Shown piece after piece: positions 1-56,798 of a DNA stretch of 56,798 nucleotides. The notes below the pieces were generated by a model, which had not been told where the DNA came from, ran no database searches, and was given only the letters and a program-made list of their open reading frames with translations. Source of the DNA: Prorocentrum cordatum. Taxonomy: Eukaryota. The DNA lies in NCBI GenBank assembly GCA_963575745.1, contig CAUYUJ010000066.1, forward strand, positions 62,001 to 118,798. Direction: 5' to 3'. Within the stretch, counting starts at the first letter, position 1; each line of letters starts with the position of its first letter. The position numbers were made by a program, and so were the translations under genes.

Positions 1-127
1 GGTTGGCGGGGGCACGGGCTCCACGTGTTTTTTCCGATGTTCCCCGACCGCACCCCCCCCCTCTGGAAATCAAGGGTAAATTTGGGCCTTCGGGTTGGGT
101 TGGGGCGGTTTGGTGGGTGGCGCGCTC
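1..127 (-). mobile_element. Partial Introner-like intron (copy of 6332-6509), cut by the window start
   Basis: Near-identical to 6381-6509; AG|GA donor at 128/127. Confidence 0.7.
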
Positions 128-306
128 CTGTCCATCGGCACCGCGGCGCCGCTGAAGCCCAGCGCCGCCGAGCAGCGCCCCCTCTCGCCGGGCACGGGCC
201 CCGCGCCCGCGGCCGTCAGCCGCAGCGCTGCCAGCGCCGGCAGCAGCGCGAGCCTCGGCGCCCGGGCGGCACGGGCGGTCGCGACGGGCGGCGTGGCGCG
301 GGCCAT
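128..306 (-). CDS. Exon 1 (signal-peptide-like) of folate-receptor-domain gene, copy A; remainder lies beyond the window start
   Basis: MARATPPVATARAARAPRLALLPALAALRLTAAGAG...VPMD, essentially identical to 6510-6688. Confidence 0.7.
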
Positions 307-376
307 GGCCGCGCAGGGCTGGTCGGCGATCCTCGGGGCGTGCGCTGGCGCCAGCGTGCGCTTGCTCAGCAGAGCT

Positions 377-394
377 CTTGAGCCAAAGGCTACG
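377..394 (-). other. Relic dinoflagellate spliced leader (DinoSL)
   Basis: Minus strand CGTAGCCTTTGGCTCAAG vs DinoSL DCCGTAGCCATTTTGGCTCAAG; about 70 nt upstream of the ATG at 306. Confidence 0.8.
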
Positions 395-672
395 CATCAC
401 AGGAAAGACATGAAAAAGGTTCCATGATGTCGGCCTTTCTGCCTCTGCGGGCTGCAAATGGTCTCTGGGCCCCCGTGGTGGCCCCACCCCGAGAGGCCCA
501 AGAGGGCTCCAAGAGAGCCCCCCAGAGCACCAAGACAGCCTCAAGAGGTCCCATGACGACGCCAAGGTGGTCCAAGACAGACCCCACGAACCCTCCACGT
601 GGCCCCACTAAATCCCTGAGGCGCCCCTGAGAGAACCCCATAAGGTGGGGGTGGTCAGAGACATAGGAGAAC

Positions 673-3504
673 ATAAGAAGTTCAATGATTTGGGGCCTTT
701 TGCCTCCGCGGGCCCCAGGTGCCCCTAGAGAGGGCCCCAAGAGGGCTCCAAGAGAGCCCCCCAGAGCACCAAGACAGCCTCAAGAGGGCTCATGACGACT
801 CCAAGGTGGTCCAAGACAGACCCTACGAACCCTCCACGTGGCCCCACTAAATCCCTGAGGCGCCCCTGAGAGGCCCCGGATAGCCCCCAGAGTCATTCCG
901 AATTCTCCCGGTATCATATGTCCAGGATCGTATTAAAACAAAGACTTGTCTTACATGACTGTGGTGTTCCTGCCTCTGCGGGCTCCCAAGGGCCTCTTGG
1001 CCTCGTGGTCGCCCCAAGGGGGGCCGCCAAAGAGCCCTGGGAGGGCTCCGACACTCCCCATAAGGACCCCCAGGGGCCCTATCGCAGGAAGATTAGCCCC
1101 GACCTCGCCCTCTCGACCTCCTCTCCCCCTCCCCCGCCCACCACTTTCAGAGGTCTTTGTCAGTCTCTTGAGTTCGCAGGGCCCCGAGAGGCCCAGCAGC
1201 GGGGGACCAGCGGGAGCCAGGCACCAAGATTACCCCACGATGCCTCGAGATGACCCGAAGGTGGCCCAAGACAGTGTAAAGCCAGTTGGAAGACCCAACC
1301 TTGCTTGTTGTATCGTATTAACGATAATGCCAAAGATAGGAAATGGCCGCGTGAGCGGCGAGAGAACATCTCAAGAGTAAGATTGCGGGCCGATGTCAGA
1401 TAGCGGGCCGCGGGGTATAGAACCCAGGGGGGTAGCCTACCCTAGGCCCTACCCAAGGGCCTAGGGTAGCCTAGGGTAGGCCCTACCCAAGGCCCTAGGG
1501 TAGTCTACCCTAGGCCCTACCCAAGGCCCTAGGGTGGCCTAGGGTAGGCCCTACCCAAGGCCCTAGGGTAGACCTAGGGTAGGCCTTACCCAATGACCTA
1601 AGGTAGACCTAAGCATATAGAGCCCGGAGGGTAGGCCTACCCTAGGCCTACCCCTAGGCCTACCCCCTAGGCCTACCCTAGGCCTACCCCCTGCCCTACC
1701 CCCTAGGCCTGCCCTAGGCCTACCCCGTAGGCCTACCCCCTAGGTCTACCCTAGGCCTACCCCCTAGGCCTACCCCCTAGGCCTACCCTAGGCCTACCCC
1801 CTAGGCCTACCCCCTAGCCCTACCCTAGGCCTACCCCTAAGCCTACCCACCCCTAAGCCTACCCCCTAGGCCTACCCCTATAGGCCTGCCCGCCCGCCGG
1901 ATCGAGCAGACGGACCAGAACGGATCGGGTAGGATCGGGCAGGCATTAAAGTGTGGAGCATGTTCGCACTAGCACGCGTGAACCCTAACGGGCGGGTCGG
2001 GTCGGGTCGGGCGGACCCTAACGGGCGGGCCGGGTCGGGCGGGCGGGACATTAAAGTATGGTGCGTGTACACTTGACACGCGTGAACCATAAGAAGTTCA
2101 ATGATTTGGGGCCTTTTGCCTCCGCGGGCCCCAGGTGCCCCTAGAGAGGGCCCCAAGAGGGCTCCAAGAGAGCCCCCCAGAGCACCAAGACAGCCTCAAG
2201 AGGGCTCATGACGACTCCAAGGTGGTCCAAGACAGACCCTACGAACCCTCCACGTGGCCCCACTAAATCCCTGAGGCGCCCCTGAGAGGCCCCGGATAGC
2301 CCCCAGAGTCATTCCGAATTCTCCCGGTATCATATGTCCAGGATCGTATTAAAACAAAGACTTGTCTTACATGACTGTGGTGTTCCTGCCTCTGCGGGCT
2401 CCCAAGGGCCTCTTGGCCTCGTGGTCGCCCCAAGGGGGGCCGCCAAAGAGCCCTGGGAGGGCTCCGACACTCCCCATAAGGACCCCCAGGGGCCCTATCG
2501 CAGGAAGATTAGCCCCGACCTCGCCCTCTCGACCTCCTCTCCCCCTCCCCCGCCCACCACTTTCAGAGGTCTTTGTCAGTCTCTTGAGTTCGCAGGGCCC
2601 CGAGAGGCCCAGCAGCGGGGGACCAGCGGGAGCCAGGCACCAAGATTACCCCACGATGCCTCGAGATGACCCGAAGGTGGCCCAAGACAGTGTAAAGCCA
2701 GTTGGAAGACCCAACCTTGCTTGTTGTATCGTATTAACGATAATGCCAAAGATAGGAAATGGCCGCGTGAGCGGCGAGAGAACATCTCAAGAGTAAGATT
2801 GCGGGCCGATGTCAGATAGCGGGCCGCGGGGTATAGAACCCAGGGGGGTAGCCTACCCTAGGCCCTACCCAAGGGCCTAGGGTAGCCTAGGGTAGGCCCT
2901 ACCCAAGGCCCTAGGGTAGTCTACCCTAGGCCCTACCCAAGGCCCTAGGGTGGCCTAGGGTAGGCCCTACCCAAGGCCCTAGGGTAGACCTAGGGTAGGC
3001 CTTACCCAATGACCTAAGGTAGACCTAAGCATATAGAGCCCGGAGGGTAGGCCTACCCTAGGCTTACCCCTAGGCCTACCCCCTAGGCCTACCCTAGGCC
3101 TACCCCCTACCCTACCCCCTAGGCCTGCCCTAGGCCTACCCCGTAGGCCTACCCCCTAGGTCTACCCTAGGCCTACCCCCTAGGCCTACCCCCTAGGCCT
3201 ACCCTAGGCCTACCCCCTAGGCCTACCCCCTAGCCCTACCCTAGGCCTACCCCTAAGCCTACCCACCCCTAAGCCTACCCCCTAGGCCTACCCCTATAGG
3301 CCTGCCCGCCCGCCGGATCGAGCAGACGGACCAGAACGGATCGGGTAGGATCGGGCAGGCATTAAAGTGTGGAGCATGTTCGCACTAGCACGCGTGAGCC
3401 CTAACGGGCGGGTCGGGTCGGGTCGGGCGGACCCTAACGGGCGGGCCGGGTCGGGCGGGCGGGACATTAAAGTATGGTGCGTGTACACTTGACACGCGTG
3501 AACC
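673..3504. repeat. Near-perfect tandem duplication, 1416-bp unit (about 673-2088 and 2089-3504)
   Basis: Identical ORF translations offset by 1416 (918/2334, 946/2362, 1160/2576). Confidence 0.9.
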
Positions 3505-4768
3505 CTCACGGGCGGGGGTCGGGTCGGGCGGGCGACCCTATAAACGGGCGGGTCGGTGGTGCGTGGGCGGGACTTTGAAGTACGCGTGGTGCGTGGACAC
3601 TTGAACACGGTCGGGCGGGTCGTAAACCCTCACACGGGTGTCGGTCGGTCGGGTCGGGTCGGGCGGGCGGACCCTAACGGGCGGGTTCGCGGGGGCGGGT
3701 CGGGCGGAGGGCATATTAAAGGTATGGTGCGTGTACACTTGACACGCGTGAACCCTCATGGGCGGGTCGGGGTCGGGCGGGCGGACCCTAACGGGTCGGG
3801 TCGGGTCGGGCGGACCCTACGGGCGGGACATTAAAGTATGTGCACACGTGACACGGTGAACCCTAACGGGCGGGTCGGGTCGGGTCGGGCGGGCGGACCC
3901 TAACGGGCGAGTCGGGTCGGGTCGGGCGGACCCTAACGGGCGGGTCGGGTCGGGCGGGCGGGACATTAAAGTATGGTGCGTGTACACTTGACACGCGTGA
4001 ACCCTCACGGGCGGGTCGGGTCGGGTCGGGCGGGCGGACCCTAACGGGCGGGTCGGGTCGGGCGGGCCCTAACGGGCGGGTCGGGTCGGGTCGGGCGGAC
4101 CCTAACGGGCGGGTCGGGTCGGGCGGGCGGGACATTCAAGTATGGTGCGTGTGCACTTGACACGCGTGAACCCTAACGGGCGGGTAGGCCTCGGGTAGGC
4201 CTAGGGGGTAGGCCTAGGGGGTAGGCCTATGGGGTAGGCCTAGGGGGGAGGCCTAGGGTAGGCCTAGGGGGTAGGCCTAGGGGTAGGCCTAGGGTAGGCC
4301 TAGGGGGTAGGCCTAGGGGTAGGCCTAGGGTAGGCGTAGGGGGTAAGCCTAGGGGTAGGCCTAGGGTAGGCCCAGGGGGTAGGCCTAGGGGTAAGCCTAG
4401 GGTAGGCCTAGGGGGTAGGCCTAGGGGTAGGCCTAGGGTAGGCCTAGGGGGTAGGCCTAGGGGGTAGGCCTAGGGTAGGCCTAGGGGGTAGGCCTATGGG
4501 TAGGCCTAGGGTAGGCCTACCCCCCGGGTTCTATATGGGCCGCGGTGCGACCCGGTCAAATTGGCGGCTGGTCGCTTGGGCCCAAGCGGCCGCGGACGAA
4601 CGCTCGATACCTCTCGCCTTTGCCCTTCCTCCTTCAGAGTCGGGGTGGGGAGAAGACGAAGCGTGAGTCCGCTACCGGCCTTACTCAGCCAAACAGCTCT
4701 ATTCCAAAGGAAAGGCAGCAGCCAGCGGGCTCAACCTTAGCAGGTTACCCCGAAGGTGGCCCAAGACA
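1254..4768. mobile_element. Short non-LTR-type insertion flanked by a 20-bp target-site duplication, later interrupted and partly duplicated
   Basis: CCCGAAGGTGGCCCAAGACA at 1254-1273 (also 2670-2689) and 4749-4768; the paralogous empty site at about 8302-8321 has a single copy. Confidence 0.7.
2830..4537. mobile_element. Non-autonomous foldback TIR element, hAT-like (8-bp TSD)
   Basis: TSD GGCCGCGG at 2822-2829 and 4538-4545; termini GGTATAGAACCC and GGGTTCTATATG; inner terminus CATATAGAGCCCGG at 3030; inverted arms of (GGCCTACCCCTA)n and (TAGGGGTAGGCC)n; core of GGGCGGGTCGGGTC repeats. Confidence 0.75.
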
Positions 4769-5871
4769 ACCCCCAAGAAACCTCGAGGTAGCCCGAAGGC
4801 GGCCCACAGGAGGCCCGAACGAGCCCCTGAGAGGACCCCAGGAGGCCGCCTCCAGAAGCCTCCCTAAGACCCCCCAAATACACCCCGACAGCCCTGAAAA
4901 GGGCTTCTCAAATTGCCTTCTCGTACTTTTGGCCTTCGACGGCGAGACTCGGCTGGGGGCGTGATCCGCTGAGTGTTGCACTCAATCTGACAAGCGGCAG
5001 CTTCTCCCCCACGCGAGCTTCACGCAACAGATGGGGGCACCACCGCTCAACAAATCCCAATGCCCACGAGCACGCACGCAAATTGCAAGCACGACGCAAT
5101 GTGGGCCCGCGGAATGAAACAAACGAACAAACCATGTTCGGCGGTCCCCCTGCGGGCCCTCGCCGTGCAGACCCACGCGGGTTGACCAAGATATGGAAGA
5201 GTATGGATTGAGATGCATGCGTAAATGCATGCTTGGAACGGCTTCGTGCATTCTGCCGGTCCGAAGAGGCCCGATGACGGCATCCGCAGGCCAGAGCGCG
5301 GGGATTACATGAGGATTGCCGAATCGCTTGAGACGTCCTCGAGAAAGGAAAGGGGGCCGAATCACCTCGGGGGGCCAGCACGCTTTCCAGGAGCACCTGA
5401 TCGGTGCAACATCTTTTTGTTTGCTCTTTCTCTCGGGGACTGTACAGCGAGAGGGTCTTTGAGTAACTACGTCTTGCGTGTAATGCCTTCGCGGTGCCGC
5501 AAGGCCCGCGCAACGCAACAAAAACAGGCCACCAGCGCACACCATCTGTCCAGGGTCGGCTGGGCCTCAGCCGCCTGCCCGTGGGCGCAGCGGCTTGATC
5601 GCGGGAGGGCCCGCCTGATCGACCAAGCCTGCATTCAACAAAAAACAACTAATTCGAGACACCCGTCCGACCAAGCTGAGGGGGGACCGTCGAGTGCACG
5701 GGCCCGTCGCGGGCGCCGCAGCTGCTGACTTCGGCAGCCTCTGCCAAATAGGGGCGCCCTGCGCCCCCCGGGCCCCCGCACCAGGCGCGCGCGCGCAGCC
5801 CCGGCCCCGCTGCGGCTGGCCCTCCCGCGGGGCGCCGCTCGGCACCTGCGCGGTGGCAAGGGGTCCCTCGC

Positions 5872-6331
5872 TCAGGCCTTCGGCCCCCTGCCGCGAGAGC
5901 TGGCGGCCGGCACACCGTCGTAGCACGCGTCTGGCTCCCCGCCGTCCGCCACCACATACGGGCCTATGCTCTCGCAGAACCCACGGGGGTCCTCCGTGAT
6001 CTCGCCCAGCCGGCTGCAGACCAGGCTGTCCTGGCCACAGGGCGACAGCGCGGACGCCGCCCTTCCAGCCTCGTAGAAGCTCTCCCGGCAGGCGTCGAAC
6101 CAGCGCGCGCAGAAGTCGGGGCAGAGGACGACCCGATCCGACTGCGACTTGAGACCGGTGCCCACATCCCCGTCGCACGGGGAGCACATCGCGAGCCGGG
6201 TCATCCGGCCGCACCTGCCGGAGGCGCTGTGGGAGAACGGCGCGTAGCGCACGAGCGCCTCGCGGGTATGGTTGCCCTCGCAGCACGTCCTCCCGTGGTG
6301 CTCGGCGCAGAACCTCAGGCCCTGACCGCTC
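5872..6331 (-). CDS. Exon 2 of folate receptor family (Cys-rich Folate_rec-like) protein, copy B
   Basis: FCAEHHGRTCC...CSPCDGDVGTG...LCPDFCARWFDACRESFY...CSRLGEI...FCESIG...CYDG matches plant/protist folate-binding protein Cys spacing; 3' end is either the TGA at 5872 or an AAG|GC donor just before it. Confidence 0.75.
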
Positions 6332-6509
6332 CTGACCACCTACCAGACCACCCCAACCTAAGCCGAAGACCCAAGTTTCGGGTTGGCGGGGGCACGGGCT
6401 CCACGTGTTTTTTCCGATGTTCCCCGACCGCCCCCCCCCCCCCACTGGAAATCGAGGGTAAATTTGGGCCTTCGGGTTGGGTTGGGGCGGTTTGGTGGGT
6501 GGCGCGCTC
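6332..6509 (-). mobile_element. 178-bp GA-AG intron with about 44-bp imperfect TIRs and 8-bp flanking direct repeat (Introner-like)
   Basis: CAGGAGCG at both junctions; arms GCCACCCACCAAACCGCCCCAACCCAACCCGAAGGCCCAAATTT vs reverse complement GACCACCTACCAGACCACCCCAACCTAAGCCGAAGACCCAAGTTT; removal restores frame M-D-R-S-G-Q-G-L-R-F. Confidence 0.8.
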
Positions 6510-6688
6510 CTGTCCATCGGCACCGCGGCGCCGCTGAAGCCCAGCGCCGCCGAGCAGCGCCCCCTCTCGCCGGGCACGGGCCCCGCGCCCGCGGCCGTCA
6601 GCCGCAGCGCTGCCAGCGCCGGCAGCAGCGCGAGCCTCGGCGCCCGGGCGGCACGGGCGGTCGCGACGGGCGGCGTGGCGCGGGCCAT
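6510..6688 (-). CDS. Exon 1 of folate-receptor-domain gene, copy B
   Basis: ATG at 6688, hydrophobic N-terminal signal-like stretch, splices in frame to exon 2. Confidence 0.75.
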
Positions 6689-6758
6689 GGCCGCGCAGGG
6701 CTGGTCGGCGATCCTCGGGGCGTGCGCTGGCGCCAGCGTGCGCTTGCTCAGCAGAGCT

Positions 6759-6776
6759 CTTGAGCCAAAGGCTACG
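6759..6776 (-). other. Relic DinoSL spliced leader
   Basis: CGTAGCCTTTGGCTCAAG on minus strand upstream of ATG 6688. Confidence 0.8.
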
Positions 6777-7504
6777 CATCACAGGAAAGACATGAAAAAG
6801 GTTCCATGATGTCGGCCTTTCTGCCTCTGCGGGCTGCAAATGGTCTTCTGGGCCCCCGTGGTGGCCCCACCCCGAGAGGCCCAAGCGGGCTCCAAGAGAG
6901 CCCCCCAGAGCCCCAGGACAGCCTCAAGAGGTCCCATGACGACGCCAAGGTGGTCCAAGACAGACCCCACGAACCCTCCACGTGGCCCCACTAAATTCCT
7001 GAGGCACCCCTGAGAGAACCCCGTAAGGTGGTCAGAGACATAGGAGAACATGAGACGTTGCCTCCGCGGGCCCCAGGTGCCCCTAGAGAGGGCCCCAAGA
7101 GGGCTCCAAGAGAGCCCCCCAAAGCCCCAAGACAGCCTCAAGAGGTCTCATGACGACTCCAAGGTGGTCCAAGACAGACCCCACGAACCCTCAAAGTGGC
7201 CCCAATAAGTTCCTGAGGCGCCCATGAGAGGCCCTGGATAGCCCTCAGAGTCATTCAGAATTCTCCCAGTATCATCTTTCCAGAATCTTATTAAGACAAA
7301 GGCTTGTCTTATGTGACTGTGGTGCTCCTGCCTCTGCGGGCTCCCAAGGGCCTCTTGGCCTCCTGGTAGCCCCTAAGGGGGCCCCAAACGAGCCCTGGGA
7401 GGGCTCCGACACTCCCCATGAGGACCTCCAGGGAGGAGGAGGAGGAGGAGGAGGAGGAGGAGGAGGAGGAGGAGGAGGAGGAGGAGGAGGAGGAGGAGGA
7501 GGAG

Positions 7505-8200
7505 GAGGACCTGTGTAAACGCAAGGACTATCAACGATGCTGGAATTAAGCCTCCCTCCAAACTCCCTCTTTATATGACCCTACAGCGGTTCATGTTCAT
7601 TGAGGGAACTGCCTCGTTGGAAGGCAACCGTTTGAAGACCTTGAAGCATGCCAACATATTGTTCTCGGGATTTCCACGCCACGGATGAACCTAACTGCTG
7701 CGTCAGGAATCGAGCGAGGACGCCATTTTTGGGACTTCAGCACCACGAGTGAACATAACTGCTGCACCCGCATGATTCTGAATTCTTCCAAAACGCAATT
7801 TCTGGTACGTTGATCATGGGAATCCGTGAAACTCTCGCAAAATTTGAAAACGAATGTGCGCGGCGCTAACGCGAGAACCACATTTTGAAAACTACCCGCC
7901 CTCAATCCGTCAAACTCTTGCATATTTCGAAACGAATGTGCGCGGCGCTAAAGCGAGAACCACATTTTGAAAACCACCCGCCCTCAATCCGTCAAATTCT
8001 TGCAAAATTTGAAAACGAATGTGCGCGGCGCTAAGACGAGAGCCACATTTTGAAAACCGCCCGCCCTCAATATGTGAAGCTGTTGCCACTTTAAGCTTCA
8101 GAAGCGTAGATGGTGAGGAAATCTCAGGCGAAACGCCCGGACCGCCCTAAAAACTGGCCTCGGGGTGCGACAGGGAGACATTATTTATAAGGACAAGGAA
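7505..8200 (+). repeat. Dispersed repeat family of about 700 bp with internal AAACGAATGTGCGCGGCGCTAA subrepeats
   Basis: Homologous to tandem copies at about 37245-38480; flanked by (GGA)n. Confidence 0.75.
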
Positions 8201-10695
8201 TGGAGGAGGAGGAGGAGAGCACCAAGAAGGCTCAAGAGATGCCCAACAAGGGGACCAGCGGGAGCCAGGCACCAATATTACCGCACGATGCCTCGAGATG
8301 ACCCGCAGGTGGCCCAAGACAACCCCCACGAAACCTCGAGGTAGCCCGAAATTGTCCAAGGCGGCCCACAGCCTGAGATGACCCCAGGAGGCCGCCTCCA
8401 GAAGCCTCCCAAAGACCCCCCAAATACACCCCGACAGCCCTGAAAAGGGCTTCTGAAATTGCCTTCTCGTACTTTTGGCCTTCGACGGCGAGACTCGGCT
8501 GGGGGCGTGATCCGCTGAGTGTTGCACTCAATCTGACAAGCGGCAGCTTCTCCCCCACGCGAGCCTCACGCAACAGATGGGGGCACCACCGCTCAACAAA
8601 TCCCAATGCCCACGAGCACGCACGCAAATTGCAAGCACGACGCAATATGGGCCCGCGGAATGAACGAAAAAAACAACAAACCAAACTGGGCGGTCCCCCT
8701 GCGGGCCCTCGCCGTGCAGACCCACGCGGGTTGACCAAGATCTGGAAGAGTATGGATTGAGATGCACGCGTAAATGCATGCTGGGAACGGCTTCGTGCAT
8801 TCCGCCGGTCCGAAGAGGCCCGATGACGGCATCCGCAGGCCAGAGCGCGGGGATTTCACGAGGATTGCCGAATCGCTTGAGACATCCTCGAGAATCGGCT
8901 TCGGGGGAGATTCTGAATCTCACGAGTGGCCGTTTCGCCTGAGACATCCTCGAAACATCGGCGTCGGAAAGCATTCCGACTATCAACATTTTTCGCTTGA
9001 CACATCCTCGGCAAATCTACGAGGGAGCCTCAATTCGGCACGCTCCTCGTTCTCGTGCCCCATGGACCTCCAATGGGCCCTCAGGTGACCCCTCAGACGG
9101 TTCAGCGGAGCTTCGATTCAGCACACCCCTCAAGCACTGCGTGGCCCATGGGCCCCCTGAGGCTGCCAATTAGTCTCTAAGACCGCCTTCCCCCCCAATG
9201 GACGCCAAGTTGACACTGAGAACATTCGCAACGAATAGCACCGATTCTCTCGGGGATCTTCTGACCCGGGTCAATCCAGACCCGGGTCGGTCAGGCCTTG
9301 CAACATCCTGCAAAATCCTGCAAGATCATGCACCCAAATCCGGGTCAATGCGAAGGATCCTGCAACATCCTGCAGGATCCTGCACCCAAGCCCAGGTCAA
9401 TGCGACCCTGGCGCTGCAGGATCCTGCAAGATCCGGTTCTCTGGCTGGCTGACCCCCGTTTGCATTGAACCCCGTCTCGAGGCTCCCGATTCTCGTCGAA
9501 AACATACCCATCGACGGCCCCAATGATTGCAACATCTGCGTGGAATTCCCCCCTGGGGACCCGCCGTGACTACCGCTCTGCGGGCTCAATACCATGATTT
9601 CGGAGACAAGCCGCCAACAACATACATCAACACCAGTCATCACTAGTCGACATCACAACCATGCAGAACGAATTCACGTTTAGATCTTACAGCGATGCCG
9701 CGCGTCAATAACACACACACCAAACACGTGCACAACAAGGCAACAACAAGTCAACATGGAACCCATATTCAATTACTCAAATCAATGATACTCATATTCA
9801 GTACAGCGCAATTGATTAGGCAAAGCGATCGTGCACACGCAGCATACGTACGGACTGTGCTACCACGTATGACTTGCACAGGTGATCAACTCGTACACTG
9901 CAAAACCCCATATGATATGTAGCAACGCATGACACGATATGCGTAGATACTGATCATAAGGGACCTGCGCAACGACCATGCGCAATACATTGTGTGACAC
10001 ATCGAACTGTATTCTCACACGCGACAGACTCCGAAACCATTCGATGGGGATTGTCTGGCTTGGTTTCACGCACGGGGAATTTAAAATAGTCCGCTCCGCT
10101 CACAATAAGCTTATCGTGGCCGTTCCGCGAGCTGCCGCCCTCCCACGATGTGCTACTTACGCCTTTGTAGCCCGCTGTCCTCCCATGCGCAGCCGAACTG
10201 CTCTCGCGAGGTGGGAGCCGAGCGCGGCAGTCGCAGGAAGAGCACCGACATCCGGTCTTGTGACGGACGGGAACGCGGAGAGCAAGGGCCCCAACCAGAG
10301 AACCGCATGCTGCTGAAGCTGCTGCTGCTCCATTCCTCACTCGTGGCTGGAGGAGGGAGGGCAGAGGGACGAGGGGGGAGGTGGGAGAGACGAGAGAGGA
10401 GGGAGCAGAGAGTAATCGCGAAGGAGATACGAAGGACGCCTCCTCCGCCGCTGCATTCTCATGCCAGCCCTTCCTTGCTCCTCATCCTGCCCCTCCCTCC
10501 AGTGCTGTACTCTCTGGGGAGCTGAACCACCGGATCTGAAGCATCCTCCTCCTCCTCCTCCTCCTCCTCCTCCTCCTCCTCCTCGCGCTCCAGCTGACTA
10601 CCACAACTTCCCAGAGCGAGCCCGTCGTCGTCGTCGTCGTACTTCCTCGAGGCCCGATGTGTGTTCTCGCCGCGTGATTGCAATGCCCTCGGGCG

Positions 10696-10795
10696 TCAGG
10701 CCCTCTCCCCTGGGGCCAGCTCTTCCTGCCGAGCCGCTCCTCGACGGTCCCGGGGGGCCAGCGAGGGCCCCGCGGGGCCGAAGATGGTGAGAACC
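10696..10795 (-). CDS. Putative terminal exon of ARM-repeat-like host gene
   Basis: AAG|G acceptor, phase 2 compatible with previous exon; (R)VLTIFGPAGPSLAPRDRRGAARQEELAPGERA*. Confidence 0.4.
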
Positions 10796-10896
10796 CTTCG
10801 TGCTATTTTTTCCACCGCGTTGGAGGTCTGGGTTCGTCGTCGTCGTCGTCGTCCTCCTCCTCCTCCTCCTCCTCCTCCTCCTCCTCCTCCTCTGGA

Positions 10897-11070
10897 TGCT
10901 TCCCAGAAGTATCCCAGCAGATGGGGTCGGGGGATCGTGCCGAATCGCCAATGCATCGCCGACATGTCGGTGCCGTCGGCGTGGAGAACATCAGGCTACA
11001 CATCGAGCCGCATCGCCGATAAATCGGTGATGCGGCGCGACCCTCCGACCCCTATCTACTTCGACCCAAT
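10897..11070. mobile_element. MITE family A copy (degenerate)
   Basis: Palindromic AGATGGGGTCGG..GATCG..CCG ... CGGCGCGACCCTCCGACCCC; related to 36399-36615 and 49641-49868. Confidence 0.6.
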
Positions 11071-11542
11071 TTCCCGACCCAACAACTATTTGTTTCTCAA
11101 TGCGCAGGCCCAGAGGCCCCGACCCCGTATCGGGCGGTAGTGTGTCGTTCCTGATTTTGTCGCCCCGGATCCATGTTTGATGGCCCCCGATAACGGGCCC
11201 GAGAGGCCGAAATCGGGGACCCGACCCCCCCCCCCCCTGCTCGAAAACATCATCTCATCAGAGATTTGGGCTTGGGAGGCCTGGACCCTTCAGTCTTAGG
11301 CTTAGGTCGGGCATGTCCCCCTACGGGCGGATTTGGGACGAAACATATGAAAGTACCTCAACATGTACCAAAAATATACAAAAATGGTCCAGAAATCGCC
11401 CCCAGACTATTTTCTAAAAAAAACTATTTTTGGATATTCCCCCTGTAAGAGGGACAGGCCCGACTTGCTCTTAGGCCACCTTGGGCGCCCGGCCGCGCGC
11501 CCCGCCCGGCGATCCGGCGGTCCTGTGCTCACTGCGTCGGGC

Positions 11543-11612
11543 CTGGTGGCGTCGGCCGCGCGCCGCTCCAGGAGGGCGCTGGCGAGGCCCCTGCGGCAGG
11601 GGCCGCGGCCAT
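11543..11612 (-). CDS. Putative exon of ARM-repeat-like host gene
   Basis: GAG|AT...AG|GC; (D)GRGPCRRGLASALLERRAADAT(R). Confidence 0.5.
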
Positions 11613-11752
11613 CTCGGCGGCGACGAGAGGGGCGAATAGCCCAGGGGCGGGCAGTACACGTGTTCCCCCAGGAGCCCTGGCGAAGACACAGATCATCGGC
11701 GCCCCTGGATACGTGCATTGCTCTCGCCTGGGCTATTCGCCCCTCTCGTCGC
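11613..11752 (-). mobile_element. 140-bp GC-AG intron with perfect 27-bp TIR (Introner-like)
   Basis: GGCGACGAGAGGGGCGAATAGCCCAGG (11619-11645) is the exact reverse complement of 11727-11753; GAG at both junctions. Confidence 0.7.
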
Positions 11753-11763
11753 CTCTGAGCATC
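11753..11763 (-). CDS. Putative 11-nt microexon of ARM-repeat-like gene
   Basis: CAG|GATGCTCAGAG|GC; links phase 2 to phase 1: (R)MLR(D). Confidence 0.45.
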
Positions 11764-13665
11764 CTGCGACTCCGGAGCAGAGGTCGAGGCGCCCGGCGTG
11801 TCCCGGGTGCGCCGAAGAGGGGGGCCAGGAAGAGGCGGAAGGTGAGAGATGAGAGCGCCCGCAGAGCTTGGGGGCGGCCAAGAGGGGGGGGGCGCAAATC
11901 ATGGCCAGCGGCATGCGCGCGGCCCTTTGGGGGGGCCAGGGACGTAATGAAATAAGGAAAGGCGCCATGAAATCTGAGGAAATATCATGGCCCACGCCAT
12001 GATATCCACCCCCCCTAGTCATCACCCCCTTTTTTGTCGCCCCCGACGAGCGGGAGAGCCCGCTCCGGCGCGGTGCCAGGCTGCGGAACATTCAGCGCAC
12101 TATGCATCGCGCCGCTTCTTGCGCTGGCCACCTATGCGTCTGGATGCTGTCACTCGATGCCAGGGTCGCCAATCTAATCCCACCAGGCCTTTAGGGCGTG
12201 AGTGGTTGTTTTGGGCGTTTGCTCTTCCAGCCCTCTTTCCTCTCCTTCGGGGACAGGTTTGTCACTGTTGCCTATTGGTAAGAACCCCCTCCCCCAGGCG
12301 ATCGGCAGGCAACCAGGACCAATGCCCCCCCGCCCACCCCTATCCCTGTCAAAGAACAAAACAAAACACTGGGCAAAATCTTGGGTCATGCTCGTGGGCC
12401 CCGCGAACGCTTTGTATTGTTTGTAGACTGGGACGGCGGGGAGGCCCTCATATTGCCTCCTTTACGCAAAGCAACCATCCCGGTTAACAAAAACAATACA
12501 ACATGCACTTCGCGGCTAAATCTGGATCATGCGCGGCTACCCCGCGATCACTGTCCTGAGGTGTTTGACAAGGACCACGGGGGTGCTGGCATACTGCCTG
12601 CTGTGTGCAAGCTAACGAGACACAATCATGGCCGCCTCGCCGCGATTGCGCGCTGGTTCTCGACAAGGATGGTGGGGTCCGACGTGCTTCCTGATGTGAG
12701 CTGTCACGTTCTCGGACGCACCTGCCACACTCTGTGCGTGTCCCGGGCGTGGCCCACCTGGCTCGGCTGGACCACGCGGCACACATGGCACACGTGGCGC
12801 ATCTGGCCCGCGAGGCGTGCTTTGCATGCTTGGTCCCCAGGGGTGCCTGGCGCACCTGGGGCGCCTTGCACGCACGGCGCACCCCGCCTCATCGCGCACA
12901 TGGGGTCTGTACTGTTTCTCACTAGCTGCCCATCCATAGACAACCGCTGAACATGCTGAGGCCTGGGTGCTACTTATGTGATGGGAGGGCGGGCGGGAGT
13001 GAGCGACACAGCTTGCGGGATGGGAGGGCGTCTTGACCTCTCCCGCCCTCCCCCCTCCCCCTGGGTCTGGACGGGGAGTGGCAGCGGCTCGTTCGAGCGT
13101 CCGAAACGGCCTTGGCGAGAGGACCGAAATCACTGATTTTACAAAAAGGTTTTTGGGCACATCTTGGCATCCTGGGGGGACCCTCATGTATTACGGCCCC
13201 TCCTTTGATCGATCTCCTCCAAAATGGCCCCAATATGTCACCCGAGGCTCCCAAGGGTGCTCCAAGACTGCGCCGAGAGGTGCCCAGGACGCCCCAAGAC
13301 GGCCCACAAGAGGCCCCCAAGATGCCTCCAACAGGCTCCCAAGAGACCCTCAACAGGCTCCACGAGGCTCCCCAGAGACACCTAAGACGCCCCAGGAGGC
13401 CCCCCCGGGACTGCAACGAGACCCCCAAGGCACCCCACGAGGACTTCAAGAAGCTCTTGGAAGAAATCCGAAGAGACTCCGAGAGGCATCCAAGAAGCTT
13501 CTGGCCTTTCTACTCGCTCTCCTCCTCCTTTCCTCCTCCTCCTCCTCCTCCTCCTCCTCCTCCTAAGCCCCAACTGGCTCCCTGTTTTCGGACATACAGC
13601 ACTGGGGTTTCGCACACCCGCACAAGGTGTTGAGGGGTCGAGGCGCGCCCCTTGCAAGCAGGCCC

Positions 13666-15315
13666 ATGGCGCCGACTCGTTCGGCTCTTCGGATCATATC
13701 TTTCAATCCCACGTTTACGACTGGGGTGCGGATCAATGAACGAATTTCTTCAGGCCGCACAAGGATCGGATGCCCTGCTCCTGGCTGGTACGCAGGAGTC
13801 TTGTCGGAGGGGAGAGGGAATGCTTCGGCGTCGGTCGATGGAAGGCTTGTTCTCGAATCAATATATCGGAAAGGACTTTCTTTGACAAGCCACTGCGCCG
13901 GTTGCTCTATCTGCCTCGGTCGAGGGTGTCGTGAACGAGACATTGTCCAGACCTCGAGTTCACCCCCAGAGTGTGCAGGACGAGCGATTGCAGTGAGAGT
14001 GACGCGTGGTGCGTAAGACCTCGTGCTCGGCTCTCTCTCTCTCTCTACTTCGCTCCTCAGCCTGCGAAGAAAGGCCAGGTGGGCAGTTATTCAGCGACCG
14101 TCCAGGCACTCACGAGACGGTGGGACGACATCCTGAACCCCCTCCCGTCCCGCACGCTGCCCATCTTCTACTCGGTCTTAAACGGCGGGTTGGGGTTAAG
14201 CAAGGTATCGGGGCAGTGGGAGGCGGTGCCGTCGTCGTCTGTGGGGGACACGAGGGGACGAGAACAACGACGACGAGGGGCAGGAGAGGAGGTGCGGAAG
14301 CTAAAGGACCGGCATTACCTATGTGCTTCATTTACGTTTCGCCCCCTGGAATACAAATATATCTCCTGTTCTAATTCTTCGATTGCCTCTACGATTGACT
14401 ACCTGTATATTCCCCACGGATACCACGAAATAATAGTACACTGTCATACACTCCGCAAGTTGAGAGCTCAGGTGCAGGCGGTGCGCGCACTTCCCCCTCG
14501 GGATCACGTACTTGAAATGGATTACGTCAAAGATCCTAGGCAGTTAACTTCCCAACCACCTCCCAAACTCACCCCCTCGGCACTCATGATGGCGGTGAGG
14601 TACGGAAGGGGTAAGGCCGCATTCCTCTGCGACCTCGTCACTGAATTGGATGGGAATGAGGAAGAATTGCTGACCCTCACACACAGGCGCACCCGACAAC
14701 GACTTCGAGGCCTACGAAAGGATGTTCACCCAGGTGGGGATAAACCACTTTCGCTCGTCGCCCTCGGCACCTAGCTCGGCCGATTGCGCTCGCAGACGGG
14801 AGCTCTCAAAAATGAGGATGGACATGAAGGCTAGCAAGGAGAGCAATGGGGCGGAAGAGATGAAGGAGATCGAGCAGGAGCTTAGGAAATTGTCGAATCG
14901 GCTAAAGGCGGAAAGGAGGACATCGGCCAAAAGGGAGCGTGCACTCATAATGGAACTGATTGAGGGAGCGTGGAGAGAGCGCCGGCTGGCGGACGCCACG
15001 CACCTATCCCGAAGAGCGGCAACATATCGGTTTGGGGCAGAGCAGCGAGACGGTCAACGACTGGGCCCAGCACCACTGGACAAGCACGCGCGGGAGGAGT
15101 ACATGGCACGACCAGGGGGGGAAGGAGGCATGCGAGCACGCGCGATACCATGGCACACATGGCGCGCTTCCCGTGATGATGTACCGCCCCCTCACACCTC
15201 GGCGGGCCGCGAGTCTAGCTTTGCAGAACAGGCCTCGGAATATTACGCTGCACTCAGGGCCAAGTCCAAATTTCATTTCGGGCCTGGCCCCAACCCCGGC
15301 ACTTCCACTTCATGA
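13666..15315 (+). pseudogene. Truncated LINE ORF2 fragment: APE endonuclease plus linker, no RT
   Basis: LRIISFNP..., AGCSICLG, GRAIAVRV, LYFAPQP, (D)LNGGLG, STIDYLYIP, RDH motifs across frameshifts and stops. Confidence 0.7.
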
Positions 15316-15658
15316 AAGTAAAATGCCCAAATTGAAAGGCAAACCGGCACACACCGACATCGAGGAAGAACGCACGGATACAAAAACATGTCGCCAGAAA
15401 TCTGAGGGCGACGACGACCACTTGGTACGCCCGAAACGTGTACGGAATAAACGGGTAATGGCGATGCCCAACAACACATGTTGTCCCAAACCGACAGCGG
15501 CCGCTGTCGGGCAGGCGACATTCTGTCTCAAGTGGACGCCGCCCGCGGCCACACTGACAGCGATTCCGGTTCAAAATGGGCAGGAACTGCTGTCGGCTTT
15601 CATCCCCAGTGATTCTCGGAACCAATTTCGCAGAAGAAAAAGAGGCACGGGACAAACA

Positions 15659-15870
15659 TAAACTTGTGGCGCTCCGCGCGGGTTTCTGGGATCTGCGCTG
15701 GATGGGCGCCAGGCGCGCCGCCCCTGGCGCGCCGCCTCTGGCGCCCTGCGATCTCTGCGCTTTGCGCGCCGTCCTTGGCGCGCGGAGAGCGCCAGGGGCG
15801 GCGCCTCTTCTGGCGCCGCTGGGGGGGCCCAGCGCGGATCCAAGAACTCCGCGCGGAACGCCACACATTT
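15659..15870. mobile_element. MITE family B copy
   Basis: Imperfect TIR AAACTTGTGGCGCTCCGCGCGGGTTTCTGGGATC vs GATCCAAGAACTCCGCGCGGAACGCCACACATTT; related to 56004-56156. Confidence 0.65.
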
Positions 15871-16360
15871 CTGCTTATGGCGTTTTTACTTCTTCGATTT
15901 CGACGGGGCCGAAACATCGGGGATGGACAGACCCCCTTTTGTAAAACGTGGTTTGGTGAAAACGACCTCGGGCCCAAACCTGGCGGGCGCAAGCCTGGAA
16001 AATGACGGCTGCGGCGCCCCCTCGAGAACCGAAAACGGGCAATCAACGAATCGCCGTGTCAGGGTGGGGGTTCTGTCCGCCCCCGAAAACACTTTTTCCA
16101 TCGGCGGCGGCGAGGCGGGACAATCCGCTCCAGCGTAGCAGCGATGCAGGGGCACTACAAAGCGAACTGGCCGACATGCAGGAGGACGGAAAAAGGGGAA
16201 GGCGGCCGCGGGGGGGAGAAGGGCGAACACTCTGAGGCAGAAGACTTCCGCCATGAGCAACCGGAGCGGCCCGACCCCCCCCCGCCCTGCCCCACTCCTC
16301 CTCGTCCTCCTCCTCCTCCTCCTCCCGCCCCCGCAAACACGAGGGCGGCGACGGCGTGGC

Positions 16361-16445
16361 CTCCGGCCGGAGCCCGGGTCGTCCTCCCAGCCCACGGGAC
16401 CCCCGCTGCCGCCCAGGGTGGCGAGCAGCTGCAAGGCGTGCAGGC
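16361..16445 (-). CDS. Exon of ARM-repeat-like host gene
   Basis: GAG|GC...AG|GC; (G)LHALQLLATLGGSGGPVGWEDDPGSGR(R); joins in phase to ...ELQHE(G) at 35208. Confidence 0.6.
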
Positions 16446-16781
16446 CTCGGGGGCCAGCAGCGAGAAGGCTTCGGGGCGCCCTCCCCAGACTGATGGGCAT
16501 GCTGTCCGCCGCCACCACCAGAAGTTGGAGGGCGGGAAGGGAAGGAGGTGGAGGATGAGGGGGAGGACGAGGACGAGGAGGAGGAAGAGGAAGAGGAAGA
16601 GGAGGAGGAGGAGGAGGAGGAGGAGGAGGAGGAGGAGGAGGAGGAGGAGGAGGAGGAGGAGGAGGAGTTGGAGTTGGAGTTGGAGTTGGAGTTGGAGTTG
16701 GAGGAGGAGGAGGAGGAGGAGGAGGAGGAGGAGGAGGAGGAGGAGGAGGAGGAGGAGGAGGACCCCCTCCTTCGCGTGCAC

Positions 16782-17099
16782 TCGGGCCGCTGACCTGAAG
16801 AACCCGACATAAGGAACGCGGTCCCTTTTTTCCCATACGTTAAGCTTCGACTTCCCACGTGAAGCTGCAGGAAAACCCAAAGGCAAACTACACAAAACAA
16901 TAAAGAAACACCCCTTCGCGTACAGCCGGGGCGATGAAAAAGGAACCGTTCTCGTTGGGGAAAGGCTCGGTGTTCATTGATTGTTTTGCAATTTGCCGTC
17001 GGCTTTCCTGCCGTTTTTCATGGGTGCTCGAAGTTTTTGGAACTTGTGGGAACAAGGGGCCTCGTTCCTTATGTCGGGTGCCTTCGGTCAACGCCCCGA
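16782..17099. mobile_element. MITE with about 60-bp imperfect TIRs
   Basis: ACCCGACATAAGGAACG at about 16802 vs CGTTCCTTATGTCGGGT at about 17063. Confidence 0.6.
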
Positions 17100-17534
17100 C
17101 GGTAGCGACAAACATCACGACGAAAGGTTTTTGTTCGATGTTCGGTTCCGCGCAAAAGCGACCCTATGCAAGAGCGGCCTCTGGTGCGCGGCTTTCGGAA
17201 GGCGGGGGGCGCCAAAGCAGAGAGCGCAAGCCGCGATCTATCGCATCGCGTTCAATCATCTGGGGACCCGGTGTGCCCGCACCTAAGGCCCCCTTGGGGA
17301 AACGCCACTTTTACGTGCCGCCGACCTTTCCAACTTTGGGGGCCCTTGCTAGGCCCCGGGTCCGTCAACTAAAACGACAAGGAAGAAACGCTGGTCCCAG
17401 AGAGGAGTCCAGACCTCCATGGGGGAGGGTCCACGTCATGCAGCAATCACGACGTCGAGGGTCTGGGTCCGCCGTCGGAGGGCCTGGTGCGCAGTCGGGG
17501 CGTGGTCTTATAAGAGCGCGGGCCAATGGCAGAC

Positions 17535-17660
17535 TGGTGAGATCTTCTCTCGGGATGCTTGCCGGGAGAGGTGAGCCGAAACGTCGATGGAGCATGCCGC
17601 ATCACGATGTCCAAATACTCTTTCAGCACAGACACTGCACGGGGGCTACGGGTTTATGCC
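17535..17660 (-). repeat. 3' LTR
   Basis: Direct repeat of 23603-23727 (about 16 substitutions plus 1 indel by manual count); ends ...CACCA on minus strand; preceded by purine-rich GAAGGGGGC (17661-17669). Confidence 0.85.
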
Positions 17661-17959
17661 GCCCCCTTCGTGCCGCCTGGCTCCTTTGGCCAGGCGCGGC
17701 TCAAACCCATGCGCAGCAGAGCCCGTTCTCGGCAGCGCAGATGTTGCAGGATCAATTCGACCATTCGGACGTGCCCAGAGTAAGCACTAAGCAGCGCCAC
17801 TGACCGTAGCCCTATTCAAGTCAAAACATGGCGTGGAGGCTGAAGAACTGCAGGCCAAAATGGCCATCGTCGTAGACGTGCCCCCCAGACCTTCGCCTGG
17901 AGGGCACTCGAGAGAGGCGCGTCCGAGATCTCAACATTCATCATGCTCACAGCTCGCAG

Positions 17960-18400
17960 CAACGCTGCCTGGTCTAGGTGCTTAATGCCCAGGTCCGCGG
18001 GATTGGCCTTGCCAGGATCTTGGTGAGCTGGAAGCGGCCGTCGCGAAGGGCCCGCTGGGCCCACGGCGTCGGCTTCTCCAGTTGGCGAACCTCGCCGCAG
18101 CCTCGGCGCTGCATGATGCCGAGGGCCGCGGCCGAATCGCTTCACGCACGAAGGCCCACGTCCCGACCGAAGCCCCGATTCAGGGCCTGCATGCCGATGG
18201 CCCTGCTGGCAGCACGCGCGCAGCCGTAGCACTCCGCTTCGCCTGAGCTCCTGGCGATCGGGATCTGGGTCGTCGAGGCCGTCGCGATCAGGTGCTGGCC
18301 GTGCTTGATCGCGACCGAGCTGGTGCTCCGCCTGGTGATCGGGCAGCCAGCCCAATCCGTGTCTGTGTAGACGTCCCGAAGACGGGCCCCACCTCCACGC
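17960..18400 (-). pseudogene. Copia RNase H
   Basis: VYTDTDWAGCPITRRSTSS...SSGEAECYG...PGKANPADLGIKHL. Confidence 0.9.
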
Positions 18401-18439
18401 AGCGCGCGGTGCTCCCACAAGGAAGCGCCCTGTGCGCTT

Positions 18440-19500
18440 CAGCGCTTCAGGAGTCTGCGATGGCGCTCCGTCGGCGTCTGCATGCCACGGGCGCGCTCCT
18501 TCGCGGCGAACTGCAGCGCCTCGTGGTCGAGCGCGAGATAGCCCAACCTCGTGTGCGCACACCGGTACTCGGCCGCCTCGGCCTCGGGCAGCTCGCGCTC
18601 GACCTCAGGTGTCAGATTCTGGCTCGCGCCAGGCGTGCTCAGTGAAATCGCGGCCGACGTCGTCCCAAGCTGCGCATGGAGGATCTGCGCATGCCTGGGG
18701 CCCGCCTCGCGCTCGATGGTTTCGCCCCCCTTGGCTCCGCCGGTCACGCCAGCGCATGGCCCTGTTGAGGCGCGTGATCTCCTTCAGGTCGGTCGGCGCT
18801 GGCCCGCGCACGCCGCGGTCCTTCGCGATGAACTTCGCACTCAGCATCTCACGGATCGCCTCCGTCAGTCGCGGAGGCCCTCGAGAACGAAGTCGTCGCC
18901 GTGGTGGAAGAAGCCCACCTGCTTGTCCTTATGGTAGTACACGCGCGGAGAGAAGGTCGACTGGTCGCAGACGGCGCCGACGACGGTCTCAGCGGTCGTC
19001 AGCTCGAAGTTCTGGCCGGCATCGCGCGTCCCGTAGAGTGTCATCATCCAGGGCCCGCGCGTGTCCATCTCCTGCGACATCGGGCCCTCCTCGGAGAGCC
19101 CGATGTAGAGCGTCCTCTTGATCTCGCAGTGCGGGTGAGTCGATGTCCAAGAAGCGCAGGGCGCGACCCTCGGCAGGGTCGCTCGACATCGCCATGCTGC
19201 ACACGAGCCGGAGGCACTCCAGCGGTGGCGTCACTGCGAACACTGCGCCGACGTCGCCCCCAGCGATGGTGCTCTGCGCTCTGGTCTCCTGCGCGACGAG
19301 ACGCGGCCAATAGTCAGGCCTGCTGGAGTCACCCTTGTCGATGTCGACCCAGCGCGCGCTGAGAGGCTTGCGGTCGAACTCACGGTGGCAGTCCTCGTCG
19401 CTCGGGTAGGTCCACGCGCCGAGCGGGGCAATGAAGTCCATCTCCGCGCGCCTCGCCGCCTTGACCTTCTCGGCGTCCAGCGGCGCTCCATAAAGCTCGG
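18440..19500 (-). pseudogene. Copia reverse transcriptase (frameshifted)
   Basis: KPLSARWVDIDKGD...RLVAQE...FAVTPPLE...FLDI; TLYGTRDAGQNFE; HGDDFV; LNRAMRW; YLALDHEALQFAAKE. Confidence 0.9.
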
Positions 19501-19619
19501 TATCCAGAATGTCGCGCCAGCGCCCGGTGAAGCCCTTCAGGCTGACCCCCTCGCCGTCCACGTTCGGCCCCGCGCCGAGGGCCGAAAAAGTGAGCGCCTT
19601 CTTGTTCGAGAGGTGCTGG

Positions 19620-20260
19620 CGGAGACCGCGTAGCATGGCGCGAAGGAGCCTCGTTGGGCACCTCCCTGCCGCGCGCGCGTTGTGGCCGACGAAGGTGGGG
19701 CGCTCGCGCTGTGGACCTATCCTGGTGTCGTTCGGGCTGCGCTTGCAAACCTCAACCAACGCCTCCATATTGTTGCTCATCCACCCTGTCGGCTCCTCGG
19801 CGAGCCTGTCTCCGCGAGCGCCCGGGGCCGCGGGGCCGAGCGCGCGCTGGCCCCCTCGCCAGACCGCCGCGCCGGGGAGGGCCATCACGTTCTTCACCAC
19901 GCCCAGGCCCCAGCTGTCGGCGCCCCAGGAGTGCTCGCGCAGGAACGCGCGGCCACTCACGACCTGCAGCGCATGCAACTCCATCGCGAACCTTAGGTGC
20001 TCGTGCCTGGTGGGATAGGCCTGGCGCTGCTTCTTGGAATCCTCGCCCAGGCGCGTCAGCATGGAGAGCGGCGCGCAGCGAGGGCTCCCCGGGAGGAAGT
20101 GCGGCTGGTAGTACCCAACTATAGCTCGCGACATCGGTGCTTTTGGTGGCGGTCGGGCAAATCCCAGCCGCGACCCAGACGTCGAACGAGGCGCCGTGGA
20201 CCAGCCCGAAGAGCGGCGCAAAAGCTGTTCGGGCAGAACACCCACGTCAACCTTGCGCCC
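19620..20260 (-). pseudogene. C5 cytosine DNA methyltransferase-like domain between integrase and RT
   Basis: Reconstructed across frameshifts: VDV.(E)VFCP..F...FGLVHGASFD...GWDL...YQPHFLPGSPRC..LS.L...FLREHSWGADSW...GGQRALG...EEPTGWMSN...AAGRCPTRLLRAMLRGL, the order of C5-MTase motifs I, IV, VI, VIII, X. Confidence 0.6.
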
Positions 20261-20699
20261 GCTGTAGCCGAGCGAAAACAGCGGCGCCTCAATCTCCGCC
20301 TGCATGTCGCCGTCGCCTGGGCCTGGGGGAGCCGGGGCCATGTTCGCGTCAGCGGCTGGCGCGGCCTCCGGCGCAGGCGCCGCCGGAGCCGGCCCGCCGC
20401 TGCCTGGCGAAGTGCCTCCTCCGCTATCCCCGCGCTGTCGCTTCCGATCGCGAGCCTCCTCGAGCCTCGCCTCGTCGCCCTCGAGCGTCGCCTTCTCGAT
20501 CCGAGCGCGGCGCTCGGCTGAGTGAGCCTGCGCCCGGGCGCCGAGGGGGATCGCGGCGCAGCTGCAGCTGCCGGGGGTGGTGCCGTACATCGCGATCTCG
20601 ATGTCCTTCTCGATGTAGGCGGCTAGAGGCCCGGCGCTCGGCCGCGCGCCTCGAGGAGCCCGATCGAGGTGGGAGGTCCGCCCCCTCGGGGGCCGGCAG

Positions 20700-21700
20700 T
20701 GCCGCGTCGGCTGGGCCGACGGGCAGACTGGGGCGCCAGCCGGCGCGACTGGCACTGGCACGCGGATCTCGATGGCCACCAGGACCTCGTCACTCGCCGC
20801 ATTCCCCGGCACGGGCGCCCACGGCTTCCTCCCGAGACCGATCAGCATGTCCTTGTCGCCGCGCTGGTCGATCGGCAGCCGCTCGAGGGCCCGGGCGCGC
20901 AGCGCGACGAACTCCGCGCCGATGTAGACCTCGTCGGTGCGCAGCGTGGGCCCCAGGTGGAGCCGAGAGAGGAACTTGTCCTCAATGCGGGCCTTCCGCT
21001 TGCCCCCTGGGAGGGCGCAGCGCCTTCTCCGAGAAGCTTGCGAGGTCCTTGCCGAAAGCCCGGCCGTGCCCGAGCTCCCGCGCGGTCCGACCGTCGGCGC
21101 CGCGCCGGCCCAAGTTGGTCGACGTCGCCGCGTGCTCGACCATCCGCGGGGTTGCCGGGTGGTCGACGCCGACGCTCGCGCCGCGGAGGTCGTCGACCTG
21201 CGCCCTCGCGGCCCAGACTTTGGCCTTCACCTCGCGCGCGGCGTGTTCGGTGAAGCCGTTGCCCTGAGAGTCGCCAGCCGCGCTCTCCTCGGGGGCCGTC
21301 TCGACGCCGCGGCCCTCCTTGAGCTTGGCTGCGACGGCGACGAGAGAAGCGTCGCCATCCGCGCGGGAGACGAAGCGCTTGTGGCCAGCCAGCGCTAGCC
21401 TCTTCGACTGCGACTTCCGGCCAAGGATGCTGCGCCCCCTTGGCCGTCGCCGTGGGCGCGTGGAACCAGCGCTGCTTGGAGCCCTTGCCAGTCGGCGTCG
21501 TCGCCCCGACCTCGCTCGCGAGAATTAGCTGTAGTCGATGCCAACCGCCGCGAGAGCAGCCCCTTGGCGGTCCGTGGTGTGGCGGCCCGCTGATGGGCCC
21601 CTGCCGAGGACGCGCTCCCAACGCCGTGCCCTGTCGGGCTTGCGCAGCACCTCGCGCGCGGCTCGCTCTGCCGCCGTCGGGGCCGCGGGCCCCCTCGCCG
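20700..21700 (-). pseudogene. Copia integrase (degenerate HHCC plus DDE core)
   Basis: PTAAERAA(H>R)EVL(H>R)KP.RA(W>R)(C>R)WE(C>R)VLGRG; VGIDY; RADGDASL; SQGNGFTEHAAREVKAKV. Confidence 0.8.
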
Positions 21701-21838
21701 GTCGCGCCGGGGGGCCCTCGGCGACCTGGCCGGCCGCGCCCTCGGGAGGCTCTGGGCCCGCCGCCTCCGCGGGCAGACCTCCGGCGCGGGTCGACGTGCG
21801 CGTCGATCTCGTATAGACCTTGTTCCCGCGGCAGAACT

Positions 21839-22216
21839 TCACGACGTCTCCGCTGGTCTCGCGGCGCGCGTTGCTGACATCTCGCCCGCCCTCGGAGTCG
21901 CGACGACGAGTCGGTGGCCCGAGTCGGCCATCGCCGCGACGCTCAGCAACGGCTTGCTGACGTCCGCCACCCTGAACTCGGCGGCGCGCGCCTGGGAAGC
22001 CCCAGGCATCTTTCCCGCGAAGAGCTTCTCGCCCTCGTCAGCCGCGTAGTGGCCAGAGGCGATCGTGTAGGCGATCGCCCCACCAGTACTGTCGCGCACT
22101 GGGTAGTCCGCGCGCCAGCCGCGCGGTAGCGCAGAGGCCGCCGCGCGCGAGTCGACGCCCGCGCGCGAGATGCCGTTGAGCTCGACGTCCTCCGCATCCG
22201 CGTTGCCGTGGACCAT
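21839..22216 (-). pseudogene. Copia aspartic protease
   Basis: GVDSRAAASALP...YTIASG...DEGEK...FRVADVSKPLLSVAAMADSGH. Confidence 0.8.
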
Positions 22217-22329
22217 GCGCGCGCCCAGGGCCGCGCCACTCGCGGAGTCGACGCCGCCCGCCTACGCAGGCCCTGGGTCGATCGAGGTGAAGGAGTGGAG
22301 GTGCGCGAGCGGGTGTGTCGCGATTGAGG

Positions 22330-23420
22330 TAGAGCGGTGCAATCTACCGAGACGCTCCACTCGTCGAAGACGATGCTGGACCTATCCTCGTGGTCGCAGC
22401 TGTCGAGATCGAGGCGGCTGACAAGGGAGCCGACGGGGCCGGCCCGGTCGCGCCAAGGCCCGCTCCGAGCCCATAGTGCTGGTTCAGGCGCGACAGAATC
22501 TGCCCCATGCTCGCCAGTGCGCCCCTGTTCTTGCTAGGGCACTCGCGCCGGGTGTGGCCTCGGCCGCCGCGGCCCCAGCAGGGTTCTGCCCCTGGCCCTT
22601 GACTCCGCTGGTCTTGCTCTTGCCTTCGGACTTGGTCTTCCCCTTGCCGTCGCTCCTGCCCTTGCCTTTGCCTTTGCCGTCGCTCTTGGCGTTGCCCTTG
22701 CCATCGCCCCTGCCCTTGCCCTCGCCGCCCGTGGCGAAGGCGCTCAGGTCCATCGGCTCCGGGGCCGGGGCGACTGCACTCAAGGCCCTGCGGATGTCGG
22801 TAACCTCCTGGCGGAAGTCCTGCAACTCCACGAACCGGGTCGCGCTGAGCAGGAGGTGTTACCGCAGGGGCCCTTCCTCGAGCTGGTGCAGCACAGTGCC
22901 TATCCTCATCTAAGCCGATGAGGGTATCACCGCTCCGCTGCTCATAACGGATCAGTTGTCGCTCGAACAGAGCTAGCCTGTCCTCGACATCGCCAGCGAA
23001 GGTGAAGTCCAGAAGGTTGAGCAGCTGGCCGACGATCCGAAACCGAGCGTTCGGCTCATAGTACTCAAATAGCTTGCGCCACGCCTGGAAGCCCTCATTC
23101 TCGCCGCTAGTGACGACGGTGGTCAAGAGATGCTGGCGGCGTAGGAGGAGGATGTAATACAGCTGCTGCGAGGCCCTTTCGAGCGAATCTCCAGCTAGGT
23201 CGTCTAGGAGCACCGAGATCGCGTCGGCACTCTCAGCCCGACGCGTCCCTATGACCAAGTCTGAATTCAACAGCGCAGCGCGCTCTGAAAATGACCATCC
23301 AGTCGTTCCGCTTGTGCGCCTCCCCCGTGAACGCGTCAGGCTTGCCGAGCGTGCGCGTGTCCACCAGGCGGGCTTGAGCGCCGCGAAGAGCTTCAGATGT
23401 TTGCCGAGAGCGGACCACAG
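22330..23420 (-). pseudogene. Copia gag with degenerate CCHC zinc knuckle
   Basis: VDTRTLGKPDAFTGE..(W)NDW..FRA; QLYYIL; EGFQAWRKL; PEPMDLSA, KGKGKG-rich tract, CWG(C>R)GGRGHTRREC. Confidence 0.8.
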
Positions 23421-23590
23421 GCGCTATAACTTCAACAACTTACGCAGAGCCCGAGCTATCCGCCGCCAGCCGTTGCTTGACACATTGATTCGCTCCTCGT
23501 TCTCGGGCACACTTCGCACGTGCGCGGCGCCCGCGCTCGCGGGGCCGACAGCCGCGGAACACCCGCCAGACGACGACGGCAGGGGCTGCG

Positions 23591-23602
23591 GCTCCGCTAC
23601 CA
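23591..23602 (-). other. Primer binding site
   Basis: TGGTAGCGGAGC directly after the 5' LTR terminal CA, resembling tRNA-Met-type PBS TGGTATCAGAGC. Confidence 0.75.
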
Positions 23603-23727
23603 TGGTGAAATCTTTTCTCGGGGTGCTTGCCTGGAGAGGTTCGCCGAAACGTCGATGGAACATGCCGCATCATGATATCCAAACATTCTCTCAGCACAAT
23701 CACTGCAGGGGGCTATGGGTTTATGCA
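23603..23727 (-). repeat. 5' LTR
   Basis: TG...CA termini on minus strand (TGCATAAACCC...TTTCACCA). Confidence 0.85.
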
Positions 23728-26149
23728 CACACACATGCCATAATGCATCCTGCTACAAGAAATATTGGGGCATACTCTTTGTCGAAGATCGAGCATCCCA
23801 GGGCGCTCCAGGGCTTCTGCGGGCCCCCAGGGCCACTGGGTGATTAGAAGAAACTTCTGTGGGGCACCTGCTGGCAGGCTGGCTTGTTATTCGACGTGTC
23901 TACTGTCATTAACACAGGCCCCTTCGCCGGGCACTCCCAGGTTTCATGGGGCCCAGAAGCGACACGGCCGTTGTTTCACCGTTTCCGAACACGGTTCTCT
24001 TGACATTGGGAGCGGCAGCGGCAACCAAAAACGTCAAAACAACGGCTCTGGAATCGGAGCCGGAACTGGAACAAACAACAAGCACAACCACGGAACGGAA
24101 ACAGAAACGGCGCCGGAACCCGGCCAAAAAACGGCACAACTGAACCGGTAAACAAAAAAAACCTGTCGTTTGTAGGGCCCGCCAGGTTCCATGGTGGAGG
24201 CCCCAAACACGCAGAACAGAAGGGTGGGTTAGCGAACCATCCCCACGTAGCTGGCTTCCCTGGCGCCTCCTGGCGCCCCAGGGGGCCATGCGTCGAGGAC
24301 TGCGCCAGGCGGCTAAGCTGAAACCAACTGGTGCGTTCCTGGCCCAAACCACTGCTTTGATGGTGGCACATTTCGTACTCTCCTCTCCTGGCACCAGACA
24401 GAGAGAGCGCGATATTCACGCGCGTGTGCCGTGCAGCGCTCGGGCAATGTAGCCAGAGGGCAAGACGGCGAAGACGGGAACGCTGGAAAGGGCTGGCGCC
24501 CTTGCGGCAGAAGTCCCTGATGAGCTGTGCGCAATTACGCGACGGGCGGTCACGATGGGCCACTGCTTTCAGGGGCCAAACATCCCCCACCGGGGGTCAG
24601 AAGAAGTAGGTCGAACCTTCAGGCAGGATGTTCATGGAACGACACAAGAGCCAGGCGTAATCGTGTATCAACGAGTCAGGAGACGGACGAACAATGGGGA
24701 GGGTTTCAGTGCCCTCGCCCTCCCTGGCTCCCCGGAGGCCCTCGCCACCGCGCGGCCGCATTTGCCTTCAGATCCTGGCCAGAACGCACCTCAGAAAAAA
24801 CCTGGGATTTCATTCTGATTAAGGAGCGGCCCGCACACCTGCGGCGTATTAAAAAACGAGACGATGAACTGTTCTTCCGTTCGGGCCTGCGGAGGCCCGC
24901 TTCCGGGGCAATTTAGGTGAAGCAATATGTGTGGCGCAATGTACATACATATTTATATGCACATATTCCTATTTATATATTTTTACAGGGCCGGGGGCCC
25001 CGGAAAAGCGGCACACGGTGCCCCCCCCCCAACGAATTTCGGCCTCCCCGAGCCTTTGGGGCGCTCCTGCAGAGTGCTCCGTGTCTGTCCTGCGAGGGCG
25101 ACGCGAAAAAAAAAAAAAACACGACGGCCAAAGAGGGCCCCGAGACACCCAAAGATCGGCCCAAGACGCCCCATCAGGGCCCAAGACTGCCCAAGACGCG
25201 TCCAAGACGCCCCCAGAGACCCCCAAGAGGCCTCCCAAGAGAGCCCCGAGAGGCTACAATTTGATTTTCTTGTGTGTTTTTCGATGTTTTTGGCCTTGTC
25301 GCTTTTCCCGCTTCCCGACGCTCCACAACGGCCCAAGAGGCTCCCTAGATCGCCCCAGTACTGCCCAAGAGGCCCCCAAGAAGGCCCCAACACGGTCCAG
25401 GAGGGCTCCGAGACCGCCCAAGAGGCGCGGCCCAAGAGAGCACCAAGACGGCCCCACGAGAGACCCAAAAGGGCGCCCAAAAATTCAAAAACTAAATTTT
25501 CCGCCGCGAGAGGGCCCCAAGAGGCCCGGAAAGAGCCTCATGAGGCCCCAAGAGGCTCCCAAGAGGCCCCAAGAGGCCCCAAGAGGCCCCAGAAAGATCC
25601 CAATAACCCCCAAGAGGCTTCAAAACTGCCTCCCAGAGGGCCCCGAGAGGCGCACCACGAGATCCCAACACAGCGGTCTCCCCCTCTCATTATCCCTTCT
25701 CTTTGTCGTCGCCTTCTTCGTCGTCGTCGTCGTCGCCGTACTACTCTTCAGTGTCTTCCCCCTCGTCCTTCACCCCTCCTCCCGCCTCCTCCGAGAGAGA
25801 GGAACCGAGAATGGAGGATCAAGGTTTTCGGATTGTTTGCTCTGGGGGGTTTTCCGGCCTGGGGATTTCCTTCAGTATCTGCGACTCGCCGGAAGCGTTT
25901 TGGGGGCGCCGGAAACGTCGCGAACGGCCCCCAAAGGCCCGAGTCATGGCCCGAAAACCACGCGGGTACATCAAGGGAGGAGAAAAAGGGGGGAGGGACA
26001 AGCTAGGTGCGCTCGCGTCATATCTGACGTCCTACCCCTCCTTCCCATCCCTTACCATGGCGCTGATTTTCTCTATCCGCGGACGCGTGTCGTAGCGGAC
26101 CTGTGGCTCCGCGCGCGCGTGCGTAGTGGGTGGTGGTGCGCGTGCGTGC

Positions 26150-26490
26150 GTGCGTGCGTGTGTGCGTGGTTGTGTGGTGGTGGTGGTGGTGGTGGTGGTG
26201 GTGGTGGTGGTGGTTGGTGGTGGTGGTGGTGGTGGTGGTGGTGGTGGTGGTGGTGGTGGTGGTGGTGGTGTGTGTGTGTGTGGTGTGTGTGTGCGTGTGT
26301 GTGTGCGCGTGTGCTGTGGCATGGCACGGGAAATGACGCCAGCGCTGCAGCGGGAGCACGAGTCGAAACGAGCGGAAGCGCGGAAATGAGGCCAGCGCTG
26401 CAGCGGGAGCACGATTCGGAACGAGCGGAAGCACGGAAATGAGGCCAGCGCTGCAGCGGGAGCACGATTCGGAACGAGCGGGGCCCGAAA
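26150..26490. repeat. (GGT)n/(GT)n microsatellite followed by three copies of a 53-bp tandem repeat
   Basis: GAAATGAGGCCAGCGCTGCAGCGGGAGCACGATTCGGAACGAGCG repeated. Confidence 0.8.
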
Positions 26491-26845
26491 ATGAGGCCGG
26501 CGCCTCAGCGAGAGCAGCATTTTGAAAAACAAATGCATGCGAAACCCAACTCCCGGGAATCCTGTGTACAGAAGCAGGACGCGGGGGGGGGCGGCTACTC
26601 CCAGCACGCCATCAGGGGAAGAGGGAGAGTAGTATTCATATTGAGTAATTGTGGAGGAGGATGAGGGGGAAAAAGGGAGGCGAGGACGAGGAGGAGGGGG
26701 ACGTGGAGGAGGGAACGAAGACGAGGGGAAGGGGATACGGGGGATTCAGCACCTGGACGCGGCGCCCTTGCCTACCTTACCGGAGAGGGCCGGCCGAATC
26801 CGAGGGGCCCCTGGGGGATTTCAAAACCTCAACCGCTTCTTGCGC

Positions 26846-29035
26846 TACACCGGACTCACTTCTATAGCGCTCACTTCTATAGTGCTCACTTTGAAATTGT
26901 GGTCCGGAAGGGGCCGCACATGCAGGCACATGCCGCACAGTCGCATGCACATGCCCATGCAAATATACAAAAGCCTCAACAGCATTGCCGCACATGCGCG
27001 CACATGCCACACCGTCCGACGCACAGTCGAATGCACGGTCAAGCAAAACTCTGAAAGCATAGACGCACATGCCCGCACATGCCGCAGAGATGTCGCAGGC
27101 GATAGTGGCCTGACCACCTGAGCTCGGGGCATTTCGCAACCCAGAGTTCCGAGGATGTCTCAGGCAAGCGTGGCCGGATCACCATGGGGCAGGGCATCTT
27201 GGAAACCAGAGTGGCGAGGATGTCGCTGGTCAAGGTGACCAGACGACCATGGGGCAGGACACCTCCGAGGTCTGAGTTGTGAGGATGTCTCAAGCGAAAG
27301 TGGCCTGACCACCATGGGGCAGGAGATCTCTGAGGTCAGAGTTGCGAGGATGTCTCTGGGGAGAGTGGTCTGACCACCTCAGCCCAGGGCATCTCGGAGC
27401 CCAGAGTTGCGAGGATGTCTCAGGCAGGACTGGCCTGACCACCTGCTCAGGGCATCTCAGAACCCAGAGTTGCGAGGGTCTCAGGCGAAAAAGGCCGAGA
27501 CACTATGGAGCAGGGCATCATTGAGGTCAGAGTTGCGAGGATGTCTCAGGCAAAAGTGGCCTGAACAGCTCAACTCAGGGCATCTCGGGCGAGGATGTCT
27601 AAAGCGAAAGTGGTCTAGCCACCTCAACTCAGGGCGTCTCGGAACCCAGAGTTCCGAGGATGTCTCAGGCGAAAGGGGCCGAGACACTATCGAGCAGGGC
27701 ATCATTGAGATCAGGGTTGCGAGGATGTCTCAGGCGACAGTGGCTGACCACCTCAGCTCGGGGCATATCGGAATCGAGACTTGCGAGGATGTCTCAGGCG
27801 ACCGTGGCCTGACCAGCATGGGGCAGGAGATCTCTGAGGTCAGAGTTGCGAGGATGTCTCATGCGAAAGTGGTCTAACCACCTCAGCTCAGGGCGTCTCG
27901 AAACCCAGAGTCCCGAGGATGTCTCAAGCGAAAGTGGCCGGGCCACCATGGGGCAGGGCATCTCCGAGACCAGAGTTGCGAGGATGTCTCAGGCGAAGGT
28001 GGCCAGATCACTTCATGTCAAAGCACGTCGGCCTCCAAATTGCCGACGACGTCTCACGCGGAACTGGCCGGACGCGAACGCGCCGGCGTCCGGAGACGAA
28101 CGCCGGCCCCGGCATTCTTGCACGTCCCGCACATGCACTGCACAGGTACGCACAGTATTCGCACAGGCCGAGCTCGCCGGTGGCCGAGCCAGGCCAGCGA
28201 TTCCGAGATTCCCTGAGCTCGGGCCGTCAAGCCACTTTCGCCTGAGACAGCCTCGCAACTCTCACCTCCTCCTCCTCCTCCTCCTCCTCCTCCTCCTCCT
28301 CCTCCTCCTTCTCCTCTGGCCGAGCCGAACAGGCAGGCTGGCCAGTGGCCGGGGGCGCCCGCCTCCTCCCCCCTCCCTCCTCCCGCCCCCCTCCACCTCC
28401 CCCCCCCCATCCCTGCTTCTCCGCGAGCTGAGAAGGCGCGCGGGAGAGTATTTTATTAGGCGGGCGCGCCACCGCCAGCTCACGAACTGGGGGAAAAACC
28501 GCCCCCGCCAGCAGCGGGCGAGTCTAAACGCACAACAAACTCTTTCAGGAAACCCTGGCACGCCCCAGGTTAGCTCTGCGAAGGCCAGGAGGCATTGGAG
28601 GCACAGGGGTCCCAGACAGCTCCTAGGGCATGAGCGTGCATGTGCATTGGGATGTGCACGCACGTGCGCCCGCGCGCTTCACCGCATGTGCGTGCATGTG
28701 CGGGCCCGCGCGGCCTCCCGAAGAGATGTTGCACAGGCATGTGCGTGCATGTGCCGATGACAGATCTGCGATTCTCGAACACCTCCCGCATGTGCAGGCA
28801 TGTGCGCGCATGTGCGTCGGACTGTGCGTGCATGTGCGTATGATGGATACATCAAAATAAAGCGCACATGCCCCCGCACATGCCCGGGCACGACGTGCAC
28901 AGCAGGAAGTCCATCCAAGAAGGACCGCACAGGCCTGGCACATGACTGGCACATGCCGCGCACATGCGCGCACATGACAGCGCAAAAACGGCCGCACATA
29001 CACCCACCCAGGGGTATAGATGTGAGTGCGGTGTA
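26846..29035. mobile_element. Non-autonomous Tc1/mariner-like TIR element (TA-flanked) with GCACATGC subterminal arrays and a nested 60-bp satellite
   Basis: TA|CACCGGACTCACTTCTATA ... TATAGATGTGAGTGCGGTG|TA. Confidence 0.6.
27085..28020 (+). repeat. Satellite of about 60 bp (AGAGTTGCGAGGATGTCTCAGGCGAAAGTGGCCTGACCACC...)
   Basis: About 15 degenerate tandem units; inverted copies at about 28210-28263 and 29300-29760. Confidence 0.8.
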
Positions 29036-30239
29036 CCTTCGGACCCCCTTGGCGGCTTGGGAAAAACCGTTCCTACTTCGGGGGGGTTCTCTCACCCTTT
29101 GCCGCTTGACTCGCGGAGAGGCCGAGCGGCACCGCGCCGAACCGCCAGGGATGGGGAGAATGGGCAACAAAAAGAAGCGGAGAGGGGGGAGAGGAAGAGG
29201 AGGAGGAACAGGAGGAGGAGGAGGGGGAGGAGGAGGAGGAGGAGGAGAAAAAGAAAAGGGGAAGGAGGAAGAGGAGATAACGGGAAGTAGTCTAATCCGC
29301 TTCGCCAGAGATACGCTCGCAACTCCGACCTCAGAAGCGCCTTGCTTCGCATCGGTCCCGCCGTTTTCGCTTGAGACATCATCGCAGCTCTGGGGCCCGA
29401 GACACTCTCAGTTGAGGTGTTCCAGCCACTGTCGCCTGAGACACTCTCGCAAGTCTCACTTCGGAGGTGCCTTGCACCATGGTGGTTCGGCCACTTTCGC
29501 GTGCGACTTCTCGCAACTCTAAGTTCAAGGATGCCCTGAGCAGAGGTGTTCAGACCACTCCTCGCTTGAAACTTCCTCGCACGGCTGACTCCGGATATGC
29601 CCTCCCCTGAGCGGAGGTGTTCAGGCCATTTTCACCCGGGAAGTCCTCGCAACACTGACCTCGGCGACGCACTGCCCCATGGTAGTTTGACCACGTTTGC
29701 CTGAGACCCTCGCGCCTTTTAGTGGCGCGATGATATGAGCAACTGGTCAGGCCACTACCGCCTGATATACGCATGTGTATGCGTACACATAGTTACACTG
29801 ACAATTTGCATATACATGTACATATCCATACAAACGTATGTGTATATATATATATGTACATATGTACTATGCGTTCATAGACACAGGTGTGTGCGCATGT
29901 ACGCACGCTCGCACTCCGCTAGCGTGCGAATTCCAAAGGACCAAGGTGCATGGCGCGCTGCGCCACTGCAGTCCTGTATATCTCTCTCTATATATATATA
30001 TGTATATATATATATATGCAAACACATATATCTATGAATCTGTGGTGCAATCTATGTTGTGAAGCCTGTTGTGCGCGACGTGTGTTGTACAGTCTATGTG
30101 GTGCGACCTATGTGGTGCAACTCGCTTTGACCGCCTTGAAGCTGTCCTCTCCACTGCTCGTGCAAACATCCCACCCTCCCACCCGCAACTTGGTCGCAAG
30201 ACCTCTTAAGACCGTGACGGTAGGTACCAAATGGCAATT

Positions 30240-30790
30240 GGCAACGACACCGACGCCGACGACGACAGCGACAACGACGACGACGCCGACGACGACTACG
30301 ACGACCCCGACGACGACGACGACGACGACGCCGACCACGACGCCGACGACGATGCCGACGACGACGATGACGACGCCGACGACGCAAACGACGACGACGC
30401 CGACGCCGACGACGACAACGCAAACGACGACGACGACTACAACGAAAACGACGAAGACGACGACGACGAGGGAGGAGGGAGGACGGCGAAGACTCGAACG
30501 ACGAAGAAACAGGGAGGACGGCGACGCCGACGACGACAACGACGAGGGAGGAGAGAAGACAATGACGACGACGACGACGGCGACGAAATAGGAGGGACGA
30601 CGACGAGGCGCCGACGACGGACGACGATGACGACGAGGGAGGAGGAAGGACGATCACGGCGACAACGACGACGGAAACGACGACGACGCCAAAGACGACG
30701 ACGACGAGGGAAGACAAAGGACGACGACCGCGACGACGACGACGACGACGAAGGAGGAGGGAGGACGGCGACAACGACGACGACGACGCA
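30240..30790. repeat. Degenerate (CGA)n microsatellite
   Basis: Visible trinucleotide run; similar tract at 34100-34490. Confidence 0.9.
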
Positions 30791-32847
30791 ACAGCGCGCG
30801 CGCATTTTTTTTTTGAAAATCCGTGTTGCGAAACCATGTTTTTTTTTGTTTTTTTTTTTTTTTGGTTTGAACACTCTATTTTGAAATCCTTCCGACACCG
30901 AAGGATTTTGAAGGATTTCGGCATGCGCGCGCGACGACGCGCGCGTGCGCACTTCGCTTCATTATTTGCGGAAGATTCTCGCGACGGCACGCGCGTAAGG
31001 GCATTCGAATGATTTCGACACGCGCGCGCGAGGCCCGTTTTGTAGCATGTTCTGAAAATCTGGAAAGGGCTTTGGTTTTCTTACGAATTCGCAAGAGCGC
31101 ACGCGTAAGTTTTTTGGGACCAGCAATGTTGCGAAACCTTTCCTTTGATATATGTTTGTTTTTGATACTCGATTTTCAAATCGTTCCGAAACCGCAGGTT
31201 TTTGAAGGATTTCGGCATGCGCGCGCGACGACGCGCGCGTGTGCATGTCGTCTCATTTTTTGCAAGGAGCTCTTCACACATTTTGTTTGTTGGCAAACGA
31301 ATGCGCGCACAATTTTTTTCCAGAAGATGGCGGGGGGGGGGCGATACCGGCCCCCCTGGGATAGTATTGATTCAATTTTCGGACGGACATTGGGTCAGGA
31401 TCCTATGTGTTTGGCATCGGTTCCCGGGGGGTCTTTAACCGGGGGGGGAAGGTGGTAGAATTGATTTCCTTTATTAAAAAGGAGAACCAACGTGATGCCT
31501 TATATGTTGTGCGATCTATATAGTGCGCAATCTGCGTGGTAAAAATAATTTCTGTTCACAATGAGTTGTCCACTCCGCTGCTCGCGCAATCCTCCCACCC
31601 ACCAGCCCGCATTGTAATTTGCAAACCCCATGCGGCGGTGATTGCGATGGGCGCTTGGGTTTGGCAAGTGCATCTATGCGGCCGCGCTAGCCCGCGCATG
31701 CTCGCGCGTGCAGCGGTCATCTAGTTTGGCGCGACAGACGCCGCCGCGATGGCGCTGACCGCTGGGCACTTCCCAGCGGGCACTTCAGTGCGAGTCGGCG
31801 ACTTGGGCGATCGCGGTATCATGGCAACGTCGACGCCAGTAAACATGATGATGCTGTGCGGCGAGGCTGGTGACGATGATGACAACGACGACGGCAATGC
31901 CAGTGGCGGCGCTGATGCTGATCTCGCCGGCGCCGATGACGGCGTCCTCGCGTCGGTGATGAAAGTATCGCGCGCGGCCAACGCGCGAGGGTGGCCCGCG
32001 CGGCATGACTTGACGCGGATCGTGCCCACACCAGCACGTGCGCAAGGGCGTTCGACTGATTTCGACGAACGCAGCATCTTTGAAAACATATGTTGCAAAA
32101 CCATGTGTTCTTTGAATGTTATCGGAGCGCCCGATTTGGACATCCATGCGGAACGCATCCGGCATGCGCGCGCGACGACGCGCGCGCGAACTTCGCCGCG
32201 TTTTTTTCAACATGGATTCTTGCGACAACGCGCGCGCAAGGGCGTTCGGGCGAGTCCGACATGCGCGCGCGAGAGGCTCGCTTGGTGGATAACATGTTGA
32301 TCAGCCTTGGGCTTTCTTAAGGATTCGCAAGATCCCGAACGGATTTGTCTGGGGCCGATCGCGACCGCCGGCGCTCGGCAGGAACAGCGCCATCAGGAGC
32401 ATCGGGGACGCCGCGCTCTTGGGCAGCATCTTCGCGATCTTCTCCAACAGAAATTGCAGCAGGAGCATCATGGCCGCGATGTTCGCGTGGGCCATTTTCG
32501 CGAATTTCATCAGCAGGAGCAGAATTCGACCACCGAAAGACCTGAAGATGAACGGTGGCCATTGTCGGGGACGGTGAAATGGTCGAGGGCGCAATAGATC
32601 GTGTTCAGAACACCATGGGCGCGTGCGTGAAGCACCGGCGGAACGCAAGTAGTCGCCGAATCCTGGGGGGTGACCTTGGTATTTTCCGTGGTCGTGGCCT
32701 GGTTGATCGACGTCGTGATGAAAAGCGATGTGCCAGCGTTCATCTGGCCGACCAGCCATTCGAAGCGAGCAGCAGCAACCGTGGCAAAGGAGGCGGATCC
32801 ACGGGGGGGGGTAGGCGCCCGGATGTAGCCACTGAACCCAGCAAGTG

Positions 32848-32868
32848 CTTGAGCCAAAATTGTTACCC
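32848..32868 (-). other. Degenerate relic DinoSL
   Basis: GGGTAACAATTTTGGCTCAAG on minus strand; exact 13-nt match to the SL 3' end. Confidence 0.55.
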
Positions 32869-34275
32869 CGTTGGATCGCATGAGTACATTTGTTTTTTAA
32901 AGGAACCTAGGATTTTCCAAAACACTCGCAAGATGATTGTGTTGAACATTTTTTGGCGAAGCAACATAATATATACATGTATGTATGTATGGATGCATGC
33001 ATGCATATATGTATGTATATATACACATGTATATATGTATATATGTATATATGTATATGTATATATATGTGTGTACATATGTATGAATGTTCTTCGGACT
33101 CTCGATTTTTTGAATCCATGCGACACCTGGGGCTTTTGATATTTTGGTATGCGCGCGACGACGCGCCCGTGTGCACTTCATTTTCCTCTTCCACCGCGTT
33201 CTTGAAGAGTAATGATTTCGGATCAAGGAGTGATTCGTCGCTTTTCTTGCAGAGGAGGGAGGGGGGGTCCGGGGGGTGAAAGGGTAGAACCGACCTGTAG
33301 CGAAGAGGACCTGTATGTGGTGGCGGCGGGGCGCCGACGTCGGCAACATGCGCGGCGACCGACCGAGAGGCCCACGCGACAGGAAACGACGAAACGGCGA
33401 CGGGGCGGCGACGGCGGACACATAGCCGCCTGACCGACGGACAAGCCCAGACGACGGGCGGCGACGTGGCGGCGACGGCTGCTACATGGCCGCCAGACCG
33501 ACAGACAGGCCCAATTCGTTCAAAAAGAAGCAAGACCCCTAAGTGCAAGCACTGTTCGGGGACGAACTACACGTGTGGACGAGCGGGCTGGTTGGGCGGA
33601 CCCTGACAAGAGGGTCGACCGGGCGGGCCCTAACGTGCGGGCCCGAAGGTTTTCCACGTTACAATCAAACTCTGAGCAACGCGCGGGTGGAGGGAGGGGA
33701 GCGGGTAGAGTCGAGTGGAATTCATGTCAGCTTGCGATTCACAGAAATATGGGGGGCGCATGATTAAACATGCTTCGTCTACTCGGGCGCATCCCGGGGG
33801 GGGGGGGGGCGCCAAAGTGAAACGCACGGCAGCGGCGTTTGTGATTCGCGCCGACGCCAGGCCGACTGCACAAGGGCGACATGCGCGACGCAAGCGGCAC
33901 TGCTTCAGAGGAGGGAGACAGCATCGCCTCCGATATAGCGAGGCGGTTGGGCCAAAACGACTACAGACAGGAGAGAAAATGAAGGCGGGGGGAAACAGGG
34001 CGCCTCAAAAAAGAAAGAGGGAGGAGCGGAAGAGGCAGGCGACAAGGGTTCCTCCTTCTCCTTTTTCCCTCACTCCCCCACCCCTCAACTGCAATGTCCG
34101 GCGACGACGACAACAACGACGACGATGATGACGACGACGACGACGACAACGACGGCGACGGCGACGGCAACGACGACGACGACGACGCACTGCGGGTGCC
34201 CCATGGGGAGGGGGGGGTGCTGCGTAGGCCCGGCCCGCTGTAGACGACGACGATGACGACGACGACGGCGACCAC

Positions 34276-34309
<34 letters not shown>

Positions 34310-34422
34310 ACGGCAACGGCGACGGCAACGACGACGACGTACTGCGGGTGCCCCATGGGGAGGGGGGGGTGCTGCGTAGGCCCGGCCCGCTGTAGACGAC
34401 GACGATGACGACGACGGCGACC

Positions 34423-34493
<71 letters not shown>

Positions 34494-35207
34494 GGCACGT
34501 CAGTAATCAGCCTGAGAAGGGGGAACCGATTCGCCTCGGATGTATACGATCCCTATAATAACTTCTATACGAAAGGCAATCGTTTTGAGGCTGCCGTGCA
34601 TGGGGGCACACGATCCCTTCGCTTTGACGGCGCCCGCGACGATCCCCCGGCGCGAGATTAAAGACATTGTTTCGTGCCCCGCGGGGTCTATTCATCAGCC
34701 CTGGGGGGCGGGGGGGGGCCTCATTTGTTGACCACAGGCTGACATTCGGATGGGGGAAACTGCAAAAACCTTTCAGAACGGCGTGCCCGAAATGTCCCGC
34801 GACTCACCCGCCCCCCCGCGACCCCGCCGCGACCCCGCCGCGACCCCCCCGCGACCCACCCTGCGACTCACCCGCGACCCACCCGCGACACACCCGCGAC
34901 TCACCCGCGACCCAGCCCGCGACCCACCCACAGTGCTTTAGCGAAAAAAACAGCGCCTGCGGCCAGCTCGTTGTATAATTTGCCTCGCAGACTGCCGACG
35001 TCCCCGCCGCCCCCTCACTCTTATACGCAACTGCGGGGGTGCTACGCATCTTTTCCTTCCCCCTCCTCCTCCTCCTCCTACTGCTTCCTCCTCATCCAGC
35101 TCCTCCTTCACCTCCTTCACCTCCTCCTACTCCTCCTCCTCCTCTTCCTCCTCTTTCCTCCTCCCACGAAGGGCCTCCCCACCAACAGAGCAGAGAGCGG
35201 GCGGGGC

Positions 35208-35281
35208 CCTCGTGCTGCAGCTCCGTGCGGGCCGGGTGCTCCGCGAGCGCTGCCCGCAGCCGCTGCGGGGCGCCCGCGGAC
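35208..35281 (-). CDS. Exon of ARM-repeat-like host gene
   Basis: CAG|G...GAGG|GC; SAGAPQRLRAALAEHPARTELQHE(G), armadillo-like helix pattern. Confidence 0.6.
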
Positions 35282-36398
35282 CTGAGGCTGGCGGGCGGAA
35301 GGGGGAGGGGTGGGGGGAGACTGCCAGCAACCGTGCACGTGGCGGGTTCCAGGAGACGCTGCCCCCCCAACAAATGTCATATCTTGGCGGCGCATATCTT
35401 ACGTCCGCCGGCTTCCGCGGGCGGAGCCGCCCCTGTTTACTTCGCCGAGGAAGAGACGACAACTCCTTCGGCCCTCGGATGCGAGGGCCTTTCTGGAACG
35501 CCTCACGTGTTGCGCAAGAGCGAAGGCGACGCGATGTAGCGGCTGCTGACCATGATCATGCAGCCATTCTTCAGACAGGTCAAGGCGAACACCGACTTTT
35601 GGAGTTCCCAAGTGCGCAACCGATCTTGGCAGAAAAATAACGTTGAACGAGCCGTCGTGTGCTTGAATCCTTGGGGTGCCCAGTTTCTACGGGAGGGCGG
35701 GGCGGGGGAATCCAAGACTCGATATTGGTGTCGAACAAGGACTCTCCATCATGTGGTGGTGGCTCAAGGCGGGGTGGGATGGGGTGGTGGTTTATGTGCC
35801 GCTGGTGGTGGTCCAAAGGGGATGGTGGTGGTAGTGGATGGGGTGGCAGCCGAACGCACTGGCACGATACACAGACTGGGGGCGGGCCTCCTCGTCGCCC
35901 TCCCCTCGTCATGGAGGAAAGGCCAGAGGTTCGAGGTTCGAGGATCGAGACTTTCTGAATACGTCGGGCCCATTTTGGGCGCCCAGGAGGCCCAAGGGAC
36001 GATGTTTGACACCCAAGCCGAACATCGTCAGAAAGAACAAAGATCCCGTAAGGAAGGGATCCTGAAGGCGTCTCGCCGTAAGTACTTACGGTCAGGAACA
36101 TTTGGATAACGTGTCGCGGCGGCGGCCCCAGCGACACGCTTTGCCTTGCAAGCGGATAGCGTGTCGCTCCGATCCGGGGGGCGGGAGGCTCGGAAAGGCT
36201 CGGGACATTGGCGCTTGGAAATGGGACGTGGCTAGCGTGTCGCGCCGAAGCGTGGTGGGCCAGAACCCGCGGAGCGACACGCTAAGCCAACATTCCTGAC
36301 CGTAGGGCCCCCGTGCGGGCCCAAGGACCGCCAAAACAGGCTCAGGATGAAACGCTGGCCCCGGACCCGTCTCCCTCAGGAGCACTTTCCTTCATTCA

Positions 36399-36615
36399 AG
36401 GCCTCCCAAATCGAGTCGGAGTAGATGGGGTCGGAGGATCGCGCCGCATCGAACGGTGCATCGCCGATGCATCCACGATACATTGGCGACGTCGGCGATG
36501 AATCGGCGACGTCGGCGTGGAGTCAGCCGTGCTCCACGTCGAGCAACGTCGGCGACGCATCGGCGATGCGGCGCGATCCTCCGACCGCATCTGCTCCGAA
36601 CCCATCCGGGAGGCC
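36399..36615. mobile_element. MITE family A copy
   Basis: AGGCCTCCC...GGGAGGCC termini with long internal palindrome. Confidence 0.7.
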
Positions 36616-37244
36616 CAGAGATGTCAGTCCCAGGAAGTGCTCGGCTCACGCGCGCCGCAGGGCCAGATCGGCGGCGGCGCCTCCCACGTCAGCCGCGCGT
36701 GCGTGCTGCCCCCCCTCCTGGAGGCCCTCTCCCCCCTGGTGAGCATACGCTTCCAGCGAGTGCCGTTTTCATGGTCCTGTGCAAGGCCGTGGCCTGTTCC
36801 GTGGCCCTGCCTTCCTCTCTCCCACCCCGCTCTTCCCCCTATCCTCCTCCTCCCCCGCGCTGCAGCGCAAGAGCTGGCCGCGCGCGCCCTCAGGGGGGGG
36901 GGAACCGGGCAGGCAGAGGGCGCAGCCCTGCCCCGAAGGCTACTGACAAGCGCCTGCGACCATCCCCTCCTCTTCCTCCTCCTCCTCCTCTTTCTCCTCC
37001 TCCTCCCTCCTCCTCCTCCTCCTCCTCTCCTCCTCCTCCTCCTCTCTCCTCCTCCCTCCTCCTCCTCCTCCTCCTCCTCCTCCTCCTCCTCCTCCTCCTC
37101 CTCCTCCCCTTCTCCTCCGCCCCCTCCGTCCACTCCCTCCGCTCCCTCCCTCCCCCCTTCCCCGCTTCGCCGCCCTCCCGCATTCGCTCTCTCTGTACAT
37201 CCTTTCGCTCCCCCCGCTCCGCCCCCATGCGAGCAATGCTCAAA

Positions 37245-38480
37245 CCGTTGGAAGACAACCGTTTGAAGACCATGATGCGTATCAAAACATCCTTTCCGGG
37301 ATTCCAACGCCACGGATCAACCTGACTGATGCGTCATGGCCACCCTGAATCGTGCCAGAACGCCATTCCTGGGACTTCAACACCGCGAATCAACGTAAAT
37401 TTGCGCGCTCATAACCCCGAATCCTTCCAAAACCACTTCTGGTACGCTGATCATGCGAATCCGTGGGGCTCTTGCAAATTTCAACGAATGTGCGCGGCTC
37501 TGGGGCGAGATCCACATTTTGAAAAGGAACCGCCCTCAATCCGTGAACCTCTTGCAAATTTTAAAACAAATGTGCGCGGCACTAAAGAGAGGGCCACATG
37601 TTGAAATAGAATCGCCCTCAGTCCGTCAAGCTCTTGCAAATATTGTCAAACGAATGTGCGCGGCGCTAAGGCGAGGCACGCATTTTGAAAACGACCGGCC
37701 CTCCATATGTGAAACAGTTGCCACTTCTTGGCTTCAGGGTCATTCGCGGTGAGGAAGTCTCAGGCGAAACGCCCAGACCGCCCAAAAAAACTGCCCTCGG
37801 GGAGCGACAGGGAGAATTTACTTATAAGGACAACGGAATGGAAGAGGAGCAGGAGGAGGAGAAGGAGGACCAGTGTAAACCCAAGAGCCATCAGCGATGT
37901 TGGAATCCCCCCCCCTCCAGGCTCCCTTTTCACAGGCCCCTACAAGGGTTCATTTCCACTGAAGGAATTGCCCCGTTGGAAAACAACCGTTTGAAGACCA
38001 TGACGCGTATCAAAACATCCTTCCCGGGATTCCAACGCCACGGATCAACCTGACTGATGCGTCATGACGACCCTGAATCGTGCCAGAACGCCAGTCCTGG
38101 GACTTCAACACCGCGAATCCATGTAAATTTTGCGCGCTCATAACCCTGAATCCTTCCAAAACCATTTCTGGTACGCTGATCATGCGAATCCGTGGGGCTC
38201 TTGCAAATTTCAACGAATGTGCGCGGCGTTAAGGCGAGAACCACATGTTGAAAAAGAGCCGCCCTGAATCCGTGAAACTCTTACATTTGTTCAAAAGAAT
38301 GCGCGAGGTGCTAAAGCGAGAGCCACATGTAAAACAAACCGCTCTCAATCCGTGAAGCTCTTGCCACTTTTTAGCTTCAGGGTCATAAGTGCTGAGGAAG
38401 TCTCAGGCGAAACGCCCAGACCGCCCTAAAAACTTGCCTCGGGGTGCGACAGGGAGAAGTTATTTTGAAGGACAAAAGAG
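37245..38480 (+). repeat. About two tandem copies of a roughly 730-bp repeat family
   Basis: CCGTTGGAAGACAACCGTTTGAAGACCATG at 37245 and a near-copy at about 37973; homolog at 7505-8200. Confidence 0.8.
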
Positions 38481-39179
38481 TGGAGGAGGAGGAGGAGGAG
38501 GAGGAGGAGGAGGAGGAGAAGGAGCATGAGCGGGAGGAGGAGGAAGATTACGGGCGGGGCTCCGAAGTGGTCACCAGCCCCCTCCACCGAACCCACCCCC
38601 TCTTCCCTCCACCTCTCCTCCACCTCTACTCCCTCTCCAATCCGCTCCTCCTCCTCCTCCTATTCCTATTCCTATTCCTATTCCTATTACTCTTCCTCCT
38701 CCGCTCCACCCCCCTCCCACGTTAGACCGCCGCTTTCATGTGAGAGATTGGCGATCCCCCTGCTCGTGCAGACGTTGGCACGGCCCACTGGCTCTGGTAC
38801 CTCGAACCATCGATGCCTACCCTGCGCACCATCCTGCCGATGCCTAGCCTAGGCATCGACAGTTCGACGCCCAGACATCACCAGGTCGATTCCCAGGCAC
38901 CTGCTACGCCCAACTACGTCGATTGACGCATCCCTCGATGCGTGCGTAGGCCTAGCCATGCGGATACCTGGGCATCGGCGGTGGCACGCCGAGGCATCCA
39001 CATTGCCATGCATGACAACTACGATGATGCGTAGGCATCTAGGCGGGGAGGGGGTTCAAGGTGATGGCTGGGAGTAGAGCGAGCGGGCCGACCGAACGCA
39101 GACGTGCTTGCTGCTCTAGTGGGGAGCCGAACCGCTGCGCCCCTCCCGAGGGCGCGAGAGAGGAGCCGGGCGGGCCGTC

Positions 39180-39236
39180 CCGCGGCGGCGACGCTGGCGT
39201 CGGCCTCGAGCAGGGAGCGCAGCGCGAATGCAGCGC
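39180..39236 (-). CDS. Exon of ARM-repeat-like host gene (donor uncertain: 39205 or about 39180)
   Basis: CCCCAG|GC acceptor; (G)AAFALRSLLEADASVAAA joins in phase to ...ADVLA(G) at 50408. Confidence 0.55.
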
Positions 39237-41079
39237 CTGGGGGGAGGGGGTCGCCTACACTCTGCTTGGGCCCTGTCCCCAGAACGCAATCACTTATGTA
39301 AATCCGCCACCGCGCTTGCAGCGGTTGGTGTGGGTCGGGCCCTTTCGCTTTCTGCGAAGACTAATTCGGCCCCCCCCCAGCGCATCGAGCCCACATTTTT
39401 GTGATCAAGTCCATGCGTTTTTGGCCTTCCAGGCAGACATGGATCCCAAACACACAGCCTGGGGAGAAGGGCTTCCGTGGCCGCTCCCCCCGTTCCCCCC
39501 CCCCGCTCCCGCGCCGGCCCAAGCGTGGTGGCGGAATCGCGCGGCAGCGCAACTGGATCATAGTCCACCGCGCCCAGGCACTCGTCGCAAGACCACGAGA
39601 AGGGGTCGGCGCGCCTGGGCATGACACAGGTCTGGTCGTGACATGCGAGGAGGAGGAGGACGAGGAGGAGGAGGAGGAGGAGAGGAGGAGGAGGAGGAGG
39701 AGGAGGAGGAGGAGGAGGAGGAGGAGGAGGAGGGAGGAGGAGGAGAAGGAGGAGGAGTAGGAGGAGGAGGAGGAGGAGGAGGAGGACCGAAGGGCGCTGG
39801 GCGGCCGAAGCCACCTGCCGCACCTCGGCGCGCCCCCACGCCGAGGGGCGCCGCAGTGGTGTCGCGAGCGGCCCTGGCGCCCGCCGGCGCTCTGGCCAGG
39901 AAAGTGCTTGGCCTGGCGCCACCGGGCCAGCACGTGCCAACCTTCGGTGGTTCGCCTCGGAGCGGAGCGGAGCGAAGCGAAGCGCCGGAGTCGTGCGCGC
40001 TCCTCTCGGGAACCCGCCCGTGCTCATCAGGGCATGGCGTGGAGGCCGTGGCCGCGAAAGTGTCAGCTCTGTACCTGCCCGTCGCCTCGGAGCGGAGAGG
40101 GGAGGAGGAAGGCGGGGGTGAGCGGGGAGCGGGGGAGCGGGGGGAGGGAGCACGGGGAGGGCGAGGGAGGAAGGGAGAGGGGGGGGGGGTAGGCGGGCAC
40201 AGGAGGAGGGAGGAGAGAGAGCCAGGACAAGCCGGGTGCTCTCGCGCCAGATCTGACATCCTACCCCTCCCACTCATCCCTCCCCATTGCGTTTTCTTGT
40301 CTCTATCCGCCGACGCGTTTCATAGCGGACCTGGAACTCCAAAGAGGACCCCGTCGTGTTATGCGCATTGGAGGAAGTGGCGGATGAGCAGGAGGAAAGG
40401 AAGGAGGATAAGGAAGGAGAGGGACGAGGAGGAACTGCAACAGGAGGAGCAGAAGGACCAGGGGAAGGCGGAGGAGGGGAAATGAGGGGGGCGACAACGA
40501 TTAAGCATGACTCGGATCCAGAAAAGTGGCCAGCCCTGGGGCGAGAGCGCCATCCTGAACGACGGGAGCAAAGTGCCGATCCGAAAATGAGGCCCACGCT
40601 GCAGCGTTGACCCCCTTTGGAAGCACCGAAAACAATCGGATTGCAGCACGCCCTGCGTATAGCAAGAATGCAGGGATAGGGCCGAACATTTTCCCGATTG
40701 AGTAAGTGGAGAGAGGAGAGAGTTGCATTCGTAGTGTTCAAGTGTCCAGGACGGTGGCCTACATCCGAATACGCAGCAGGTCCAGGCAACGAGACATGGG
40801 CAAGGATGGGGAGCGGAGGGAGGGAGAGAGCAGGCAGGGGGGAGGAGGAAGGGAGGGAAGGAGGAGGACAGGAGGGAGGGAGGGAGGGAGGGAAGGAGGA
40901 GGGGATCCAGTGGCAATGGAAGGAGGAGGGGGGAGGAGGGAAGGAGGGGAGGCCACGGGGTACGACCAGACCGAGCGAGTGCGCAGAGCAACAGACAAGA
41001 GGGGCAAAGAGAAGGGCAAAGGTCGAGGGCGCGCAACCCGACGATTAGACGGAAAGACAGCCCGAGGCGCCACCTCAGG

Positions 41080-44000
41080 CTACCGCAGACGGAGCCAGAA
41101 GCAGGCGTCGTCTGTGGGGAAGAGGGGGCGGGGCTCACCCCGCCACTCGCCCGAAAGGGGATCTTTACCCGCCTCTAGGCGCTTCAAATACGTGGCGTCT
41201 TTGCTGGATGCAAAACCCTCACACTGGCCCCAAAGGCGGGAACGAGGGGCCGACGGCTGGGCCCTGGCACCGCAGCGGTGGCAGAATGCAAGGGTCTCGC
41301 CAGCAAGACTAAGATGGTGTCCTCTAGCACTACTGGGCCCTACAGGGCCCTGAGCGGGGAGAGGGACCTCAGGGCGGGTGGCATCACGCGCAACCCAGGA
41401 AGGCGCACCAGGACCTCCAGAGGTCCGAGGGCGCTTGCATGGCGGAGGCCCCACAAGCCCGCCAGAGCCCACAGGCCCGACACCGCCCGACACAGAGGCC
41501 GAAGCCGCCGTCCGAGGCGCCTTCGGACGCGGGCCCTCCAGGGGCCCACCCGCCCTGCGGTCTCTCACCGTCCTGGCAGGAGCGGGGGGGGGTGGCGGAG
41601 GGGGGGGGGGACCTGCGCGGCCAGGGAGCGTGCCTCTTTGGCGCGCCGACACGCCTCCCCCAACTCAGCATCCAACTGATCCTCACCCCCACCATCCACC
41701 TGGAACCTCACCCGCTTAAAAGCCAAGGACCGCTCAAGACCCTCGGTCGCGATGGGCGGCGAACTCTCTGGCCCAGCTGAGGCTTCGACGCTTCGAAGCT
41801 CCAAGGAAGGGCTAGCCTCAGAGGGGGGGGCCGAGACGCTCCCGCAGGGCCCACCAGGGCCCCTCGGCCCAGCAAGGGCCGCAGCCAAGGAAGGCTCAGG
41901 CGAGACACCCTCGAGGCCCCAGAGGGCCGCCGCCTCCGCGACCCTACAAAGATTCTTCCTAAGTCTCGCAGCACCTTTCGGCGTTACCGCGTAAGCGGGG
42001 CATCGATCACAACTATACTTCTTGCCCCTCAGCCTCACTCGATGCAGGAGCTGAAGAGGGCAGGCCTGTCCGCCTGCGGGCGAGCCCGTGCCGCGTCGCC
42101 CCCCTCCAGCGCCGCTGCCTGCAGCGCCAGCCGCGGCCAGCTGCGCCCAGCGGCCGCGCAGCTCCATGTCGCGTCTCCGTGGGACGTCCACGCGGTCGGG
42201 TGTCACGGTGCCGTCGAAAATCATCCTGGACGAGTTAGCAATCCAGGTCGCGACCGATCTGAGCGTACAGAGCGAGTCGGTGTAGCTCTTGACAATAGCT
42301 TGGGGAAGGTCGTGCAGCTGGCGACCCCTCTTAGCCGCTTGGTCTGCCAAATCGTTGCAGCGACGATGCCAGGAGTCCTCACTGGAGTGGCCCTTGACGT
42401 ACGAAAGCCGAATCGGACTCTCCAGGTCTCCAGAAACGGAAAAACCTCCATGATCCTCCAAGTGGTGAAATAGGCGACGCCAAAGATCCACATTCTCACG
42501 CCTCGGGTTTAGACACCAGCGCCTGCCACGCGCCAGCCCCTCGAGCAAAGGCATGTAGTCCGTGAAGATATGGAGCGGGGCCACACCGACGGATAGCACC
42601 TGAATCATTGCGTGCAACTCACCACGAGCGGACGTCTGGCGATGGCCAGGCAGCGGCCCAAAGACCGCTCCGTAGTAGCAAGCATCACCAACAACCACGA
42701 AACCCCATCCCGCACGGTCTGCAGCGTCCCAGTGGAGCAGCTTCCTGCACGACCCGTCAGTGAACACCGAGCCCGTGACGACAAAATGTTCATGGGCCCG
42801 AGCTCCACGATCGTAGCGCCAAACACCAGAGTCATTCCTGGGCGGCAAGGCAGGAAGAAAGGAGTTGGGGTAAAGCCCACGCGAATAGAGCAAGTCACCA
42901 GGTGGCGCCCTCTTCGCCGCTTCCAGGGTGGCCCCGGACGCCATCAAACACATGGCATTGCCAGTGCCTGTGGTGGGCGGTACCTTCCACACCAGGACAG
43001 TTCCTGCATTCAGGGCAGTGAGCGTAAGCATGACGGTGCAAGCGCTTCTGCGTGAAATGACCACCCACTACCGCAGTACGCAACGCAGCCCGAGCCAGCG
43101 GATCCAACACCCAACGCTTGGCCTTGGGGCCAGGGCATAGCAAAGCACGTATGGGACTCAACCAAGCACCAGCAGGGTCCTTGTGAGACGGACCATCAAG
43201 CTGAGGCATCACCTCAGGTCTGGCGGCCCATTGGTACCAGCATGCGATCTCATAGTCCTTTAGCGCCAGCCACTTGACCCCTGACGGGGCCACCTCACGC
43301 AAGTCCATAGTAACACCACCACGAGTACGGACTCGAAACGCTGAGGAGACTGTCCAGCCCAAGAAAGACATAGACCGCGCAAACGCACCAGCTGGGCCAG
43401 CCACCAGCTTCCAGCTCTCCTGCCAGTCAACCGAGGCCGCTTTCCAGTATTGAGAGCGCCAAGCCGTCTGCAGCGTAAAATGATCAACATCCCCCGACTG
43501 AATCAACAAAGCCCAGTTGAAAACAAGTCCAACAATGGCCAAGGTCGCAGGTTGAGACTCAAAGTCCCCTTCCAACCTCGATGCAATCCAGTGCGACGCC
43601 CCAGAGGGAATGGCATGCCAGCCCAGCTTCGCCAGGGAAGTCACGCGCTTGATCAGGTGCGGCCCAGCGCCCAGAATGCCCAAGCCGTAGGTAATAGCGG
43701 GGCCGACAGCTGCTTTGGGAACCTGCCTGAACTTCGCTCCAAGGTGGCTCAGCCTCTTGAAGTGCCTTGCCCGCTTTAACGCGCATCCGACACGACCCCG
43801 AAGCACTCGATCACGAACACTCTTGCCAGCGGCCACCTCAAGACCCAGGACCTGCAACCAGGACCTGGCCTGAAAACCGTACCAGCGCATAAAACGAGCC
43901 ACTGCGGGGGCTACGGCATCATCGGACGCGGTGAGGAACGCCTTTGACTTCGCCACGGGAAGGCCGAGGTCCTGCAGGGTGTCACAGAGCAAAGCAACCG

Positions 44001-46560
44001 CATCAGTGGCGATCCTGCACACATCCGCCCGTCTGGCCATCACTTGCAGAGTCAAGTCGCCAGCGAAGATGTCCAACGAGAAAGAAAAACCCACCTGAGC
44101 AGGGATGCCGAGACCGACCGTGCTGACGAAATCATCCATTGACGCAAGCATCAGTAGCTGCACAAAGGCCATGGCGAACTTGCATCCTGGAAGAACGCCC
44201 TGAGACACCGTAACGGCATACGACGTAGCCTGCTGCCGCACGAGCCTGTGAGGCGCACGATACATGCTCATAACACAAGAAAGCAACTGACGCGGAAATC
44301 CGTGCTTGGCCGCCGCCGAGACTAGCCTCCGCCAACAAATGCGGTCGAAGCACTTCTCGACATCAACAATGGCCGTCGCGACTCCTTGCTCCACCGCCAG
44401 TGCAGCTTCAGCCCTCACTAGGACCCGCGTGGCCACATCCAGAGTGGTCTTGCCTGAAGCCAGGGCGAAAAAAACGGCCTGTCGTGCTCCAGCAGCCAGA
44501 CCCGCAGCTGCCTGCTGCGAACCTGCGACCACACGCGGTAAGCCGCCTGCAAAAGAGCGATGGGCCGCCATCCACCTTTGGGCTTCGCCAAGAGCACAAT
44601 GTGGACGGCGGCCAGCTGCGTAGGCCAACGCTCCCAATGCTCCGCCAGCCAGAGCACATAGATGAGCAGTGAGAGGGTCTCGTCCGCGAGCAGGCTGAAG
44701 GAGCGAGGCGCCAGACGGTCAGCACCTTGCCCCGTGTGCCACTTGAAGGACTTTGCCGCCGCGCGCAGTTGGCCAACCTTGGGCACAGGCAACGAAGCGC
44801 GCGGCAAGCGTCGAATCTCCTCAAAGAGCTGCGCCGTGTCGGGGAAATCCGCAAGGTGCCTCACCACAAACACGTCGGGTCCAGCAGCAGCTCCATGCAC
44901 CTGATCACGGGTGGGAATCGCAGAGGCAGCGCGTGCATTCCAAATGCGAGACCAACCGTCCATTTGATCATCCGCAACATCCTGAGCCAACGTAGATGGC
45001 CTCGCATGCCGAACCACTTGGGAATGCCGAACACCCGACGGCTTCGTGAAGCTGAAGAGCGGCTTGATGCGAGACTCACGGCAGTTGGCAGCCCACCGTG
45101 CAAACTCTCTCCTGCCCTCGGCCATCGCCGCCTGTTCCAGGTCTCCAGCAAAAGAGCGAAGCCAACCAATGACAAAATCGACCGACTCCATCAGTAGGCG
45201 CTGAATGCCAGCGAGATCACCTCCCACGGTACCAGTAGTGGGCAAACCAACGTGGTCTCCCGACTGCAACAGGGTCTCACGATCCAGCAGCACCTGGAAA
45301 TCGTCGGGGGACGCCTCCACGACCTCCCGCGCCATCGGCAAGATGCCCCGCAGCGTGGCCACCACGTGCTGGCGCTCGGGCGATCGAAAAGACCTTTCGG
45401 CGCCCAGAGAGACGAGTCTGTCTAAGCGCCGAAGTAAAGCCAGGGGCTGCAGCCTAGCACGCAGCGCATCGTCAGCAGCCTGAGCCAGGCGTCGCGCACG
45501 CCGAGCGTCAGGAGGGGCGGCAGGCCTCGCAGCTGCTGGCGCTCCTCCAGCTTGGCGCCAACTGTATGCCACCTTGCCAGCACGACCGCAGTAGCGAGGA
45601 GCGTCGACCGCAGGAACACCATAACGCACCAGTAACTCCTCCTCCACGACGTTCATAAACTCAGCGTACAGGTGGTCCAGCCGCGCCTGAGCCTGAACAG
45701 GGGTCGCCTCACCTCCCAGTACAACATCCTCCTCGATGAGATCGCGAGTACGATCCACCAGCACAGGCGTGACATCCTCGGTCGGGGCCTCCCTCGGAAA
45801 GGCCTTCGGCGCCCGCAGGACGAGGAACTTGACAGCCTTGGCCCGCGCGTCGAGGGACGTCACCATCGGGAAATGCGGCGATGCAGGCCAGCCGTCCACA
45901 GGCACAGGCTGCGCCAGCGAGCTCGCAATGGACAAGCTGGCCAGCCAGTAATCGATTGTCGTAGGAACCCTGGGCGCTGCGGCACGTGCCCACAGGAAGT
46001 TGCCCTGCAAGAGCAGGGGGCCTAGCGACCACTGCAGCAGGGATGAAGTCCAAGAAACCATACTCGCCAATATGCTTCGGATCGCAGTTGAAATCACCCG
46101 CCATCAGAAACGGCCTGTTCCAACCTCGCAGCGTTGTAGCGATGTCATAGAGCCTCATCACATTCACGTCGCTCCATCGCCCAACTTCAAAGTAGCATGA
46201 CAATAGCACAAGACCACCTCTGATACCAAAAACCGCATGACACGCCACACAGAAACTCGGAATCAGGTCAAAACCTTTCAGTCCAGGCAGCTCCGTCACA
46301 CTGATGTGCCGCCGAATGAAAATACCCACTCCAGCAGAAGGCCGCCCTGACTCCAGACGTCGGCACGAGGAAATAATAGCATGCCACCCCGATCGCGCTG
46401 CCCAGCCTTCAGCACGCCGACGGTCGTCACCATCGATGCGCAGCTCCTGAGCCGCCACAACCTGGATGCCAGGATCGCAATGGGCCAGAAACTCACTGCA
46501 CGACGCCCAGGAAGAACCGCTGTAGGCGACGAAAGAGGCTTGCACACGGGCGCGGCCTCG
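41080..46560 (-). pseudogene. LINE ORF2: APE endonuclease, reverse transcriptase, RNase H, C-terminal Zn modules (frameshifted)
   Basis: VVAAQELR, SAGVGIF, MAGDFN, TIDYW, SPH; KPKGGWRPIALL, DVEKCFDRI, GVLPGC, IFAGDL; VFTDGS, QTSARGELHA, IFTDY, YVKGH, NDLADQAAKRG; H..CDRC and H..FCHRCG..C. Confidence 0.9.
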
Positions 46561-46573
46561 ACGCCCACGGCAT

Positions 46574-47815
46574 CTAGCCTTCCATGTCGGCCTCGCCTGC
46601 GTCCTCCCAGGCGGCAGCGGCGGTTCCCCCGCCTGCGCGAAACGCGCATGCAGCGCCAGGCGGCAGCGCGGCCGCGGGGGAAGCTGCAGCTGCGGGCGAG
46701 GATCCTGCTGGGGGCCCTGCTCCAGCGGCGGCGGGGGCGGCTGCGGCACCTGGGGGCGTGAGGGCCGAGGCGGCAGGGAACGCTGTGCCAAGCGCTGCAA
46801 CCTGCTGCCCGATCGCCTCCAGGACATGGATACCCTGGCCGCTGGCGACGCGCGCGGGAGCGGTGGCGAGCGTGGCCTGGAGGCCGACCAGCGTGGAGGC
46901 GAGGGCTGCCAAGTCAACGCCGCTGGAGCTCGCCGCCGAGGCCGCCACGGCCTGCTGAGCAGCCTGGACCTCGACCTCCAGGCTCTTGACCTCCGAGTCG
47001 GCCATGCCCTGCTGCCTGCGGAGGTCGTCGACCTTCGCAAGGGCCACCACGAGGTCGTCCGCCAGCTGTGAGGCCCGAGCACGTGCCGTACCCACGCGCT
47101 GCTGGAGGGAGACCAGGAGCTGCTCGGGGGGCTGAGCACGGCGCTCCTCCGCCTCCAGGGCAGCGAGCTCCTGTCGAGCTGCCTGGACGAGCGGGTGCTC
47201 CTCGGCGTAGCCGAGCTTCTGAAGAGCTGCCAGACCCTGCCTGGCGCGCACGACTGCGGGCCCAGCAGGTTCTCCATGAGCAGCGCCATCTGGAGGACCA
47301 CCACGAGCACGAGGAGGGCCAGAGCGGCGGCGGCGGCCCGCGGAGGTGGACCTCGCGCCCTGCTCCGAGGCGGTGGGCGACTCGCGGACCGCGCGCCCAA
47401 GGCGGTCTCTGCCGCACTTCCAGCACGTGTCACGGCTGGGGAAGTTGTTGCGGAACCCGCATAGCCTCGATGCCGCACATGGCCAGTTCTGCTGCTGGGG
47501 CGGGGCGGCACCCTGCTTGGGCACCTGCTGGGCCATGCCAACGCAGCTCCCACGGTCGCCGTGATGCCCAGCCAGTCTGGTGCGGGCCGCGGCCAGCCGC
47601 AGCACGAACCTCGCACGAGACCTCAGGCGGCGCTCCCGCCTATGCCACGCAGGGCTGCGCGAGCGGTCCCTCGACGCCACGATTGCGGGCGCCCGCAGCA
47701 GCGGGCAGCCGGCGCGGGGGCTATGGCGCGGGCCCCGCGGCGCCCGCCCGCAGGCAAAACGGCTGCGGGGGGGGCGCGGGGGGGGGCCACGGTGCCAAGC
47801 CACCTGGGAGGCCAC
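46574..47815 (-). CDS. LINE ORF1 with RanBP2-type Zn finger and coiled coil (first ATG at 47536)
   Basis: WPC....CGFRNNFPSRDTCWKCG; heptad-like helical region; TAG stop immediately followed by ATG. Confidence 0.75.
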   Translation of the reverse strand: MASQVAWHRGPPPRPPRSRFACGRAPRGPRHSPRAGCPLLRAPAIVASRDRSRSPAWHRRERRLRSRARFVLRLAAARTRLAGHHGDRGSCVGMAQQVPKQGAAPPQQQNWPCAASRLCGFRNNFPSRDTCWKCGRDRLGRAVRESPTASEQGARSTSAGRRRRSGPPRARGGPPDGAAHGEPAGPAVVRARQGLAALQKLGYAEEHPLVQAARQELAALEAEERRAQPPEQLLVSLQQRVGTARARASQLADDLVVALAKVDDLRRQQGMADSEVKSLEVEVQAAQQAVAASAASSSGVDLAALASTLVGLQATLATAPARVASGQGIHVLEAIGQQVAALGTAFPAASALTPPGAAAAPAAAGAGPPAGSSPAAAASPAAALPPGAACAFRAGGGTAAAAWEDAGEADMEG

Positions 47816-48139
47816 GGGGGGAAGGAGGGTGAGGAGAGGAAGGGGATGAAGGGGGGGGGGTGAGGAGAGGAGGGGATGAAGGGGGAAGGAGGGTGAGGAG
47901 AGGAAGGCGTGAAGGGGGGGTGGGGGGATCAGGCGCCCACCCCCTCTCCCTCGGGCTCGCCCCCGTCGCGGAGCCCTTCCAGCTGCCCGCGGGCTCGCGG
48001 TCGTGGTGCAGTCGGGGCCACTTGTGCGCTCTGACTCCCAGACGCTGGGGATAGATCTGGGGGTTGGAGGGTTTCTCCAGAGGGCTTAGGCGACCCGTCC
48101 TCCTCATCCTCCTCTCCTGCTCCTCCTCCTCCTCCTCCT

Positions 48140-49255
<1,116 letters not shown>

Positions 49256-49640
49256 TCTCTCCTCCTCCTCCTCCCTCCTCCTCCTCCTCCTCCTCCTCCT
49301 CCTCCTCATGCTCCTCCTCCTCCTCCTCCCCCTCCCCCTTCTCCCCCTCCTCCTCCTCCACCGCCTCCTCCTCCTCCTTCTCCTCCTCCTCCTCGGGTCG
49401 CCTACGGCCCCAGGGGAAACCGACCTCGTGGAAGCCGGGCGGCCGCGCGCGGATGCCCCGCTCGGAACGCATTCGTGGCTCGCGCATCGATGGGGATCCC
49501 GCCTCGATGTGCAGACCGCGAAGATGTGGACGCAGAGGAAGAGGGAACGACACGAACACAGACTCTCGGAGGTCCGCGCGGAGAGCTCCGAACATGTAGG
49601 TGTCTCGTGTTTTCGGCTTCTTCGAGGGAATGGATATTAG

Positions 49641-49868
49641 AGGCCTCCTAGATTGGGTCCGATTAGATGGGGTCGTAGGAGCTCGCCGCATCGCCGATGC
49701 ATCAGCGGTGCATCGGCGATGCACTGGCGACGTCGGCGACGCATCAGCGATGTGGGCGTGGAGAAAATTGGGCCCCACTTCAAGCCGCATCGTCGATGCA
49801 TCGCCGATGCATCGGCGGTGCGGCGCGATCCTCCGACCCCATCCGCTCCGACCCCATCTGGGAGGCCT
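49641..49868. mobile_element. MITE family A copy
   Basis: AGGCCTCC...GGAGGCCT termini, palindromic body. Confidence 0.7.
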
Positions 49869-49915
49869 AGAGATCTTCGCTCGAGCGGGGGGGAGAGGAG
49901 GACGAGGAGGAGGAG

Positions 49916-49947
<32 letters not shown>

Positions 49948-50407
49948 TGAGAGGAGGAGGAGGAGGAGGAGGAGCAGGAGGAGGAGAAGGAAGGAGGAGA
50001 GGAGGAGGAGAACGAGACGAAGAGAAGGGAGGAGGAGGAGGCAGAGAGGAGGAGAGGAGGAAGAGGAGGAGGAGGGAGGAAGGAGGAGAAGAAGGAGGAG
50101 GAGGAGGGAGGAGAGAGGAGGAGGAGGAGGACGAGGAGGAGAGAGGACGAGGAGGGGGAGGAGGAGGAGGGAGGAGGAGGGAGGAGGAGGGGGAGGAGGA
50201 GGAGGAGGAGGAGGAGGAGGAGGAGAAGGAGGAGGAGGAAGAGGAGGAAGAGGAGGAGGAGGAGGAGGACGAGGAGAAGGAGGACCCCCTCCTCCTCCTA
50301 CTTTTGGTGGCGGCGGTGGTAAACAAGCCCACCAAGGGGGACGTGCGCGGGTCGGATGGCGGGCGGCTGCGAGCGGGTGAAGTGCCGGTCCTGGCCCCCC
50401 CAGGCGC

Positions 50408-50448
50408 CTGCGAGCACGTCGGCGTCGGCGGGCCAGCGCCGCATCAGC
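50408..50448 (-). CDS. Exon of ARM-repeat-like host gene
   Basis: CACAG|G...CAG|GC; (E)LMRRWPADADVLA(G). Confidence 0.6.
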
Positions 50449-51398
50449 CTGTGCGGCAAGGGCCCCCGCACGCCAGCGGCGGGTGCGGGACCGGTCGGAG
50501 CCCTGCCACGAGGAGCACCGAATACAGTAGGGGCCCTTCCACAAGAAACCCAACCCTGAGACCCCAGGACGTCCATTGATTTTTGGCGTGGGAACGCCAC
50601 GCGTTCCATAGCAACACCATCGAAATCTACGAAACCCAAGGCAACCTGGAGGCAAGCAGGGTGTTTCTTGGCATGGGCCTCAACTGTAAGTGCCAGAGCC
50701 CCTCTGTGGTCCCAAATGCGCCCAGGCTGAAGAGCGGAAGAAAAACAACAAAAATCCCGAGCCCCTGTCTGAACACGGGTGGTCCTCGCTCCAGCATTCT
50801 GACTGCGGGGCGGCGACGTGCTTTTCCACCGCCTCCTCCTCCTGCCCCGGCTCCTTGCCCCCCCTCTGCCCTCTGCCTGCTCCTCGTCCCTTGAGGTCGC
50901 GGGGCCAGCTGCTTCACAGGGGCGACCTGTCCAGGTCTAGATTGCTTCGCCCACGGGATCCGTAACGGGGAGCTGGAACTCCACACGATGCTTCGCGCAG
51001 GAGTTCTTGCGATCAAGACCAGCTGCTGAAGCCAGGGGAAGAGCTGCGATCATGTCTCGCAGCGGTGCTGTAGCGGGGGACACGAGTTCGATGAGGCATC
51101 GCACGCTTGGGCCAACAGTCTTGATTATGAGGACGCCTCATGCGGCGGGGACAGCAAGAGCGCACCTCGTCCACGGGAGTGGGCGTCAGACCTTTCTGCT
51201 TAGCGTTAGGTTGGGCATGTCCTCCCACAGGCGGCTATTGGGCGAAACATTAGAAATGGTCCAAGCGTGTTCAAACACAGTCAACCAATAATCGCAAGAT
51301 CGTCCCCAGAGGGACAGCCCGACTTCAATTTAGCGGGGTGGCCAGCGGAGCGAGTCGGCAACGGCAGAGGCGACGGCCGCGGCCGCGGGCGGAGCGAC

Positions 51399-51424
51399 TC
51401 GCAGAGCGCCGCCACCGCGCCCTC
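51399..51424 (-). CDS. Exon of ARM-repeat-like host gene
   Basis: CAACAG|GAG...GA|GT; EGAVAALC(E), phase 2 joins exon 50448. Confidence 0.55.
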
Positions 51425-52339
51425 CTGTTGGGGGGCGCCGCAAGCCGTAATCCGCGCAAGGTGCGTTCATGTCCCTGGGCTTGGTCAACAACTACTCAAT
51501 CATATTTAAAATGATGATAGAAAGATCGTCCCGTGACTATTGTTGGACAATGTTTGAATATTCCTCCTGTTGAGGGACAGGCCCGACTCAACTCTGGGCC
51601 CCACCCGCGCTGTTCGGCGGGCCCCGACACACGAGGCCAACCCCCAAACCAGCTGTGTGCAAATGGAGCGCCATTTGGCGGCGCGCAGGGGGGGGGCAAG
51701 GGGAGGGGGAAGGCTTCTTAGAAGGAGGCTGCTTCTTAGAAGGCGCCGGCCTTCCATCTACAGACAAGGCCCGCGCCTTCTATCGGGGGCGCGCAGACGT
51801 GGATTAGCGATCTTTGGATTTGGCGCGCGGTCGCCAAATCCTTGGATCGGAGGAAATGCCGTCCCCAAAATGTGGTCCGTGCCGCCTCGCTCGGCGGCAG
51901 AAATCTACGATTTCCCAGGGAAACGCGACCCGTCGCTAATCCACGTCCCCTTGATCCATGTTTGCGATCGCCTGCTTCTAAGACGCAGTGGTGCTCCTAA
52001 GAACCCTTCCCCCCTCCCCCTACCCCCCTCCGCGCGTGGCCGAGCCATGACCTCGACCGGGATTGTGTGAGAGAACTGGAGGTCGCAAGCGGCTTGCAAA
52101 CCTACTCTTCTTCTCTTGAATTATGCGAAGAGTCCACTGAAATCCGCCTACGAGGCCTCTAGGCATCTGCCGCAAAATTCTGACTGCGTCGGGTTCCGCC
52201 AGGCTTTTAGCGGAAGGCGTGGGCAACGCCCCCAGACCTCCGACGTCACAATTCTCTCCAATCAATGCGTGCACTGAAGAGGCCCTCGCGGAGATTGGAG
52301 GACTTGGCGGAGGTCCTGAGTTCATTTCCGTGGGCGGCT

Positions 52340-52700
52340 GGGTTCCCAAGTTCCCTGTTCCAGGTTCCCGGGTTCCCGATTCCGGGTTCCGGGCCGATTT
52401 CGGTGGGCGCCTGGGTTTCTTGGGTTATCAATTCCTGGCTCCGGGGTTCCAAGCAATGGAAGGTCGGCTGGGTTCGCGGGTTCCCGTTCCTGGCAACACA
52501 AGGTTGGCTGGGTTACCGGTTACCGGTTCCATGGTTCCCGACAATGTACAATTGGCTAGGTTCCTGGGTTCCCGGTTCGGTGGGCGGCTGGGTTCCCAGG
52601 CTCCCTGTTCCCGATTCCTGGGTCCCTGGCAGTGTAATGTTTGGTGGGTTTCTGGCTCCCCCTTTTCCCGTCCTTGGTTTCCTGGCAGCGTAAGGTTCTT
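52340..52700. repeat. Degenerate GGTTCC(C/T) minisatellite
   Basis: Recurrent GGGTTCCCG/GGTTCCTG units. Confidence 0.7.
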
Positions 52701-53259
52701 GGGTTCTGAATGCCTTGGTTGTGGCCAAGTGCTTGGGTCTGTGATTGTCAAGAGTATATATACATATGGGTCAGAAAGTTGCGAGCAGATCTGATCAGAG
52801 GGATTGGACATATATATATATATACATATATACATATATGTATATATCTTTATATATATATATAGAGAGAGAGAGAGAAAAAAGGAAAGAGAACATACTT
52901 ACGAACACTGTGATATACCATATCGAAGGATGGATGGGGAGGTCAAAGCGAGACGGTATACAGCACATATCGAATACAGACAGCAGATGGCGAAGTTGGG
53001 TATAGAGAGAGAGAGAGAGAAGAGAGAGACAGAGAGAGAGAGAAGTACATGAAGAGAGAGAGAGAGAGAGAGAGCGAGGAAGAGCGAGGAACAAAGCAAT
53101 GAGACAGACACACATTAACATTGATTTCATATGTCGGAGGTTGGGGGGTGAGTCCGACGTGAAACGAGACCCCCCTACCGGGAAATCGATTTGGGTTTCG
53201 GGTTCGTGTCGTGCGTGCCGTGCGTGCGTGCAGGCGAGGCGAAGCTGCGTGGGCGGGCG

Positions 53260-54000
53260 AGAGGAAATCCTCCTGTGGCTGGGCCGCGGCCGGACCAAAT
53301 GATTCTCCTCTGGCGGCCGGTGGCTCGCGGTGTCCCGCCGGTCCCGCTGGTGTCCCGAAATCCTCCTGTGGCTGGGCCGCGGCCGGACCAAATGATTCTC
53401 CTCCGGCGGCCGGTGGCGCACGGTGTCCCGCCGGTGTCCCGCTCGTGTCCCGTGGTGTCCGCCGCTGCTAAAGCGAAGTCAAGACAAATGATTATCCCCC
53501 GCCCGCCCGTCCGGCGGTGGCTCGCGGTGTTCCGCGGTGTCCCGACGTGTCCCGTGGTGTCCCGTGGTGTCCCAAAAAGTGAGATCGATGGTGAGATCGA
53601 CAGGTGTCCCGTGGTGTCCCGTTGAATGAGATCGATATTGAGATCAATATTGAGATCGATACTGAACTCGATGTGGTGCCCCGAGGTGTCTCGTGGTGTC
53701 CCAAAAAGTGAGATCGATAGTGATATCGATACTGAGATCGACAGGTGTCCCGTGGTGTCCCGTGGTGTCCCGTTGGGTGAGATCGATAGTGAGATCGATG
53801 TGAAGTCCCGAGGTGTCCCGTTGTGTCCTATGGTGGCCCGTTGGGTGAGATCGATAATGAGATCGATAGTGAGACCGATAGTGAGATAGAGAGGTGTCCC
53901 GCGGTGTCCCGTTGAGTGAGATCGATAGTGAGATCGACAAATGTCCCGTGGTGCCCCGTGGTGTCCCGTTGAATGAGATCGTTCGTGAGATCGATTTAGT
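53260..54000. repeat. 93-bp duplication followed by alternating GTGTCCCGTG and GTGAGATCGATA satellite
   Basis: Visible tandem units. Confidence 0.75.
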
Positions 54001-54090
54001 CAGATGTTGGTTCCCCCCCCCTCTCCCCCCCCACAACCTCCTTTTCACCCGAAGGGCGGTCGTATAGGTATATACACATATATACACATA

Positions 54091-54131
54091 CTAGAACCAT
54101 CGCGCGCGTTTCGCGCGCGCTCAAGTTCTAG
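54091..54131 (-). mobile_element. Helitron-like 3' terminus
   Basis: CGCGCGCG-TTT-CGCGCGCG hairpin (54101-54119) followed on the minus strand by ATGGTT-CTAG then T. Confidence 0.45.
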
Positions 54132-55612
54132 CTAGGCTTGATGGGCTAAACCATGGAATATCATGTTTGTCGCTTCTTGCATCCAGGGACTCTCTTGGAG
54201 GCCCTGCACAAGCCTCGGAACCGTATGGGAAGGGAACTGCGGAAAAGCGGAAATCATTACTTCCCGTCAGGTATTCAACGATTTGTTTGGGGCCCTCAAA
54301 GCCTTCCCGGTTTCTTCTCTGGGAGCTGAGGGGGGCAGTAAGTGTGGTCTATTGCGCAAGAGTGGACAGGGGGACAACTGGACAAACAAACGAATTGTGG
54401 GATCTGTGGGTTAGAAATGTTCTAGATACAGGCCACGGTCCGTTGGGATGCCTCTCGGGACCTTCGTGCAACAATAAGAATGTGGTGAGTTTGAAATGAA
54501 AGGAATTTAAATGTTCCGACTCATGGGATCATGGGATCTGGATTTCTATGGTGGTTTCAGGGGAAGCCAAAAGGACGCGAAGACGATCCAAGAGAGTGCC
54601 AAGACAGCGTCAGAGAGTTCAACAATATTCCCGACACATCTTTGCATGTGATTCCGAAGTCTTCATGGGGCTCGAGGAAGAGGATAGGGAGTAGGAGCCC
54701 CAACTTGAAAAACATAATTTCTGAAATCATCATTTTTCAAGTTCCTCGGCCTTTGAGCGTTGGAAGCGGGAAAACCTGAGAAGGCGAAAAACGCAGACAA
54801 AACCACTGGAAAGCTCTCGAAGCTCTCTTGGGCTGTTTTGGGGGCCTCGTCGGGGCTTCCTGGGGGGCCTCTCAGGGGTCTGGGGTGTGTTGAAGGCCTC
54901 TGGAGGGTCGCGGAGTCCTCTCGGAGGTCTCTGGAGGCCTCCTGCTCCCGCTCTTGGGCTCATCTTGGGCCTGTTCCGGGGTGGTCTGGAGCTGTCCTGG
55001 GCGCCTCTTCGGCAGTCTTGGGGCCGTCTTGGCCCTTCTTAGGGCCGTCTTGGGGGCCTCTTGAGCGGTCTTGGGGCGGTCTTGGGTCTTGGGGGCCTCT
55101 TCGGCCGTGTTGGAGCGTTGGAATCATGAAATGAGAAAGCCAAAAACAATGAAAAACAATGACAATTCACAATTTTACGTTCTCCGGGCGCTCTCGGGAG
55201 GCCTCTCGGAGCTCTCTTGAGGTCTCTTGGAGGCCTCCTGGGAGCCTGGAGAGCCGCCCGAAAGGTATCCTGGGTTGCTTGGGAGCGTCTTGGGCCGTTC
55301 TTTTACGTTCTGGGGGCTTCTTGGGGTCGTCTTGGGCTGTCTTAGGGCATTTGGGGGGCTCCCCGGGAGGCCGGGAAACGCGGTACCGGGAGCGTAACCC
55401 ACATGTGATCGAGTTGGAGGACGCCCCGGGAGGGGGCCCGGCCTATTTGTTTTTGTTATATACACACATACATGTGCATGGAGCTGAGAGCATGTCTGTA
55501 AGGATCTGTGGAAACAAGTGCAGAGCGAGGTGTGAGGGCAAGTCAAGTTAAGCAGATCCCCTAGGTATATGAAACATACACCATCGAACACATAGAGAAG
55601 ATAGAGCTATGC

Positions 55613-55645
<33 letters not shown>

Positions 55646-56003
55646 CAAACAAAAAAAGAAAACACACAAAAAGGAAAGGGCAGGCGTGGCCTGCATGCGG
55701 ACTATCTAAGACATATACTGATTTTTGGGGGTTCTCTCCAGTGTGATTTAATTGTCGTGGCACTTGGACCTCTCGACCTGGTTCCCAAAGGGCTTGCTCA
55801 TCCCGTGCCCGTGTTTGCACGGCCCCAGAAGCCTTACATGGGCCCGTGGATGCTGAACGCTCATAGCGAAATCGGCCGTCTCGGACCTCCCCATGAGGCG
55901 CGCACCGACCACAACTCCGAGGCGAATCCAGCACTGGTGACGAAGTCCTCCGAGGAGGCCGCAGCCCCACCCTCCAGAACTGGGGAAACAAACAATGGCA
56001 TAA

Positions 56004-56156
56004 ATATAAAAACTCTGAGGTCCGCGCGGATTTCTCGGATCGGCGTTGGACCCCCCTCCTTGGCGCGCAGAGCGCGCCAGGGGCGGCGCCAGAGGCGCTG
56101 CCAGAGGTCTCCAGCGCCGATCCGAGAAATCCGCGCAGACCTCCGAGTTGTTATAT
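56004..56156. mobile_element. MITE family B copy
   Basis: ATATAAAAACTCTGAGGTCCGCGCGGATTTCTCGGATCGGCG vs CGCCGATCCGAGAAATCCGCGCAGACCTCCGAGTTGTTATAT. Confidence 0.7.
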
Positions 56157-56377
56157 TTCCCTACCTAGGCTCTGCCTAGAAGGGTTCTTACTCGCTTGGC
56201 TTAAAGGGGCCGGGCAGTGCAAACGCCCCGGGCGGTTCCCCCAGTCCCCTGGGAGCCAAGCAAAAGCAACAGCAAAGGTAAAAGCAAACGCGCGGTTCCC
56301 CCAGTTGCGCTCCCTGGGTGCCAAGCAAAAGCAAAAGCAAAGGCAATCGTGAAGGCAAAAACGAAGGCAAAGCAAAC

Positions 56378-56651
56378 GCATAGCATAGCATAGCATAGCA
56401 TAGCATAACGCAGCATAGCATAGCGCAGCATAGCATAGCATAGCATAACATAGCCTAGCCTAGCCCAGCATAGCATTGCGCAGCATATATTAGCATATCA
56501 TAGCATAGCATAGCGCAGCACAGCATCCACTATAGAACTCCCCAATGCCCGCCCTCATCTCCGTGCCTGCTTGCTTTTGCTGCTGTCTCGGCGACTTGCT
56601 GCCTGCTTCTGCTGCTGCTTCACTTATGGCGTGGCGTCGGCGGTTCGGGCG

Positions 56652-56732
<81 letters not shown>

Positions 56733-56748
56733 GTACTACTACTACTAG

Positions 56749-56779
<31 letters not shown>

Positions 56780-56798
56780 GCTGCTACTACTTCTACTA
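56378..56798. repeat. (GCATA)n (about 56378-56520) and (CTA)n (about 56655-end) microsatellites
   Basis: Visible runs. Confidence 0.9.

Follow-up and report, generated by a model that had tools for sequence, protein, structure and literature searches.

A C5-cytosine-methyltransferase-like domain beside the reverse transcriptase of copia-type retrotransposons, with a decayed copy in Prorocentrum cordatum

The capture of DNA methyltransferases (DNMTs) by retrotransposons is known from few cases. Three of them, SymbioLINE-Dnmt and SymbioDIRS-Dnmt3 of Symbiodinium and KnitGypsy-Dnmt3 of the charophyte Klebsormidium, carry canonical DNMTs (de Mendoza et al. 2018, PMC5890265). According to the accessible sections of that paper, de novo CG methylation by these enzymes is demonstrated, the enzymes are under purifying selection, and two of the three share an open reading frame (ORF) with the reverse transcriptase (RT). 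The same sections state that the Copia superfamily, which comprises the most abundant elements of Symbiodinium, 'lacks any DNMT domain'. A 2025 paper that cites the 2018 work mentions, in its accessible part, DNMT3 members in LTR Copia and DIRS elements; these are canonical DNMT3 enzymes.

Here, we focus on a domain of a different kind, called domain X, which lies between the integrase and the RT of a copia element in a 56,798-nt stretch of Prorocentrum cordatum DNA (the window). A sequence-only reading of the window had noticed the domain and compared it to C5 DNA methyltransferases (C5-MTases). It had also pointed to the DNMT capture by Symbiodinium and charophyte elements, and its citation agrees with the accessible text of the 2018 paper (PMC5890265). 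A full-text search of the literature, including papers on dinoflagellate and diatom copia elements and covering article texts outside their supplementary files, found no description of domain X in the text available to it.

A decayed copia element and its intact relatives

The window contains a decayed Ty1/copia-type LTR element at about 17535-23726 on the minus strand, and domain X lies inside it at 19604-20260 (Table 1). The parts of the element follow each other in the order gag, protease, integrase, CCHC knuckle, low-complexity linker, domain X, RT and RNase H. An intact P. cordatum polyprotein, P0015 (1827 aa), aligns by tblastn to 17888-23430 through its residues 47-1827, with 54-66% identity over most of its length, and the alignment jumps among all three frames. 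From the order of this alignment and from its frame switching we conclude that the element is Ty1/copia in layout and a pseudogene. Of the putative LTRs only a conserved core was detected, a direct repeat of 124-125 nt with 87% identity that brackets the coding region. No second copy of the element was found inside the window.

A single frame of 745 codons (18989-21226, minus strand) runs from the C-terminus of the integrase through domain X to the start of the RT. The integrase segment is frameshifted relative to the segment that follows it. Its assignment comes from inspection of the sequences of the intact relatives; a Pfam rve match is found neither in the window ORFs nor in the relatives searched. 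A Pfam search detects the copia-type RT (PF07727, RVT_2) in three of the relatives, P0004, P0018 and P0019, and the window ORFs have no match at E<=1 except one at chance level. A C-x2-C...H-x3-4-C motif, as in zinc knuckles of the CCHC type, is present no more than 330 aa upstream of domain X in 105 of 121 polyproteins, at a median distance of 154 aa.

Table 1. Parts of the copia element in the window, listed from its 5' to its 3' end
Feature	Position	Strand	Basis and remarks
5' LTR-like direct repeat	23603..23726	-	124-125 nt, 87% identity to 17535-17659, spacing 6068; conserved core only
gag remnant	22868..23430	-	P0015 residues 47-215, 53-62% identity, three frames (tblastn); ORF 22344-23423
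Aspartic protease region	21902..22321	-	P0015 residues 364-502, 66% identity; ORF 21839-22261; without Pfam match
Integrase (N-terminal zinc finger and DDE core)	21000..21899	-	P0015 residues 503-815, 57.5% identity, frame -1
CCHC-type zinc knuckle remnant	20495..20587 (about)	-	Counted on the translation; last Cys replaced
Low-complexity Ala/Pro/Gly/acidic linker	20261..20494	-	Translation; least conserved segment among relatives
C5-cytosine-methyltransferase-like domain (domain X), decayed	19604..20260	-	Family HMM, relatives, AlphaFold2 models of relatives
Copia-type reverse transcriptase	18865..19500	-	Frameshift near 19140; P0015 residues up to 1404 and from 1408 in different frames
RNase H and C-terminal end of Pol	17888..18604	-	P0015 residues 1408-1827, 61-77% identity, two frames; ORF 17816-18604
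3' LTR-like direct repeat	17535..17659	-	Pairs with 23603-23726

The extra domain is present where the sequence-only reading placed it, between integrase and RT. Within the 745-codon frame, the main frame at 19604-20128 corresponds to positions 66-242 of the family profile with an E-value of 2.5e-33; the profile HMM (A3) was made from 33 family members, with the window and its close kin left out. The N-terminal third of the domain (about 20122-20260) is broken and split over three frames. Outside the main frame there are weak matches to profile positions 28-44 (E 2.5) and 50-68 (E 0.021), one in each of the other frames, and one of the two pieces ends in a stop. The motif-I-like stretch that had been read, in brackets, across the frameshift is therefore correct. 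The motif-IV-like pentapeptide, including its Pro-Cys, is retained at 20075-20089, exactly as had been read.

At 23 of the 28 positions that are highly conserved in the family, the in-frame part of the window copy can be set against the intact relative P0004, and seven of these 23 residues are replaced. Two replacements are around motif VI (the His before the Glu, and the Pro after the His that follows the Glu). The others lie further on: the Cys of the motif VII/VIII region, the motif VIII-like Lys, a later Cys, a His, and the motif X-like Tyr. With a frameshifted first third and seven conserved residues lost, the window copy cannot function. It is a dead copy, a pseudogene. The observed/expected ratio of CpG is 1.13 in this copy, compared with 0.87 and 1.03 in the flanks; thus, this single old copy bears no CpG-decay trace of self-methylation. 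The lack of CpG depletion in one old copy is weak evidence either way.

Intact relatives are abundant. The window segment finds 17 longer proteins, 15 of them P. cordatum polyproteins and two of them distant metagenome polyproteins; 14 of the 15 share 46-56% identity with it over 99-100% of the query. When 1.84 billion representatives clustered at 50% identity are searched with a profile made from three intact relatives, 11,558 clusters score at E<=1e-3; of these, 5,980 reach E<=1e-10 and 1,148 reach E<=1e-30. RVT_2 follows downstream of domain X (E<=0.001) in 22 of 32 long representatives. In a second search, PF07727 is on record for 103 of the best 120 longer proteins, and the sources of these best 120 are nearly all ENA or JGI assemblies. 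The sequence-only reading had named absence or lack of conservation in sister copies as a refutation, and neither is seen: the segment is present and strongly conserved both in the P. cordatum polyproteins and in thousands of relatives. Neither Pfam nor NCBIfam has a curated model for domain X, and NCBIfam gave no relevant match among 36 members.

Pairwise protein identity of domain X, compared with that of the RT, the integrase and the linker, serves as a proxy of constraint. Among 87 polyproteins the median is 40.1% in domain X and 40.4% in a 300-residue stretch of the RT; it is 32.3% in a window of the integrase and 17.7% in the linker. By this measure on the protein sequences, domain X is constrained as tightly as the RT. 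A separate metagenome scan with one protein gave three loci at 29-42% identity, which is too distant for dN/dS; in one of them (L010) the match sits inside an open frame of 640 codons or more, and in another (L011) no frame that contains it reaches 250 codons.

Predicted fold and kinship to C5-methyltransferases

The fold of domain X was predicted by AlphaFold2 (AF2) without templates for two independent targets, the metagenome representative P0048 and the domain of the P. cordatum relative P0004. The models have pLDDT values of 90.9 and 90.0 and pTM values of 0.88 and 0.86, respectively, and the order of strands and helices is identical in both. These results bear on whether domain X is a domain at all. 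The DNA is 68% GC with many overlapping open frames on both strands, and the window ORFs lack a Pfam match, so that domain X might be just a linker between integrase and RT or a chance open frame in GC-rich DNA. Against this stand the match to the family HMM, the thousands of relatives and the confidence of the AF2 models, and the chance that there is no real domain is negligible. We consider the linker or chance-frame explanation refuted by the family search, the two AF2 models and the HMM match.

Structure searches with the two models point to C5-MTases. Against the PDB, Foldseek finds 19 matches at E<=1e-3 for the first model (best E-value 1.3e-4) and 76 for the second (best E-value 1.8e-5). 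Among the matches listed for the two models, all are C5-MTases: DNMT1, MET1, DNMT3A/B, DIM2, Dnmt2, M.HaeIII and the Cp-933R MTase. The TM-scores to the solved DNMTs are modest (TMq 0.33-0.52). In BFVD, viral cytosine MTases are on top, and proteins of 210-218 aa match end to end with TM 0.59-0.67 (E 5.6e-8 and 8.4e-5). In the ESM Atlas, none of the 30 nearest clusters carries a name; the nearest named cluster is viral (score 0.87) with PF00145 in 35% of its members, which is a lead only.

VIA-align of the first model against 48,161 representative chains places DNMT3B on top (Z 10.7, rmsd 5.9, 188 residues aligned). The Cp-933R methyltransferase, DNMT3A, MET1 and M.HhaI come next (Z 10.3-10.2), and the top five rows have 181-197 residues aligned. 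Rossmann folds from other families, a MAT2B chain and then short-chain dehydrogenases (SDRs; Z 9.8-9.6 versus 10.7), follow within one Z unit; hence the Z-scores of this first search alone indicate a Rossmann-type fold and not a DNMT specifically. For the second model, the best 13 rows are all C5-MTase-family chains (Z 10.7-8.7, 166-208 aligned), and the first dehydrogenase appears at 8.6. Both models align to residues 10-327 of M.HhaI with only 194-196 aligned positions. As the alignment spans both ends of M.HhaI, the models cover both halves of the catalytic domain and skip the recognition domain.

In sequence, the kinship is marginal. When family profiles are compared with the PDB, DNMT1 chains are the top nine of 12 matches in one case (E 0.15-0.21) and all seven matches in the other (E 0.31-1.0), and nothing scores below E 0.15. 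In the alignment to DNMT1, the motif IV Pro-Cys, the motif VI Glu and the region of motif VIII all fall in register. Among the Pfam families, PF00145 is matched by more members than any other, still below its threshold: three of 33 match at E<=1, with a best E-value of 0.0065. No member reaches the PF00145 gathering threshold, and neither the window ORFs nor three full relatives give a PF00145 match. With hhalign, the probability is 0.9% against E. coli Dcm alone and 5% (P 0.008) against a profile that combines Dcm with six phage enzymes and leaves out two further phage loci (L008 and L009); neither value is significant, and both comparisons align only 14-15 columns around the Pro-Cys. Global and low-threshold hhalign runs gave nothing reliable outside motif IV. 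Because of this marginal kinship, domain X is treated here as a C5-MTase-like fold of a new family and not as a member of PF00145.

The non-significant hhalign values, together with SDR folds that score less than one Z unit behind the DNMTs for the first model in VIA-align, would also suit a Rossmann-type domain unrelated to C5-MTases, for example of dehydrogenase-like or nucleotide-binding origin, in which DNMT-like motifs arose by convergence. Several results make such an origin very improbable. C5-MTases make up the Foldseek matches listed for both models, and viral cytosine MTases lead in BFVD. The second VIA search aligns 166-208 residues to its 13 best chains, all from the C5-MTase family, compared with about 150-165 for SDRs. 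DNMT1 provides the best PDB sequence matches, in register at motifs IV, VI and VIII. Finally, the dinucleotide-binding motif Gly-x-Gly-x-x-Gly is absent from the conservation profile of domain X.

On the basis of the predicted models, domain X is very probably related to C5-MTases at the level of the fold. The sequence-only reading had named the fold in advance as the point on which its claim would stand or fall, and C5-MTases were returned first in the structure searches; its claim of a C5 DNA-methyltransferase-like domain in a copia element is thus supported at the level of fold and architecture. Domain X is best described as a stripped-down relative of the C5-MTase catalytic domain, carried in the Pol of a large copia clade, a description whose well-supported part is the kinship of the predicted fold.

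Conserved residues and candidate activity

Domain X has about 230 residues and, in the models, the Rossmann-type core of C5-MTases, with its motifs in the order I, IV, VI, VIII, X. The motif assignments of the sequence-only reading (I without glycines, Pro-Cys of IV, Glu of VI, VIII-like and X-like) fit the DNMT1 alignment (E 0.15-1) and the conservation profile. The motif IV Pro-Cys of domain X lines up with those of DNMT1 and Dcm. In motif VI, the Glu is aligned to the Glu of DNMT1, a His precedes it, and His-Pro occupies the position of Asn-Val. In place of motif I, an aromatic residue and Ser-Pro-Pro-Arg follow strand 1, with no glycine; the equivalence is suggested by position in the AF2 models. 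To our knowledge, every known Rossmann-fold SAM methyltransferase keeps at least one motif I glycine. The Gly-Asn of motif X is absent. The large target-recognition domain is absent as well, and about 35-45 residues, including a conserved Cys and a conserved His, lie between the motif VIII-like and X-like parts.

Of 287 aligned domains, 242 are near-full, and in these 28 positions reach a conservation of at least 90%. Near-invariant are the Pro and the Cys of motif IV (each in 239 of 242), the Glu of motif VI (241 of 242) and the Asp with which strand 2 ends (239 of 242). In Rossmann methyltransferases, the position at the end of strand 2 is where the ribose of the cofactor is bound. Also at least 90% conserved are the Glu that starts strand 1, the Arg of the Ser-Pro-Pro-Arg loop and the Trp just after the strand-2 Asp. 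Further conserved features are Gly-Ser-Pro-x-Cys, His-Glu-His-Pro, Lys-x-Thr with a downstream Asn, two more Cys, a His, and Tyr-Pro in the region of the last helix. Conservation of this kind is typically seen where a ligand pocket is combined with an active site.

The same residues can be weighed in two ways. Domain X could be a pseudo-enzyme, that is, a C5-MTase-derived fold without catalysis that works as a nucleic-acid-binding or protein-binding module of Pol; for example, it might hold the template or the cDNA, or recruit a host methyltransferase as DNMT3L does for DNMT3A. The replacement of the glycine-rich SAM loop and a motif X without Gly-Asn are in line with this, as are the lack of a large target-recognition domain in a domain of about 230 aa that aligns to both ends of M.HhaI, and the presence of DNMT3L among the structural matches (VIA-align, Z 7.8). 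A binding module, however, needs no near-invariant Pro-Cys, Glu and strand-2 Asp together with about 25 further conserved pocket residues, and domain X is as conserved as the RT. We therefore regard a pseudo-enzyme as unlikely, and lean towards the view that domain X of the intact relatives is both derived from a C5-MTase and catalytically competent.

A catalytically competent domain X could work as follows. In intact elements it would be made as part of Pol, directly before the RT, and since it is made beside the RT it may be packaged together with the template. It would act on a pyrimidine, most likely a cytosine, of the new cDNA of the element or of its RNA, by covalent attack of the Cys at C6. 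That the Cys, the Glu and the strand-2 Asp are kept speaks for covalent catalysis on a pyrimidine and for a nucleotide-type cofactor. A textbook SAM methyltransferase is disfavoured, since domain X lacks both the glycine loop and the recognition domain and has altered motifs VI and X. The methyl group might nevertheless come from SAM held in an atypical pocket, and the cDNA would then be marked like the heavily methylated DNA of the host. Because the SAM loop is non-canonical, methylation of the element's own cDNA is put forward as a hypothesis, and SAM-dependent C5 methylation from an atypical pocket is a tentative proposal that we hold to be possible. That the scaffold carries out a different C5-type chemistry, or uses a different cofactor, seems somewhat unlikely.

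A bolder reading, also on the unlikely side, is that domain X is an active nucleic-acid-modifying enzyme that represents a new catalytic class in the C5-methyltransferase superfamily and marks or chemically alters the cDNA or RNA of its element during reverse transcription. Such a class would keep the covalent pyrimidine chemistry of the Cys and the Glu, and would combine it with a minimal recognition module and with a cofactor pocket rebuilt from the Ser-Pro-Pro-Arg loop, the His-Glu-His-Pro motif and the extra conserved His and Cys. The carriers would be the copia elements of marine protists, in more than 10,000 sequence clusters, and in heavily base-modified genomes a new copy could pass as host-like DNA.

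Comparison with known methyltransferases and retrotransposons

The C5-MTases of PF00145 (DNMT1/MET1, DNMT3A/B, DIM2, Dnmt2, M.HhaI, M.HaeIII) are the best match in five structure searches and appear to have their catalytic fold in common with domain X. Both have their motifs in the same order and share the motif IV Pro-Cys, the motif VI Glu and an acidic residue where strand 2 ends. In contrast, where PF00145 enzymes have Phe-x-Gly-x-Gly, Glu-Asn-Val and the Gly-Asn of motif X, domain X has Ser-Pro-Pro-Arg, His-Glu-His-Pro and no counterpart, respectively. M.HhaI has about 330 aa with a large recognition domain, whereas domain X has about 230 aa without one and is part of a retrotransposon polyprotein. 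Domain X also lies below every curated sequence threshold.

In size, domain X resembles small viral C5-MTase-like proteins, which are likewise catalytic cores without a large recognition domain. Three of these match it end to end: BFVD entry A0A0A0RJX0 (210 aa; TMq/TMt 0.61/0.67), a putative cytosine DNA methyltransferase of Tetraselmis virus 1 (218 aa; 0.59/0.62) and a putative DNA methylase of Lactococcus phage P087 (212 aa; 0.47/0.51). Sequence identity to these proteins is just 15-18%. A tblastn search of 50,697 phage records found no phage relatives of domain X at E<=1, and a scan of viral contigs gave ten pattern matches, none of which was confirmed as a relative.

DNMT3L offers a comparison of another kind. 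It has the DNMT fold without a working SAM site, and its catalytic Cys and Glu have been lost, whereas domain X keeps both almost invariantly.

What domain X would mean depends on its activity. If it is active, LTR elements that modify their own cDNA would be widespread among marine protists, and this would have a bearing on the unusual methylomes of dinoflagellates; a C5-MTase-type enzyme would also be working with no canonical glycine loop. An inactive domain X would be a large natural example of a DNMT-derived pseudo-enzyme. It deserves a profile model either way, as the polyproteins that carry it are now labelled just reverse transcriptase or even RNA-directed RNA polymerase. A domain of predicted DNMT fold appears to be a standard part of a very large copia clade, conserved to the level of the RT and overlooked by family-based annotation.

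The closest parallels are the retrotransposons of de Mendoza et al. 2018. As described in the accessible sections of that paper, they too have a cytosine-methyltransferase-type domain fixed in the coding region, and their hosts include dinoflagellates. Their DNMTs are detectable by Pfam, have conserved key residues and reside in LINE, DIRS and Gypsy elements, whereas domain X resides in Copia, is far more divergent and has a putative activity. Domain X would thus be a new and highly divergent case of a DNMT-type domain captured by retrotransposons, very large in scale and in a superfamily where such domains were thought to be absent.

A zinc knuckle upstream of the methyltransferase-like domain

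A feature of the polyproteins that carry the methyltransferase-like domain is a CCHC-type zinc knuckle (C-x2-C...H-x3-4-C), which lies C-terminal to the integrase and upstream of the domain. It is present in 105 of the 121 polyproteins checked up to 330 aa upstream, and in those carrying it the distance to the domain has a median of 154 aa. The knuckle and the domain may constitute a single module. The copia element of the window retains a remnant of the knuckle (see table). Some P. cordatum homologues, P0011 and P0012, are labelled 'RNA-directed RNA polymerase' at source; they are actually copia polyproteins with RVT_2, and the label probably stems from a misnaming carried over from database to database.

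Features of the window outside the methyltransferase-like domain
Feature	Window position	Strand	Remarks
CCHC-type zinc knuckle remnant, copia element	20495-20587	-	final Cys missing
Non-LTR (LINE)-type retroelement	41565-47622	-	overlapping long ORFs, weak Pfam matches
(AGGAGG)n array	16543-16762		
(CGA)n array	30251-30788		
(TCA)n array	48142-49255		377 copies
(GAG)n array	49895-50284		
34-bp + 13-bp tandem repeat block	1430-1891		first occurrence
34-bp + 13-bp tandem repeat block	2846-3307		second occurrence
G-rich arrays after repeat blocks	3399-4519		unit includes CCCTAA-like words
82-bp-period array	7821-8071		
82-bp-period array	37468-37703		
65-bp-unit tandem array	27089-28071		~14 copies, 70% matches

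Tandem repeats

On either strand, the long tri- and hexanucleotide arrays create extended open frames of low complexity. Among the longer units, the 65-bp array shows higher-order periodicity at 130 and 259 bp, and the two 34-bp/13-bp blocks are spaced 1416 bp apart with equal scores. Because the two 82-bp-period arrays have similar units and lie ~30 kb apart, it is suggested that they belong either to a transposable element or to a dispersed satellite.

A second retroelement

The ORFs of the LINE-type element match Exo_endo_phos (E 0.0011), RVT_1 (E 2.2e-5), and RNase_H (E 7.3e-9), all weakly; the upstream ORF (46574-48085) had no match in the Pfam search. This domain set is identical to that of ORF2 of SymbioLINE, the DNMT-carrying LINE elements of Symbiodinium described by de Mendoza et al. 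2018 (PMC5890265).
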